A DNA stretch of 64,000 nt from contig NW_021836126.1 in assembly GCF_006345805.1 (NCBI RefSeq), positions 1 through 64,000 on the forward strand, read 5' to 3'. Below are positions 1-64,000 of the stretch, piece by piece (positions within the stretch are counted from its first letter, which is position 1; every line of letters begins with the position of its first letter). This stretch comes from Octopus sinensis (lineage: Eukaryota). Position numbers and translations under genes: made by a program. A model generated the notes under the pieces. It had not been told where the DNA came from, did no database searches, and saw only the letters and a program-made list of their open reading frames with translations.

Positions 1-1170
1 CAAAACCAACGATAACCCCGATAATTGCAGAGAAGGAGTCGAGACAGATACATTGCAGATCTGATTGACTTTCGACGTTATTCAGAAATCAATGATTCCT
101 TTAAATGGGATTAATGTCATTTTAGTGTAGATTTTGGTTATAATTGATTCTTTTTCTAAATATGTCGTTGTCGAACTTGCCCATGACTAAAACATCAAAA
201 GAAATTTCGGAATTATTTCAAAAAGTATTTTTCATCGGCCCCCCATAATTTTACATACGGATAATGGAACAGAATTTTGCAACCTTTATGTTGAAAAATT
301 ATGCGGAAAAATATAAAATTAAAACACGTACGAGGTCGACCAAGAGCTCCGTGGATACAAGGTCAAGTGGAGAGAGGTTGTATTTTAATTATTTTCTTAT
401 TAGATTTAACCAAAGTATAAAGCGATGGATTTATCTCTACTAGCGCATCAAATGATTTTTGGAAGAATACGTTGAATGTATTAAGGACATGTTTTCGACT
501 ACAACAATACAGTCCACTCGACGACGAGAAGAAAGTTCCTTTTTATCTCTCATGGGAATGGAAAATCCAGGGAAATTGAAGATGACACAATGAAAGCCTC
601 CTTTCATATGATGACGACCTCAATGAGGCTCGGGAACAAGCATACGTCAATTTAATAATGTGGTGAAAAAATGGTTGTGCAACGAAGAAAGTGGAGATTG
701 ACGACGGGATCCATTGAAATTGGAGCCAAGGATTATTTAAGGTTGAATTGTCTTAATTTAATTTCAAGACAAGATAACGATGCAAACAAAGAAAAATTTC
801 TCTGTTTGATGGCGCGTCCGAATAAGAAAATTTAGAGTTTTGGAGGAAGCAAACAATATATATAAGATCCAAAGTGAAATGGGGAGATAATCGAGGGGTT
901 CATCATTCAGTTATCTAAAATTGATTAATTAAATTAAATTTGTAATAAATTAAAAAAAAATAATAAATTTGCAATATTAAAAATTAATGGCTAGCCCTAA
1001 TTTTAATATAAAATGTCTAACAAGGTACGGTTAGCGCAAAATTTATAGGGTATGTTGGTTTTATTGACAGAACAGCATTAGATTTTATTGGATTTTATCA
1101 ATTTGTGATGTTGGCGTTTCATTAACGGCGTGTTCACTAAGGACGGTTTTAAAGACTGCATAATGTAACA
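1..1170 (+). mobile_element. Degenerate Ginger/GIN-like (KRBA2/SCAND3-type rve integrase) DNA transposon, 3' part
   Basis: Frameshifted frames give DLIDFRRYSEINDSFKW, ILVIIDSFSKY, ILHTDNGTEF, GRPRAPWIQGQVER, YNNTVHSTT; micro-intron-like gaps; ends ...TGTAACA. Confidence 0.7.
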
Positions 1171-1499
1171 AAACAACAAGGTATGCCAAACGCGTGATTA
1201 CACGTGGAATAATTTATTATTAGGTTTTATAATAATTGGATAACCAAAATTAAGATAATTTATTAATAAAACAAACATTATTTTAATTAAAACACAATTC
1301 TACCTAGTAGCTTATAAAGAGTGTAAATATTAGAGCGCATATCTTAGTGATGCTCCAGATAGCTGAAACAAGGACAAAGAAGTGCGATCAAGATTGTTGA
1401 GGTGTCAAAAGTCGTTTTTAGTTATCTGCAAATTCTCATTAAACCAACTGTACTCTCAAAAATGACAGTGAATGCATTTTAGAGGTCAAATGGATTTTT

Positions 1500-1850
1500 A
1501 AAGTATTTATTAAACGGAAACAGCAGTGTTGTCAAAATCCTTGCAAACATGGTGATCCACAGCTAAGGTGAAAACTCCAATACGCTCCTCGACTTGCCTG
1601 CCTTAAACGGACACAAGGAAGTAGTAAAATTTCTCATTGAGAATAACGCAGTTATCGAAGCCAGGTTAGCTTATTTGCATGAACACAGAAACTAATTTTT
1701 ATGAAAACCTCTCGACTGTGCGGCAACATATGGCAATGTATGTCGAATATTGCTTAATGATGACACCCCAATCAATGCAAAGGATCGTGCAATGTTAAAT
1801 TTTTTATATTTGGTTGAGACAACTCCACTTCGTTTGACACCCGCTTCAAT
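1500..1850 (+). pseudogene. Ankyrin-repeat gene fragment
   Basis: Broken frames give ..LNGHKEVVKFLIENNAVIEAR, PLDCAATYGNV, LLNDDTPINAKDR, TTPL. Confidence 0.55.
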
Positions 1851-1941
1851 TCAATTGTATAATATTTATTTTCATTTATTGTGTTTATGATATTTTTTTA
1901 TTCCAAGTTTCGTTGGAAAATGTGTTCATAATCACGTTAGC

Positions 1942-2740
1942 TCAATAATCCTCGTCTCCTGGAATTTTTCTCCTCTTGGGAGAGCTTTCCACCAACGCAC
2001 CATCAGCACTTTCATTCTCCGAACACAAGATTTTCCCGTTTGCTTCATCCGAAGGGTCCTCGCAAGATTGATTTGCCACTTCAGCCAACGGAATAATTCG
2101 GACTGGTGCCCCGTAAAGCATCTTTAGTTCTCCAGCCAGCAAATCGTATTTATGCAATTTCTCAACTTCGGTTTGTTTGAGTCTCTCCTGCGATGTAATC
2201 CCCACCTCAATTATGGTGATCTCATTCTTCAATCTGTCATAAATAAAGATATCTGGCTTATTGAACTGAACTTGCGTATCAGTTAATATTGGCGTATCTA
2301 CTCTTATCTCAACATTTCGAGTCGATAAACTAGACTGTACTGAATGAGACTTTAGTTTTCCAGTTTTCTTTATTCCAAACTGTCTGCATACGTGCAAATG
2401 GATGCACCTCACAACCTCATTGTGCCTTCTCACATAGTCACTATTTAGCATTCTGTTGCACCGTGTAGCCATGTGGTCTACTGTCTTCTTAGCTTTTTGC
2501 ATGATCACACAGCGCACCCACGCGCAGAAGAAAAAAAACAAATTTCTATCTTGCAGAGGCAATACAAAGCTTCACTCCTGGTGTATTGTTCCCTTTGTAC
2601 AGCAACTCGCTAGGACATTTTGAGTCGAAGAGTTAGAGTCTTCTTTAAACCTGAACAGGACAGAATGGAGTGACTGTTCTTTATTTTGTTGGACAAATAT
2701 TACATGAGCCTCTCTCAGGATTTGTCAGTTTGTTTAAATT
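1942..2740 (-). mobile_element. Non-LTR retrotransposon 3' fragment with restriction-like endonuclease (R4/Dong-like)
   Basis: KTVDHMATRC..YVRRHNEVVRCIH, KPDIFIYD, IIEVGIT, EKLHKY motifs. Confidence 0.8.
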
Positions 2741-4138
2741 GTTAATCTTATACGGAATATTTAAGTTGATGTTTTTATTAGGATTCCCTTTGAGGTCTAA
2801 TAAAATATTAAATACAAAGATAAGAATATTTTAGTTGATAATAAGATCAGTGTGATGTATTATATTTCATCTCGATTCTAGAAGAATTGGAAAAGAGCAT
2901 TAATCATTATTTTTTTTTAATATTGAAATAAATGATATAATCCATTCTCCGAATCATGTACTATCAATTTACTTTAACAGAAGATGAAAAGCTTTGCCAA
3001 CATCGTTATAACCCACATTAAAAATAATATTTGCTGAATTGTCAACAGATATGTTCCGAATTTCCATAAAGGATTCTTAGCCTTCAGTAGGGCAATAAAA
3101 AATATGTTTCAGTTCTCAACATGATATAAGTGTGAACAAGCTTTTTCTTGTCTTGTGACACAAACAGGTTGTTGTCAATTGAAGATGACCTCCTAGCCTG
3201 CTTAACTTCTAAGTAATATGCGCCACAGGAAAAAAACCTGTGGTTTTAAGTACCGCAGGAGAAAAAGGTCAGAAAAGGTTTTAGTTAGAGTGTTTTCCAT
3301 AGTACTTTGAATAGTCTGGTGAGGTTTGTTAAAGTGTTTTCAGAATAATTATCATTGATAACTAATTCTATGAAATTTATCCTGTTCAAGGAGACACCCA
3401 ATTTAATATTTACGACAGTTTAGCAACCATTCGATATTCAATAGTTGTCGCACTATTAGGTGATCCTTCTAAAATAATCCCCAAGACTGCCAGTCAATTG
3501 GTCGCCAAAAACCATTTAACTATCAAATAAAGAATAATCAATAACCAAATTATGTAAAGGTGTATCCTATAACTTAATAGTTTGGTCAATTTATTCAGGT
3601 GCTCATAGACAACCCCAAATCAACAAGTTTTATGAAATGGGGATTTTGTATCAACGGTATAATTATTTATTAAACTGGCCCAACCCAGATGCCCTCCAAT
3701 GAATACTTGTTCGCCTCTAAATGACATGCAACACACAGCAGGGAGAAATGGCTTGAATTGGATGCCACTCCTTCTCTGTATGTACCCACATGACACCCGT
3801 AAATATAAGAATTCCATTAGTTCTGTGATACACGCCGTATTGTATAAAAGATGTTTGTCTCCTTCCGAAAGACAACTTTGGACTGAATGTTTGTTGATCA
3901 ATTGAGGGTGTCGAACTCCGAGAAGATGCACTCAAGCAATCCTCACTGAATAAATGTCAGGACTGGAACCCCGAAGACTGAGGGAACAGTTTAATATCCT
4001 TTAGATTTGTTTGCGGAATGATTTGTAGTTTCCTAAACGGTTTGCGGTCACTTTTCATTCTATTTTGATTAATAATAATAAGTCTTTAAAATATACGCAA
4101 AATTAATTTAAAAATAGTTGGAATACATTTGGTGTGCC

Positions 4139-5070
4139 ATGAGCGGTGCTTTGCGTATATGTGATGAAATCGACAGGGGACACGGAGACAGTACCTTCCC
4201 CTTAAATGTTAGCATGTGGTCTCTAATATAGTCCCTCGATTGGTCTGCTCACTGGAATGTGGTATATCGAAAAATAATACTGGAAAACCTCATATTTCTC
4301 GACGAATTTGACGAAAATTGCGACAACTATATAGTAAGCCACAACACTCACTTGTCAGCGAGAAATTGACTCAAATCCTCGAATCAGCCAACTCGAACGT
4401 TTCCCCTCAACCTCCTGGATTCCACTAATTTTCACCAATTACTTCACGGACTCGAATGGGGTATATATATGGGTCATCTCCCAGATCCCTCCCCACAACG
4501 ACGACGTCCTCACCAAGAAGGCCTCGGGGGAAGTCTCGGGACTTGTGCGGACTCTCCGTTGCTGTAGTACTGTCGGGTGAGACTGCAGTGAAACCCAGGA
4601 TGGTTGAGGAAAAGACTGATATCCCAGCAGCAAAAGAAACTAAAAATAGACGGACTGCTTGCCTAGTACATCATTCTCACATTGCAGCATAGAGAGCATA
4701 TTCTCTGAACAGAGAACAATCTCTACCACCCTTCCATTAACACTTGTTCGTCGTCGGGGGAAGAGGATAGGAGGATAATGGAGTTGGTGAAAGAGATCTG
4801 GTCTTCCAAAACCTATTAAAGAAGAGAGAGCTCTTTCGGAATCCAAATCGGATGAGATTAATATTTCTGTTTCTAAAATTGCTCAAAATGAATTGAAGCA
4901 ATCAACTTCTGAAGTTATGTCATACCGAGTAATTATGGTGAATTTGATCTGAAAGTTATATATAGGATGAGTTGATTTGCATTAATCAGGTTGGAACGGA
5001 GCTGGTTGGGCTGATTGAACAGATGCATGAACAGACTAATGTATTTTTGTATTTAACATTTATTTTGTAG
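4139..5070 (+). other. Unidentified coding-like fragment(s) with micro-introns
   Basis: GC-richer stretch with GT..AG micro-intron candidates (e.g. gtatatatatgggtcatctcccag); no family recognised. Confidence 0.25.
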
Positions 5071-5559
5071 CCTCTATTTCTTAAATTTGTTGAAACTGTG
5101 CACAAAAATTTAATATATATAATTTCTTGCACAATGTTTCTGTCAAATTCTTTTAATATGCTATCCTTGCTGAATGAATGGAGAACTGCTATGTTTAATG
5201 CATTATTCTCTTTGGGCTTAATATCATATTCTTTGCATAATCAGACCAAGTTTGAGAATGTGTCCGTCATTCATTATATTCCATATTGTGAAGAGTCTCA
5301 ATAAGACTCGGGTTTATTTTCAAGAACCCAATATTTTTCTGTATTCTCTTGTGTATCTCATTTGCTGCTGCCGATCCAGTCATTTCTTGAAATTTATTCT
5401 GCGAGGCAACATTCTCTCGGAGGCTTACAGAGCTAGAAAAAAAATAAAATTAGAACTTTTTGCTGTAAGAAAATTTTCCCATGCTTGATTACATCACAAA
5501 GTAAGTTTTGGAACATTCAAAGTTTAGTTAGTGTGTCTATCACCTGTCATACTGAAAGC

Positions 5560-6101
5560 CGGTGTTGCAATGGAGGACTCATGGACGACGTCTTTGAATA
5601 TATCATACAAAATCGAGGACTTGATACTGAGCGTGAATATCCATACGAAGGGAAGGTAGAATAAATTTTTTTTATTTGTTGACTGGAACATGTCGATACG
5701 TCGAGAATACTCTGACTGTGGTATCCTATGAAGACATCGAAAAAGGGTCGAAAGTTCAGCTTCAGAGGGCCGTTGCAAAAATCGGACCCATTTCGGTAGG
5801 AATTGACGCATCCTATAAATCTTTTATGCATTACAGCGGGGGTAATTTTTGAACTCTTATATTTGCAGGGATTTATGATAATCCTGACTGTTCCTCTTCT
5901 GAATTGGATCACGGTGTTTTAGTAGTTGGGTACGGTGTGGAAGATTGGAGAGATTTTTGGCTTGTGAAAAATAGATCTGGTATCTTGTCTTTACAATTTA
6001 GTTGGGGTCCATCCTGGGGTGAGGAAGGATATATCAAAATGTCTCGAAGTAAAAACAACCAATGTGGAATCGCTAAAGCTGCAAGTTACCCTGTTCTATA
6101 A
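5560..6101 (+). pseudogene. 5'-truncated cathepsin L-like protease fragment
   Basis: [68 protein letters not shown]; catalytic Cys region absent; frameshifts. Confidence 0.8.
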
Positions 6102-7829
6102 TTTTTTTGGACTATTGTTTTTGTTTTAATGGTATTTTGGTTTGTTTTATTGGATGATCTACAATTTTATTAACGCATTAATTATTTTAGTATTAAATGA
6201 TAATTACTCGTGCAAAAACGGTAACATTTATGATTCATAATGAAACACAACTTTCATCTAAAGCAAATCTAATTATAGAGAAATTTTTGCTTTAGGGCAC
6301 TAAATAAATTTTTCAAGGAAATAATAAAATTTAACTAATTTCTTTTCTGACTCTCAGGGACAACTAATTCATTTGATTATGATTTGGGATGGAGTCGTCA
6401 TGAAGTTCTCCGAAAATTATATTGATAACTTATCTATCGAAGAAGCAAAGAGGACGCACATCCAATCAGTTACGCTGAAAATGACTCTTAAGAGTATGCT
6501 AATTGAGCAAAAATGGGATGAAGGTATCTGATAAAGAGTATGATTCTATTTCTGATCGGTTTGTTGAGATATCATGTACTGGTAGAGACGACCCAATGAT
6601 TTCTGAAGAAGACACCTTGATAAAATAAGATGTGATGATTTTGAGTAAAAGGCAATGTGAGATAAGCTCTTCTTCTAAAAAAAAGAGAGTGGATACTAAC
6701 GACTTGGAGTGCAGGTACACTTAATCAGATTTAAAAATATTTTTCTAAAAATAAAGAATACTTTAGAAAATTAGTTATTCTGGCTTTAATATAGAAGGTT
6801 CAAGCATTGATGTTGACCCTCCAAACATGAAATTTACAAGTACCGTTAAAGCTTCAAAAATTAGCGTTTTTTAGGAAATCAAAACATTTTTACTAAATCA
6901 AAGTAGCTATTTATTAGTTGTTACTTTCTTCTCGGCAAGGGAAATATATCTGAACATTCTAAGTTAAAAAGATTCATGATTATTAATAGTTATTTAATTC
7001 ATTTTTCAGTAATGACATTTTTTAACTCTAATTTAATGTTGACATTGACAGAAATAACAAGATGCTTTCATACAGAAAATATACTTTCTATGGATTCAAG
7101 AAAGAAGAGTATACTGGTAAATATTCGGAATGACTTTAGTTAATCTCTTAATTATAACTAATTTATTTGAAATATCATAATTTTAACTGCAACTTTTTAA
7201 AAGTTTATTAGACATTGAATATAAAATTGAGTTGTTTAAAATTGGTAATAACTTGAGTTTTACCAGTCTTCTACAGTCTTTGTAGAAGAAATTTTTGTAG
7301 GGTTGTTTTTTCTCTTTGTAAAGTTTTGTTTTTCAACTTTGGAATCTTTGTAGGCAGTATATTAAATTCCTGTTTATTTATTTATTGAACCAGAAAACCA
7401 CCGTCATAGCCAAAAGAAAGAAGAATTCAGGTGATCCCAGCCTAAATTCCCGTTAAATTAGATTATTGTTTCTAACAATTTATTTAATTTGTCCTATTTT
7501 GAATTTATTAATAATTTATTATTAAAGCCAAACAAGACTGATTATTGTTAGTAAATTTATTTAAGCATTCTAAAACTTAATAATCATTTCAATCTACCAG
7601 TAATTTTTTGTCAATTGAATCGACATCAGTTAGAAGCTCCCTCTTTTTCTTCTAAATTAAATATTAATTAACTAATACCTTATATCTGGCGACTTTTACT
7701 GCTGAATAAATAATGAATAGTGTTATTAATGAGATCTCGGTAAAAAAAATGAAGATTATGTGACAATGTTCAAAAAACTAAAATAAACTCTAACCATATA
7801 AAATACAAACCCAGAGACCGAATTTGTCA

Positions 7830-8500
7830 ACCTCTTGCCATCGCCCCTGTTAAGGCCAGAGGGCTCCAGCTGGCACGGGATGCCGGTTGCCTCGAGCAGA
7901 CGCTTTATTATGGAATTAAGCTGTCCGTGCCTGGGGAACCTCCCAGGGCATTTGCGGCAGGAGAGCGGGTGTAGACCTTTGCGGTCTATATGAGCCCCGC
8001 AACGGCGTTGGTGAGGCTGGCAAATGTCCAAGCCGAGTCGGAGAGATATTCCGATTCTTAAACAGTCTGGGTCCAGGAAGGTTCCAGCTGCAGGGGAAGG
8101 ATAGGCGTTGATCCAGGCGCCAGTCCGTGGAGATGCTCCAGACAACAGACAAGCACGCCGGTGTTGGTCTCCGTGAGACAGTAAGTACCGGAAAGACTGA
8201 GAGCTGCTGATCTCCGTCCACTCGCGCATAAGGCATAGGTCAACGGGAGTATTTAGTCCGCAATCTGTCCACAACGATGTGCCGTATGAAAGCTCTGAGT
8301 CCGTGAGCGATCCAGAGGGAGGAGGAAGGATCTGGACTACGAGAGGCATGCATCGGTGAGAGGAAAAAAGAAAGCATGGCAAGGAGAGGACCGAGGGGGC
8401 TTGGAATCCGAGACCCCCGTGCCTGATAGGCAGGATAGCCTGTTTCCAGCCCATTTCGTCAAAATGTACGTTTGAGATTTGAACGAGAGTATTCCTGAGG
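7830..8500 (-). mobile_element. CRE-like non-LTR retrotransposon fragment
   Basis: LPIRHGGLG, GAWINAYP, LRIGISLRLG, RHGQLNSII, EPSGLNRGDGKR. Confidence 0.8.
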
Positions 8501-9383
8501 TCAGTAATTAGCTTAGCTATCTTTTCATTTCCTTATTGTTTTGATGGTTATTGTGAAAAAAAGATAGATAGATTGGATGTTTTATGTCACAGTCGGATAA
8601 ATGGACACGCGAATAAATGGACACTTTCAAAATTTCATTTTTGAGCAATATTACCATACAAAATACATGTTAATTTTTTCTAAGTCTCACTTTAAACACA
8701 TTTTTAATAATTTTGGTACCTGTTGAAAAAAGCAGGATCTCGAAAAAACCAACATCCCACTGACCAACAATTTTTATTGAATATCGAGAAGTCTATTTGA
8801 TTTTTGGTTAACCATTAAAAAATAATGATTTAAAATTGTAAATAAATCGGTTAAAATTGAGATAATAATTAAAATTTACATTAGAAAATAGAAAAAAATT
8901 TCTAGATTCCATTTAAAAGCTTCGTCTGCTCCTAACCCTAACTCAAATCTTAAACAACTAACCATAACCCTATCAGGGCTTCCAATTCTTTAAAAAATTT
9001 AGATGAAAAATTTTAAACAAAATCGTTAGTCAATTTTTGTAATTCTTGATTGTTTTCACCATTCTCATCTTCGATCAAGTACATGTCATTTTGTTGATCT
9101 ACCACAATGTTATTTGTTGTACATAAATCTTTAATAAAACTCAAAAATGAGTACAGCTATGAAGAATAATATAAATTCTGTGCCACCGAGGTTCTTTTTC
9201 ATTTTATTAATTTTTTGGTAAACCCAAAAAATCAAATCTTAGGTGCCTCTATTTGCATATTTTACGATTCTTGTTGGTTTGTTCACTGTCTTGTCTTTAT
9301 TTACGCCTTTATTATTTTAATAATGATTAATCTTTCATAGGTACAAGCTCATATTTTAAATGAACTGCAACGGGTAAGTAATC

Positions 9384-10417
9384 ATGTACTCTAAAACTAC
9401 AAACAGCCTCTCTCAATTAAGTAAACGGAATCTCAACATTGATCCTTCCTTTAATGAGCTACCAGCCAAGAAAATCCACCGGAATCCAATTTCCAAGTCC
9501 TTAAATGATAAGGAAAACTACTGTTCAGGACAGTTCATAAGCCTTCATCCTAAACCTGAGAGCAAGCAAACCAAGATCATAAAATTGTGGTTAGAGATTG
9601 AGTCCAAGCACTGTCCTCCAAATTCCTTCAAGCCCTTGAACGTGACCTGTTATGCAAGGGCGAAACTGATTCACTGGCTCATGAAAGTGACCAAAACTTT
9701 TCAACACGACCGGGAAATATTTTACCTTTCCGTTGATATTTTGGACAGATATCTTGCGTTGAGTTACACTAAAATGTCTGAACTACAACTTGTTGGAATC
9801 ACTTGTCTCTTTTTGGCAGCAAAATTCGAGTCTGACGATTTTTGTTGTGTGTCTGACTACTCTGGCATGACAGCAGATGCCTTTACTTCCAAAGATGTGA
9901 TTGCTATGGAAATTAAGATCCTTTTTGCCTTGGACTGGGCGCTTCAAGTCCCCACTCCTTTTCTGTGGCTCAAGCTGTTTTTGCAGTCATATTTCTCTGA
10001 CGATATTGATATTCCAAATTATTCCCAGTACAAGCTGATTCAGAGTTCCAAAGTATTCAAGAAGTGACATTTTAGCTGCTAACTTATGTCCTGTTGGATT
10101 CAGTGTCTGCTGAATTTCCGAGATCAATGCTGGCTTCCGCAATTTCGGTGGTCCTTATGAAAATTGTCAGACCTATATATAAGTACGAGCAGTTTTGCTG
10201 TGGTTATGATCTGCCTAAACTGACCAATTGCATTGCTTATGTTTTGAACGTTGTTAAACCTCATTTGGCATCTTTGTCAGCATTGGGACATGAGGCTTTT
10301 AGTTCGCGTGAGAGTGAGAATCACCATAATATGCAGGATTGGGATGATTCATATGTCAGCAGAGAGGTTGGTGGGTTATTCCTAGTTTTTTAGAAATCTG
10401 TCTGTTTAATCGAGTGA
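9384..10417 (+). CDS. Cyclin E-like G1/S cyclin (2 micro-introns)
   Basis: Cyclin box RAKLIHWLMKV..REIFYLSVDILDRYL..LQLVGITCLFLAAKFE; 23-nt intron gtattcaagaagtgacattttag joins the two ORFs; C-terminal HNMQ resembles cyclin E HNIQ. Confidence 0.8.
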
Positions 10418-11100
10418 TATTTGAACTTTACTTTTGTTTTAATACTTCTTTGTGTTTCTTTTAGAATTGAATTTATTGCTGTTTTATTGATTTATGTTGA
10501 ATATCGACCTTTAATTGACAGTGTCCTGTGATTAGCAGTTTATTCGGGTTATTAAGATTTACTTCAAATGTCATCTGCATAATTCAATTTGCAAGTACAA
10601 ACTTCAAATGGCATCTGCAAAACACAAACTTCTAATTGCAATTAAAAATTTCAAATTTACAATTTTGAAATTCAAGTTTGCATTTTATCAAAATATGCAT
10701 TTTAACCTCTTTTGCATTGAAAATTAAACAATGTTGAAGCAGGCATTGCACTTATACAATGTAAGTTAGAGCCTCTCGAATTTAGAGTAATGACAAAAGA
10801 ACGAGATCCTATTTTTGATCGTTCTCAAATTCACTCCAACAGTGGAATTCACTCCGAGAGAGGAACATAGAGACTGCCAATTTAATTGGTATTTAAGAAA
10901 TTCAATCTATTTTGCGTTATTATTTTAACATAATCAGTTAATTGCTACAATCATCGGAAATAATCTAAAATCGGACTGATTTTATTTATATGTAACCTAT
11001 TCCACACAATGTTCTTCTGCGACGGATTGGGTGAGGAAATGGACTTGTTTTTTTGTCCCAAAACATAAAACCCCCCAAATTCGGTCACTAGTGAACATTC

Positions 11101-11140
11101 TGTCACAGTCCCATTCTGAAATCCGCCCATTTTGTTACCT
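11101..11140 (+). repeat. 40-bp terminal inverted repeat (TGTCAC..), partner at 57659-57698
   Basis: tgtcacagtcccattctgaaatccgcccattttgttacct; 39/40 identical to the reverse complement of 57659-57698. Confidence 0.9.
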
Positions 11141-11459
11141 GAATAGAGCAACAAGGTAAAGTAAAATAATATATTTATAACATGATTTAAAATTGAAATA
11201 ACTTAAGTTTTCCATTGAATCCCATAAAATAATTTATAAGTAGACCTTAATAGAAAAAGTAAAATCAATGAATACTGAACGCTAATTTGGTTTAGGTTGT
11301 GAGGGGGTAATAATTTGACAGATCTCATTGGTATTTCTCGTTTCAATCTCTAAAATTAGGTCTTCTAATCACAAATGAACTGTGCAGACAGGCTTGCTCC
11401 TTCAGAAGATTCTTGTTTTGATATTTTAATAAATTATGAAGCATTTAGATTTTTCTCAC

Positions 11460-12100
11460 TATTCTAAAACGATGATTGTATCTACACTTCTTTACTTACA
11501 AAATACCCAGAAGAGTAATTTTCCTTAACTTCGTGGATTGTCATTCCGAATATAAATATATTTTCCATCCCAACCTGTTCGGCCATTTCTACATTGGGCC
11601 CATCAAACGTCCCCAGAGTGACAGCCACGTTCAACTGGCAATAAATCAACTGACCAACCATAAATTTCATGTTTCCTGTTCCAGACGCTTTAGTTCCTGC
11701 GAGTGAGAGTTTTTCACTCAAATCAGCTGCAGGGACCATTTTCTCTGCAAACGACTTTTTATAATCCGGAAGGACAAACACTCTCAGGTATTTATTGGTC
11801 TCCGGATCACTGTTTACCACAACAGCCACATTGCATATCAGTTTGATGATGAGTTTTGCAATTCTGCAGCCGGGAGGAGCCTTCCCCCAATTATGACAGT
11901 CCTGGGGACGACAGTGTAGTCATCCAAACCAGCCTTGACCCGTTTGAGGCGGTTGTAGAGCGTTATTATGTGAAGGCAGCTTAGAAGGTATCGTTTACTT
12001 TCTTGAATTGGTTTGATATGCACATCAAACATGGTCGAGGGGTCAATCGAGAATCCTAACAACTTTTTAACATACAAAGCAAATTTATTTTTATTACTCT
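11460..12100 (-). pseudogene. Glycogen phosphorylase internal fragment
   Basis: MFDVHIKPIQESKRYLL (canonical KRIHEYKRQLL), [41 protein letters not shown]. Confidence 0.9.
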
Positions 12101-12111
12101 ATGACATTTTT

Positions 12112-12630
12112 TTTGAGTAGATCCAATATAAAGTTGAGGAACTCGTGTGCGTCGTGTTGTTGTCCCTTGGAGTAGGACACACAGTTCTCGGCTAAAAAGT
12201 CCTGGCACTGAGTCATGGTCATACCCGCACTCCACTCATCTCACTCTCCTCCACCATTAGACTGTGGAATAGTTCGCACAACACTCCCTTTTTACACCAT
12301 CCAAAGTAGTACATCAGTCTTCTCACAATCAACAGACATTGCACCACTGAGTTTATGAAACATGTATTCCCGATATTCTGCAGTCCTCGCGGGCTGTGCA
12401 CTGCCTCGTTCTTTGATACTATGCTGCTGTGTACTGCCTTGTTCTTCGAGCTGTTCAATATTTTGTCGAGGATATCGTCCAGAGTGGGCGATTTGGTTGA
12501 GTTGAAGGACTTTGGACTGATTGCGGGGAATGTGAGGAGCAGGACTCGGACGGAGAACATGTATTTCCGAGCAGTGCCTCCATTCGTCCGGCCGTCACAT
12601 CCTCTGACGAGTGAGTATTGGATTGACAAG
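12112..12630 (-). pseudogene. Ubiquitin-specific protease (USP) fragment
   Basis: Cys box GLQNIGNTCFINSVVQCL and QQHDAHEFLNFILD; no His box. Confidence 0.85.
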
Positions 12631-14030
12631 ACGACCTGACAGTGAAATTAATGCACGTCATGTCCCTCAACGACTACTTTGCATCCCCCAACATGACATT
12701 CAAACAGCAATGGTTGTCCTCTCTGTGGATTGCAGACCAACTACCTCACATTGCAATACGAGTGTTGCATTAATAGCAATATGGCCGGCATCCCCAAGGA
12801 ATACAAACCACCCAAACTCGTGAGGTCATACTTCACTTGCCTGAAAGGCAAGCAAGGACGTTTTCGGAATAACGGGAAGAGGGTGAACTACACGGGGAGG
12901 ACTGTCATATCACCCGACCCGGAATAGACCAAGTGTCAGTCCCCCATGGCGGAGACGTATCCCGAGTATGTGATGGACACCAACATTGAGGAGTTGAGAA
13001 GACTAATAGTGCGGCGGCAACACCCCTCTGCTGTTATGATCTACAAGGCGAATGGGCGATCAGTGTAGGGGGACTGTGTGACTGTAGTAATCTGCGGTAC
13101 GGGGACGTGGACAGAGGGCGTGTGGTTTGCGAGTGGGGGATAGAGTGTTGAGGCATATTAGGGGATATTGTCAATCGACAGCCTTCTCTCCACAGGGAGA
13201 GTATTCATGTGAGGACTGTCTTGACATCGTAGTTCAAGATTGGCAAGCAGAGGACACTCCGATTTAACGAGTGTTGTTGCACTCCCTTCAATGCTGACTT
13301 TGATGGAGACGAAATGAACATTCACGTCCCTCAGGGCGAACAGGCAAGGAGTGAGGCACTCCTGTTGATGGGTTCCACGTCCAACATGATCTCCCACAAG
13401 AGTGGAGAGCCTTTGACGGCAGAAATACAGGATTTCATTAGTGGTAGTCCCTCCGCTCATTCCAGGCCTGTATTTGCTCACCAGGAAGGACGTGTTCCAA
13501 CCCCAAGTAATCTCACTGTTGAATGCAATGAGGGGGGTCAACAAAGTGTCCTCCAGTCCCCCAATCCGCCATTCTGACACCGGTCACTTTTTGGACTGAG
13601 AAGGAGATGATGAGTTACCTCCTCAGTCACCCCACTGAGTCGAATCAACACATCTCCGTCAACATCCAGGCCAAAGGGAAGAGTTATTCGGGCAATGAAG
13701 AGTTGTGTGACTCGTGTTGGCAAGTAGTGTGATGGGTAGACTGCTACATTGACCACTCGGAATTGATTCGGACATTCTCGACAAGAACTCGCTCGGCTCG
13801 GGAGTAAAACAAACATTTTCTACTACATCCGACGAGAGTACGGGCCTGAGACGACTGTCCAGTGTATTGCCCGTCGATTGGCCGGGGCTTTTTTGAGTAT
13901 TTGGTGGTTGACACGCGCAGTGCTGAGACTTGGTTTACTGTGAGGTTGGCGGATGTCGTGCTCGGCCTCCAAGTTGTTCCGAATCGGGTAGGAATTGGTT
14001 TTGAATGTAGGAATGGCAAGTGTTTGGAGC
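12622..14030 (+). pseudogene. POLR3A: RNA polymerase III largest subunit fragment, decayed
   Basis: [73 protein letters not shown]..NIFY; many small deletions. Confidence 0.85.
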
Positions 14031-14490
14031 CCGCGGCCAAAGACGAGGGGAAGGAACTCAAAAAACGGTACGCCGTCTTTGATCACATCAAAAAACTGGT
14101 GGAGCTCAAAGTTTGAGTGTCAATTCAAAGTTATTCAGGGATTTGAAATAAAACGTCGCGGGGAATTGGAATTGGTCAAAAATTTTCAATCATCGATTTT
14201 CCCCGCATTATTGAATGGGGATACACTGGAAATGGCGCTTGGGAGTGCTGCTGAGGTGGCCAACCGATGTCTTTTATACTCAAAAGTATATTTTAAATAC
14301 TTTTATTGTTTGGGATCGAATTTGACCAACTCTGAACTGTTTGACTTGATTACGGAAAGTAGGAACATGTCACGGAATTTGGACTACCGCAAAGAGACTG
14401 GCCGACGTGCAGACTTTTAGTTTTTTGTAGATTTTGGGAGATGAGATGACAAGTCTGGCTGGACTGAACTGTCGTTATGTGATATCGCGG
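14031..14490 (+). pseudogene. POLE: DNA polymerase epsilon catalytic subunit fragment
   Basis: [20 protein letters not shown]|intron|[52 protein letters not shown]. Confidence 0.9.
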
Positions 14491-14510
14491 TATTGGTGTC
14501 ATATTGTCAG

Positions 14511-17500
14511 AGATTACACGTTCGGGTCATTTCACGTGGTTTTTCCATTTAATTACAACTTTGATGCCTGTTTTGTGGCGGTAGTTATTATTGTGAGTGT
14601 TCAGTTGAAGGACGCCTTTAAAATAATGAGGATTGTCCACAAAAAGTTGAGAAATGTCCCCGATTCAGCCCCGACGTTGATGAGTGACTTGAATATCAGC
14701 ATAAATGTGCGAGTCCTTATCATTCCCAGCACTTTTCTGTGGTATTCGAGGACGACCCATTCGAGAACAGGATATTGAGCAACTTCAGAGTAGGGAATAA
14801 GTCATATTCCAGTTACTGAGTGATGAGTTTGTGGAAAAGGTGCAGAGATCAGTCATTCTGGAAAAACAACTGCAGGAAATGGGGGCAAGCATGTCGAGTG
14901 AGTGTTGTGTGTCATAAAAGTCGACAAAATGGATGAATTGTACGCCACAGTGGAGCAAAAGAATTCCTCCGCGTACATTGAGCGGGTGGGGATTCACCGT
15001 CGGCAACAAGAAGGGATCAAAACCCTCTGTCGGATCAGTCTGGAGGGGGTCTCTTTCAAAGCCCTGTCAGACCCCTCCGTTTTTGGGGAGGATAATATTC
15101 TGGGGTTTATGAAGCGAGTGGAGCCTGAATGGTGGATTGTGTGAGCGAGGAGTAGTTTTGACGGTGGGGAGACATCATTCAGCACTCTCTTTGTCGTTAT
15201 GTCATTTTTGAGTTTGACGAAATGAGGAGTGCTCTCCGGGACTATTCCGTGCCCCTTATCGTCTGGAATAATTGTCGATTTTGGGGACTGTTGAGAGGGG
15301 CAGAACTGACGGGGGCATATTTGAGTAGATTAGTGTGCCTACTGGTAGAACAAGTCGTCATTCCATTCGGGGATTTCGAGATTCGAAAGTCACTGTGCCC
15401 CCTCAAGTATTTCTACGACCTCGATTCGAGTATTTGTATACGTGGATGGTAGAGTCGGGGCAAGTGAGAGTGGCCTACGGACCCAGCATCGAGCCTTCGC
15501 TCTAATTTTTCCACTGCCTTGACTTGATAACGTCGCCCAGTCGAGATTGCAGTCCCAAGTTGAGTTGGTTCGACATGTTCCGCTACGTTCTTCACGGAAA
15601 TTGGAGAGCCCGACTAAAGTTATCGTTGATGTACCGCCTTACGAATGACCCATACAACTCGGCTGAGTTCATCGAGTGGTCCTGGGAGTCTCTCGTGTTT
15701 GAGAACACATGTGGTTACTCTCATCAGTTCATGGCAGGGAAGTTTGTGTTGAACGGAGACTTGCAAATAAACTGCAAGACTGCCTCGAATTATGACGATT
15801 ATCGACTGGTGCATATTCCGAATGCCTGCTTTGAGTGGTGTTTTTTGGCTGAGTGGTAGGGCCAAAGTCTCCTGGATATGTCCTGGTGATGCTTACGGTG
15901 ATTCCAATCCACCGGAAGTACGTCGTAGATGTTTTGGTGAGAATATTTGAGTGATGCAGACACACAACACATTTCGGGCTTTCAGGTCGAGTGGGATGGA
16001 TGTCAAGTTGAGTATTTCGAGTAATGTTTCTCTCTCGTCTCTCAAATTCTATTCGGGGTCAATTAATTGGATATTCGACATTATTGCTGTTTTCACTTGA
16101 CCACCTGTAGACAACAATCCAACAACTCACCCGTCCGATCCGCCTGGGTCCTCTCTTTGGACGACCATTCTACAAAAGAATACAACTTTCTCGCCATTTC
16201 AGGTGATATATTCCACTATGAGTAGAGAGTTTAACATTGCTATGAATCTGGACAGTTTTGTGATTGAATACTGGATGACGGGGGAAATGGTGGATGGGTA
16301 CAACTAAAGGGGGGTTCCGTGTCCTTGGACAGTTGCCTGGACTACTCTGTCCTCCCCCTCCAAGGGAATGTACTCAGACGACCAGTCACTGTGTGGAAAA
16401 TCAAGTCTTTTCATTTCATACAGGAGAGGGTCAACGTTGACTTGTTCGGTAATAAACGTGATGAAGCCAATTTTCTGATTAAGTTTGACTCGTGAGTGTT
16501 TTTGGTTACGTTTTAGACTGCGATATTACCACTCCCCCATCGAGACCAGATTGTCTCCCCCCACCGCCTCCACGGAGATCGAGTCAACCTACCAGGCATG
16601 TAGTTATATTGACATTCAGCACAAACACAATGTAATAGTGAAGGACACTGTGGTGAGGTGAACTAACGAGAACAGAGCCGTATTTTATGAGTTGATGAAT
16701 CACTACCAACGAGGGGTCATTCTCCGCCGTAATTTACTTTCGGGGATAATCTCCTGCATTAAACGACACGAACAGGAGGTGGTCGAATCCAGAGAGGAGT
16801 TGGTCGAGCAGGATGAGTGGACTCCGGACTTGTTGGAGCGACTGGTGGCCGACGTGGAAAACAAGTTTTACGTGACTGGAGACGTAGTGATGGAATGTGT
16901 TGATTGGTAGACACAGACATGTCTGGTGGATGATCTGTCAGGACCAAAGTCGTGTGGAAGTAATGATGTGACAAGTCGGAATTGTTTAGGTGAGTGGACT
17001 GACTGAGTGCAGTCGAATTTAGGAATGTCCAATTGAGTTTGGTGGTCCAATCGGGCTTCATTATGGCTGTAGCTAGGAAAGCCCAGTTCTTCCAACGTGA
17101 GCACGGATTGGTGTGGAAGAACAACGTTCTGAGGTCGAAAATAAGTTGGATTGGGACTATCGACTCAATGGAGGTGAGTGGGCCATATTTATGCAGTATT
17201 TTGCCAATGCGAACGAAGGGGGCAATCTGGAGAGAATAGTGTCGAGGTGTCGTTGTGACATATTCTACTCGTCCTACGCGGCCATCGAGGAATTGTTGGT
17301 GAGTGATGGCCAGCCTCCCTCCGAGGACGAGGACAGTCTGGAGACATTCACAATGCTTCACCACGACCTGTCAATATCGACTAACAAATGGCAATATTCG
17401 GTGATTATTGACATTGTGAACAACCTCCTTCTCTACTTTGACCCCGAACGTAAAAGGTCGTTGGACAGACTGCAGGAAATGAGACTTCAACTCGACTTGT

Positions 17501-18783
17501 GTACACTTCCGGAACACCTTAATCGTATATTCGAACTGAAGAACGTCCTCAGGTCTGTTTGTATTGACAAGTGCAGAGAGTTGGCAGGGGAGTGGAGGAA
17601 ATTGGAGAGAGAGCATTACTTTCTGGTTCGTGAGCATGGCGGGCGGTGTGAACTACTCACCAGACTGAGGGATCGAATCAAATCTACTCGAAAGGAGTTG
17701 TACAGCACAAGTCAAGAATTGTCACATATGTTGTGGTATCAGTCCTCCTTGTTGTATTCTTAGTTGCTATAATAAGAGGAGACATCAATTGCTAGCACAC
17801 TCACTGACCCTCCCAGACCTCACTCCCCCACTTCACACCCTCGAGATATGTTTCAAGCACGCAGAGTGGACTATCACTCATGACGATAGTCAACTCAATG
17901 TCATTATCAGCAACTTTCTGTCATTTTCTGTCCTGGCATGATTAGATATAACAAAATTGGGTCTGCAGACGACACCAAGTCACATTTACTTCACTTGGGT
18001 TGGTTTAAGGTGTCGAATCTGCATCCCAACTCGTTTTACAGAGTTGTGTCTTCACTTATTCTGAAGGACGTGATTATTCCTACGGACGAGGAGAACCCAT
18101 CTGCCCACAGTCCCTCAGTGCGGATATACTGTCGGGAGGGAGTCCCAGTTGGGGGAATATCCATGAAGGAACATTTGGAGATCAATGTAGCTCCCACATC
18201 CGCCTACCTCACCTATGACTTTTACTTGTTGGTGGTTCAATTCTTCTTCAGTCAGTCATCTGGTGTGTCGATGAGTTCATTTGTAGGGATATCCATAAAG
18301 AATAAGCGGAGTAAGGAGAGTGGGTCTACCGAATATCGGGACGACGTGACTATCATGAAAGTACCCTCCCCACTCACCCCAGGACAGGGCAGCCTCCAAC
18401 ATGCAGTTTGTGTACGTCAAGATCACTCAAGTTCCCCTTCTAATTAGTTTTAAGGTTGTTTTGTATCGATAATTTTGCAGAGTTTGGATAACAAGTTTTT
18501 GGAATTTAGCAACTTTTCCATCACAATTCCAACATTGGAATACCACGATCGAATGTTCAGTTGGTTAGATCTGTTTATGTCTGTCAAGAATGACTATCAG
18601 AAGATGATTGTGACTCATGTGACTTAATTTTTCCTTAAATCTATAGGCTATCAAACAACGACTCAAAATCAACAGAAAGGGGAGTCCCCGTGTTTCTCAT
18701 CCCCAAAAGCAAGAAGACAAGGCGAGAAGGCTTCTTGGACTCGATGGAAATAAAAAAAAGAAAAATTTTTTAAAAAGAAGTGA
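14511..18783 (+). pseudogene. BLTP2: Bridge-like lipid transfer protein KIAA0100/hobbit, 5'-truncated, with in-frame stops
   Basis: HFSVVFEDDPFE, PLKYFYD, SPKLSWFD..LHG, IIDIVNNLLLY, GGISMKEHLEINVAP, FVYVKITQVPLLISFK, PTLEYHDRMFSWLDL; stops at 15503 (TAA) and 16659 (TGA at a conserved Trp). Confidence 0.85.
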
Positions 18784-19036
18784 GTATTAACGAGTGAAAT
18801 GAAATTATTTATTGTCCTTGCCCATTGGACGACCAGAATATTCCTGTATGTTACATGCATACAGTATGTATGATAACATGTTAAAAAGAGACCTTAGATA
18901 AGACTTCTGTTTTAAATCAAGTTGGTTATCATTCCTACCTTGGAATATATCGTGGATTTGAGAATTTCTTACGATTTGGAATTAAAAGACATTAAATATA
19001 ATGTGGCACGTTCTACAAATCCTAATAGGGATGTGT

Positions 19037-20708
19037 CATCATTAGGGCAATTTTTTTCAGGCACTTAAAATTTATTTTTAGGACCTTAAAAATAGGCATT
19101 TTAGGACTTTATTTTTAATTTTTAGGACTTTATTCTACATTTTTAGGCACATTTTAATAAGGTATTAAATCAAAAAGTCGTAAAAAATTATTTGTTATAG
19201 TAAGGTATTAAATAATTTTTGACATTTTCCGCATTGAAACCTCTATCTTTAGTAATTAATTTTTTAAGCATAGAAAATGCTCTTTCAACGGTTGATGATG
19301 TACACTGACATTTTCTTATTAGTCCATATTCTTCAGGGGAGATATTACTTTTCTCCATTTCTATAATTGATTCTATGTCATTTTTGTGTAATCTTTTTTG
19401 TATGTATTCATTTATTTCTGCATTATCAGACGGAAATTTTAACAAACAAAGATCTGAATGTGCATCATTTATTGTATAACTTGTGGATTCCATTTTTTTC
19501 AATATTTGATTAAGTATCTGATAATTTTCATTTATTTCCATTAGACTTTTTCTTAAGGTTGGCGATTCAATTGCTTGTTTTACTTTTTAACTAATATTCC
19601 GTCGTCTTTGAAATTCTCCACAATTTCAGCAATTGATACAAAATTATTTGCATAATAGTATGCTGCTTGCAGCCAACTACCCCATCTAGTTATGATGACG
19701 TCGGGCGGATAACCAATTGTAGAAAACATTTTTTTTCTAGTTTTGTTTTTCACTATTGATGTCTTTATAGTCGCAATAAGATTATCAACGTCCGAATAAT
19801 ACGCCTTTACTCTGAGACAGCAATTATGTAACAAATGTGCAACACATGTTACATGGAACATCCTAGGATAAAGCATTTTCAATGTTTTTCCGGCTAAAAA
19901 TAATTCAACAAACTACCCAAAATCATATACGGGGCTGCATCAGAAAGAAAAAGAAGAAAATTATTGCGTATAATCTCGAATTTTTTAATCTCTTCATCGA
20001 TAATCTGAAGAATTGTGTTAGCAGTTACAGATTCATATAAAGGTTCACACGAAATTAAATAGGTCTTCTCTGGATAAGCGATATTCCCAATGAGAACAAC
20101 TACAAACTTCTGTCCATTTACGTCACCCTCGTCAACAACCATAAAAATCTTTTGAGATCTAAAATCTAAGGATTGTTGAATAGGGAATCTAAGGATTGTT
20201 GGAATCCTTCATTGTTATCTAAAAAAATAATTTTAAATTACTCAAAAGCTTTAGATGTTTTGTAGATTGTCTATGCTGATCAATATAATATTTTTTTGAT
20301 GCATTGACGTAGATCATACATATTTTACAATATAGACTGCCTTTAATCACTGTGAATTCTTTTACGTAAGTTTCATAGGCTTTTAGAGCTTTAGACTTTA
20401 TTGTAGAACGTACACGTGGCATTTGAACACAAAAAAGTAATTTATAGCGTGCCTAATTTGTTATTTTTAAAATATTTTTTTGTAACATTTAAAAATAATT
20501 TATTTTAAAAATTTTTAAGACCTTAAAAAAATTTTTAGGACCTTAAAAAAATTTTTTAGGACCTTAACAATTTTTTAAGCATTTAAGGCATTTATAACTC
20601 GTTGTAGATAAATCTATTTTAATTAAATTATAGCTTAAATTAATTATTTAAATAAATAGACCTTTTGGTGCAAAAAGGCATTTTAGGCAAAAAATTGCCC
20701 TAATGATG
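19037..20708 (-). mobile_element. hAT-like (CGGBP/DUF659-type) DNA transposon
   Basis: TIR catcattagggcaattttt / aaaaattgccctaatgatg; subterminal ttttaggaccttaa repeats; Zn finger LYCKIC..QHRQSTKH, SDAAPYM, HVTCVAHLLHN, TRWGSW, VERAFS. Confidence 0.9.
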
Positions 20709-20840
20709 ATAAAACTGAATTGGATCTGGAGTAGCAAGGATGTTTCTCTCAAGACAAAGATAAGACTAGTCAACGCGATTGTGTTTCCCGTTTTTCTCTA
20801 TGGCTGTGAATCTTGGACACTGTCCAAAGCTCACAGCAAA
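20709..20840 (+). mobile_element. RTE-type LINE fragment
   Basis: IWSSKDVSLKTKIRLVNAIVFPVFLYGCESWT. Confidence 0.75.
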
Positions 20841-21540
20841 GAGCATATTTATGTAATTTTTCTAATTCGGTTTGCTCGAGTCTCTCTTGCGATGTAATTC
20901 CCGCTTCAATTATGGAAACCTTATTCTTCAACTTGTCGTAGATAAAGATATCAGGCGTATTGAACTGAACTTGAGTATCTGTCAATTTTAATGTGTCCAC
21001 CTGTATCTCGACATTTTGCGTCAAAAACTAGATTGTACTGAATAGGACATTAATTTCCTAGTTTTCTTTATTTCAAACTGTCTGCAAACGTGCATATCGA
21101 TGCATCTCAAAGCTCGTCTGTATCTTCTTACATAGTCACTGTTTACCATTCTGTCACACCATGTAACCATCTGATTTACTGTCTTCTTAGTTTTATGCAA
21201 TGATTACCTACCACGCCCAGAAAAGAACACATTTCTATCTTGTAAGGAGTATTACAAAGCTTCACTTTTGCTGCATTGTTCCGTTTGTCCAACCACTCAC
21301 TAGACATCTACAGTAGTATCCCATTCAGATCTGAACAAAACAAAATGAAATAACTTGTTCTTAATTTTGTTCAATAAATATTGCATATGAGAGAGATTCA
21401 GAGAGATTTGCCAGTTTATGAACTCTCAAAAATCATAAGTTGAAAAATTGAAGGACGGTGAGCAGATGTATGCAGATATCAGACTACTTCGCCTTCGACA
21501 GCAAACAAAGCTGTAGACTTTTTGTTTCATGACAATTCGA
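20841..21540 (-). mobile_element. Second R4/Dong-like RLE LINE fragment
   Basis: Similar to 1942-2740 (QVQFNTPDIFIYD, GITSQERL). Confidence 0.8.
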
Positions 21541-22428
21541 CATTCGAAGAACTGCTAAAAATTATTTTTTACGCACTGAAAAGATGGTTTTTGAATGTAA
21601 ACTTGAAAAAAACTGAATATGTAACAATTGACCGGAAGGCAAACAGAACAGACGAGAAAGGTGAAACTCGAAAAAATTAGAACACTGCTAGAAGATAGCG
21701 AAGACATTATGAAAAGAAAGATGCTGACGACTATTACATTTAACGATCTGCGGACCACATGGTTACAAAACCGCAGGGTTGGAACGGCCTTACTTGCTAA
21801 GTTATGCAATGCTTTTGTTAAGCATACAACGGAGGAACATGGGGGACTTCTGAGTCTGAACTAAAATTTTTCGATGCGTTCACAAAAAACAGTTAAGACT
21901 TCTTAACTGCCCTGCCAAAGAAAATAAAAAACTCCACTCTATTTAATTAATGACATTTCGGCACCCGAGGATTGAATCGCTAAAGAAGTATGCGAAGAGA
22001 ATTCAAAGAACATTAGATTCTGAGATCACCTAGCCTAGTTAGCTCAAATTGCTTTTGTGATTGTCTTGGGGTTCATTAATAATAGTTTTTCTGGCAGAAA
22101 ATAGGCTGAGAAATTGTGAAATCTAACTTGAAAAAAGTTCTCCAAAATATTTTTTAGCAAAACCTACATGTAATAAAATGCAGATAAAATATCAAAAAAT
22201 GTTTCCTTACAGTTAAAGCGATTCAATTTGATTTAAAATTCATAAATTTGGCAATAAATTTAACATTATCAAAAACTGCCAAAACTCGTTAAACTGTAGA
22301 TTTTGAGATAATTTAAATCAGACTTACCCTAACATAAAGTTTTGAACCGTTTCGGGAATTGAAAATTTTACATGAAATAATTTTTAGGTAAAAAAACTAA
22401 AGATATTAAAAAATTGGTACTTTTAGTC

Positions 22429-22728
22429 CATTACTTTAGAGCAATAAAATCATTAAGAACAAGCAAAAACAGTCTCTTTATGATTTTCAGGAATCCAATT
22501 CAAATTAAATGACCCAAATAAAAAAATATCAATTCGAATTTTCTAAATTTTTCAAAAAATCTAAAATTATAAAACTAAAAGAATTGCTCAAATAAATCAT
22601 AAAATTAGCTATTATTTCATAGAATAAATTTAATACATTACTTTAGAGCAATAAAATCATCAAGAACAAGCAAAAACAGTCTCTTTATGATTTTCAGGAA
22701 TCCAATTCAAATTAAATGACCCAAATAA
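22429..22728. repeat. ~92-bp direct duplication; spacer has an inverted copy at ~24201-24292
   Basis: cattactttagagcaataaaatc...gacccaaataa occurs twice; 22523-22615 is approximately the reverse complement of 24201-24292. Confidence 0.8.
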
Positions 22729-24553
22729 GAGTATATAATCCCAATTTTCCGACCTTTCATAATGATTTTCAATTTTTTAATCTGTCAGGCTCTTTCCACA
22801 AATCCGTTAATCTTTCAACCTCGCTCCACATGTTCAATATTTTTGTTATATATTATTAGATGGAAATATGAACATGGAGTGCACCGTATTGATACTTCTT
22901 TAATAGTGTAGATACAAAACGTCTATTTGTTTGAATATTTTGTTCTCAAGTTGAATTTAACTTTAATTGATAACAATATTAAAATTGTTTGTGGGGTACT
23001 TACTTTAGTTATAACTAATTTCAGAAAAAAATAGTCAATTTGATTAATACAACAGGCCCTGATTTTGGTAAATTTATTACTCTTTATATTTAGTGCCAAG
23101 TGGAAACAACCTTTTTCCTCTAGTATATTATATATTGAGATCTTTAGGAAAACGCTTTGCATAATTGCGTATCTTACTTATATCGTAATCTTACGCGGAA
23201 AGGATCATTGACAGAATATGAAAATATATTAATGATAATCAAAGTAATCAGTCATATTTATTTCAGAACTCTTATGATTCTTTATTTAATGAATGTCAGG
23301 GTCATTTAAGAGTTAATACATTCACGACTCAAATGTTCAATTTTTATAGGCAACAAATAGAAAATATCACAGTAATATCTTGATACTAGTGTAGAACGTC
23401 GTTAAAAACCATACACTATACAATGCTAGAACGGACAGAGCTTATCAAGAAATATTGGTCTTGTGATGTTTTTAATGTTTTAGAATTTAGTATATAATAA
23501 AATGAATGAACTTGCTAGAGCTGTAAGATCTTTTATGCAAAGTAACTAGTTTTGTGACTTTATAGCTCAAAATGAATATATTTTACATTTATTGTTATCA
23601 AACAACCAAGAACCGGTTTCTGGGGTCTCTCGAAATCGTAATAGCCATTTTCAGAGGTTATAAATTGATCATATCTATACTCATTTAACACGGGGTTAAC
23701 TATAATCATTTAAAACAATGTTTTTGGTGAAAAATATTCTTTTTGAACTATAAATAGCTTGTAAGGATATTCAGAGAGGCTTATAATTCTTGTTATAAAC
23801 GATTTTTGATTGTTCAATATAGTTGGTTAAGAAATCATCAAAAAAAACTAGCTACTATGAACTGGCTCGCAGGATTGAAAGACAATTCCAGCGTAAAACA
23901 GCTAGCGAGATCCTCTGAATAAGGAATATAAATTCCCTCGGATCTCTGGAGCGGTGGGTGCACAAGCGGCCGAGTTTCTTGAGATGAGCAAGCGTCTTGG
24001 CCCAACGATTTTTTGATAAAATAATCACAAAGGTTCGTTTTTTTCTTTAATATATTGGGGTATGGATTTTGACAGGCATTTACTTGATCATCATTTTAGC
24101 ATTTTTGAGGCAGAAAAGGCTTAATTAGCAAATTTAATTTTTTGAACTTTGAAAATAAAACTGCGACCACTTCGACAAAAGTACCAATTATTTTATGAGT
24201 TAATAGCTAATTTTATGATTTATTTGAGCAATTATTTTAGTTTCATAATTTTAGCTTTTTTGAAGAATTCAGAAAATTCGAATTGATATTTTAAAAATTT
24301 AAATTATGTGTTAATAATTTTAACAGTATATCTCTTTTCTTTCTTTATTTATTGAAGATAATCTCAAATCGCCTTGATGGTTATTTTTGAGATGAATTTG
24401 AATATATTTAACTTGCTTTGTGGTGGTTTACTCAGGCACTAGAATAACACAGAATGGGTGATTTCTGTAGATGCGTTTTAGCAAAAGCTTTCTTTGCATT
24501 TTCTTTAGCAGTTTAGAAGTTTCCTCTGAGCAGGTTTGAATATTAGCTTTAAT

Positions 24554-27426
24554 CAGGCATTCTCAACCTTTTTTGTTCATCGCCCCCTTAGATATTTTTT
24601 GCCCCCTTGTTCACTTACAATTTAAAAATTTTTGTGCATTGTTCCTTAATTGATTGTTTTTTTGTAAAATTGAATTTTTATTAAAAATTATTAGTGAGAC
24701 CCTTGATATTAATGTTTACTCGCTAAATATTCAATGTCGGGTTTAATTCTGCTCAACTTTAGGCGTATATCCCCTCGATAACACACTTTCAGTCTATTTC
24801 TTTCACATTGTGTGTTATGATTGATAAAACTAAATCCATTTTCAGCTAAATAAGTGGTAGTGAATGTCAATACTACATTTCTTATTTCCTTCCATAAATT
24901 TGGAAATTTCATTTGTTGATCTTTTGATTGCCAAAATTTAGAGATACCATCCTGTTGAAATCTGTGAATATATTCTTCATTATATTTTGATTCAATTATC
25001 TCTTCTTAGATTGTTTCGTTCTTATGTCATAATATTTTTGTAAAAATTCAATTCAAATAGAATATATCAATTTTCGTAAAATGATCTCTTCAACCAAAAC
25101 CAGGTCTTCTTTAGTCTGCAAAAATGCGACTATTGCATTTTAAAGATTAACAAATTTTAACACAGATTAACATTTCCTTTTGAAATCCATCTTACTTTCG
25201 TGTGTAATAAAAGTCGAATAAAATCTTCATCAATATCCTTACAAAACTTTCTAAAAAGACGATCACATTTTCTTTGTGTTTCTATTTTGTTAATTGTTTT
25301 GATTACAATGTTTAAAGATTGATGTACATCATAACATAAAATCTTCGATACCTGTGGATGGTTCTTTTAAGATGGAGTCTAAAAGGCACAGAAAACTAAC
25401 ATCTTTTTCGCTACTCTCGTTTAATGTCTGAGGAATCGCTAAATCTTGGAAAAGAACAGCATTGTGCAAAGATCTGAAAAGAAACAAAGTCTCTGTTGGA
25501 TGTTTACAGGAGACAAAACTGCATGGAGGATTAGAAGAGGAACTGTCGGGCTATCACTTTATCTAATTCCGAAGTGAATGCAGACACTTTGGCCGAGGAT
25601 TTGTAATAAAGAAGGAATTGAAACCAATGGTTCATCTCTTTTGGAGCATAAATGATCGGATCTGTGTACCTCAGATCAGCATGAATAAGCTTTTCCCATC
25701 TAAAAGCTTACTATCCATTATAATCGTATACGCACTCCACAGTGGATGGATTGAAAATGACCCTACTGAGATAGACTTGTTCCACTCTTGCCTGTCTGAA
25801 GCTTATTCTGAACTTGTTCACTCGTCAATAACTATCATTGCTGGCGACCTTAACGCCAAAGTGGGATTACGAAGAAACCTTCATGGAAAAACACGGGAGG
25901 GGAATAAGGAACGTGGCAGGAACATTACTTGCCGATAACTATAGGAAATGCCTTGATACGTATTTGGGAAGTGTGGAAACAAACCAACCATTCTTCAAAC
26001 TTGGGGGACAAATCCAGGAATCAATAAAAGGAGCAGCGGAGAAACAGCTCATAGACACAGAAATGGTTACCACATCACCAAATGGAACAACTGAGATATT
26101 CTTCTTGTGAAAAAACAAAATATCTATTTGGCTACAATATTCAAGTACGGAGGACAAGCATATCAAAGAAAAACGTGGTCGGGAAAGATCGAATATTAAG
26201 AAGAAGATCAAGAAGTGGTGTCCTATATGTCAAGTAAGGAGGCTGAGATACAGATCAAGGCCATGGAAGTCTTGAAATGTATTATGAGGCGATCAGATTA
26301 TTACGAGGACGTAAACACAGACAACCACTAATCATAAATGACAGACGAATTGCAGATTCCGCAGAATTAGCAGAACTAATCGCCGGCCACTTCGATAAAC
26401 TGTTGTTCCACCATTCAAATGTTCAAAAATGCGACATACATTCTTGGCTTTGATATGTCAAGAGCTTTTGACTCGATTAATTGTCAGAAATTAATGGAAG
26501 TCCTCGCAGGATTCCTTGATGAATCTTCTATCCGGATGATCAGAGCACTCTTATCAGAAACCTATCTGTCGGTCAGGGTACGAGACAAGTGCTCTAAACC
26601 ATTTGAAACAACATCTGAAACACCTCAAGGGGATCCGTTATACTGTTTGTCATATATCTGGAAGCTGCATTGAGAGAATTAAAAACCATACTATAAAGGA
26701 AAGATCAATGTGGTGGCATACGCGGATGACGTGGATTTTATTCCTTCCGACAGGGACGCTCTGGAAAGTCTACTGGAAATGATGCCAAACAGACGAACAA
26801 GACGTGATTATGCGAAAAACACATGCAAACAGTGCACTACACAGCTTAAAAGAAAATTGGCTAAAACGCAAAAGACTCAGCATAAAAACACGGATACGAC
26901 TATACAATTCACTAGTGAAGCATATACTCCTATATAACGCCGGAACTTGGGAACCTTCCGCTACAGACAATGACAACCTAGACTCTTTCCATAGAGATCA
27001 CCTCCGACGTACTCTAGCCTCCAAGTGGCATTCAAGGCTGAGTAGCAAAACAGTTTCATCAAGCAAACAAATCTCGCTCGAAATTACCGAATCCAGATGG
27101 AGGCTGTTTGGACACATTCTAAGGATGGATTTGGATGCATCGGCAAACGCCGCTATGGAGGACTATTTCGAAGCTGGGGGGCATCGTTTCCGTGGGCGAC
27201 CAAAAAATACTCTCTCGAGTACGCTGGATAGAGACCTAAAGAGGGCTGGTAGAGAATTGAAGAACGAGGACGATCTCGATGCACTACGGGACGTCGCCAA
27301 GATCGCGGGAAATGGAATAAACTAATTACTCGTATTGTTTCCTGTGCTGCACAAGCTTTGTCATGATCCATAGCATCGCAAAAGTGCCTATAATAATTAT
27401 TATCGCCCCCGGGTTGAAAACACCTA
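24554..27426 (-). mobile_element. hAT Buster/Charlie-like transposon remnant interrupted by an RTE LINE
   Basis: Left end caggcattctcaacc..atcgcccc, right end atcgcccccgggttgaaaacacct; C-terminal FTTTYLAENGFS..RNRL..DIRLKLSRIKPDI. Confidence 0.7.
25355..27400 (+). mobile_element. RTE-like LINE (APE + RT), decayed
   Basis: CLQETK, IIAGDLNAKVG, FDMSRAFDSI, PQGD, YADDV, RWRLFGHILRM, RGRPK; (taa)n-like tail. Confidence 0.85.
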
Positions 27427-28361
27427 CTCTATACCATATCTGAAACCGTAGACCCATCACTATGGATCACCGAAGCTTGTTAGCGCCTATTCTGCACATA
27501 ATCCGCCTCAAAAATATATTTGAAATGGAAAAATTCTGATATCCGTCATTTTTTAATTCTAATATCCGCCACAAATAATCAAAGGTTATTTAATCAACTC
27601 TAGAAATTTTGACGTTAATGGTGTTATTTGATTAAATGAATAAGTAAGACTCATTTTTGGCAAATATGAGAGACTTTACTGTATAGCGTTTTCCCAGCTT
27701 TAAAGTAGAAAGCACAAACAGTAGTGTTAACTCTTCAAACATTATTATTGCCGACGAAATTTTATGGAAAATGATTCCATATTTATTCATCTCTGCAAAA
27801 ACAAATGTTTCTGCTATTTACTGGAGGCACTGTCTAATAAGGCGAGTTTTCAAAATTGGCTCTTCCATTTTTCACACGCGCACAAACTGGAAATATTTTT
27901 TGCTTAGTTCAATAGTAGTGTCAATATTTTGCCTCGTCAGTATTTTTTCAATTTGTTTTACTGTGTGGTGAAAGTCTTAGACACCTGTTAATAGTACTAT
28001 CTGATATTCAGAAAACAGAATGTTTTTTAACTTTGATTTGTCAGTAATAGACTAAACTAAGAATTTATTGCTTGTATAAATCATTCAATTTGAAAAAATA
28101 ATCATTTTCTCCATTGACAAAGTATTCGGCTTATGGAGATTGAGGCATATTTAATAGTCATTTATTTCTTTTTAGATTTTCTACTAATTGAGCGTTCAAC
28201 AATCAGTTTTTTGACTGCAAGAAATATAGTATTTCTTTTTCGTCGATTAATAGCTCTTACTCTAACACACAATTTCCCACATAACATCAATGCCTGCTTA
28301 TATTTAGAGCTTTGACAGTAATATTTCTCAACAACAACCCAGAAATAAACAAGAAAAAGAA

Positions 28362-29074
28362 TTATCGATTATTTTTACCAGCCCGTTCAATTTCATCCCT
28401 ACGTTTGACAGCATATGAATTGGTAGTGTTCTAGGGGATGGTGAGAAGAGTGACCTTGTAGGCATTGATGACCTCATCGGCGTAGCACTCCACGATTGTC
28501 TTCTGACTTCGGAAGGCTGCCTTCCTGGCACCCACAGCAATGTTATAAATGGCCTGATTCACTCGGCGGAGAGGGGACACGTCCACCGACTGTCTCCTCA
28601 CACTCCCCTTCCTCCCGATCCTCGTCGAGTCCTCTCTCGGCCCGCAGTTCTCGATTGCCACAACCAGCACTTTCACCGGGTTCTATCCTTTAAACACATT
28701 TCTGACTTCGTTGAGGAGGAGGTTGATTATCTCCAAGGCATGTTCCACGATTTTCATGGCTTTGAGCTTCTTTCCGTTATTCCTTCCGTGTCTCATCAGA
28801 GAACAAACACACCGTTCCACGATGAAGCAACTCGCCTTCCGGAATTTCTTGACTTGGTATCTGCCTGCACTGTGGGGGACGAAGGTCTCCAATAATTTGA
28901 TGTATGGCTGGGTTTACACTCCACAATCAACCATCAAATGAATCTCCACTTTTACTTCATTCACGTCCCATTTACCAAACAACTTTACACGTGTGTCCTT
29001 GGGGGACTCGACCAACATTTCTGTTTGAGTATTCTCAATGTCTGCCTATTTGTGTTACTTAAATGCACCACCAT
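28362..29074 (-). CDS. RPS5: 40S ribosomal protein S5 (uS7), 4 introns of 24-26 nt
   Basis: [58 protein letters not shown]; GT-AG micro-introns restore the frame. Confidence 0.97.
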
Positions 29075-30344
29075 AACTCAGATACTATCACGTGAATATT
29101 TATTAATTGTTTTAAATGTATTTATTAAAACTTGTCATAAATAATTAAATAATACACGATTTCTTTGTCGTTTAATTTTTTTGAGATTGCGATTCGAAAT
29201 TGGTGGTTGGTTTTCCTCGTTTCGAAATGATCTGCCATTAGTTCGTCTTATAGATTGAAGACTTTTAGAACTTCTGCTTTTACCGACGGGGTTTAAAATC
29301 TTGCATCGTTATTGCGGGACTCAATTTTTCAGGCGAAGTTTTGATGGCTGTTCTTTTCTTTCGCAGTTTGAACTTTAGTCAATAACTTTTTGGATTTCCA
29401 ATTTTTGTTTTCCTAAGATAATCCATTGCATCTAGTTTTTATTTAATATGGAGAATTATGGAAATAGAGTCGTAACTAACTTGGAGACAGAGGATCAAAA
29501 AATGGTGTTGGTTACTTCCTACTCTAAAAGGAGTAGATTTACCTCTAGCGGACAAGGTCGGATTAACATCAATTAAATAATACTAACTTTACTATTTTAC
29601 TTTTTCTTTTCTGATAAAATAATGAGTTTAATGTTAATCCTTTAATTTTCTGATATTAAAGTTTTCCTGATTGTTATTACTTGTATAATCAACATCCAAA
29701 AACAAAATTTGATGGTAGGTAGATAAATAACTAAGAAGATAGTTGAGAACCTAACGGTCACTCAACGGTAACACCCATCAGATCTAAGCGGTCGGACTCG
29801 TTTGGCAAGATAACAGTCCTCGGATGGTTGACCCTTTCTCCGATGTGTTAAAGTAATTCACACAAATAAAGTTAATGGCAATTTAGAATCCCCTTGTGCA
29901 AGTTTGCCTTTAATTCTGATTGATGGATGTAACACTGATTAGAGATAAGAAATGTAACAAGGAAATATCCGAATAAATAATTAGGTTAGTTAATTAGTGG
30001 AATTTGAATATTTGATTAAACTCCATCATTTCCGCATATCATATTTATTGAGGAATAAGAACAGGAGTTGCAATCTATTCTGAGTAAACTAACCCACCAT
30101 TTGCTTGCTCAAATATTACTGTTGCCTCGTGAAATTCACTTGCTTCTATTTGCAATCTCTTTTCTGTAAATATGTTGGGAAGCGTAAACACCACAGTTGA
30201 CGTTTTCGAAATCCTTATATGAGAATATTTAACTATATATTATGGGTTCAGACTTTTCTGTGAATATGCACATTTTCTGCGTTACATCAATACTACACAG
30301 TAAATAATTTAAAATACTAAATTTTTAGCTCACGACTGAGTTCC

Positions 30345-30540
30345 GAAAATTTAATGTCTTGGACACAAATCTACAGCCCTTTCTAATACTATTAAAGTGA
30401 GAGTAGACCAATAAAAAACGGTATATATATCAACTGTCCTTCCCAGAGCCATGTCGGATACCCATCGGTCAGAACAGAATTCAATCAAATTGCTTACTGA
30501 GAAGTATAAATTTATGCAAATATTTTGTTTTCCTACCAAC
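30345..30540 (-). pseudogene. Possible rhodopsin-type GPCR TM2-TM3 fragment
   Basis: NICINLYFSVSNLI..., WSTLTLIVLERAVDLCP resembles TM3 'TLTLISLERYxAIC'. Confidence 0.3.
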
Positions 30541-30619
30541 TTTACTTAAATTAACAAAATAGATAATTTCTTAAAGTAAATTATTCATATAAATAAAATA
30601 TAAAAGCGTTTGTTGTGAT

Positions 30620-31347
30620 ATGGAGGACATTGATCTGCGTTTGGAAATACTGTCAAAATCGGAACTCTACGACGGTATATATGCATAAATAGCAGAAATG
30701 TACGACACGGTGATAGAAATGTTGGGGAGAGACATAACCCCCACAGCAAAACAGCGAAATTACATATCGACGGCCTTCAAACACAAAATATCAGGTCCTC
30801 GGCAGTCGTGCAAGTCTTTGGGGTATTTGAAAGTGGAGGGGAAGGAGAAATACCGGCAGAGTGTATTGATAAACATGGAGGAGTAGTTGGTGGAGGAAAT
30901 GAGGGACATTAGCTCGTGTGAGTTGAGTGTGATGAAGGATCTGATGAGCAAGTCGACGGACGAGCACTCCCTCGTGTTCTATTTGAAGCAGTTGGTGTGT
31001 TTGTGGATGGCAGAGTGGGGGACTGTTGTCGGTACATGGCCGAGGTGTTGGAGGAGGACGAGCGGGAGACGTACGTGAGGGAGTCCCAACAGGCCTACGA
31101 ACGGGCTTTGCACGTGTCCAAGGACTTTGCTGCCACCGACACGGCCAGGCTGGGACTGGCCTTGAATGCGTCTGTGTTCTATTTTGAGATTGTGGGGGAT
31201 AGGGAGAAGGCGTGTGAGTTGGCCAAGGTCACTTTCGACCAGGCCATTTGCTCGTTGGACTCCACCAACGGCATTATTGACCCAGACGTGGCACTCATTG
31301 TACAACTCATTCGAGACAACCACAAACACTGGAATTCACGTCCCTGA
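30620..31347 (+). CDS. Divergent 14-3-3 protein, paralog A (introns 21, 24, 23 nt)
   Basis: QRNYISTAFK, VFYLK|VGDCCRY, RLGLALNASVFYFEI, ACELAKVTFDQAI, IVQLIRDN..W. Confidence 0.9.
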
Positions 31348-31493
31348 CTTTTTCCTTTATTTTAATATTTCTACTGTGGTTAACCTAATAGTTGTATTTG
31401 TTAAATAGATGTTATATAATATTTTCACTGTGGCTAACCAAATAGTATTTGTAACAAATAAATATTTTTACTGTGGGTAGCCAAATAATTGTA

Positions 31494-32620
31494 CAGTAAA
31501 GCCTCTCCAATGCGCCGATTTTTTGGTCGGCCCCAAAATCGGCAATTTAAATAATATTTTATAGTTAAAACATGAACTTAAAATATAGATTAAGTATTTC
31601 TTTTTATATACAAATGACTAACAGCATGAAATTATTTATATCCAAAAAAATCAGAAATTTTATTTTTTAATTAATTTTCTTTTGAGCTCTGAAAGCTTCT
31701 GAGAGATCAACTCTTTTCTCATTTGATTCCTTTTCAATTATTGTTTCCTAAGTATAATTATTAAATGAAATCACTAACTGAGTGAACTTTTTTTTGACTG
31801 TAATGTATCAGCTTGTTCAGATTTTTCTAAAAATTTCATCAGCTCTTTATTTTCAGTATATTCGTAATCAACAAATTCACTATAAGATATTGGATCGTCA
31901 ATTTGAAATTTCTTAATTATTTCTTCATAATTATTTTCGTAGTTCTTAAATTCACTGTTGATTGTGATTGTTTCACATTTTATCCATTGTGCATGACGGA
32001 AACAATTTTTAATGGTCGTAGGAGTAACTTTATTCCAAGCGAAGAATGTTAATGTCGCAGCAGTTTCAAGGGTGATTGCATTAATTGAATTCTGATAATT
32101 TTCCCCTGCCCCAACCTTTTCGATTATATCATTTATTTTCAAATTGGTAAATTCGGCTTTAAAGCATTTTATAATTCCTTGATCCATTGGTTGCAAGACA
32201 GGAAGTTCTAGGAGGCAAAACAAGAATTTCGATTGAGTTTAACGTGACAATAACTTGATGAGATGGGCATTGATCTATTGCAAGTAGAATTTTTCTTTTT
32301 TTCTTCACAAGTTCACAATCAAAATCATTAAGCCACTTGTTAAGAATTTCACGGTTCATCCATGCCTTAGTGGAATGGGTGTAGGTAACATATTTTCTAA
32401 TGTTGAAATTTTTAAAACACCTCGGACTTTAAATCTTCCTATCAATACAGGCCTTCTTTTATCGGAACCAGAACAAATTGCGCATAATAGTAAAGAAAAT
32501 CGATCGACAACCTTATTCCAGACTTTAATTTAGTGCACACACTTTTAGAAGGAATCGCCTTGTAAAAACACCAGTTTCATCTGCATTATAAACATTGTCC
32601 AATCCATGTTGTTCAATTTT
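31494..32620 (-). mobile_element. Tigger/pogo transposon, 5'-truncated
   Basis: TA + cagtaaagcctc TIR; YNADETG, KAWMN, IDQCPSH, LQPMDQGII, TIKNCFRHA. Confidence 0.85.
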
Positions 32621-32692
32621 TAAACTGACTGAATATTTTTACTGTGGGCAACCAAATAATTGAATTGGTAATAAAATAGATTGTTAGTGTGA

Positions 32693-33477
32693 ATGAATAT
32701 TGACGAACTGAACCTGAGACTAGAAGTGTTAGCAAAGGCGGAGTTATACGACTGTAATAAGCAAGCCTGACTGATAGACATGTACGACATTGTGATCGAA
32801 CTGCTGAGTCTAAACATAATCCCCACTCCTAAGCAGAGGAACTACATGTCCGTGGCCTTCAAACACAGAATATCAGCCCTACGACAGTCGTGCAAGGCCA
32901 TGAACAGCCTGTGCAGAAACTACGGAGTGGAGGAAGACAAGGAGGGCATGGAGTGCGTCCACAAATACACCAAATTGGTACTCCTCCACCCACAGGCCAG
33001 ATTCAGGACGAAATGGAGTCCATTTGCAACACACAGATCGGCATCATCAAAGACTTAATAAAGAAATGTGACCAAGATCAATCACTTGTGTTTTATTTAA
33101 AGCAGTTAATTAATTAATTATTTATTTTTAGATTGGGGGACTGTGGACGATACATGGCCGAGGTCCTCTCGACGGATGCCCGCCAATACTACGTGGACGA
33201 GTCCAAGGAGGCATACGAACAAGCCCTGTCCATCGCCCAAAACTTTGCTGTGAACGACACTGGGCGACTTGGCCTGGCTCTCAACGCCTCGGTCTTTTAC
33301 TACGAAATACTGGAGGAGAAGGACAAGGCCTGCAGTCTGGCCAAAATGACCTTCGATGAGGCCATTGAGTCCTTGGATGATTTGACTGGGTTTTTGAATT
33401 CGGAGGTGTCTTTGATCCTTCAACTAATTCAAGATAATTACAAAAACTGGACTGACAAGAAGGATGGGTGGAAATAA
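32693..33477 (+). CDS. Divergent 14-3-3 protein, paralog B (3 micro-introns)
   Basis: QRNYMSVAFK, GDCGRY, RLGLALNASVFYYEI, LILQLIQDNYKNWT; same intron positions as paralog A. Confidence 0.9.
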
Positions 33478-33546
33478 TATTTTGGTTAATTAATTTCCTA
33501 TTATTAGTAATAATTAATTAATAAACCAAATAAAATAAAGTGAGTG

Positions 33547-36150
33547 ATGAGGTCTGGTGGGTCAGTAGTGGCAGAATACGGCAAGCTGATAGAGGGGCAC
33601 CCGTGGAAAGTGATATGGCTGAGCATAATATGGACAGCGTCAGTGCTGATGTGGAAGCAGGAAGGGAGGGTGTGTGAGGTGAGTGAGTGTAATGAGGAAT
33701 AGGTGTTGGACAGTGAAATGATATCAATAGTGGTGGTGAAGATGTTGGCAGTGTTGAACGTGTACATAGAATTGGGGCGTGTGAGTGGGCACAAGTTACT
33801 AATGGGTGTGATAGTGTGATGAGGGGCAGGGTTCGTGATAATCTGCACATTCCTGACGGCCTTCACATTCACGAGTGTGGTAGTGATGGGGACACAAGTG
33901 CATTCAATGGCATTCTACATGGTGTTGGTGGACATGTCCAAGCCGTGTGAGTTGGTGGAGTATGCAATGCGGGAGGGGAGTGTGGTGGGGGCACTCAGTC
34001 GGGTGGGGCCAGCCATGGTCAAGACTGCGTTGGTGGAGGCGGGGGTGATCGGGTCGGGCATGTTGGTGGGTGTGGAGATGTGTCTGTTTGGGGCAGTCCT
34101 CGTCATTGTTAACTGCATTGCCTTCCTCACCTTCTTTCCCAGTTGTCTCGCCATTTCACGACTCCCTCTTTTTCTTGTACACTCACTCCATTCACTCACA
34201 GTCCATTCTCGTCCTCTTCGCCAGTCAGTACGACCACTTTACTCCACATTCACCACCCATCTTTACTCTCCCTCTCCTCCTCCTCATACTACTCCTCGCT
34301 CTCATTCCCACACCAACCAAGGGGAGGTCTACTGAGGGGAGACCAATGGCCTCTACTAAGAACACACTACTCACTGAGGGCACTCCACTGACTGAGGATA
34401 CACCAATGGACTACCCTTCTATCAAGGACACTCCACTAATGGTATCCCTCTCTCCTACTCACAACATAGTCCCCTTCTACTGAGGACTCACTACTTACTG
34501 AGGGCACTCCATTAATGGCCTCTTCTCCTACTAAGGACACACCAATGGACTACCCTACTGAGGACTCACTACTGACTGGAGACACTCCACTAATGATCTC
34601 TTCTCCTACTAAGGACACACCAATGGACTACCCTACTGAGGACTCACTACTGTCTGGAGACATACCATTAATGGACATCCGCCCTCCTACTGAGGACACC
34701 GAGGACTCACCTTCTACCAAGGACACTCCACTAATGGTATCCCCCTCTTCTACTCACAACATAGTCCCCTACTACTGAGGACATAGTAGTAACCGAAGGC
34801 ACATCAGTAAGTGAGGACACTCCACCAATGGACTATACTACTGAGGGGAGACCACTGACGGATGAGGAGTGGCTGAGTGTGTTGGGGAGTGGGGGAGTGT
34901 CAGTGCACAGACTGGAGAGTGTGTTGTGTGAGTACGAGCGGGCAATCCGAGTGCGGAGGGGGCACTTATTGGGGAGGAGGGGTGAGGGAATCCCGTATGA
35001 GAAGTACGGTCATTACGACAAAGTGGAGGGGGCGTGTTGTGAGAATGTGATTGGCTTCATTCCTGTCCCTCTCGGAGTGTGTGGGCCTCTTCTCCTCGAC
35101 GGCAGGGAATATATGGTCCCTTTGGCTACCACCGAGGGATGTCTGGTGGCCAGTGTCAATAGAGGGTGTCGGGCACTCTACTTGGCCGGGGGGGTCACTG
35201 CTGTCCTCACCGCCGATGGCATGACTCGCGCCCCGTCCTCAGGATGCAGTCCGTCCACCAAGCCAACCAATTGAAGGAGTGGATTGACGCACATTTCCCT
35301 ACTATCAAACACATCTTCGACGGGGGCAGCCGCTTTGCCAGACTCCACACCATTCACTCCACACAGGCCGGCCGCTTGCTCTACCTTCGCTTTACTGCCA
35401 CCACTGGAGATGCCATGGGAATGAACATGGTCTCCAAGTGTGCAGAGACTGTCCTCACTTTCCTCACACAACACTTCCCACACATCCAAGTCATCAGTCT
35501 GTCTGGCAATTTCTGCTCTGACAAAAAGCCGGGGGCCATCAACTGGTATTATGTGCCATCACTCCCCACAGGGTACAAGGCAGGGGCAAGTCCGTCGTAT
35601 GTGAGGCCACTATTCCTGCCTCCGTCGTGTCCTCCGTTCTCAAGACCACCGTCCAGAGCCTGGTCGACCTCAACATGTCCAAGAATTTGATTGGGTCTGC
35701 CATGGCCGGGTCGATTGGAGGGTTTAATGCCCACGCAGCCAATGTGGTCACTGCTCTCTTCATTGCCACGGGACAAGACCCCGCACAGAACGTGGGGTCC
35801 TCCAATTGTATCACTTTGCTCGAGTTTGGTGGCCAGTCTGGTCGGGATTTGCTGGTGAGTTGTTCAATGCCTTCCATCGAGTGCGGCACAGTCGGAGGTG
35901 GCACTGTCCTCCCCCCACAAAAAGCCTGTCTTGAGGTTCTCGTCTTTTATATTGCCAGTTGTTGGGGGTGGCGGGAGCGCATAGTTCGAGTTATGGGGGG
36001 AATGCACGTGAATTGGCCAGAGTTGTGTGTGCCACTGTCATGGCCGGGGAACTGTCCTTGTTGGCCGCCCTTTCATCTGGCCATCTTGTGGCAGGCCATA
36101 TGCGCTACAATCGATCTCAAGCTAATATAAATACTGCCAATCATTACTAA
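33547..36150 (+). CDS. HMGCR: HMG-CoA reductase (membrane domain + repeat linker + catalytic domain)
   Basis: [78 protein letters not shown]; one C missing at ~35232 (likely homopolymer error). Confidence 0.95.
34330..34850 (+). repeat. Coding minisatellite in HMGCR linker ([15 protein letters not shown]-type units)
   Basis: Repeated actaaggacacaccaatggactaccctactgaggactcactac units. Confidence 0.9.
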
Positions 36151-36577
36151 TTATTTATTTTGTCTAACACTCCTCTGTTTACCTTCGATAAATCCTCAAT
36201 ATTTTTCAAGACAGGAACATTTTTTTCCGCGAGCTTGATTTGCAACAGCTGACTATTTGGAGATGCAATAGAATGGTGACATGACGAAACTGAAATATGA
36301 GTTGATATTACTATTCCTAACGAATAAAAAATCCAATATAACAAGACGGATTTATACGACAAAAAATCAAACTAGGTATGGCTAATAGAAAAGCAGTTGC
36401 TGAGGAAGGGCAAAATAATAACAAATGGATCAAGAAAGTTGATGTCTCTGTTCAGGGAGGCCCAGTAAATTAAAAATTCAACTAATCTAACTTTTAATTT
36501 TTTTGTTTAAATAGAAAAAGTGGTAATTTAAATTGTACAAATCTAATAAATATATATTTAATTGATATTGCAAGAGT

Positions 36578-37068
36578 ATGTGGTTCACTACCCCTCTAGT
36601 ATATGCTATACTGTTAATGTACAAAAAACACGTGAGTCCGTTCATTGAAAGAGTGGCGAAAAAAGTGATGCAAAGACGAGCAAAATACTGGCAAGTCACT
36701 GAGGAGTTGACTAAACTTCGTAAAAAATGTGAGTCCTACAAACTGCCTCGTGATTTGGTGGAGCATTCCCTAACAAACAGACAAATCCACAAAACAAGAA
36801 AAGAAAAAGAAAATATAGGTTCGCCACTATAAAATTAATTATAGATAATATTATTAAAAATAAACTTAAAAAAATCAAATCCATTTTTGTATATTTCGAC
36901 GTCGTGTTAGAGGTGAGTCCCCAAGTTCATTTGAAGGTGATTATTCCTCTAGTGCTGGTCAGTGAGTCACCTCCCTTGCACAACCTGTTCTGGCCTTTCT
37001 CAGGGTTCTGTGATTCGTTGGCTTGGCTCGGGATTTGCAGAGTTGCTATTTTTAATTTTTATATTTGA
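36578..37068 (+). CDS. GET1: GET1/WRB-like tail-anchored protein insertion receptor
   Basis: N-terminal TM, coiled coil EELTKLRKKCESYKLPRDLVEHSLTNRQIHK, two micro-introns, C-terminal LAWLGICRVAI. Confidence 0.6.
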
Positions 37069-37138
37069 ATATTTTTTTTGTTAATTAAAAATAAATTTTT
37101 TTTAATTTTGTGTCTTGTGGATATACTTTGCTAGACTA

Positions 37139-37559
37139 ATGAAAGGAGACCAGAACAGTCTAAAGAAAAAAAATATCGACTTTTTTAAAGAATGTGAGAA
37201 AATAGGGGACTCTCTCCTCTCATTAAAGTCTGAGGCAGTGGACGTGGACAAACAACGGCACAGAAATCGTGAAGCAATTCGGTTATCCCATTAAGTATCA
37301 TTCCAGTGCTCTAAAAGCACAGAAAACATGGATGTGGACCGACTGTGGAGAGGTTGGTTTATTTGGTCTCCTCTCAGACCAGACTTCGTTAGACCGAAGG
37401 ATGTGCCACATTCGGAAAGAAATGAAAGGACATGTGGGCAGACTGAACGACCTTGGAATAGTCGATGACTGTCCGTTTTATTCCGGGTTTGACCTCTCTC
37501 CTCTGTCCTCCTCTGATCTGAGACACGTCCATTTTAATTCACTGTTCGATTATACTTAG
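37139..37559 (+). CDS. PDRG1: p53 and DNA damage-regulated 1 (prefoldin-like)
   Basis: EKIGDSLLSLKSEAVDVDKQRHRNREAIR|AL, DQTSLDRRM..RKEMK..V.RL, GFDLSPLS. Confidence 0.75.
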
Positions 37560-37647
37560 TAGTAAATTTCTGTTTACATTTCAACACGGCAGTTAAGCTA
37601 TTCTATTACTTGGCTGGGTGACCGCCTGAGAACAGACAGTGTCTTGC
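37543..37647 (+). pseudogene. 5S rRNA pseudogene (degenerate)
   Basis: aacacggcagttaagc (box A) and tacttggctgggtgaccgcctg (box C); similar to the copy at 47842-47949. Confidence 0.75.
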
Positions 37648-38439
37648 TATTCATTGTTATAAAGTGTTTTTTGTGTGACTAACTGGGGGATATTTCAATA
37701 TAGAGAACAAGTAGTCGACATTGACAGTTGGAGGGGACTAAGGAGGTCACCCGGTCCACTTATACAAGTGTCATTTATTTTCAGTCGACACTGGCTGTAG
37801 TCTTTTTAAGTGGGTTGAGCATTTTGAAGGAGTTGTGGGCGAGTAGAGTCCTCGGGGATGCAGGAATGTTTTCAGATAGGCTTTCTGTGTTGGTGTTTAG
37901 GAGATAAAATATAATAATAAGAGAGATAGACAATTTCCATTTTGTTTAATGGAGCGTGAATAATATTCCTTTTTACACATTTATTAGGTAAATATCAAAT
38001 ATTTAACTTTTGTTTTAATTCATTCGGAAAATATAGAAAATTGTGTTGCGGCTAATCCTAATTCTTCAGGAATATTTGCGAATAGAGATGGAGTGTCCGA
38101 CCGTCCTCCAATACAATTCCTGGGAGAAATAATTTCTTTGGCTTTTCTCTTTCCATACGTGATCTCTCTGGGGTCAGCCGGAGTCCAAATATACGGCTCA
38201 ATTGACCAGCATTTCTTTTTTGGATTTTAAAAAAGTTGACTCTTTGTGGTTTCGCTACTTTTTATACTCCCGTAACACTCAGACCAATGCTGCAGCTATT
38301 AGATTCATAGAAGGCAATTTTAACGAGGCGGATCGACTTTTTAGAGATTCTGGGTTTGAAATCATCCGAGTTTGGTAGATAATAAAACAGAAATATGTAA
38401 TCTCTTTGAAAATATTTTTTATATTATTGGTTCTCCAAT

Positions 38440-39111
38440 TATTTTGCAAACCGACAGTGGAAAAGAGTTTAACAGTTCATATATAGAACGAGTTATTTGA
38501 TGAATTGAATAGACATTATTAAACAAATTACTTATGACTACAATAAGACGGTCCATGCAACCACAAAGCATAGTCCATTTGATATTTTTATGAATTTTGG
38601 AAGTGATTTTATACAAAATATAAAACAACTTGAAGGACTAATAATTTTTGAAGCAGAAAATGAAAACGCGGAAATTTGTTATCAAACAAAGTCGGATAAT
38701 ATTTCACCTGAAAATTTTGTTTGAAAAATATCACAAAAGCAGGAGAGAAAATGGAGGTACGATAAAGAAAATATAAATATCGGGGATCATGTCATTATTA
38801 AACATGACATCGATGCTAATATGAACAATCAAAGGTTTTCCTTATCTGATAATGTCGATACAACAAAATATAGAATTATCGAAAAAAATAATTACAACTA
38901 TTCTTTGGAAGATAAAAATGGAAATGTTCATAAGAATATTAACATTTCTAAAATAAAAAAGTTCACGTAACTTTAAAATTCGCGGCCGTAGGCCGTATAG
39001 GGGATTAGTTGAATTTTTAAATCAAACCTTTTTGGGTTAGGAATGTTTTTATTGACCTGTCAAGCTGATAAGTCATCACCCTGGTCGCTAGTGTGGGTCA
39101 TCACTGCAACA
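38440..39111 (+). mobile_element. Ginger-like integrase 3' remnant
   Basis: YNKTVHATTKHSPFDIF, IGDHVIIKHDIDAN; ends ..TGCAACA. Confidence 0.6.
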
Positions 39112-39569
39112 TTTGTCATTAATTATTCATTTAGATTAATAACGTCATTTTTTTCCTATTCTCTAATAACTGACTCGATCCATAACATTTCTGTTAGAAA
39201 TGATTATATTTGAGTTGTCTCATTTAATTATCCAAGATTGCATGTCAGCTTGTATGTTCTAATAACGTTTGTTCTGTTTTATCACGTCTGTTCCGTTGGA
39301 GACTGCAGAATTGTTGAAGGAATCACTTATGAACTCGATGAATTTGAAAAGGTTCTCCGAAAGACTCATTTTTAATCTGTTTCATTCTCTAAATTTTAGC
39401 TACAATTTCTTTAGTCTTAAAACAACCAAAATCGCACAAATAATATAACTGTTAAAATTAATTGAGAAATTAGTTACGAACCCACAAAAACAACAACCTG
39501 GCAATGGTATCTTGTTTCAGATTGAATAAAAAGAACAGATGCGTCAAGTCTTTATAAAATGCAGTTCTA

Positions 39570-40170
39570 ATGACTAATTGAAATCACTGGTAGTCCAATC
39601 TGGTGAGTGGAATATGTGATGTACTACAACGACTGTGTGTCGGACGTAGTAAATGTGACTGAATTTGGCTTCTGCGACTTGAGGTGCAACATAACCCAGA
39701 AAATAGTTATTTCGGGTCCAGCGTCGATTGCCGGTGTGGTCATGTTGGGAGTGTCCGTGTACTGGAGTGCGACTATTTACGAGGCATTTACAGTAAACCA
39801 AATAACGGGTCCCAGAGATGCCTTACGTCGGTTTGACGCTCGGTTTGACATCGTTGTTGGTTTCCCTTGCATTCCTCTGCGCTCCTATCATACCGGCAAA
39901 TCGACTTTGTCACAATGATCAGTATTGTGGAAAAAGTGGAGAAATCTGCTTTGTATTTAATGTTGGATTCGTTCCCCCCTGCTCTCGTATTTCCCACAAT
40001 ATCAATATATTTGGGTCGACTGTTGTTTAGTGGGATGCATTCAGGCAGACTATTTTGGTTGGGTTATGAGTATTGATATCCGAGGGTGGACTTGCCTTTC
40101 TTGTAGCAAGGACTCTCATAAAGACGTATTATCGTCGTTTAATGCGCCTCAGACGGGACATGAGATTTAT
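39570..40170 (+). other. Possible decayed membrane-protein gene
   Basis: Frameshifted ORFs with hydrophobic and Cys-rich segments; family not recognised. Confidence 0.2.
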
Positions 40171-40258
40171 TGTTAATTATACGGAAATTTAATTTTTTGA
40201 GCAGATTTGTTTATTTATATCAAGCCTAATAATATATCGTTTATGAGATAATCTATAC

Positions 40259-42009
40259 CAGAGGTTGTCAAACGGTGTGCCGCGAGACGATTTCTATACC
40301 ATTTCCCATACTAAATGGGATTAATATCAAACTAAGTGGGATTAGCAAAAAAACTAAATGGGATTAACATCAAACTAAGTGGAATTAGCAAAAAACTAAA
40401 TGGGAAATACACAAGTAAAAAATCTCATCCTGAATTTATTTTTCAAGTAAAATTGTTTATCATCCTCAAACTTGAAGAATTCATACGATTTTCTGAGTCT
40501 ATATTTTTGCCTTTTAGTAATTTGACAATATGGGATTAATAGCAATTTGCATGGAAGTCTTGGCAAATGATGCTATGGTTTCTAGCAAACTAAAAAGACA
40601 TTTTACTTCCAAGCATCCGCACTATTTCGCAAAATCTGTGGATTATTTTATCCATTTGAAAAAACAATTTGGAAAAAAGTGATATTGATGATATATGTAA
40701 CAACAATAATAATTAAGATTTGATTTTCAGTATTAATAAAAATTTGGGCATTAAATTACCAATTTTGTACTTAGGGTACATATGTAGTAGTTGGCGGCCA
40801 CTTTTTAGCGAATTTTAAAAAAACTATATTTTTTTGGTGAATAATTACCTTTTTTAAATAATATTACTATAAAAAAATTAATTATTTTTATACAAAATTA
40901 TTAATATTTTTTTTAACTAAAAAAATATAGTTTTTTTAAAATTCTACATTCTAAGCTACTCCGCTACTCCACATTCTAAGGAATAATTATATAATTGGAA
41001 ACCTTTCAATATGTTGGGTGTGTGCACCCGTAGTTGGATCAACAAAACAATATCTGTGATTCACTTGCAGGTGCTGATATCCTGCATCCTGAAGATCTTT
41101 TGTTGAATAACCCTTCCAGCAGTCTGATATGAGAATGGTGCCTTCTTCTACATTCTCAAGAATAGCCTTCGTAAGGGTCTTCATTGTTCTGTCAGGTATT
41201 GCTTCTAAGAAGCATTGGTTCGTTTCTCTGCAGATTCCGCCGAAAACCCATTGCTCAGGCAACATTCTGCCTCTGTTGTATTTCCTTTTTGAAAAATGAC
41301 TTTCGTCAATTTCCACAATCATTCCTTCACCGCCTATTATATTATAAATTTACGCACACCTATTTTGGATCTCTGACGAGATGTCAATGATAGCATGCAA
41401 ATTTCACGCATGTACATTGACCAGTCCACGGTTGTATGTGAAGCCCAACCAAGATTTTCCATGCATATCTCCATAGAAGATATATTTTTTGCCACAGGTA
41501 GACAAACCGGATTATATCTTCGAATGGTACTTTGGTTCCTGCTAACCACGTTCCTGTTGAGTTTTAATGATATAAATACCAGTTTTTAGACTCGATTTAC
41601 TTCGACAGCCCTTCTGTAGCAATTCCAAGCCGGAGAGCTGCCAATGTTTAAAGTCATTTGGTGTCCGTTGCGACACACTTTTTTTTGGGATGATTCCTCT
41701 GGATTGCATGAAATTGATAGCTTCTGACATATTTGTGGGTAGATTGAATAGATTGACCTCACTTCTCATTTAAATTAAAGTAGCGTGGGATTTTATTATT
41801 TTTATATTGTATTATTTTTAATTATATATTTTTTTTAACTAAAAAAAATATAGTTTTTTTAAAATTCGCTAAAAAGTGGCCGCCAACTACTACATATGTA
41901 CCTACTTAGTTTTACATATCTTAAAAATTTATTTTTTTATTTTTAATGTGTGCCGTGGATTATTTTTTTAAGATTAGTGTGCCGCGATAATTATTTTTAA
42001 AAAGCTTTG
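40259..42009 (+). mobile_element. hAT Buster/Charlie-like deletion derivative with 8-bp TSD
   Basis: TSD atctatac at 40251-58 and 42010-17; cagaggttgtcaaac left TIR; tgtgccgcg motifs; BED-like LANDAMVSSKLKRHFTSKH. Confidence 0.8.
40775..41902 (-). mobile_element. Merlin (IS1016/ISXO2-like) transposon nested in the hAT
   Basis: ~55-bp TIR ggtacatatgtagtagttggcggccac..; flanking tacttag duplication; VEIDESHFSKRKYNRGR, WVFGGI, ISDCWKGY, VNH..FVDP..HTQHIE. Confidence 0.95.
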
Positions 42010-43279
42010 ATCTATACACTAAGAGGGAAAAGAGCGCTCCTTTTGTGGAGATCTATCTCAGAAATAAGAAAATGTTCACCTTTGTTTGGCCAATATTTGA
42101 AAGTTTAGATTAACTCAGAATAAAGTGAATAACAAGTGTTACAAAATTTGAATCGTAAATTTGATTTCTATTCTTATTAAAGATGAACAAATTTTGTGGT
42201 TTGTTTTTTGTTTTTATGAACATTCTGGTCTTGACTAAGATTGTTCTCAATGAGTTTTTTGACAATTTTTAATTTACGACACAAGTAGACAACTTGATTG
42301 TGTCTTCACACTTTCCTGGTTATTTTCCGTATCCTCAGTTGTCTCAGAGTTGTCTAAGATATTAAATGTAGGCGAATTAAAATATATGATACAATTCCTC
42401 AAATTAAATGGTTTACTAGTGCATTGTAAAGAAGAACTTTCTTTTTCACGTCAAGTTTTCATTGGTTAGAATTATTATATTTGGAATTCCTATCTATACT
42501 TTTTCATCAATTTTGACCGAATTAAAAATTCTCGAATAAACTTCAAACCTGTAGCGTATTCTATTCAACTCTGATTTTAAAGCACATTTTCGAGGATATC
42601 TCATTAATCGTAAGCCCCACGAACGCCGATACTTTACAGTCACCACTTTCTTTGCAGAGAATTACAGCGAAAAAATTAAAAAATTTTTTTTCGATAATGT
42701 CTGCACACGTGTCGTCCGAAACTAGCAACTTCAAACTCAAGACGGGAAAACTAATAATTCCACCACTGTGTTTCCTAGCGTACCTAAGAAGTTTAACTAC
42801 ATGTCTGAAAATTGAAATTACAACGATTTCTAAAGATTTATTGTTCCCCTAAACTTATGTATTTTAAGAAAGCAAAATTCCATTATCCGAGAAATGGAAT
42901 AAGTTTCCGAAAAAGCCGTATGAGAGCAAAACTTAAATTATTGACAATAAAAGTCTGGACTATACGGACGTCAAAGAGACAGCTAAAAATGGTCCAAATA
43001 GATCTTCCTGCAGAATTATTAATTGGCACGTATATTCGAGACGGTGCTTTGAAGTTTTGATTTACAAATTTGAATGTGCGTAGCTTTTATAATTATAATA
43101 GATTCAAATTAAATGAAAAATTGATTTGAATTTAAATTGGAGACCAAAATATAAATCAATTTCTATCAAAGACAATATGAGGCACATTTACAATTCGATT
43201 AATATAAAAGTCCAAAAATAATTAAAAAATAATTTGCTGTCCATTAAACTGTAAAAGATGATATAACTTAATCATATAG

Positions 43280-43999
43280 TCAGGAAATGCTGTCATTCCT
43301 CCTGCTAGTTCTCTGCCTTCTGTTAGAAAACCAATTGCGTATTGTGTCTTCTGTCTTGTCAAGATGAATGGCCGTCATTTGAATGATATGTCTGTCAGGC
43401 CTTCTTGTAGTTTGAAAAATTAGTTCCAAATATGCTATATCATTCTCCATGAATGTTGTACGCCTTTTCCGATTCCTAAAACGCCTTGGATAGTGTTTGT
43501 CAGGGAGACGGGAAAAGTCCTCACTGCGGACGGGATTGGCCGAATTGAGTATTTGTCGGTCGAGGATTTCTGCCAGACTGACCAGACTCGAATAGCCAAG
43601 TTTGCAGGACTCGAATCTGCATATTGTAGTTTGTGATATTGTATTTCCGCCCTCATTTAATATTTCTGAAACTGTTTTTTGAGTTAATCCCATTTCAGTT
43701 CGTCGTATTCTAAAATCTCGACAAAAATTAGATATTAAAACATAACGCGACGACAATTCCGACGAAAAGTGATACTCCCGTCCTGTCTCAGGGATCTGTT
43801 GTCTAATAAAATGACATACATTTCCCCCCGTCTGATTCATCTGGAAGTATTGATCTGATCTTGACACATCACCTCTGTTGGGGATATTCGTGAAGGAAGA
43901 AAGATATCTCTGATTTGTATATAAATTGGAATTCCCTACAGAAGAGATATTTAGTGAATTATTAGGCAAGTTGTGGTTATAATGAGGGTTGTTGGCCAT
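43280..43999 (-). CDS. Divergent POU-class homeobox transcription factor (intronless)
   Basis: POU-specific FRIRRTEMGLTQ..SQTTICRFE; homeodomain RKRRTTF..IRNWFSNRRQR. Confidence 0.92.
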   Translation of the reverse strand: MANNPHYNHNLPNNSLNISSVGNSNLYTNQRYLSSFTNIPNRGDVSRSDQYFQMNQTGGNVCHFIRQQIPETGREYHFSSELSSRYVLISNFCRDFRIRRTEMGLTQKTVSEILNEGGNTISQTTICRFESCKLGYSSLVSLAEILDRQILNSANPVRSEDFSRLPDKHYPRRFRNRKRRTTFMENDIAYLELIFQTTRRPDRHIIQMTAIHLDKTEDTIRNWFSNRRQRTSRRNDSIS

Positions 44000-44127
44000 T
44001 GCCTGTCAATTTGCAATGACTGGGGGAATTATACGCATTCGTCAATTTATACACATTTGTCCACTAATTTAATAACACGTTAATTCTAATCAGGAATACT
44101 GCTTTGATGTTAGCACAAATTAAGTGG

Positions 44128-46479
44128 TTAGTGAACTGCCTTCTCATTCTGGCGATGAGCTCGGACACAGCGAGCCATGACAGGTGAATTGCGACTGATG
44201 GAATCGGTCATGAAATAGTCACTCAATTTATTCAATCGACACTCAGGCAGTCTCCCCTCCACCCTTCTCTACAACTCACCAAACACACCTCACAGTCTCA
44301 CACATCTGCGACACTATCGAATGGAAAGACGTGGTCATTGGACGACACTCCATCTGGCCTATCCCCGGACATAACTCGCCTATTCGCTGCCGGACTCCCC
44401 CCAATGTCTCATAGGGCAGGTCCACACCCATCACCTCTGCCAGTGCCCGTACCACCAAAAAGTCCTCCCTCGCCTCTCCTGGAGCACTCACCCCGGCCGA
44501 CACTCCTGGTAACGCCCCTCCATGTTCACATACGTCCCCCTCTTCTCTGTATACGCTACACCAGGCAGAATGACGTCAGCAATCTCCGCTCCTCTGTCGC
44601 CATGGCAACCTCACAATATATAAAGCAATCCAACCGAGGTACACAACCATACAATCATCAGGCAGCCCATCTCGTGTGGTGATGACGTCATCAGCCCCAG
44701 AGAGAAAGAGCAGGCGAAGATTGCCTCGATCAACAAAGTGATTGAACCCTCGATAGCCCAAGTCGAGTGCCCCAACCTGACTGGCCCTCTGCAAATAAGG
44801 AGAGGAATGCCTGCCTGGTGGACAAGGTTGAAAGCACAGGAATGACTGGAGGAGAGAGAGGCCAGTTTAAGTGAGAGAGAATACAAATCACGTGCAGTAT
44901 TCTGGTCATGTTGGAGAAGAGAAGAACCAAGCAAGACGACAGGCATTCGGGCATTGCGAAACCTGTGAGAAAAGGGGTGGTTTCCTGAGGCAATGTGGTG
45001 GAGAATAGTAATGGAATCCCCCAAATACTGCAATGACAGACCACCCAACCTCATACTCATAGTTCAAGTCCACCCTCGACCCCACCACGGCCACATGCGA
45101 ATCCCCAGTCCTCCAACTTGTGCCATTAACAGTCAAAACAACCCCTTGCGGATACGACAGTTGAGGAGAGGGGCCTCCAGACGGGGATTGAAGCCCACAA
45201 TGAGCACCAAGTCTGCCCTCTCGACTCCCTCTATGCCCACATTGAGGACATAACTCTCCCGGAAGTCAGCACTGCAGGGCAAACACTCTTCCGTGTACAA
45301 ATTGTCACAGTCCAGTCGATTAAAGAGGTCTTTGAGGACAGCGAGTGTCTCCAAATCAGTAAATCTGCCGGCCAAAACAGCCATTTGGTGAGGGGGTGAT
45401 TGAGTGGCCTGAAATGTGTGGAATGGGCACCCTGAGTGAGATGAGTTGGAGGACGTGAGGCCAGTGGGAGGGGCAGTGGGCTGTCATAGGAGTGACCAGT
45501 CGTTGGTGGTGGAGTGCGTCGTGGGCAAAACGAGCCTTGTCGTCCAACCACTCCTCGTTGATCTCCTCATTGAGTCTGGGGAGGATTCTGTGGACGACAT
45601 GAGAGCGAGTATAGAGGAGAATATGAGAGCCGACAGCGTCCATAACGTCGATGGTCTCCACCCGTCTGGTGTAGTGGTGTGACATACCTCAACTCCCAGG
45701 GACGAGCACGGAATGAGTGGGGGAGGGAGGTGAGTGCCCCCACTGGACATATGTCGATCAGGTTCCCGATAGCTCGGAGGACAGGAGGGTGTGGACATAC
45801 GTGCCTATCTCCATGTCCCCACCTCGCCCTGTCGTCCCCAAGTCCTCCATTCCCCCTATTTCACTTGCAAATCTATTCATTAGCTAATTCTGTGACCGAA
45901 CACATCTCGTGCAGTGAATACACCGAGTCATCACTGTCTTGACCAGAGGACTTATCTCCTTGTCCTCCACAGCCCTCTCATATCACCACACACTCACCTC
46001 TTTCTCTCACTCATTCTACTTCTGTCACACCCGTACCCCATCGACTGGTCTTGCAGGTCACATTCCCCCGCCTGGTCACATATTGGACAGTCCAATGGGT
46101 GGTTCGCCAGGATAAACTCCATCACCCCCTCTCTTCCTTTATTTACACTTTCTACCGAGCTTCTTTCGTCTTGGAAGAATTCGTCAGCACACGCATTCCC
46201 TCACTCGCAGGCATGGCACACGACGCCACTGGTTTGGCACTCTTTTCTACTTCCACCAGGCACATTCGGCAGTTCCCCGCTATCGACAGGCGCTCGTGGT
46301 AACAGAAGCGGGGGATGTCCACGCCTGCCGCTGTGCACGCCTGGAGGATTGTGCTTCCCTGGGGGACTTTTACTGCTCTCTCGTTTATGAACAGTTCGAT
46401 TTGAGAGGGCAATGTTGAGTATTCTAGTTTTAATACTTTTTCATTCACTTTTTCGCAAATGTCGTAATAAGCTTCGCAT
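44128..46479 (-). CDS. NDUFS1: NADH:ubiquinone oxidoreductase 75 kDa Fe-S subunit
   Basis: [10 protein letters not shown]|KYST targeting peptide, [63 protein letters not shown]; many micro-introns. Confidence 0.96.
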
Positions 46480-47841
46480 ACACCAGCAATAGTTAAGAGA
46501 GTTGAAAAAATTAATGTCGTCAAAATTAATTTAAAATATTATTTAAAGCTGTAAATAACTAATAAATTATCTCGATATTTCGGACAGGTGTTTAAATTTA
46601 AAATCGTCACACTAGCTATTTTCCCTAAAAATTATTTAATTGAAATCAAAGTTAAATAAATGTCACAAGTATACCTTGGCTTTATTACTAGTTTTATTAT
46701 TTGCGGTTTTATTTGTCAAAGAATGGCTGCATGGAAAGTCACTAAAATTCTTCAAAAACATTCTAGAAAAATATATATTGATACAAATAAAGCTATCACA
46801 TTTTAAGTAAGTTTCAACCTTAAAAATATAATAATTTAATAAAAAACATCAATTTCGAAAATCAAGTCAATTTAAGCGAAACCAACAAAAGAGTTTAAAA
46901 AACCAAAAAAACTAAGAAAAGCTATTTTTTAAGTAGCAGGAGGATCGTCTAAAATATAATTTTATTTTTGTCCAAATACCGTTTTTGTCATCTTTTTTGT
47001 AACCTTTTGATCTCCATCGCCTCATTCTTGATCTTTTTCTTGGTTGCAATTGGGCAATTGAATTTTTTATTTCTCGATGTCCTCAATGTCCAATCACGTT
47101 TTTTGATTTTTTCAAATCCACGTATCGAGGGGGATCGGGATAAGCTTTTGTGCGGACCTGGTTCTCCCCTTTCTTCTTTTTTCCAATTCAGCCTCCATGA
47201 ATTCTGTTAGAGATTTCGCAACGTGGCAAACCTCCGATCATTTTTATTAAATTTTTTGTGACTTTTTTGTTATAGTATTACGTACTAAACCGGATTAGGT
47301 GGGGTGTTTGAATGAAAAGTAGCAGATTTGTGGGTTTTTGGCTTTTCATACATCAAACTATTCATGTACAGAAAGTCTTGCAGATTTTGAAGCTGTTTGA
47401 TCTGTAGTCAATCGAGGTGATAAATTCAGTCCACTTGTAATCTGCGTGCAGATTATTGACAGCGGTGATTTGTTTTATGCTCCTCAGTTCGATATAGGAG
47501 TTGACAGAGTCCCCCGTTATCCGTTTTAGCTTGTGGCAAATTTTAATGAAAGAATTTATTTCGTAGCTGTAACTTGGGTGAAACTTTTTAATTGTTCTTT
47601 GAGAGATAAATTAGTTTAAATTGAAAATAAAAGCAATAAGGTAATCATTCGAAGAATTAGAGCAAGGCGGTATTCGTTCAAAAAAGCTCTTTTGTAGTTA
47701 AAGTGAAAGTGGCGTTGTTGGTCACTGTTAGATTTCAAAACATTCTTAATCCGGTTTAAAAAAGGGTATCTTTTGTAGTTAATTCGACAAAAAGGTACCA
47801 TTTGCCACCATAAGAAAATAATTAACATAGACAAATAAAAT

Positions 47842-47949
47842 TGTACGACTTCCCAGGCGGTCACCCAGCCAAGTATTTGAACAGCCTGTAATCGCTTAAC
47901 TGCCGTGTTCAGATGGGAACGGGTATTTACGACTAAGTATGATCGTACG
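47842..47949 (-). rRNA. 5S rRNA gene copy with a ~8-10 nt 3' deletion (probable pseudogene)
   Basis: Reverse complement gtacgatcatac..cccgttcccatctgaacacggcagttaagc..tacttggctgggtgaccgcctgggaa-gtcgtac; 5' and 3' ends pair. Confidence 0.8.
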
Positions 47950-48169
47950 TTTTTATTTTTTTTTAAATCTAATTTTGTTATATTTACTTTCTTTTATTTT
48001 TAGACTATCGAAAACCACCTAAATTTTCAACGAAAATTCTTCTTGTTAAGTACTGCAAAGTCATAAATAGGCAATCAATATAAATTATATATCGTTTTCC
48101 ATTATTAAAATTTTTTAGTTCCTAAATACTTTACTTTTCAACAGTTTCTAAAACTTAAAAATATCACGA

Positions 48170-48835
48170 TTAGAGGTAAAAAGTGAATTATCGCAAATTG
48201 GCCAAACAAATCGACCCTTCATAATTTACTTTTATATTAGAAGAATTTCGCGTTTATTACACGACCTGTCAGAGTCCTTAACCTCGTGATGATGACGACT
48301 TTTACCTTTTATTAAATGCGGTCGTGTCTGATGGCAATGATAAAGTTGATTTGTTAAGCCATTTACTAGTGTGCCTATTCGCTATTTGTGACTCTTTACA
48401 TGATATGAGTCCAGAATCCAGTCTCATTGGTCTCTGCTTTCTTATGAGGAATTAATAACACGCCTTATTCATTGTGGAGTCCATGTTTGTCTCCTGACTG
48501 TTATTTAGTGCTATCGTGGAAGTGATTTGAAGTTTTTTTAGACGTCGACAAACTTGTCCAATTATTTGAATTGCCTGTGTTTGTATTTAAGGAGTATGTG
48601 GACTGTAATTCGTGTAGACCTTAGGCTTAAATTGGTCAAGTCTTGTAGAATTGGGTCTCCTTTGAAATGTCTCTACGGTTTGTTGATGCCTCAGACAAAA
48701 TCTTTTGATACTCTTTACAGGCGATTGCAGTGTGTTCCACAGAATATGTCATCAGATGTTCCTGGTAGCGTTGATTCTGTAGAAATTGACTTTGACCAGC
48801 TAAAAAAACATTTTCTAAAGATTAACGGACTTTAG
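48170..48835 (+). pseudogene. VAC14: VAC14 C-terminal fragment, decayed
   Basis: DVDKLVQLFELPVF, DLRLKL, LKCLYGLLMPQTKSFDTLYRRLQCVP, IDFDQLKKHF; stops and deletions. Confidence 0.8.
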
Positions 48836-48889
48836 TATTATTTTTGTGGAGAGTTTATTTTTCATAAGAAATAGTTCTGCTTCTCATTT

Positions 48890-49215
48890 AAAAGGCCTCG
48901 TATGGGATGCAACCTGCTGGGACACCTTTTCTGCTTCTCATTTAACTTCGTGTGCTCTGGAGACTAAATCTGCAGCTAAGAAGGCTGAAGATTTAAAGCT
49001 ATCAAAATATTCTGCTCTCTCGGAGGAGTTTTCCGTGGTGCCTATCGCGGCGGAGACGTCGGGTGCTCTCGGTCCAAAAACTGAAAAGTTCCTTCGCAAG
49101 CTCGGAGCCAAAATCTCAATGCGCCCTCATGATCTTCGGTAGGCGGACTGGCTAATGCAACGGTTCTCGATTGCCATTATCCGGAGAAACAGTTTGGCAA
49201 TCCGCCAGGCTACAT
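48890..49215 (+). mobile_element. CRE-like LINE 3' fragment
   Basis: LVWDATCWDT, AEDLKLSKY, VPIAAETSGALG, QRFSIAIIRRN. Confidence 0.8.
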
Positions 49216-49218
49216 ATA

Positions 49219-49930
49219 CAGCGATACAAATAAAACACGGAACACTCATTTTCTCGATTTTTTTCTATTGAATGATTGATTTATTTTAACAAAAATAGAA
49301 TTTTTAGAAGACAAACATAACTTTAGCCTTTAAAAAAATAAAAACAACTTATATTTCGGACCGTAATTAAATCCAGTTTTGTCCAAACAAAATAAAAAAG
49401 AGAACAAAATAAAATTCTCTATTTTTACAGAATTTTTTAAACCATTTTTTATTTTATTACACGTGTTGATTCTTGTTACATGGTTTTACAACTTACATTA
49501 CAAGAAAAAGCAGAAATTATTACGTATTATAAAGTCGGAAAGTCATATCGGGAAATAAGAAATTTGACCGGAAGATCTCTGAGTGTCATCTCGAGAGTCA
49601 TTCGAAACTTTACCATGAATGATTCCTTCCAGAGAAAAAAAGGCTCAGGACGAAGATTTAAACTTAACTCTGATGATCTCGGAATAATTCAACGTGAACA
49701 AAAAACTGACGTTGATTTCAATTCCGTAAAATGTTTGGAAATTTTACGTTCTGAAACGGGAACTGCTGTCACATCACAGACAGTGAGGAACTATTTGAAA
49801 AGACTGGACATATCGACGTTTCAGCCTACGAAAAGGCCATATCTGTCGAAAAACACAAAAAGACTAGACTTTCTCATCATAAACATAATAAACATAATGC
49901 TAACTAAATTATCGATCTTAATTAAGTTAT
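49219..49930 (+). mobile_element. Tc1-like transposon 5' part (HTH only)
   Basis: TA+CAG start; GKSYREIR..SVISRVI..GSGRR, VTSQTVRNYL..KRPYLS. Confidence 0.7.
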
Positions 49931-51166
49931 CAAAAAAAAAGTTCTTATGATGTAAAAGTAGCAAGTAGTATTCCGATTAAGTATTGACTTTACATTCAGT
50001 AGGTCAATATCACGTGTTCTTAATACATGGATAACTTAGTTAACCAACATGTCGTTATGTGTTTCAATTTTAACGGAAGTCGCGTCTAGCGCTCGGTAAC
50101 CGGTAGCGCCTGTGACATAATAAGGTATTTGATTTTATGTATCGGTAAAGTTTTATTCCAGTTAACTTTACTCTCCGATTTTTTAATAGCTCTCTACACG
50201 TCGTCCACATCTAGGGTCTCCGTTTGGATTGTCTTTTTGATGAGGGTGAACACAGTCTGGGAAGCTTGTCAGTAAAGATTAGAATTATAACTAATTGTTG
50301 GTGGAAGATCAAGACGTAGATGCACAAAAGGACAGTTTAAATAAGTAGACGAAAAAAAGCACTTTTGAATGTCACGAATGTGAATGAGTGCTGTTATCAG
50401 ACCAAATTGGCCACAAAGGAGTATAATAAGTCTCACCGCATATAAGTAATTAACGAGGGTTTGAATAATTTAGCCCACTCAAGATGTACTAATCTAATCT
50501 GAAAATTTTCAATGTTTATAAAAATCCAATCATGATCTAAGTTGAATAAAGCCGTTTGAATTAGACAATTATTAGCATTAGATTGAACATGGCGAATACT
50601 TTAACGTAGTTGTCCATGATTATAACAGAGTACAATATTTTCAACCTAAACTTTCATAACTTAGTAGAATTTATTGTTTACAACTGCCTAGATATCAAAA
50701 TAATATAAAATTACCTTTACTATACTCTTGCCTGCCTCATTCTTCACTCCTATGGTATGACTGTATCCTTCCTCATTCGACCAGTCTTCACTCCTATACT
50801 CTTGTGGCCGCCCAGGTTGTTCTCTGAAAATGACTTGTCTTCATTTGCCACAACGTTCGTTTTTCCACTCACCCAGTCCCCTGGCTTGTTTTTATTTATG
50901 TGGTTCACTCCTATACTCTTTCGGTCCCCCGACTTGTCCTCATTCTTCACTACTATAGTCTTGCTGTCCTCAGGATGACTTATAAAAAGTAAAACAATTA
51001 AATTAATAGAAATCACAAGCCAGCTTTTGCCGAACTAGGGAATAGATAAAAATTGTTAAAAAAATAAGTTTTTCTAAATATGATTTTTGTATATTTCTAA
51101 ACGTACATTCAATGATAGAATGGTTTGAAAAAATAATAAAATATTAATTCTTGACATAATTATTTA

Positions 51167-51867
51167 ATGGGGCCTGGCTGGATGCTCTCCCTGGATGCTC
51201 TCCCTGTCCCTTCCACCGGTAACCTACTAGACAAAGATTGCCTACGAATTGGTTTATCATTGCGTCTTGGATTGGAAATCTGCGAAATACACAAATGTCG
51301 TTGTGGTGCTGTCATTGACCGTTTTGGTCTACATCCCCTTTCCTGTCGTCGCAGTGCAGGGCGCGCACCACGCCATGCAGCACTTAACGACGTTATTCAG
51401 AGGGGGCTCACGGCCGCTGGGATCCCATCAATCCTCGAACCCGTCGGGCTTGCGAGGGGAGACGGAAAAAGACCGACGGCCTATCGACTTTCCCGTTTGA
51501 GTTCGGCAAGTCTCTGTTATGGGATGCGACGTGTTCAGACACTTTCTCGGAGCTCAACCTTCCTTCTTCAGCTGTCGAGCCTGGCTCAGTCTCTCGCAAA
51601 ACCGAGAAGATGAAGATTGGAAAGTACAAGGAGCTCTCTGAACGGTATCTGTTCACTCCCATCGCCGTCGAGACTTCCGGCGTCATCGGCGAAAAGTCTC
51701 TTTCCTTTCTAAAAAGCTTGGCCGCATGATCTCCCATAAACGGGGAGACCCACGCGAGTCCAAGTGGCTTTTCGAAAGGATTTCCTTGGCCATAGTACGT
51801 GGAAACTGTGTTTCCATTTACGATGCCGGGAATTTAGTTAGTTAATAACTATTTGTTAATTACATAT

Positions 51868-51920
<53 letters not shown>
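51167..51920 (+). mobile_element. 5'-truncated CRE-like LINE with long poly(A) tail
   Basis: [48 protein letters not shown]; A-run 51868-51920. Confidence 0.88.
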
Positions 51921-51939
51921 TTATTTAATTGAATTCTTA

Positions 51940-53110
51940 ATGAGGCTAACTATTTTTTGGGTCATTTTTCTAACATATATTTGTGCAACCTTTAAAATTC
52001 AAATCAAAGTCGGCAAAAAAAGAACAAATTTAACTAGTTTATATGACACGAAAAGTAATCAGCGATGGGAAGAGTTCGTTAAAAAATTTGGTTAGCACTT
52101 AAAATATACAATTTTTAGTGAAAAAATACAATCACACAGAGGTGTTAAAAAGACGCCGCATTTTTCAAAATAATTTGGTTCTGATTGATACACACAATTT
52201 GGAATTTATAAGAAATGCAACGTCCTTTCAGCTAGAAATAAACTCGTTCGCAGATATGGTCTTTTTGTGCTAAAAATATTCCCAGACTGAGGATGAACTT
52301 CCAAAGCTACAAAAATTAAATTATTTCGACACAAAAACATCTTTTTTCTCAGAAAACGAAAGAGATTTTGCGGAAAAATATGACATTCCAATATCTTTTG
52401 ACTGGAGAGACAAAAATGTAGTCACAAACGTTAAAAATCAGCTTAATTGTGGATCATGTTATATATTTGGCACAGTTTGCAAATAAATAATTACTCTCCA
52501 GATTGCCAGTTTAGAAAGTATATATGCGATTAAGCATGGAAAGCTGGTTAGTTTTAGTGAACAAAACGTGCTTGATTGTTGTGAGTATTGTGGATGTGAA
52601 GGCGGAAAAGGAAGTTACGTTTTTAAATATATTATTAATAATGGGGGAATCAGCACAACTGACGAGTACCCTTATCTAGGAATGGTTTATGAAACTGTAC
52701 TTTATAATAGAAAAAAAATGCAAATATAAAATCAATCCAATAGTACTCACAAGTTATGTTGATACTTACTATTCCGAATCAAAGGCATTAAGAACTTTAC
52801 TGGAAATTGGTCCTATTGGGATTACACTTTGTATTCCAAAATATTTGGATTTTTATTCAGGAGGTATAAGTATGTAGCATTATAGGAATCTTTGATGATC
52901 CTAAATGTGAATACTTACATTTAATGTGTCTCGTTGGATATGGGATAGATAATGGAAAAGAATACTGGATCATAAAAAACAGGTATTAAAATTAAATGTA
53001 AAAATAGTTGGGGTCGTGCTTGGGGGGAACATGGATACATCAGAATCGTAAGGAACATAATTTGCCAGTCGTGCTTGGAAATTCGACTTGATTATCCGCT
53101 TCTTGCTTAA
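51940..53110 (+). CDS. Cathepsin L-like papain-family cysteine protease (6 micro-introns)
   Basis: Signal peptide, I29 propeptide ([14 protein letters not shown]), [22 protein letters not shown] in [18 protein letters not shown]|WG. Confidence 0.9.
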
Positions 53111-53430
53111 TTAACTAAAAATAAGACATCCTTTGTTAAATTTTAATTCGCATCATGTGACTAATTCTTAGCAATTTGGTAAGACAGTCTAGGTGCGTTT
53201 GGATTCTAACTAGGCATCGGTAATTTGCCGATGTGTTTAAATGCCTTACTGATGTCTATTGATGCCAGGATTGTTCTTTGGGTGAAGTGTAATTGTTTAG
53301 TTCATCTGCGCTGTAATCCGTTAGAGTCGTGGCCTAATTTCTTCAATCGCCTTAATTCTTCACGTGGTATATACAGAGGCCATCGGCTTGGCGTGCGAGT
53401 ATTTAGTATTTTTGATCAGCTCATATATAT

Positions 53431-54396
53431 TGTCACAGGCCACAACTGTTACTCCGCCAGATATGTTACACTAAAAATTCATATAAATAGAAATAAAAAC
53501 TTTTAAAATTAAAAATTAATACAAAGCATAACCTAATTGTTCGCAAAAATATGCTTTTCTGAATAGAAAAAATTTGGACTGAAACATGAATTTTTTCCCA
53601 AAAACCAACATACCGTGTAAATATGAGTTTTAAATTATTTAGCAATCTATTTAATTTTGGCTTATCCATATCTTTTTTTTAAATAATTATTCTTTTTTTT
53701 TAATAAAAAAAATTTTAAAAGCCTCTTATTAGTTTAAAACGTTTTCTATCAAGGAATCACAAAAAGAAGGATCATTCCCAATTTTAATTAAGCGTGAAAC
53801 ATGTATTTTCTCATACATGTCACCTGTCTCACTTTGTATTGTTACTACAAAATCGTCTTTTGCCACAATTGTGTATTTCACCATCTCTAATCCATCATAA
53901 AGTGGATATTGTCGTTTGTTAGCGTCATTATCTTGCCTAAATTACATGTTTATACATCCCAAATACCTTAAGATTACTATCTCTCCTACACTAAAAGTCT
54001 CGACCAAAATGATTCAAATTATGTTCAGCCAATTGAAATAAACATTTATTATGCAAACTTCAATATATTTATCTTTAAGTTCAGCTTCATCGCTGCAGAA
54101 AAATCTTAATTTAAGTCCATCTTTAGTGATATATGGAGCTCCATCCAAAAAATCAAATTTATTTGCTAATTTCAGTAGTTCCTTAAGTAATTCTAAGTCT
54201 TCCTTTGTTACTTGCACTAAACGCATTTTTAACGTGTATTTGTAATTTAAAAAAACATCAATATTTTTAAAAATTTATAAGTTTTCTTTGATTTCATAGA
54301 AATATACCAAAGGATTCATGTTTTAAGTTTTTTCCAACTTGACAATTTGATGTTGGTGTAACACATCTGGCGGAGTAACAGTTGTGGCCGGTGACA
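53431..54396 (-). mobile_element. Internally deleted Ginger-like element with TIRs and 5-bp TSD
   Basis: TIR tgtcacaggccacaactgttactccgccagat.. / ..atctggcggagtaacagttgtggccggtgaca; TSD tatat; C-terminal QDNDANK similar to the element at 1-1170. Confidence 0.8.
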
Positions 54397-54403
54397 TATA
54401 TTA

Positions 54404-54636
54404 TGTCATGGTCGGCTCATATGGGTGGGCGACACGTATGGCTCTACCCATTTATTTTTTAATTTTGATCGGCAAATATAGTATTAAATATTAATACAAT
54501 ATTAATTCTAAAATATTATGGCAAACCATCAAGTTTTATCATATTTTTTCAATCCTTTTCCTTTTTGTTATTTAAGTGCTATTGTGATTTTTAAATAGAA
54601 TTTACTATTATCCATAAATATGATCAACCGCTGACA
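54404..54636. mobile_element. Putative TGTCA..TGACA MITE
   Basis: Imperfect ~19-bp TIR; flanks tatta/tagta. Confidence 0.4.
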
Positions 54637-55679
54637 TAGTATAGTATGGAGTTATCGGTGGCTAACGGCCATATTTCAGAAGTACAAGACTCTTTGAGAA
54701 TTGTGCGTTTCCTGCTAGCTGATACGAGTCTTGTAGTGGAAATGAGGAGACACTATTCGGATAAATTTTCCACCAGGATTAATACTCCTTAAGACTCTCT
54801 TTCGGCAGTTCTCCTTGCAATCTATTTGAAAGCCGCGTTAAAGGACGTTAGAAAAGAATTGCATCACTTAAATAGTCATTTTGGGCTGACGACATCAATT
54901 TTGTATCTTAGTATGTGGAAATTCTGGCATTTTTCCTATGGCTCAACAAACTTGTTTTTTGGAAACAAAATCATCTTTTTAGTGGCAGGTTTACAGAAAA
55001 GGATCCTTGTTGAACAATTTCTTTTTGCCCTTAAAATTGACGAGCTGAAATAATACAAATTAATGACATTAAATGTTATTTATTTTATTTTTTAAATGTT
55101 TTTAATTTATCGAATTAACTACAATAAATTATTACGCACGTTATATTATTTTCTTTTGTTATGCATGTATGCAGTTAATTCTTATTTTATTTTTTCGTGC
55201 TTTTATGTTTTAATTTTATAATTTTTTGTTTTTTTATTTGTTTGACTATTAATTAAATTGATTACTGGTAAAATATCTTGCATAAAGTATATTTTTCAAG
55301 TGAATTTGTATTCATTTTATCAATTAATTAATATACATTCATACAGACTTTTTTAAATTTATTTCTTTCTAGTATTTTATTGTTTATTTTGATTTTTTTA
55401 TTATTTCGATTCTTTCTACTATTCTGATTTTTAATACACTCAACCGTTTCAAATTGGGCATTTTGGTTACTTCAATTTTGTTGGCCAATTAGATTTAAAA
55501 ATCGATAATCGTATAACCAAAATTTTTTTTATTCGAGGAAAATGTAAATTTTTAATTTCTCCATTATCACTATTTAGTTTCATGACCTCATAATAGTCGC
55601 CATTTATTGAGATGATTTTGTATAAAGATGTGTCGATATCGTCATACAAAGGTATATGACGGTGGGCCGGATTGCCATT

Positions 55680-56150
55680 ATTTGTCTTTCTTCCGGGTCT
55701 CTGCCCTCCTCGCCGCTGTGGCAGCTTCGATCGCGGACGCGAGAAGGCATGTTGACGCAAAAGTGTCAGAGCATGTCGCGTCCCAGACGATCGCTTTGCC
55801 GCACTTGAACGGGAAGAGCGAGACGCCGTTCGGCCTCATGCCATCGCCCCTGTTAAGGCCAAAGGGCTCCAGCTGGCACGGGATGCCGGTTGCCTCGAGC
55901 AGACGCTTTATTATGGAATTAAGCTGTCCGTGCCTGGGGAACCTCCCAGGGCATTTGCGGCAGGAGAGCGGGTGTAGACCTTTGCGGCCCCGTGCCTGAT
56001 AGGCAGGATACCCTGTTTCCAGCCCATTTCGTCAAAATGTACGTTTGAGATTTGAACGAGAGTATTCCTGAGCAGCGAATCGAATTCTCCGACTGCATCC
56101 GGGAATCGGAAACAGGGAGAAGTGCGTACTCCAAACGAGGAAAGGCATTT
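55680..56150 (-). mobile_element. CRE-like fragment, near-identical to 7830-8500 with a ~430-bp internal deletion
   Basis: Shared sequence joined at tttgcgg|ccccgtgcctg; abuts a Ginger-like C-terminal remnant at 55467-55680. Confidence 0.85.
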
Positions 56151-56471
56151 CTTAATTGTTTTAAGTCTTGAGATGTGTACATTTTCTACAATCTCACCAT
56201 TTTCCCCCTTTAAAAATACTGATCGTTTTTCACACTGATGATCTTGTGTTTGCTGGAATCAATTCCGTCGTATAACGGATATCTTGGCCGATTGGTGTCA
56301 TTATCTGTACGTAGAAGTACAAGATCGCCTTCTGATGGCCTATCTTCATCGTTTTTCCATTTTCTTTTTTTATTCATTTTTATACCGCAAGAGACAATGT
56401 TTTTGAAAGCTTCCTTTCTCTTTTTCTCAAGTTCGTCATCACTGTCATTTCCAAATCCTCTTTTTCTGTAT

Positions 56472-57280
56472 CATCACTAGGGCAACCAGAAATATGACCT
56501 TAAAAAAGTTAAATATGACCGTAAAAAATATGACTTTAAAATTCTAAAATATAACTTAAAAATATTAAATTTCTGTTTATTGATTTCCGTTTCATCAACA
56601 AGTATGAATATATCTTTTCCAGAAATAATTGTTTTAAGCATTTCAATCAATTGATATTGCAAATCTGGAACTATATTTCTGCACCAACTTTCGCTGGGAA
56701 CAGTAAATCCGAGATTATTAAAAAAGTTAATAAAGTGTTCATTTCTTATTTTATAAAGAGGTATATTCCCCTTCGTCATCATTTCGACTAAGCAAATTCC
56801 TAAATTTTTCTTTGCTTCAAGTTTCAGAAGAGTTGCGTTTGAAATTTTGTCTGTTCCTTTTTATGCCGGGTAGTTTCCCTGTTCTGCACTACATTAAACG
56901 TTTTCGTAAAATTAACAAAAACTGAGCATTTCAAATAAAATAAACGTCCAGCTGAATCAATCTGAAATTCAGACGGGTATCGTTTAATTATTTTATTTAA
57001 CTTTTGATTGTTAGATTGCTTTTGTTTCGGCATGTAAAAATCTATAATATTTAAGCGGCCAACTACCAAAACGTGTGAAAACGTGTTATTGTCAAAATTT
57101 AAACAAAGATTAATAAAAATATATGATTTAATAAATATAAATATGACCTAACGGCATAAAATATGACCTATAAGACCTAAAAAAATTAATAAAACTATTA
57201 CAAAATATAATAATAGTTTATTAATTATAGAAATAACATCAATATGACCAATAAAAAATAATATGACTTATATGCCCCAT
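56472..57280 (-). mobile_element. Second CGGBP-type hAT element, internally deleted
   Basis: catcactagggc end, aaatatgacc subterminal repeats at both ends, NIPLYKI, ILVDETE. Confidence 0.75.
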
Positions 57281-57284
57281 AAGC

Positions 57285-57698
57285 TCTTTTCGATGTGTTT
57301 CACTAACTGAATTGCAATTCTTGATTCCCATAAACAGAAAGAAAGGTATCTGCCTTGTCGTCGAGTGAATAGTGTAATTATAATCCTCGACAATATCTTT
57401 GATAATATTGACATAACGTCCAAAACAATTTTTTGATTCACTGGTGGAGGAAATCCAACCTTTTACACTCTTATTAAATCTAAAATTAATTAATGCAGAA
57501 AACACCTTTCTATTTGTCCCTGTACCCAAGGGGCCCGTCATTGGACTTGAATTTGTCCTCTTCATTGGACTTGAATTCTTAATAAAAATTTATACATAAA
57601 TAAACGACTTTTTCCTTAAAATTATTTTGTTTCTTATTTTTGTGTAATATTTGCTACAAGGTAACAAAATGGGCGGATTTCAGAATGAGACTGTGACA
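57285..57698 (-). mobile_element. Ginger-like element 5' end with TIR
   Basis: RFNKSVKGWI, YNYTIHSTTRQIPF; TIR 57659-57698. Confidence 0.75.
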
Positions 57699-57814
57699 TA
57701 TTCTATTATTTGGGGCAGTAATTTAGAAAAGCATTCTTGTAAATCATCAAAGGACTATTTCGTCTTGTTTTAATTCTATTTTTATTTATTTAAAGACCAA
57801 ACACGGATAAGCCA

Positions 57815-58190
57815 GTTAATTATTATAATCCCCGTGATCCCCGATTCAAGCGAGGGAGATCCTACTGAAAGGTTCGATCCTGCCCACATGAACGGCCTGA
57901 GACGACGATGTCCCAGGGTCAGAGTTCTAGAAGTCCTTTTTCGGTGGGCATTAAGTGCCTCCTGAGCGTTGCCATATCCGATTGGAAGTTCCAACTGACA
58001 TGGTGGACCCCATAACGCCACGCTAAGACCGGAAGGAAGGTAAGAGATCCCCATTTCCAACTGTATCGTGCCAGAAGTACTCGTTGCCTCACGGGCAGGG
58101 GAACGATAATGGGAATTGACCCCCGGATGAAAACTAGCCTCCTTCGGAATCGAACTCACGACTGTCCAGATCCATTATCCATAGCTTAGT
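57815..58190 (-). mobile_element. Putative tRNA-derived SINE
   Basis: Minus-strand B-box gtgagttcgattcc preceded by A-box-like tggataatgg; GC-rich body; ataataat tail. Confidence 0.4.
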
Positions 58191-58238
58191 CTTCATCCAA
58201 GGGGGCGGATTCATGTTAAGAAAATATGGACAATACTA

Positions 58239-59915
58239 TACCTTTCCAAGTTCAATATGGGATTTCCAAGTTCAAAGTGGGATTTTCCAAATTCAATATG
58301 GGATTTCCAAGTTAATTTTGAAATATTTGAAAAAAATGATGACTCATTTATATCAAACGAAAAAATTAAAATGTTACGTCCTTGTAATTTAATAAAGAAG
58401 GCAATAGTCCTTGGATTCTGGCTATTAACTTAGCACAAATCTTTGGAGTAACTTCGTCCATAGATTGTTTAATTATCATATCTATTTTCATTTATACCAG
58501 AAAAAAAGAGAATAAAATAGTTATTAACTTACTAAATTCCCGGCCTCGTAAATGGAAACACAGTTTCCACGTACTATAGCCAAGGAAATCCTTTCGAGAA
58601 GCCACTTGGACTCGCGTGGGTCTCCCCGTTTATGGGAAATCATGCGGCCAAGCTTTTTCAAAAAGGAATGACGACGGAAGTCTCGACGGCGATAGGAGTG
58701 AACAGATATCGTTCAGAGAGCTCCTTGTACTTTCCGATCTTCATCTTCTCGGTTTTGCGAGAGACTGAGCCACCTCGACAGCTGAAGAAGGAAGATTAAG
58801 CTCCGAGAAAGTGTCTGAACACGTCGCATCCCATATCAGAGAGTTGCCGAACTCAAACGGGAAAGTCGATAGATAGTCGATTGTTTAATTAAATCCTCCA
58901 ATCTCTGTTTCCGAAATTCTGTTTTTGACAAGTCAGGTTCATTTCCAAGATATTCCCAAGATTTTCAGCCATTTTTCTTTTTACAAAAGCTTTCATTTTA
59001 GACCATATTTGTTCGATTGGATTTAACATTGGACTGTAAGGCAAGTCGAAGTATTTTGTTTTCTGTGAATTCATTTTCTTCAAGTATTTTTTCAATGTCT
59101 GTATGACATGGAGCATTGTCAATTATTAAAACTACTGGACTTAGATAAACTTCATATGCTTTTTTAAAGCATGCTTTAATCGCAGTTTGTTTATTAAAGG
59201 ATCCTCTTCGTATTTCAAAGTGTATTACCCCTTTTGTACCGATGCAACCGATAACATGAATGTTAGCTCTTTTAGATGAAGCTGCACGTGTATTACATCG
59301 CTGCCACTTTTTCGACCTCCCTTGTTTTCTTGATATGTGTAAATTAAAGTTGGATTCGTCCATAAAAAGAATCGGAATTTCCAAGCAGCTTTTCACAAAA
59401 TCTTTTGCGCTTCTCTTTGTTCTGCATTGAGTTGCTTTTTTCAGGTTCGAATCTTATGTTTTTATGGTATACATAAGCGAATCAAGATGGAGGCGAACGC
59501 ACTCACCTGACACTTTTATTCCGTACTTATCTTGGATCTCTGCAGCCAATTGTTTGCAAGTAATTTTCGGATTTGACTCGACCATTTCTTGCATATAATC
59601 TCGTACGGTATTTGAAATTTTTGAATATCGAAAACCACCTCTTAAATCATCCTTAAAGCCTTCTTTTATCCACCTGTATGCAATTGTTTTTTTTATTCCG
59701 AGAGAACATGCAACTTGATTCCAATCCCCATCATTTTCGTAAACGGTCAACAAATTTTTTCTTTTTTCAGCTAATTCTTTCTTTTTATTAACGTACATTT
59801 TGTAATGTAAGGCGACTTTAAATTAATAAATGAATTCAATAATCGACTTGAAAATCCTTGAACTTGAAAATCCCATATTGAATTTGGAAATTTCCATATT
59901 GAAATTGGAAAGGTA
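58239..59915 (-). mobile_element. IS630/Tc1-like transposon with TA TSD
   Basis: TIR tacctttccaa..ttcaatatggga repeats; DESNFN, IDNAPCH, LPYSPMLNPIEQIWS; empty-site copy at ~60070-60145. Confidence 0.9.
58518..58870 (-). mobile_element. CRE-like 3' fragment nested in the IS630/Tc1 element
   Basis: Reverse complement of ~51483-51850. Confidence 0.85.
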
Positions 59916-60145
59916 TAGTTTTGTGAGTTTATATTTAATTTGGTGCTTTAATTGAGCAATTCTTTTACTTTTTCTTAATTTCAGCTCTTTTAAAGAATTA
60001 TTTTTAAAATGCAGAGAATTCATTCTTTAAAAATTATTTTTAATCCAAAACCAGAATTTTTATGATGGGTTCATGTCAAGAAAATATGGTCAATACTAGT
60101 TTTGTGAGTTCATATTTAATTTGGTGCTTTAATTGAGCAATTCTC

Positions 60146-61320
60146 CGGGGTGAAGGAGCAATATTTGTCAAAGTTAAATACGGAGGTACCTGTCGATTGA
60201 TTGCTCTGAGGATGGACCAGTGGCGGGGAAGAATCAACAAGTTTGTTATTCTTGAGCATCTTAATAGCATGAGATGAGATGTAATCACTAATTATTTTTT
60301 CCCAGTTTTCTATTTGTTCGTTAAGAGTATTTTTGAGAGATATTGATCGGCCAGAGTAGTGATAATATGTCTTTTGTTTTCTGAAATAGAGATCTTGTAA
60401 TTCGTGGAGGAATTGTAGTCCTCTCGTCCCTAAATAGTCTTCGACCGGAACGATGCAAGATTCCCAATAAAGGAATTTCTTCACCGGCCACACAGAGGGC
60501 TGGGTTTATGTTGAATTGTCGTTTGTCAGAGGTAAAAACAGCGATAGACGATTTGGACGCCAAAGAAGTCATATGAACTAAAGAAGTCTAGCTGAGTTAG
60601 GAGTGAACTAATCGCTCTGTTAATGATATTGTGTATGAAAGCAATCACAATATCGTCAGCAAAGGAGAGGAGTAGTGTTTCTGGATTAGTTAACATATCA
60701 CTGAGGTGTAGGTTGAAGAGGGCTAGAGAAAGACAGGAGCTTTGAGGTACCCCATTAAGTACCGAGCCAGTCTACCAGATAAGAAGCTACACAGCCAGAT
60801 TTTCAGAGTTGATTTTTGAGCTTAGAACATATCAAAGTCCGGTCAAATGCTTTGGCATATCAACTGATGCCAGGATTGTTCGTTGAGGAAGAAATTAGTT
60901 CTTAAATACGTCTGCAATGAATCTTGTTATTGTGATAGGTGTGTTGTTATTAAGTGCTGTGGTCGGAAACCTTGTTGTGCATTTGATAGAGTAAGGAAAG
61001 GGTATATTGATTTCAAGACAAATTTTTAAAAGATTTTTAATAGGACAGATAACGGCCTGAACGAGGCGGGGTCACAAAGGTCCCTGTTTGGTTTCAAAAT
61101 TGGAATGATAATAATTTTTTTCAGACCATAGGTATTAGACCGAGTTTAGCAATGTTTTGAAAATATCCGTCACTGCATTACCCGTTTTGGCCAAGATTGC
61201 GATTTTCCAAATGCGACGTTAATCGAGATAATGATTGTCGATATGACAGTCGAATAAAGTCAGTAGAGTTGGTTTGCATGGACAGAGCTCGTCTGTTGGG
61301 ACAATGCAATGTCGATGTGT
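60146..61320 (-). mobile_element. LINE reverse transcriptase remnant
   Basis: ILASVDM, GVPQSSCLSLALFNL, FADDI, YLG. Confidence 0.7.
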
Positions 61321-61426
61321 TAGTAATTAACTTCGAATGATTTTCAAGAGATTCCATTAATAAATTTATATAAAATTAAAAATGGCTGATTAGAGTAATA
61401 AATAAAATAAGTGCAGTTGCGTGACA

Positions 61427-62201
61427 ATGTCAGGTTGTATTCTGGGGTTTTGCACGGACAACTTTACTGTGGTTGCAGCTGATACTAAAGTGGACGCCCG
61501 AGTTCTGTTTATTAAATATGGCAAGTCCTCTCCTCACAACCACTCCAGATAATCTAAAAATAATGAAACTGAGTGACCACGTCGTTTTGGCTGCAAATGG
61601 ACAGCCTGGGGACGTCCGTTACTTTTGTGACTACATCGCCAAGAACATTCTTTTCAAGAAAATGCACACTGGTCATCCCTAATATTACTGTCCAGGCACT
61701 GAGATGAGTGTCCACTCCACTGCCAACTTTATCAGAAGAGAGATCGCGGAGACACTACGCACACGGGTATTCACATAGCACTTTCTGGAACATTCCAGAA
61801 CATTCTAGAATATTCCATGACAGCCCACTCTGATTTGTAAATTGTAGAGACCTTACGAAGTGAATATGATCGTGGGGGGGTTCACAGATGGTGGGGAGTG
61901 TTACAGTATTGACATGTACGGGGCAATGGTGAGAGTGCCCTTTGCTGTGAATGGATATGGCAGTTTCTTCACCTTCCCAGTGCTCGACCAGAATCTGCGT
62001 GGTGGTAGTGATTACTGTCATTGCCCAGACATGAGTCGAGAAGAGGCAGTCGAGCTCGTCCAGAAGTGTGTTGACTGTGTTGGTTATACTCCACATTTGT
62101 AGATACAAAAACGATTCATTGTCGATTTGGGGTCATTCTACATGCAGATAATCGACAAGGAGGGGATATCCACCACTCAGTTGGTCACAGCCACTCCCTA
62201 A
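61427..62201 (+). CDS. PSMB2: 20S proteasome subunit beta type-2 (beta4), 5 introns
   Basis: ILGF..FTVVAAD, GQPGD..FCDYIAKNI, ANFIRREIAETLR, PYEVNMIVGG, GYGSFF, IQKRFIVDL..IIDKEGI. Confidence 0.93.
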
Positions 62202-63347
62202 TCTGTCCTTACTATTATGGCTTATTACTTTTTTTATTTAACCCAAGAATCACCAACAGTTAATTAGAGTAATTAATTAGGTGATTCCAACAATCCTCTC
62301 AAAAAGTTCAGACCTGCCAACCATTGCACAAAGTCAACCTGAATTGAGTAAACTAATGAAATTCTACGCAGGAATCAGCCACAAGAATCATCTAAAGATA
62401 AACTCATATTATGTAAACAATAAACCAAAGAAATCAAGCACACCTACCTATATATCCTCTGCTGAAATTGCGAATTACCTGGTAAGATTGCTATAAATAT
62501 TCTCTGGTACAGCCGGCTGGTTTCCCGGTGGTCAAAGGTTTTCTTTCCGACCAGTTTCCCAATTATAGACAGAATCCTCTTCCTGGCCGGCCCAATCACA
62601 CCATTGGGACAAAGTTGTACGCGTCAGGAAGGGGTGCGTACTTCCTCCGTTTGGTTTCCTCGGCCCGGTGAGAAGCGAAGCCAGGAAACGACGCAGACTG
62701 AATAACCTTGGAGCAAATGTGTCCGCACAGGTAACACCGTCAAGGTCAATTATGATAATATCTTTAATTTTGATTTGTGGTTAATAAAGATATGTGAAAT
62801 TTAATTTAAAAGTGAAAATCCTAGAAAATTGATTTTTTATCACGAATAATTAAGAGCACCTCATTGCTCATATTCTCGCTGTCGTTTTTATTAACATATT
62901 GAAAATAATTCTTTAATTTTTTGTTTAAAGGTTTTAATTGACCTCATCATCAGAGTCGAGAACATTCACGTTGTTCATTTTAACCAAAATGCAAAAAATA
63001 ATTTTTTGTGGAAAAGGTTTTAAGCATCTCATCTGTGAATCGAGGACATCTTTGTTGTTGATTTTAACTAAAATGCCGAAAATAATTTTTTGTCGGAAAA
63101 GTTCTAAGGACCTCATCATCGAGAATATTCTTAATACGTCGGATTTTTAAGATTCTTGAAGGACCCCATCATTTTGAACTGTTTCCCCATTATTGACTAA
63201 TTATAAGGGCAAAGGATTTTGCCAATATAGGCATAGAACGCGACATATTTGTATCTCACAATATTTTAATTATTTATAATTTAAATAGTATTTTTTTACT
63301 TAAAAAATTAATCGAGTCACATTCAATTAATTTTTCTGTTGAAAATC

Positions 63348-63783
63348 ATGTTATTCCATACAAATTGGAAAGGAATTACTTTATTTTTTCAAAGGTTCAC
63401 TCTGCAATCACAAAAACGTATTATTCCTGCATTTAATTTGAAGACCTATGGCTCGCAATTTTCGCAACGGTGTTTCTAACAATGTTATCAGAGTTACTGC
63501 TTGTTTAGAAAAAATTGTGACATGTAAATACGGCAGAATCTGTAAAATAAATTATCGCTATGTGCAAACACTGAAATCCTTGTCTCATTTGGGCAAATCC
63601 GCAATTCTCACAATTCGACTCGGAATAAATTACATTTTAATGTTAATATTCATGTCTCTCAACTATTATCTGTGCTCGGCCGTTTTGGTTGGATTTTTTC
63701 TAAGTCAGATCTTCATTTCTCCCATTCAAATATCAGTCCAGAACTATCATGCTCTCAGCGACGAAAATGATTTGTGCTGCTAA
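63348..63783 (+). CDS. Ctr/SLC31 copper transporter (one apparent frameshift)
   Basis: MLFH..ITLFF, TM1 AIFATVFLTMLSE, INYILMLIFMSLNYYLCSAVLVG (MxxxM), C-terminal CC. Confidence 0.75.
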
Positions 63784-64000
63784 TTACTTTTTTTCTTATT
63801 CCCAATTTTCAATAAATTTAATCAAATCTTTACTACGGTCAGTCTAATCATTGAAAAAATGGTTTTCAGATGTTTGTTAAAAACACTGAGTAAAGTAATC
63901 TAAAGGACTTTTGCCGAATACATTAATTAGTGGTATACAGTGGTCGTCAAAAAAAATTGCTCACCAATGTTTATGTCTTTATATAGCATTATTCTGATTT

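What the first reader, a model, noticed from the sequence alone, without database searches (positions are those of the whole stretch)
11460..18783. 7.3-kb patchwork of five unrelated host-gene fragments with introns retained
Seen: pieces of glycogen phosphorylase (-), a USP (-), POLR3A (+), POLE (+) and BLTP2 (+) abut with little or no spacer. POLR3A runs into POLE at ttggag|cccgcggcc, and POLE runs into BLTP2 within ~20 nt. Each piece is truncated and carries stops or short deletions, and micro-introns are retained, so capture was at the DNA level rather than by retrocopying. Inference: Pack-type or Helitron-like gene capture, or reintegrated rearrangement products (dicyemids are reported to form extrachromosomal circles and eliminate DNA).
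Basis: partly seen in the sequence, partly recalled or inferred. Interest (0 to 1): 0.75.

Follow-up and report, generated by a model that had tools for sequence, protein, structure and literature searches.

The report
Nested mosaic of dead gene copies
Broken, intron-keeping copies of five housekeeping genes are fused end to end here while full-length donors sit elsewhere in the same genome; in what is likely a tiny parasite sequenced with its host, they were likely pasted one inside another by DNA-break repair and then duplicated as a block, a known kind of genomic junk rather than transposon capture.

Summary
The patchwork is real. All five pieces have full-length donors on other contigs of G000 (1.8-3.9% substitutions), 29 of 29 modelled introns are kept, and three of four junctions recur on two further contigs, the fourth on one. 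Junctions are blunt or carry 1 or 7 filler bases. No element ends or target duplication bound the block, so Pack-type or Helitron capture is not supported. The 7.3 kb is part of a ~54-kb block present in several copies that also holds cyclin, cathepsin, RGS-kinase and further POLE pieces. One POLE copy was cut at one point: one half follows POLR3A here, the other lies ~21 kb downstream on C12461, out of order. POLE pieces are older than BLTP2, so capture was stepwise. Best reading: repeated end-joining insertion into earlier duplicates, then head-to-tail duplication and erosion; a DNA circle explains the reordering almost as well and stays unproven. Unexplained: the POLR3A piece loses 5-6-bp stretches about 15 times more densely than its neighbours. 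The scan noted similar mosaics on other DNA of this genome (unchecked notes).

The parts
9195..10561 (+). Cyclin gene copy, open frame of ~344 aa; 4.7% substitutions from G000:C8703:359417-360780. Left extension of the same mosaic.
   Evidence: a spliced contig of run X2 carries the C8703 letter at 13 of the 13 places checked
11140..11469 (.). Internal chunk of a longer high-copy repeat, joined to PYG through a 4-base AAAA overlap; not an element end
   Evidence: 9 of 9 copies examined run on alike beyond 11469; many more copies
11466..12107 (-). Glycogen phosphorylase piece (aa ~547-751 of an 883-aa model), copied from a diverged multi-copy paralog (C8702 x3, C6303, C12408; 2.6-3.1% substitutions), not from the canonical gene at C8702:~525-528 kb (21.8%)
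12108..12114 (.). Junction 1: seven T bases of filler between PYG and USP; same in window, C12461 and C1200
12115..12445 (-). USP piece with Cys box (USP8/USP2 type; donor G000:C9889:66400-66820; 3.7%); one 23-nt intron kept; in-frame deletions of 24 and 66 bp
12446..14029 (+). POLR3A piece (aa 212-729 of a 1371-aa model; donor G000:C8318:23587-25295; 3.9%); blunt join to USP; 7 introns kept; 16 deletions of 5-15 bp
14030..14493 (+). POLE piece 'b' (donor G000:C10950:54929-55429; 3.7%); blunt, in-frame join to POLR3A; the donor stretch just before it (54278-54924/8) lies ~21 kb downstream on C12461
14494..14494 (.). Junction 4: one filler base; the join lies inside a BLTP2 intron and reads through in frame
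14495..19042 (+). BLTP2 (Hobbit) 3' part, aa 833 to the stop at 18783 of a 2120-aa model, with its 3' flank (donor G000:C9497:435610-431047, minus strand; 1.8%); 18 introns kept; youngest piece
19043..20702 (.). Later DNA-transposon insertion (TAGGG...CCCTA ends, 8-bp target duplication; hAT-like by recalled criteria) inside the BLTP2 flank; absent from C1200 and from the donor; not a boundary of the mosaic

Best explanation
The region is a decaying mosaic of DNA-level copies of ordinary genes whose full-length donors lie on other contigs; it was likely built stepwise by end-joining repair that pasted each new piece into an earlier duplicate, and likely reordered by head-to-tail duplication followed by loss. 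Shown: donors, kept introns, blunt or 1-7-base joins, several copies of the block, two age classes, and a POLE copy cut at one point with its halves now out of order. Inferred steps: (1) a duplicate of the POLE region was broken at donor position 54924-54929 and took up a cathepsin-LINE-POLR3A stretch from the C8318 locus; (2) later, BLTP2 replaced the middle of the POLE copy, and PYG, USP and RGS-kinase pieces were added; (3) the block was duplicated head to tail and dispersed; (4) deletions and transposon insertions eroded each copy differently. It has no likely present function.
For: Donor models are full length: POLR3A 1371 aa, POLE 2027 aa, BLTP2 2120 aa. Junctions 1 and 4 stand in window, C12461 and C1200; 2 and 3 in window and C12461. 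Overlap at the four joins: 7-base filler, 0, 0, 1-base filler. On C12461 the order continues BLTP2 flank, POLE 56749-57397, C7755 pieces (zinc finger, RGS, kinase), a C8845 piece, POLE 54278-54924, cathepsin nearest to the copy beside POLR3A on C8318 (4.9% against 10.1-12.3% for 4 other copies). The stretch repeats ~54 kb further on at 0.9% divergence. All C10950-derived pieces (VPS13, POLE 52926-53150, a, b, c) share one orientation and all but 'a' keep donor order across C12468, C10954 and C1200, as a backbone with nested inserts predicts; a dynein copy nested in a C8703 duplicate on C12468 shows the same pattern. Ages differ: nonsynonymous-site differences 34/1218 in POLE against 31/2994 in BLTP2, p=8e-5. 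Changes private to a copy are near neutral (w 0.50 and 0.66) while shared ones are mostly synonymous (w 0.14 and 0.18).
Against: No empty acceptor site was found, so the insertion steps are reconstructed, not seen. Tandem duplication needs two complementary losses to give the observed order; a circle needs none. The junction between USP and the C8318 stretch was later deleted differently in window and C1200, so the original join is lost. The POLE 'a' end abuts a repeat and can be placed 0-4 bp from the start of 'b'. Age estimates are blurred by donor allelic variation and by a threefold higher mutation rate in the POLR3A piece. Donor models are ab initio and slip frame at a few places, at least one a likely 1-bp assembly error.
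Confidence: 0.6

Rival explanations
1. The block passed through an extrachromosomal circle: a composite circle (POLE a - cathepsin - ... - POLR3A - POLE b - BLTP2 - POLE c - RGS-kinase - C8845 piece) was opened between cathepsin and POLR3A and reinserted, possibly as a multimer.
For: Read as a circle, both the POLE pieces a-b-c and the cathepsin-POLR3A stretch fall back into donor order and orientation, so one opening explains two reorderings. The closing join (C8845|POLE 54278) has 3 bp of microhomology. Dicyemids are reported to make thousands of DNA circles (PMC6543705, passages). The flip A-B/C-D to C-D/A-B is the published mark of circle-mediated duplication (PMC7450558).
Against: Donor ends A and D are not joined directly but ~6 kb apart, with other donors between. 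No acceptor site could be defined. POLE 52926-53150 and VPS13 lie upstream in donor order, which suits a linear backbone. Visible tandem units make a circle and an array indistinguishable; PMC7188851 (Discussion) gives the same caveat for nested duplications. The circles described for Dicyema are mostly under 1 kb.
Confidence: 0.25
2. The pieces were captured and carried by a Helitron or Pack-type DNA transposon.
For: A PIF1-helicase remnant with a 95-bp array lies ~2 kb beyond BLTP2 on C12461; Helitrons transduce flanking DNA by read-through (PMC4778049, passages); introns are kept.
Against: The helicase remnant is nested in an inverted-repeat element that itself interrupts the BLTP2 flank, with 86 bp of donor flank on its far side. 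No inverted repeat longer than 19 bp or with E below 0.7 between the left end and four candidate right ends. The repeat at the left is an internal chunk. Copies share no fixed ends; the block is ~54 kb. Cutting one POLE copy in two does not follow from read-through capture.
Confidence: 0.07
3. The contigs belong to a supernumerary or germline-limited chromosome that collects gene pieces from the rest of the genome.
For: Many donors, amplification and decay match what is described for B chromosomes (PMC6211034, passages); chromatin diminution is reported in dicyemids (PMC6543705, abstract passage).
Against: The same contig carries ordinary-looking genes beyond 20.7 kb (RPS5/S7, 14-3-3, HMG-CoA reductase, POU, NDUFS1-like), whose copy status I did not test. 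No stage- or cell-resolved data were available.
Confidence: 0.06
4. The junctions are assembly errors and the lesions sequencing errors.
For: Contigs carry scattered 1-bp errors; the window changes partner at the transposon at 20702, which could be an assembly switch.
Against: Junctions recur letter for letter on contigs that differ by 0.3-3.6% and by their own insertions. 11 of 15 POLR3A deletions are shared by window and C1200. In run X1 a 168-nt contig crosses junction 4 with 31 letters on the left, and a 61-nt contig crosses junction 2 with 29 on the left.
Confidence: 0.02

Closest known systems
Segmental-duplication mosaics built by duplicon seeding and swapping (primate pericentromeres; PMC2566985, abstract and passages)
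   Same: Intron-keeping pieces from several unlinked loci joined into one cassette, then copied as a block; over 90% identity; later LINE and transposon insertions mark sub-lineages.
   Different: Pieces are 0.2-5 kb of dense coding DNA, so every join cuts a gene; pieces are nested inside one another; chromosomal position is unknown.
Gene movement by double-strand-break repair (Oryza; PMC3615480, abstract and section 10)
   Same: No transposon signature or long homology at joins; short or no microhomology.
   Different: There single insertions were shown against an empty orthologous site; here several rounds are stacked and no empty site was found.
Duplications through circular DNA intermediates (human cSDPs, PMC7450558, first quarter of the text; PMC7188851, abstract and Discussion; tilapia vasa, cattle KIT and yeast clusters as cited there)
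   Same: Donor order flipped at one point with 0-4 bp lost; short indels or microhomology at joins.
   Different: Several donors and ages; ends A and D not directly joined; acceptor undefined; local tandem units offer a second route.
Helitron and Pack-MULE gene capture (PMC4778049, passages; Pack-MULE features recalled)
   Same: Multiple intron-keeping gene fragments side by side, several copies.
   Different: No element termini, hairpin end, inverted repeats or target duplication at the block's ends; no fixed ends among copies.

Membership tests
Mosaic segmental duplication | At least 1 kb at over 90% identity to another locus of the genome | tested here: met
   POLR3A 1.6 kb, BLTP2 4.5 kb, cyclin 1.4 kb at 1.8-4.7% substitutions
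Mosaic segmental duplication | Pieces from several unlinked donors, introns kept | tested here: met
   five donor contigs for the five pieces; 29 of 29 modelled introns kept
Mosaic segmental duplication | Cassette copied again as a block | tested here: met
   second unit on C12461; C1200, C10954, C12386, C12468, C1219 hold parts
Mosaic segmental duplication | Pericentromeric or subtelomeric position | not testable with these tools
   contigs are unplaced
Circle-mediated duplication | Order flip with the derivative's ends adjacent in the donor (B/C) | tested here: met
   POLE a ends at 54924-54928, b starts at 54929; a lies downstream of b and c
Circle-mediated duplication | Donor ends A and D joined inside the derivative | tested here: not met
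   57397 and 54278 are ~6.3 kb apart, separated by a 498-bp repeat unit, C7755 and C8845 pieces
Circle-mediated duplication | Acceptor site contiguous in an empty allele | tested here: inconclusive
   no empty site among the copies found by the G000 searches, which score only the best 40 candidates
Helitron | 5' TC and 3' hairpin-CTRR termini in an AT site bounding the captured pieces | tested here: not met
   left repeat is internal; helicase remnant is nested inside the BLTP2 flank; ends inspected by eye and by BLAST, no dedicated terminus scan
Pack-MULE / Pack-type DNA transposon | Terminal inverted repeats and a target duplication around the pieces | tested here: not met
   no such repeat in the window listing (25 of 42 inverted pairs shown) or in the end-to-end BLAST; the one 8-bp duplication belongs to the 1.66-kb insertion
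Processed (retro) pseudogene | Introns lost | tested here: not met
   29 of 29 kept
B or germline-restricted chromosome | Presence or depth differs between individuals or cell types | not testable with these tools
   only contigs with summed depth were available

The most novel reading that the evidence does not exclude
Dicyemid DNA that is cut out and circularised during development is sometimes ligated into multi-gene circles that re-enter the germ line, so programmed DNA elimination would feed a genome-wide source of nested, permuted gene mosaics; this locus once held a complete promoter-to-stop POLR3A-POLE-BLTP2 fusion in frame at both joins, and its polymerase part was then hit by a local 5-6-bp deletion process that may also be what shrank the introns.
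Probability: 0.12. Interest if true: 0.78.

Novelty: new member of a known kind. Interest (0 to 1): 0.4.

Why it matters
As it stands it shows that a compact, micro-intron parasite genome carries primate-style duplication mosaics, and it warns annotators that such pieces mimic real genes and fusions. It also offers exact junctions for a PCR or long-read test of whether dicyemid circles re-enter chromosomes, and neutral sequence with living donors from which the deletion spectrum (mode 5-6 bp, short microhomology) behind 24-nt introns can be measured.

Tried and rejected
1. C8318 break at 22546/22547 as a second exact reciprocal cut: rejected; the donor itself lost the cathepsin end there and joins into a LINE. 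2. Scrambled C8703 pieces (363-364 kb, 369 kb) as further permutation: rejected; they are retrotransposon RT and integrase. 3. Out-of-order dynein domains on C12468: rejected; the 301-kb piece matches C9002 in order and the 321-326-kb piece has no match in the C9002 stretch fetched. 4. Window cyclin as the native locus for a single-crossover integration: rejected; it is itself a copy of C8703. 5. G-quadruplex or GC content as the cause of the deletion cluster: weak; G4Hunter fraction 0.036 against 0.022 in BLTP2, though the densest 250-bp bin is the most G4-prone. 6. In-frame joins as a sign of selection: 2 of 3 same-strand joins in frame is expected about one time in four by chance; multiples of 3 among deletions 14/25 against 10/33, p=0.06. 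7. Read depth: in X1, junction- or copy-specific contigs had depths of about 18-112 and donor-specific ones about 98-174, but the tool states these are no copy number; not used. 8. No RNA holder was listed; no evidence on expression. X3 and X4 (another study, small shares) showed donor-type loose ends only; X5 laid no contig, which can be false. 9. Junction 3 is crossed by only 5 letters and junction 1 by none among the 8 rows shown of X1 (25 rows not shown). 10. Not run: the search for homologous proteins, structure tools, relatives (none held for G000). Literature: searches 'dicyemid+genome+intron', 'dicyema+extrachromosomal circular+chromatin diminution+elimination' and 'dicyemid+pseudogene+duplicat' listed no paper on such mosaics in dicyemids; subscription papers, including Noto et al. 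2003, and supplements were not seen.
Full report
Setting. The window is G000:C12597:1-64000; G000 has 2.72 Gb in 13,516 contigs. The genes studied here lie on small contigs and have tiny introns: median 24 nt, 84 of 91 at most 30 nt in my models of three donors. Second orthologs at 55-70% amino-acid identity lie on chromosome-scale contigs. Dicyema introns have a median of 27 bp (PMC6543705, passages) and the D. japonicum genome is 67.5 Mb with 49% repeats (PMC6736024, passages). I infer a dicyemid-like passenger assembled with its host; I ran no phylogenetic test.

Observation. Pfam confirms the five families; the polymerase is RPC1 by best PDB hit; the USP is of the USP8/USP2 type. Limits and joins are in 'parts'. 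Filler or overlap at the four joins is 7 T, 0, 0 and 1 T. All 29 modelled introns inside the pieces are kept.

Donors. POLR3A on C8318 (1371 aa, 23 introns), POLE on C10950 (2027 aa, 43), BLTP2 on C9497 (2120 aa, 25) and USP on C9889 model as full-length genes (ab initio, with a few frame slips, one a likely 1-bp error; the USP model is fused to an upstream gene). PYG comes from a diverged paralog with five copies, not from the canonical gene. Substitutions against donors: PYG 2.6-3.1%, USP 3.7%, POLR3A 3.9%, POLE 3.7%, BLTP2 1.8%.

Are the joins real? C12461 matches window 9110-20715 at 99.6% and is colinear back to 1160; C1200 is a 97% copy with its own LINE, its own deletions (one removes junction 3) and the POLR3A 5' end and upstream region that the window lacks. 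Junctions 1 and 4 stand in all three, 2 and 3 in two. In run X1, which may be the assembly's own sample, a 168-nt contig crosses junction 4 with 31 letters on the left; a 61-nt contig with the C12461 letter crosses junction 2 with 29 on the left, short of the tool's bar of 31; junction 3 is crossed by 5 letters; junction 1 is not among the 8 rows shown. X1 also holds the 99-bp deletion of C1200 and a 183-bp deletion seen in no contig I fetched.

The larger block. Beyond BLTP2, C12461 continues with POLE 56749-57397, a 498-bp repeat, zinc-finger/RGS/kinase pieces from C7755, a C8845 piece, POLE 54278-54924 and a cathepsin. That cathepsin is nearest to the truncated one just upstream of POLR3A on C8318 (4.9% against 10.1-12.3% for 4 other copies tested). 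About 54 kb on, the stretch repeats at 0.9% with cyclin, PYG and POLR3A remnants. C10954, C12386, C12468 and C1219 hold further parts. The window's cyclin is also a copy.

One POLE copy was cut once. Piece a ends at donor 54924-54928 and piece b starts at 54929. By my rough count, two of the eight ends of four POLE pieces falling within 4 bp in a 7-kb gene has a chance near 1-2%. So the cathepsin-POLR3A stretch was likely inserted into a POLE duplicate with almost no loss and no target duplication, and a-plus-cathepsin now lies behind b and c. A circle or a head-to-tail duplication with loss both give this. POLE 52926-53150 and VPS13, from the same donor contig, lie upstream in donor order and orientation, which tips me to a linear backbone (about 0.6 against 0.25 overall).

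Ages and selection. Nonsynonymous-site differences are 34/1218 in POLE pieces and 31/2994 in BLTP2 (p=8e-5), so BLTP2 came later. Differences shared by window and C1200 are mostly synonymous (w 0.14 POLR3A, 0.18 BLTP2), private ones near neutral (0.50, 0.66): donors under selection, copies not.

Transposon capture. The left repeat is an internal chunk in 9 of 9 copies examined. The 1.66-kb element at 19043-20702 has a perfect 8-bp duplication on C12461 and is absent from C1200 and the donor. A PIF1 remnant lies inside an inverted-repeat element inside the BLTP2 flank. No terminal repeats link the ends.

Unexplained. Since window and C1200 split, POLR3A gained 41 private substitutions in 2x1229 sites against 45 in 2x4309 for BLTP2 (p=1.6e-7), and it holds 16 deletions of at least 5 bp in 1583 aligned bases against 5 in 7339 for the other five window pieces (odds ratio 15, p=8e-9). 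Over three copies 26 deletions were listed (two are probably one event); 17 are 5-6 bp and 16 of 26 have at least 2 bp of microhomology against 4.4 expected. Eleven other pseudo-pieces show 0.4-8.4 deletions per kb with sizes often 5-8 bp. Junctions 3 and 4 are both in frame and C1200 keeps the POLR3A upstream region, so a promoter-to-stop fusion may once have existed; three shared frameshifting deletions had killed it before the copies split. This is suggestive only.

Comparison and verdict. It works like, and meets the tested features of, a mosaic segmental duplication (PMC2566985, passages) seeded by break repair (PMC3615480, section 10). It meets one of three marks of circle-mediated duplication (PMC7450558, first part of four; PMC7188851, abstract and Discussion). 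It fails Helitron, Pack-type and retrocopy tests. Three searches listed no report of such mosaics in dicyemids; this scan noted similar ones on other contigs (unchecked). New member of a known kind; interest 0.4.

Noticed in passing
window 19035-20710; G000:C12461:398357-400025; G000:C12386:11917-13587: Two copies of the 1.66-kb transposon have swapped flanks: C12461 has GTCATCAT on both sides, the window has GTCATCAT left and ATGATGAT right, C12386 the reverse. Exchange between copies or an assembly switch.
   Followed up: partly
window 20703-33582 and G000:C12597:82412-94000: A tandem duplication with a period of about 61.7 kb at 95-99% identity; the copy at 82412 has the empty transposon site.
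   Followed up: partly
window 12446-14029: Local hotspot of 5-6-bp deletions with short microhomology and a threefold higher substitution rate than BLTP2 in the same copies; cause unknown.
   Followed up: partly
G000:C1794:946-948 kb, 1233-1235 kb, 1256-1259 kb; G000:C12467:142 kb: Four older BLTP2 remnants (8.5-11% substitutions, internal deletions) in another duplicated cluster with PB1- and SRF-domain frames nearby; BLTP2 was copied at least twice.
   Followed up: partly
G000:C12468:264-353 kb: Further nested copies: two eroded dynein heavy-chain copies from C9002 inside a C8703 duplicate, two FARSB copies, a VPS13 piece from C10950.
   Followed up: partly
G000:C8702:647-650 kb, 668-671 kb, 717-720 kb; C6303:707-708 kb; C12408:22-24 kb: A five-copy glycogen phosphorylase paralog about 22% diverged from the canonical gene, with changes in the conserved KRIHEYKRQ stretch (reads KPVQESKRH); dead or re-purposed.
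   Followed up: no
window 5637-5849 and 51016-53069; at least ten places in G000: A dispersed cathepsin (papain-family) gene family at 82-89% identity, some copies split by insertions.
   Followed up: no
G000:C12461:313390-315299 and 335291-339803: Arrays of a 498-bp unit (4 and 9 copies), with similar arrays on at least six other contigs; 92- and 95-bp arrays nearby.
   Followed up: no
window 33823-36130: HMG-CoA reductase gene with a 78-bp repeat region in its middle; 14-3-3 pair at 30634-33477; POU-homeodomain frame at 43280-44005.
   Followed up: no
G000:C2:156540028-156540402 and 156559361-156559732: Two intronless phosphorylase frames (834 and 849 aa) facing each other on a chromosome-scale contig.
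   Followed up: no
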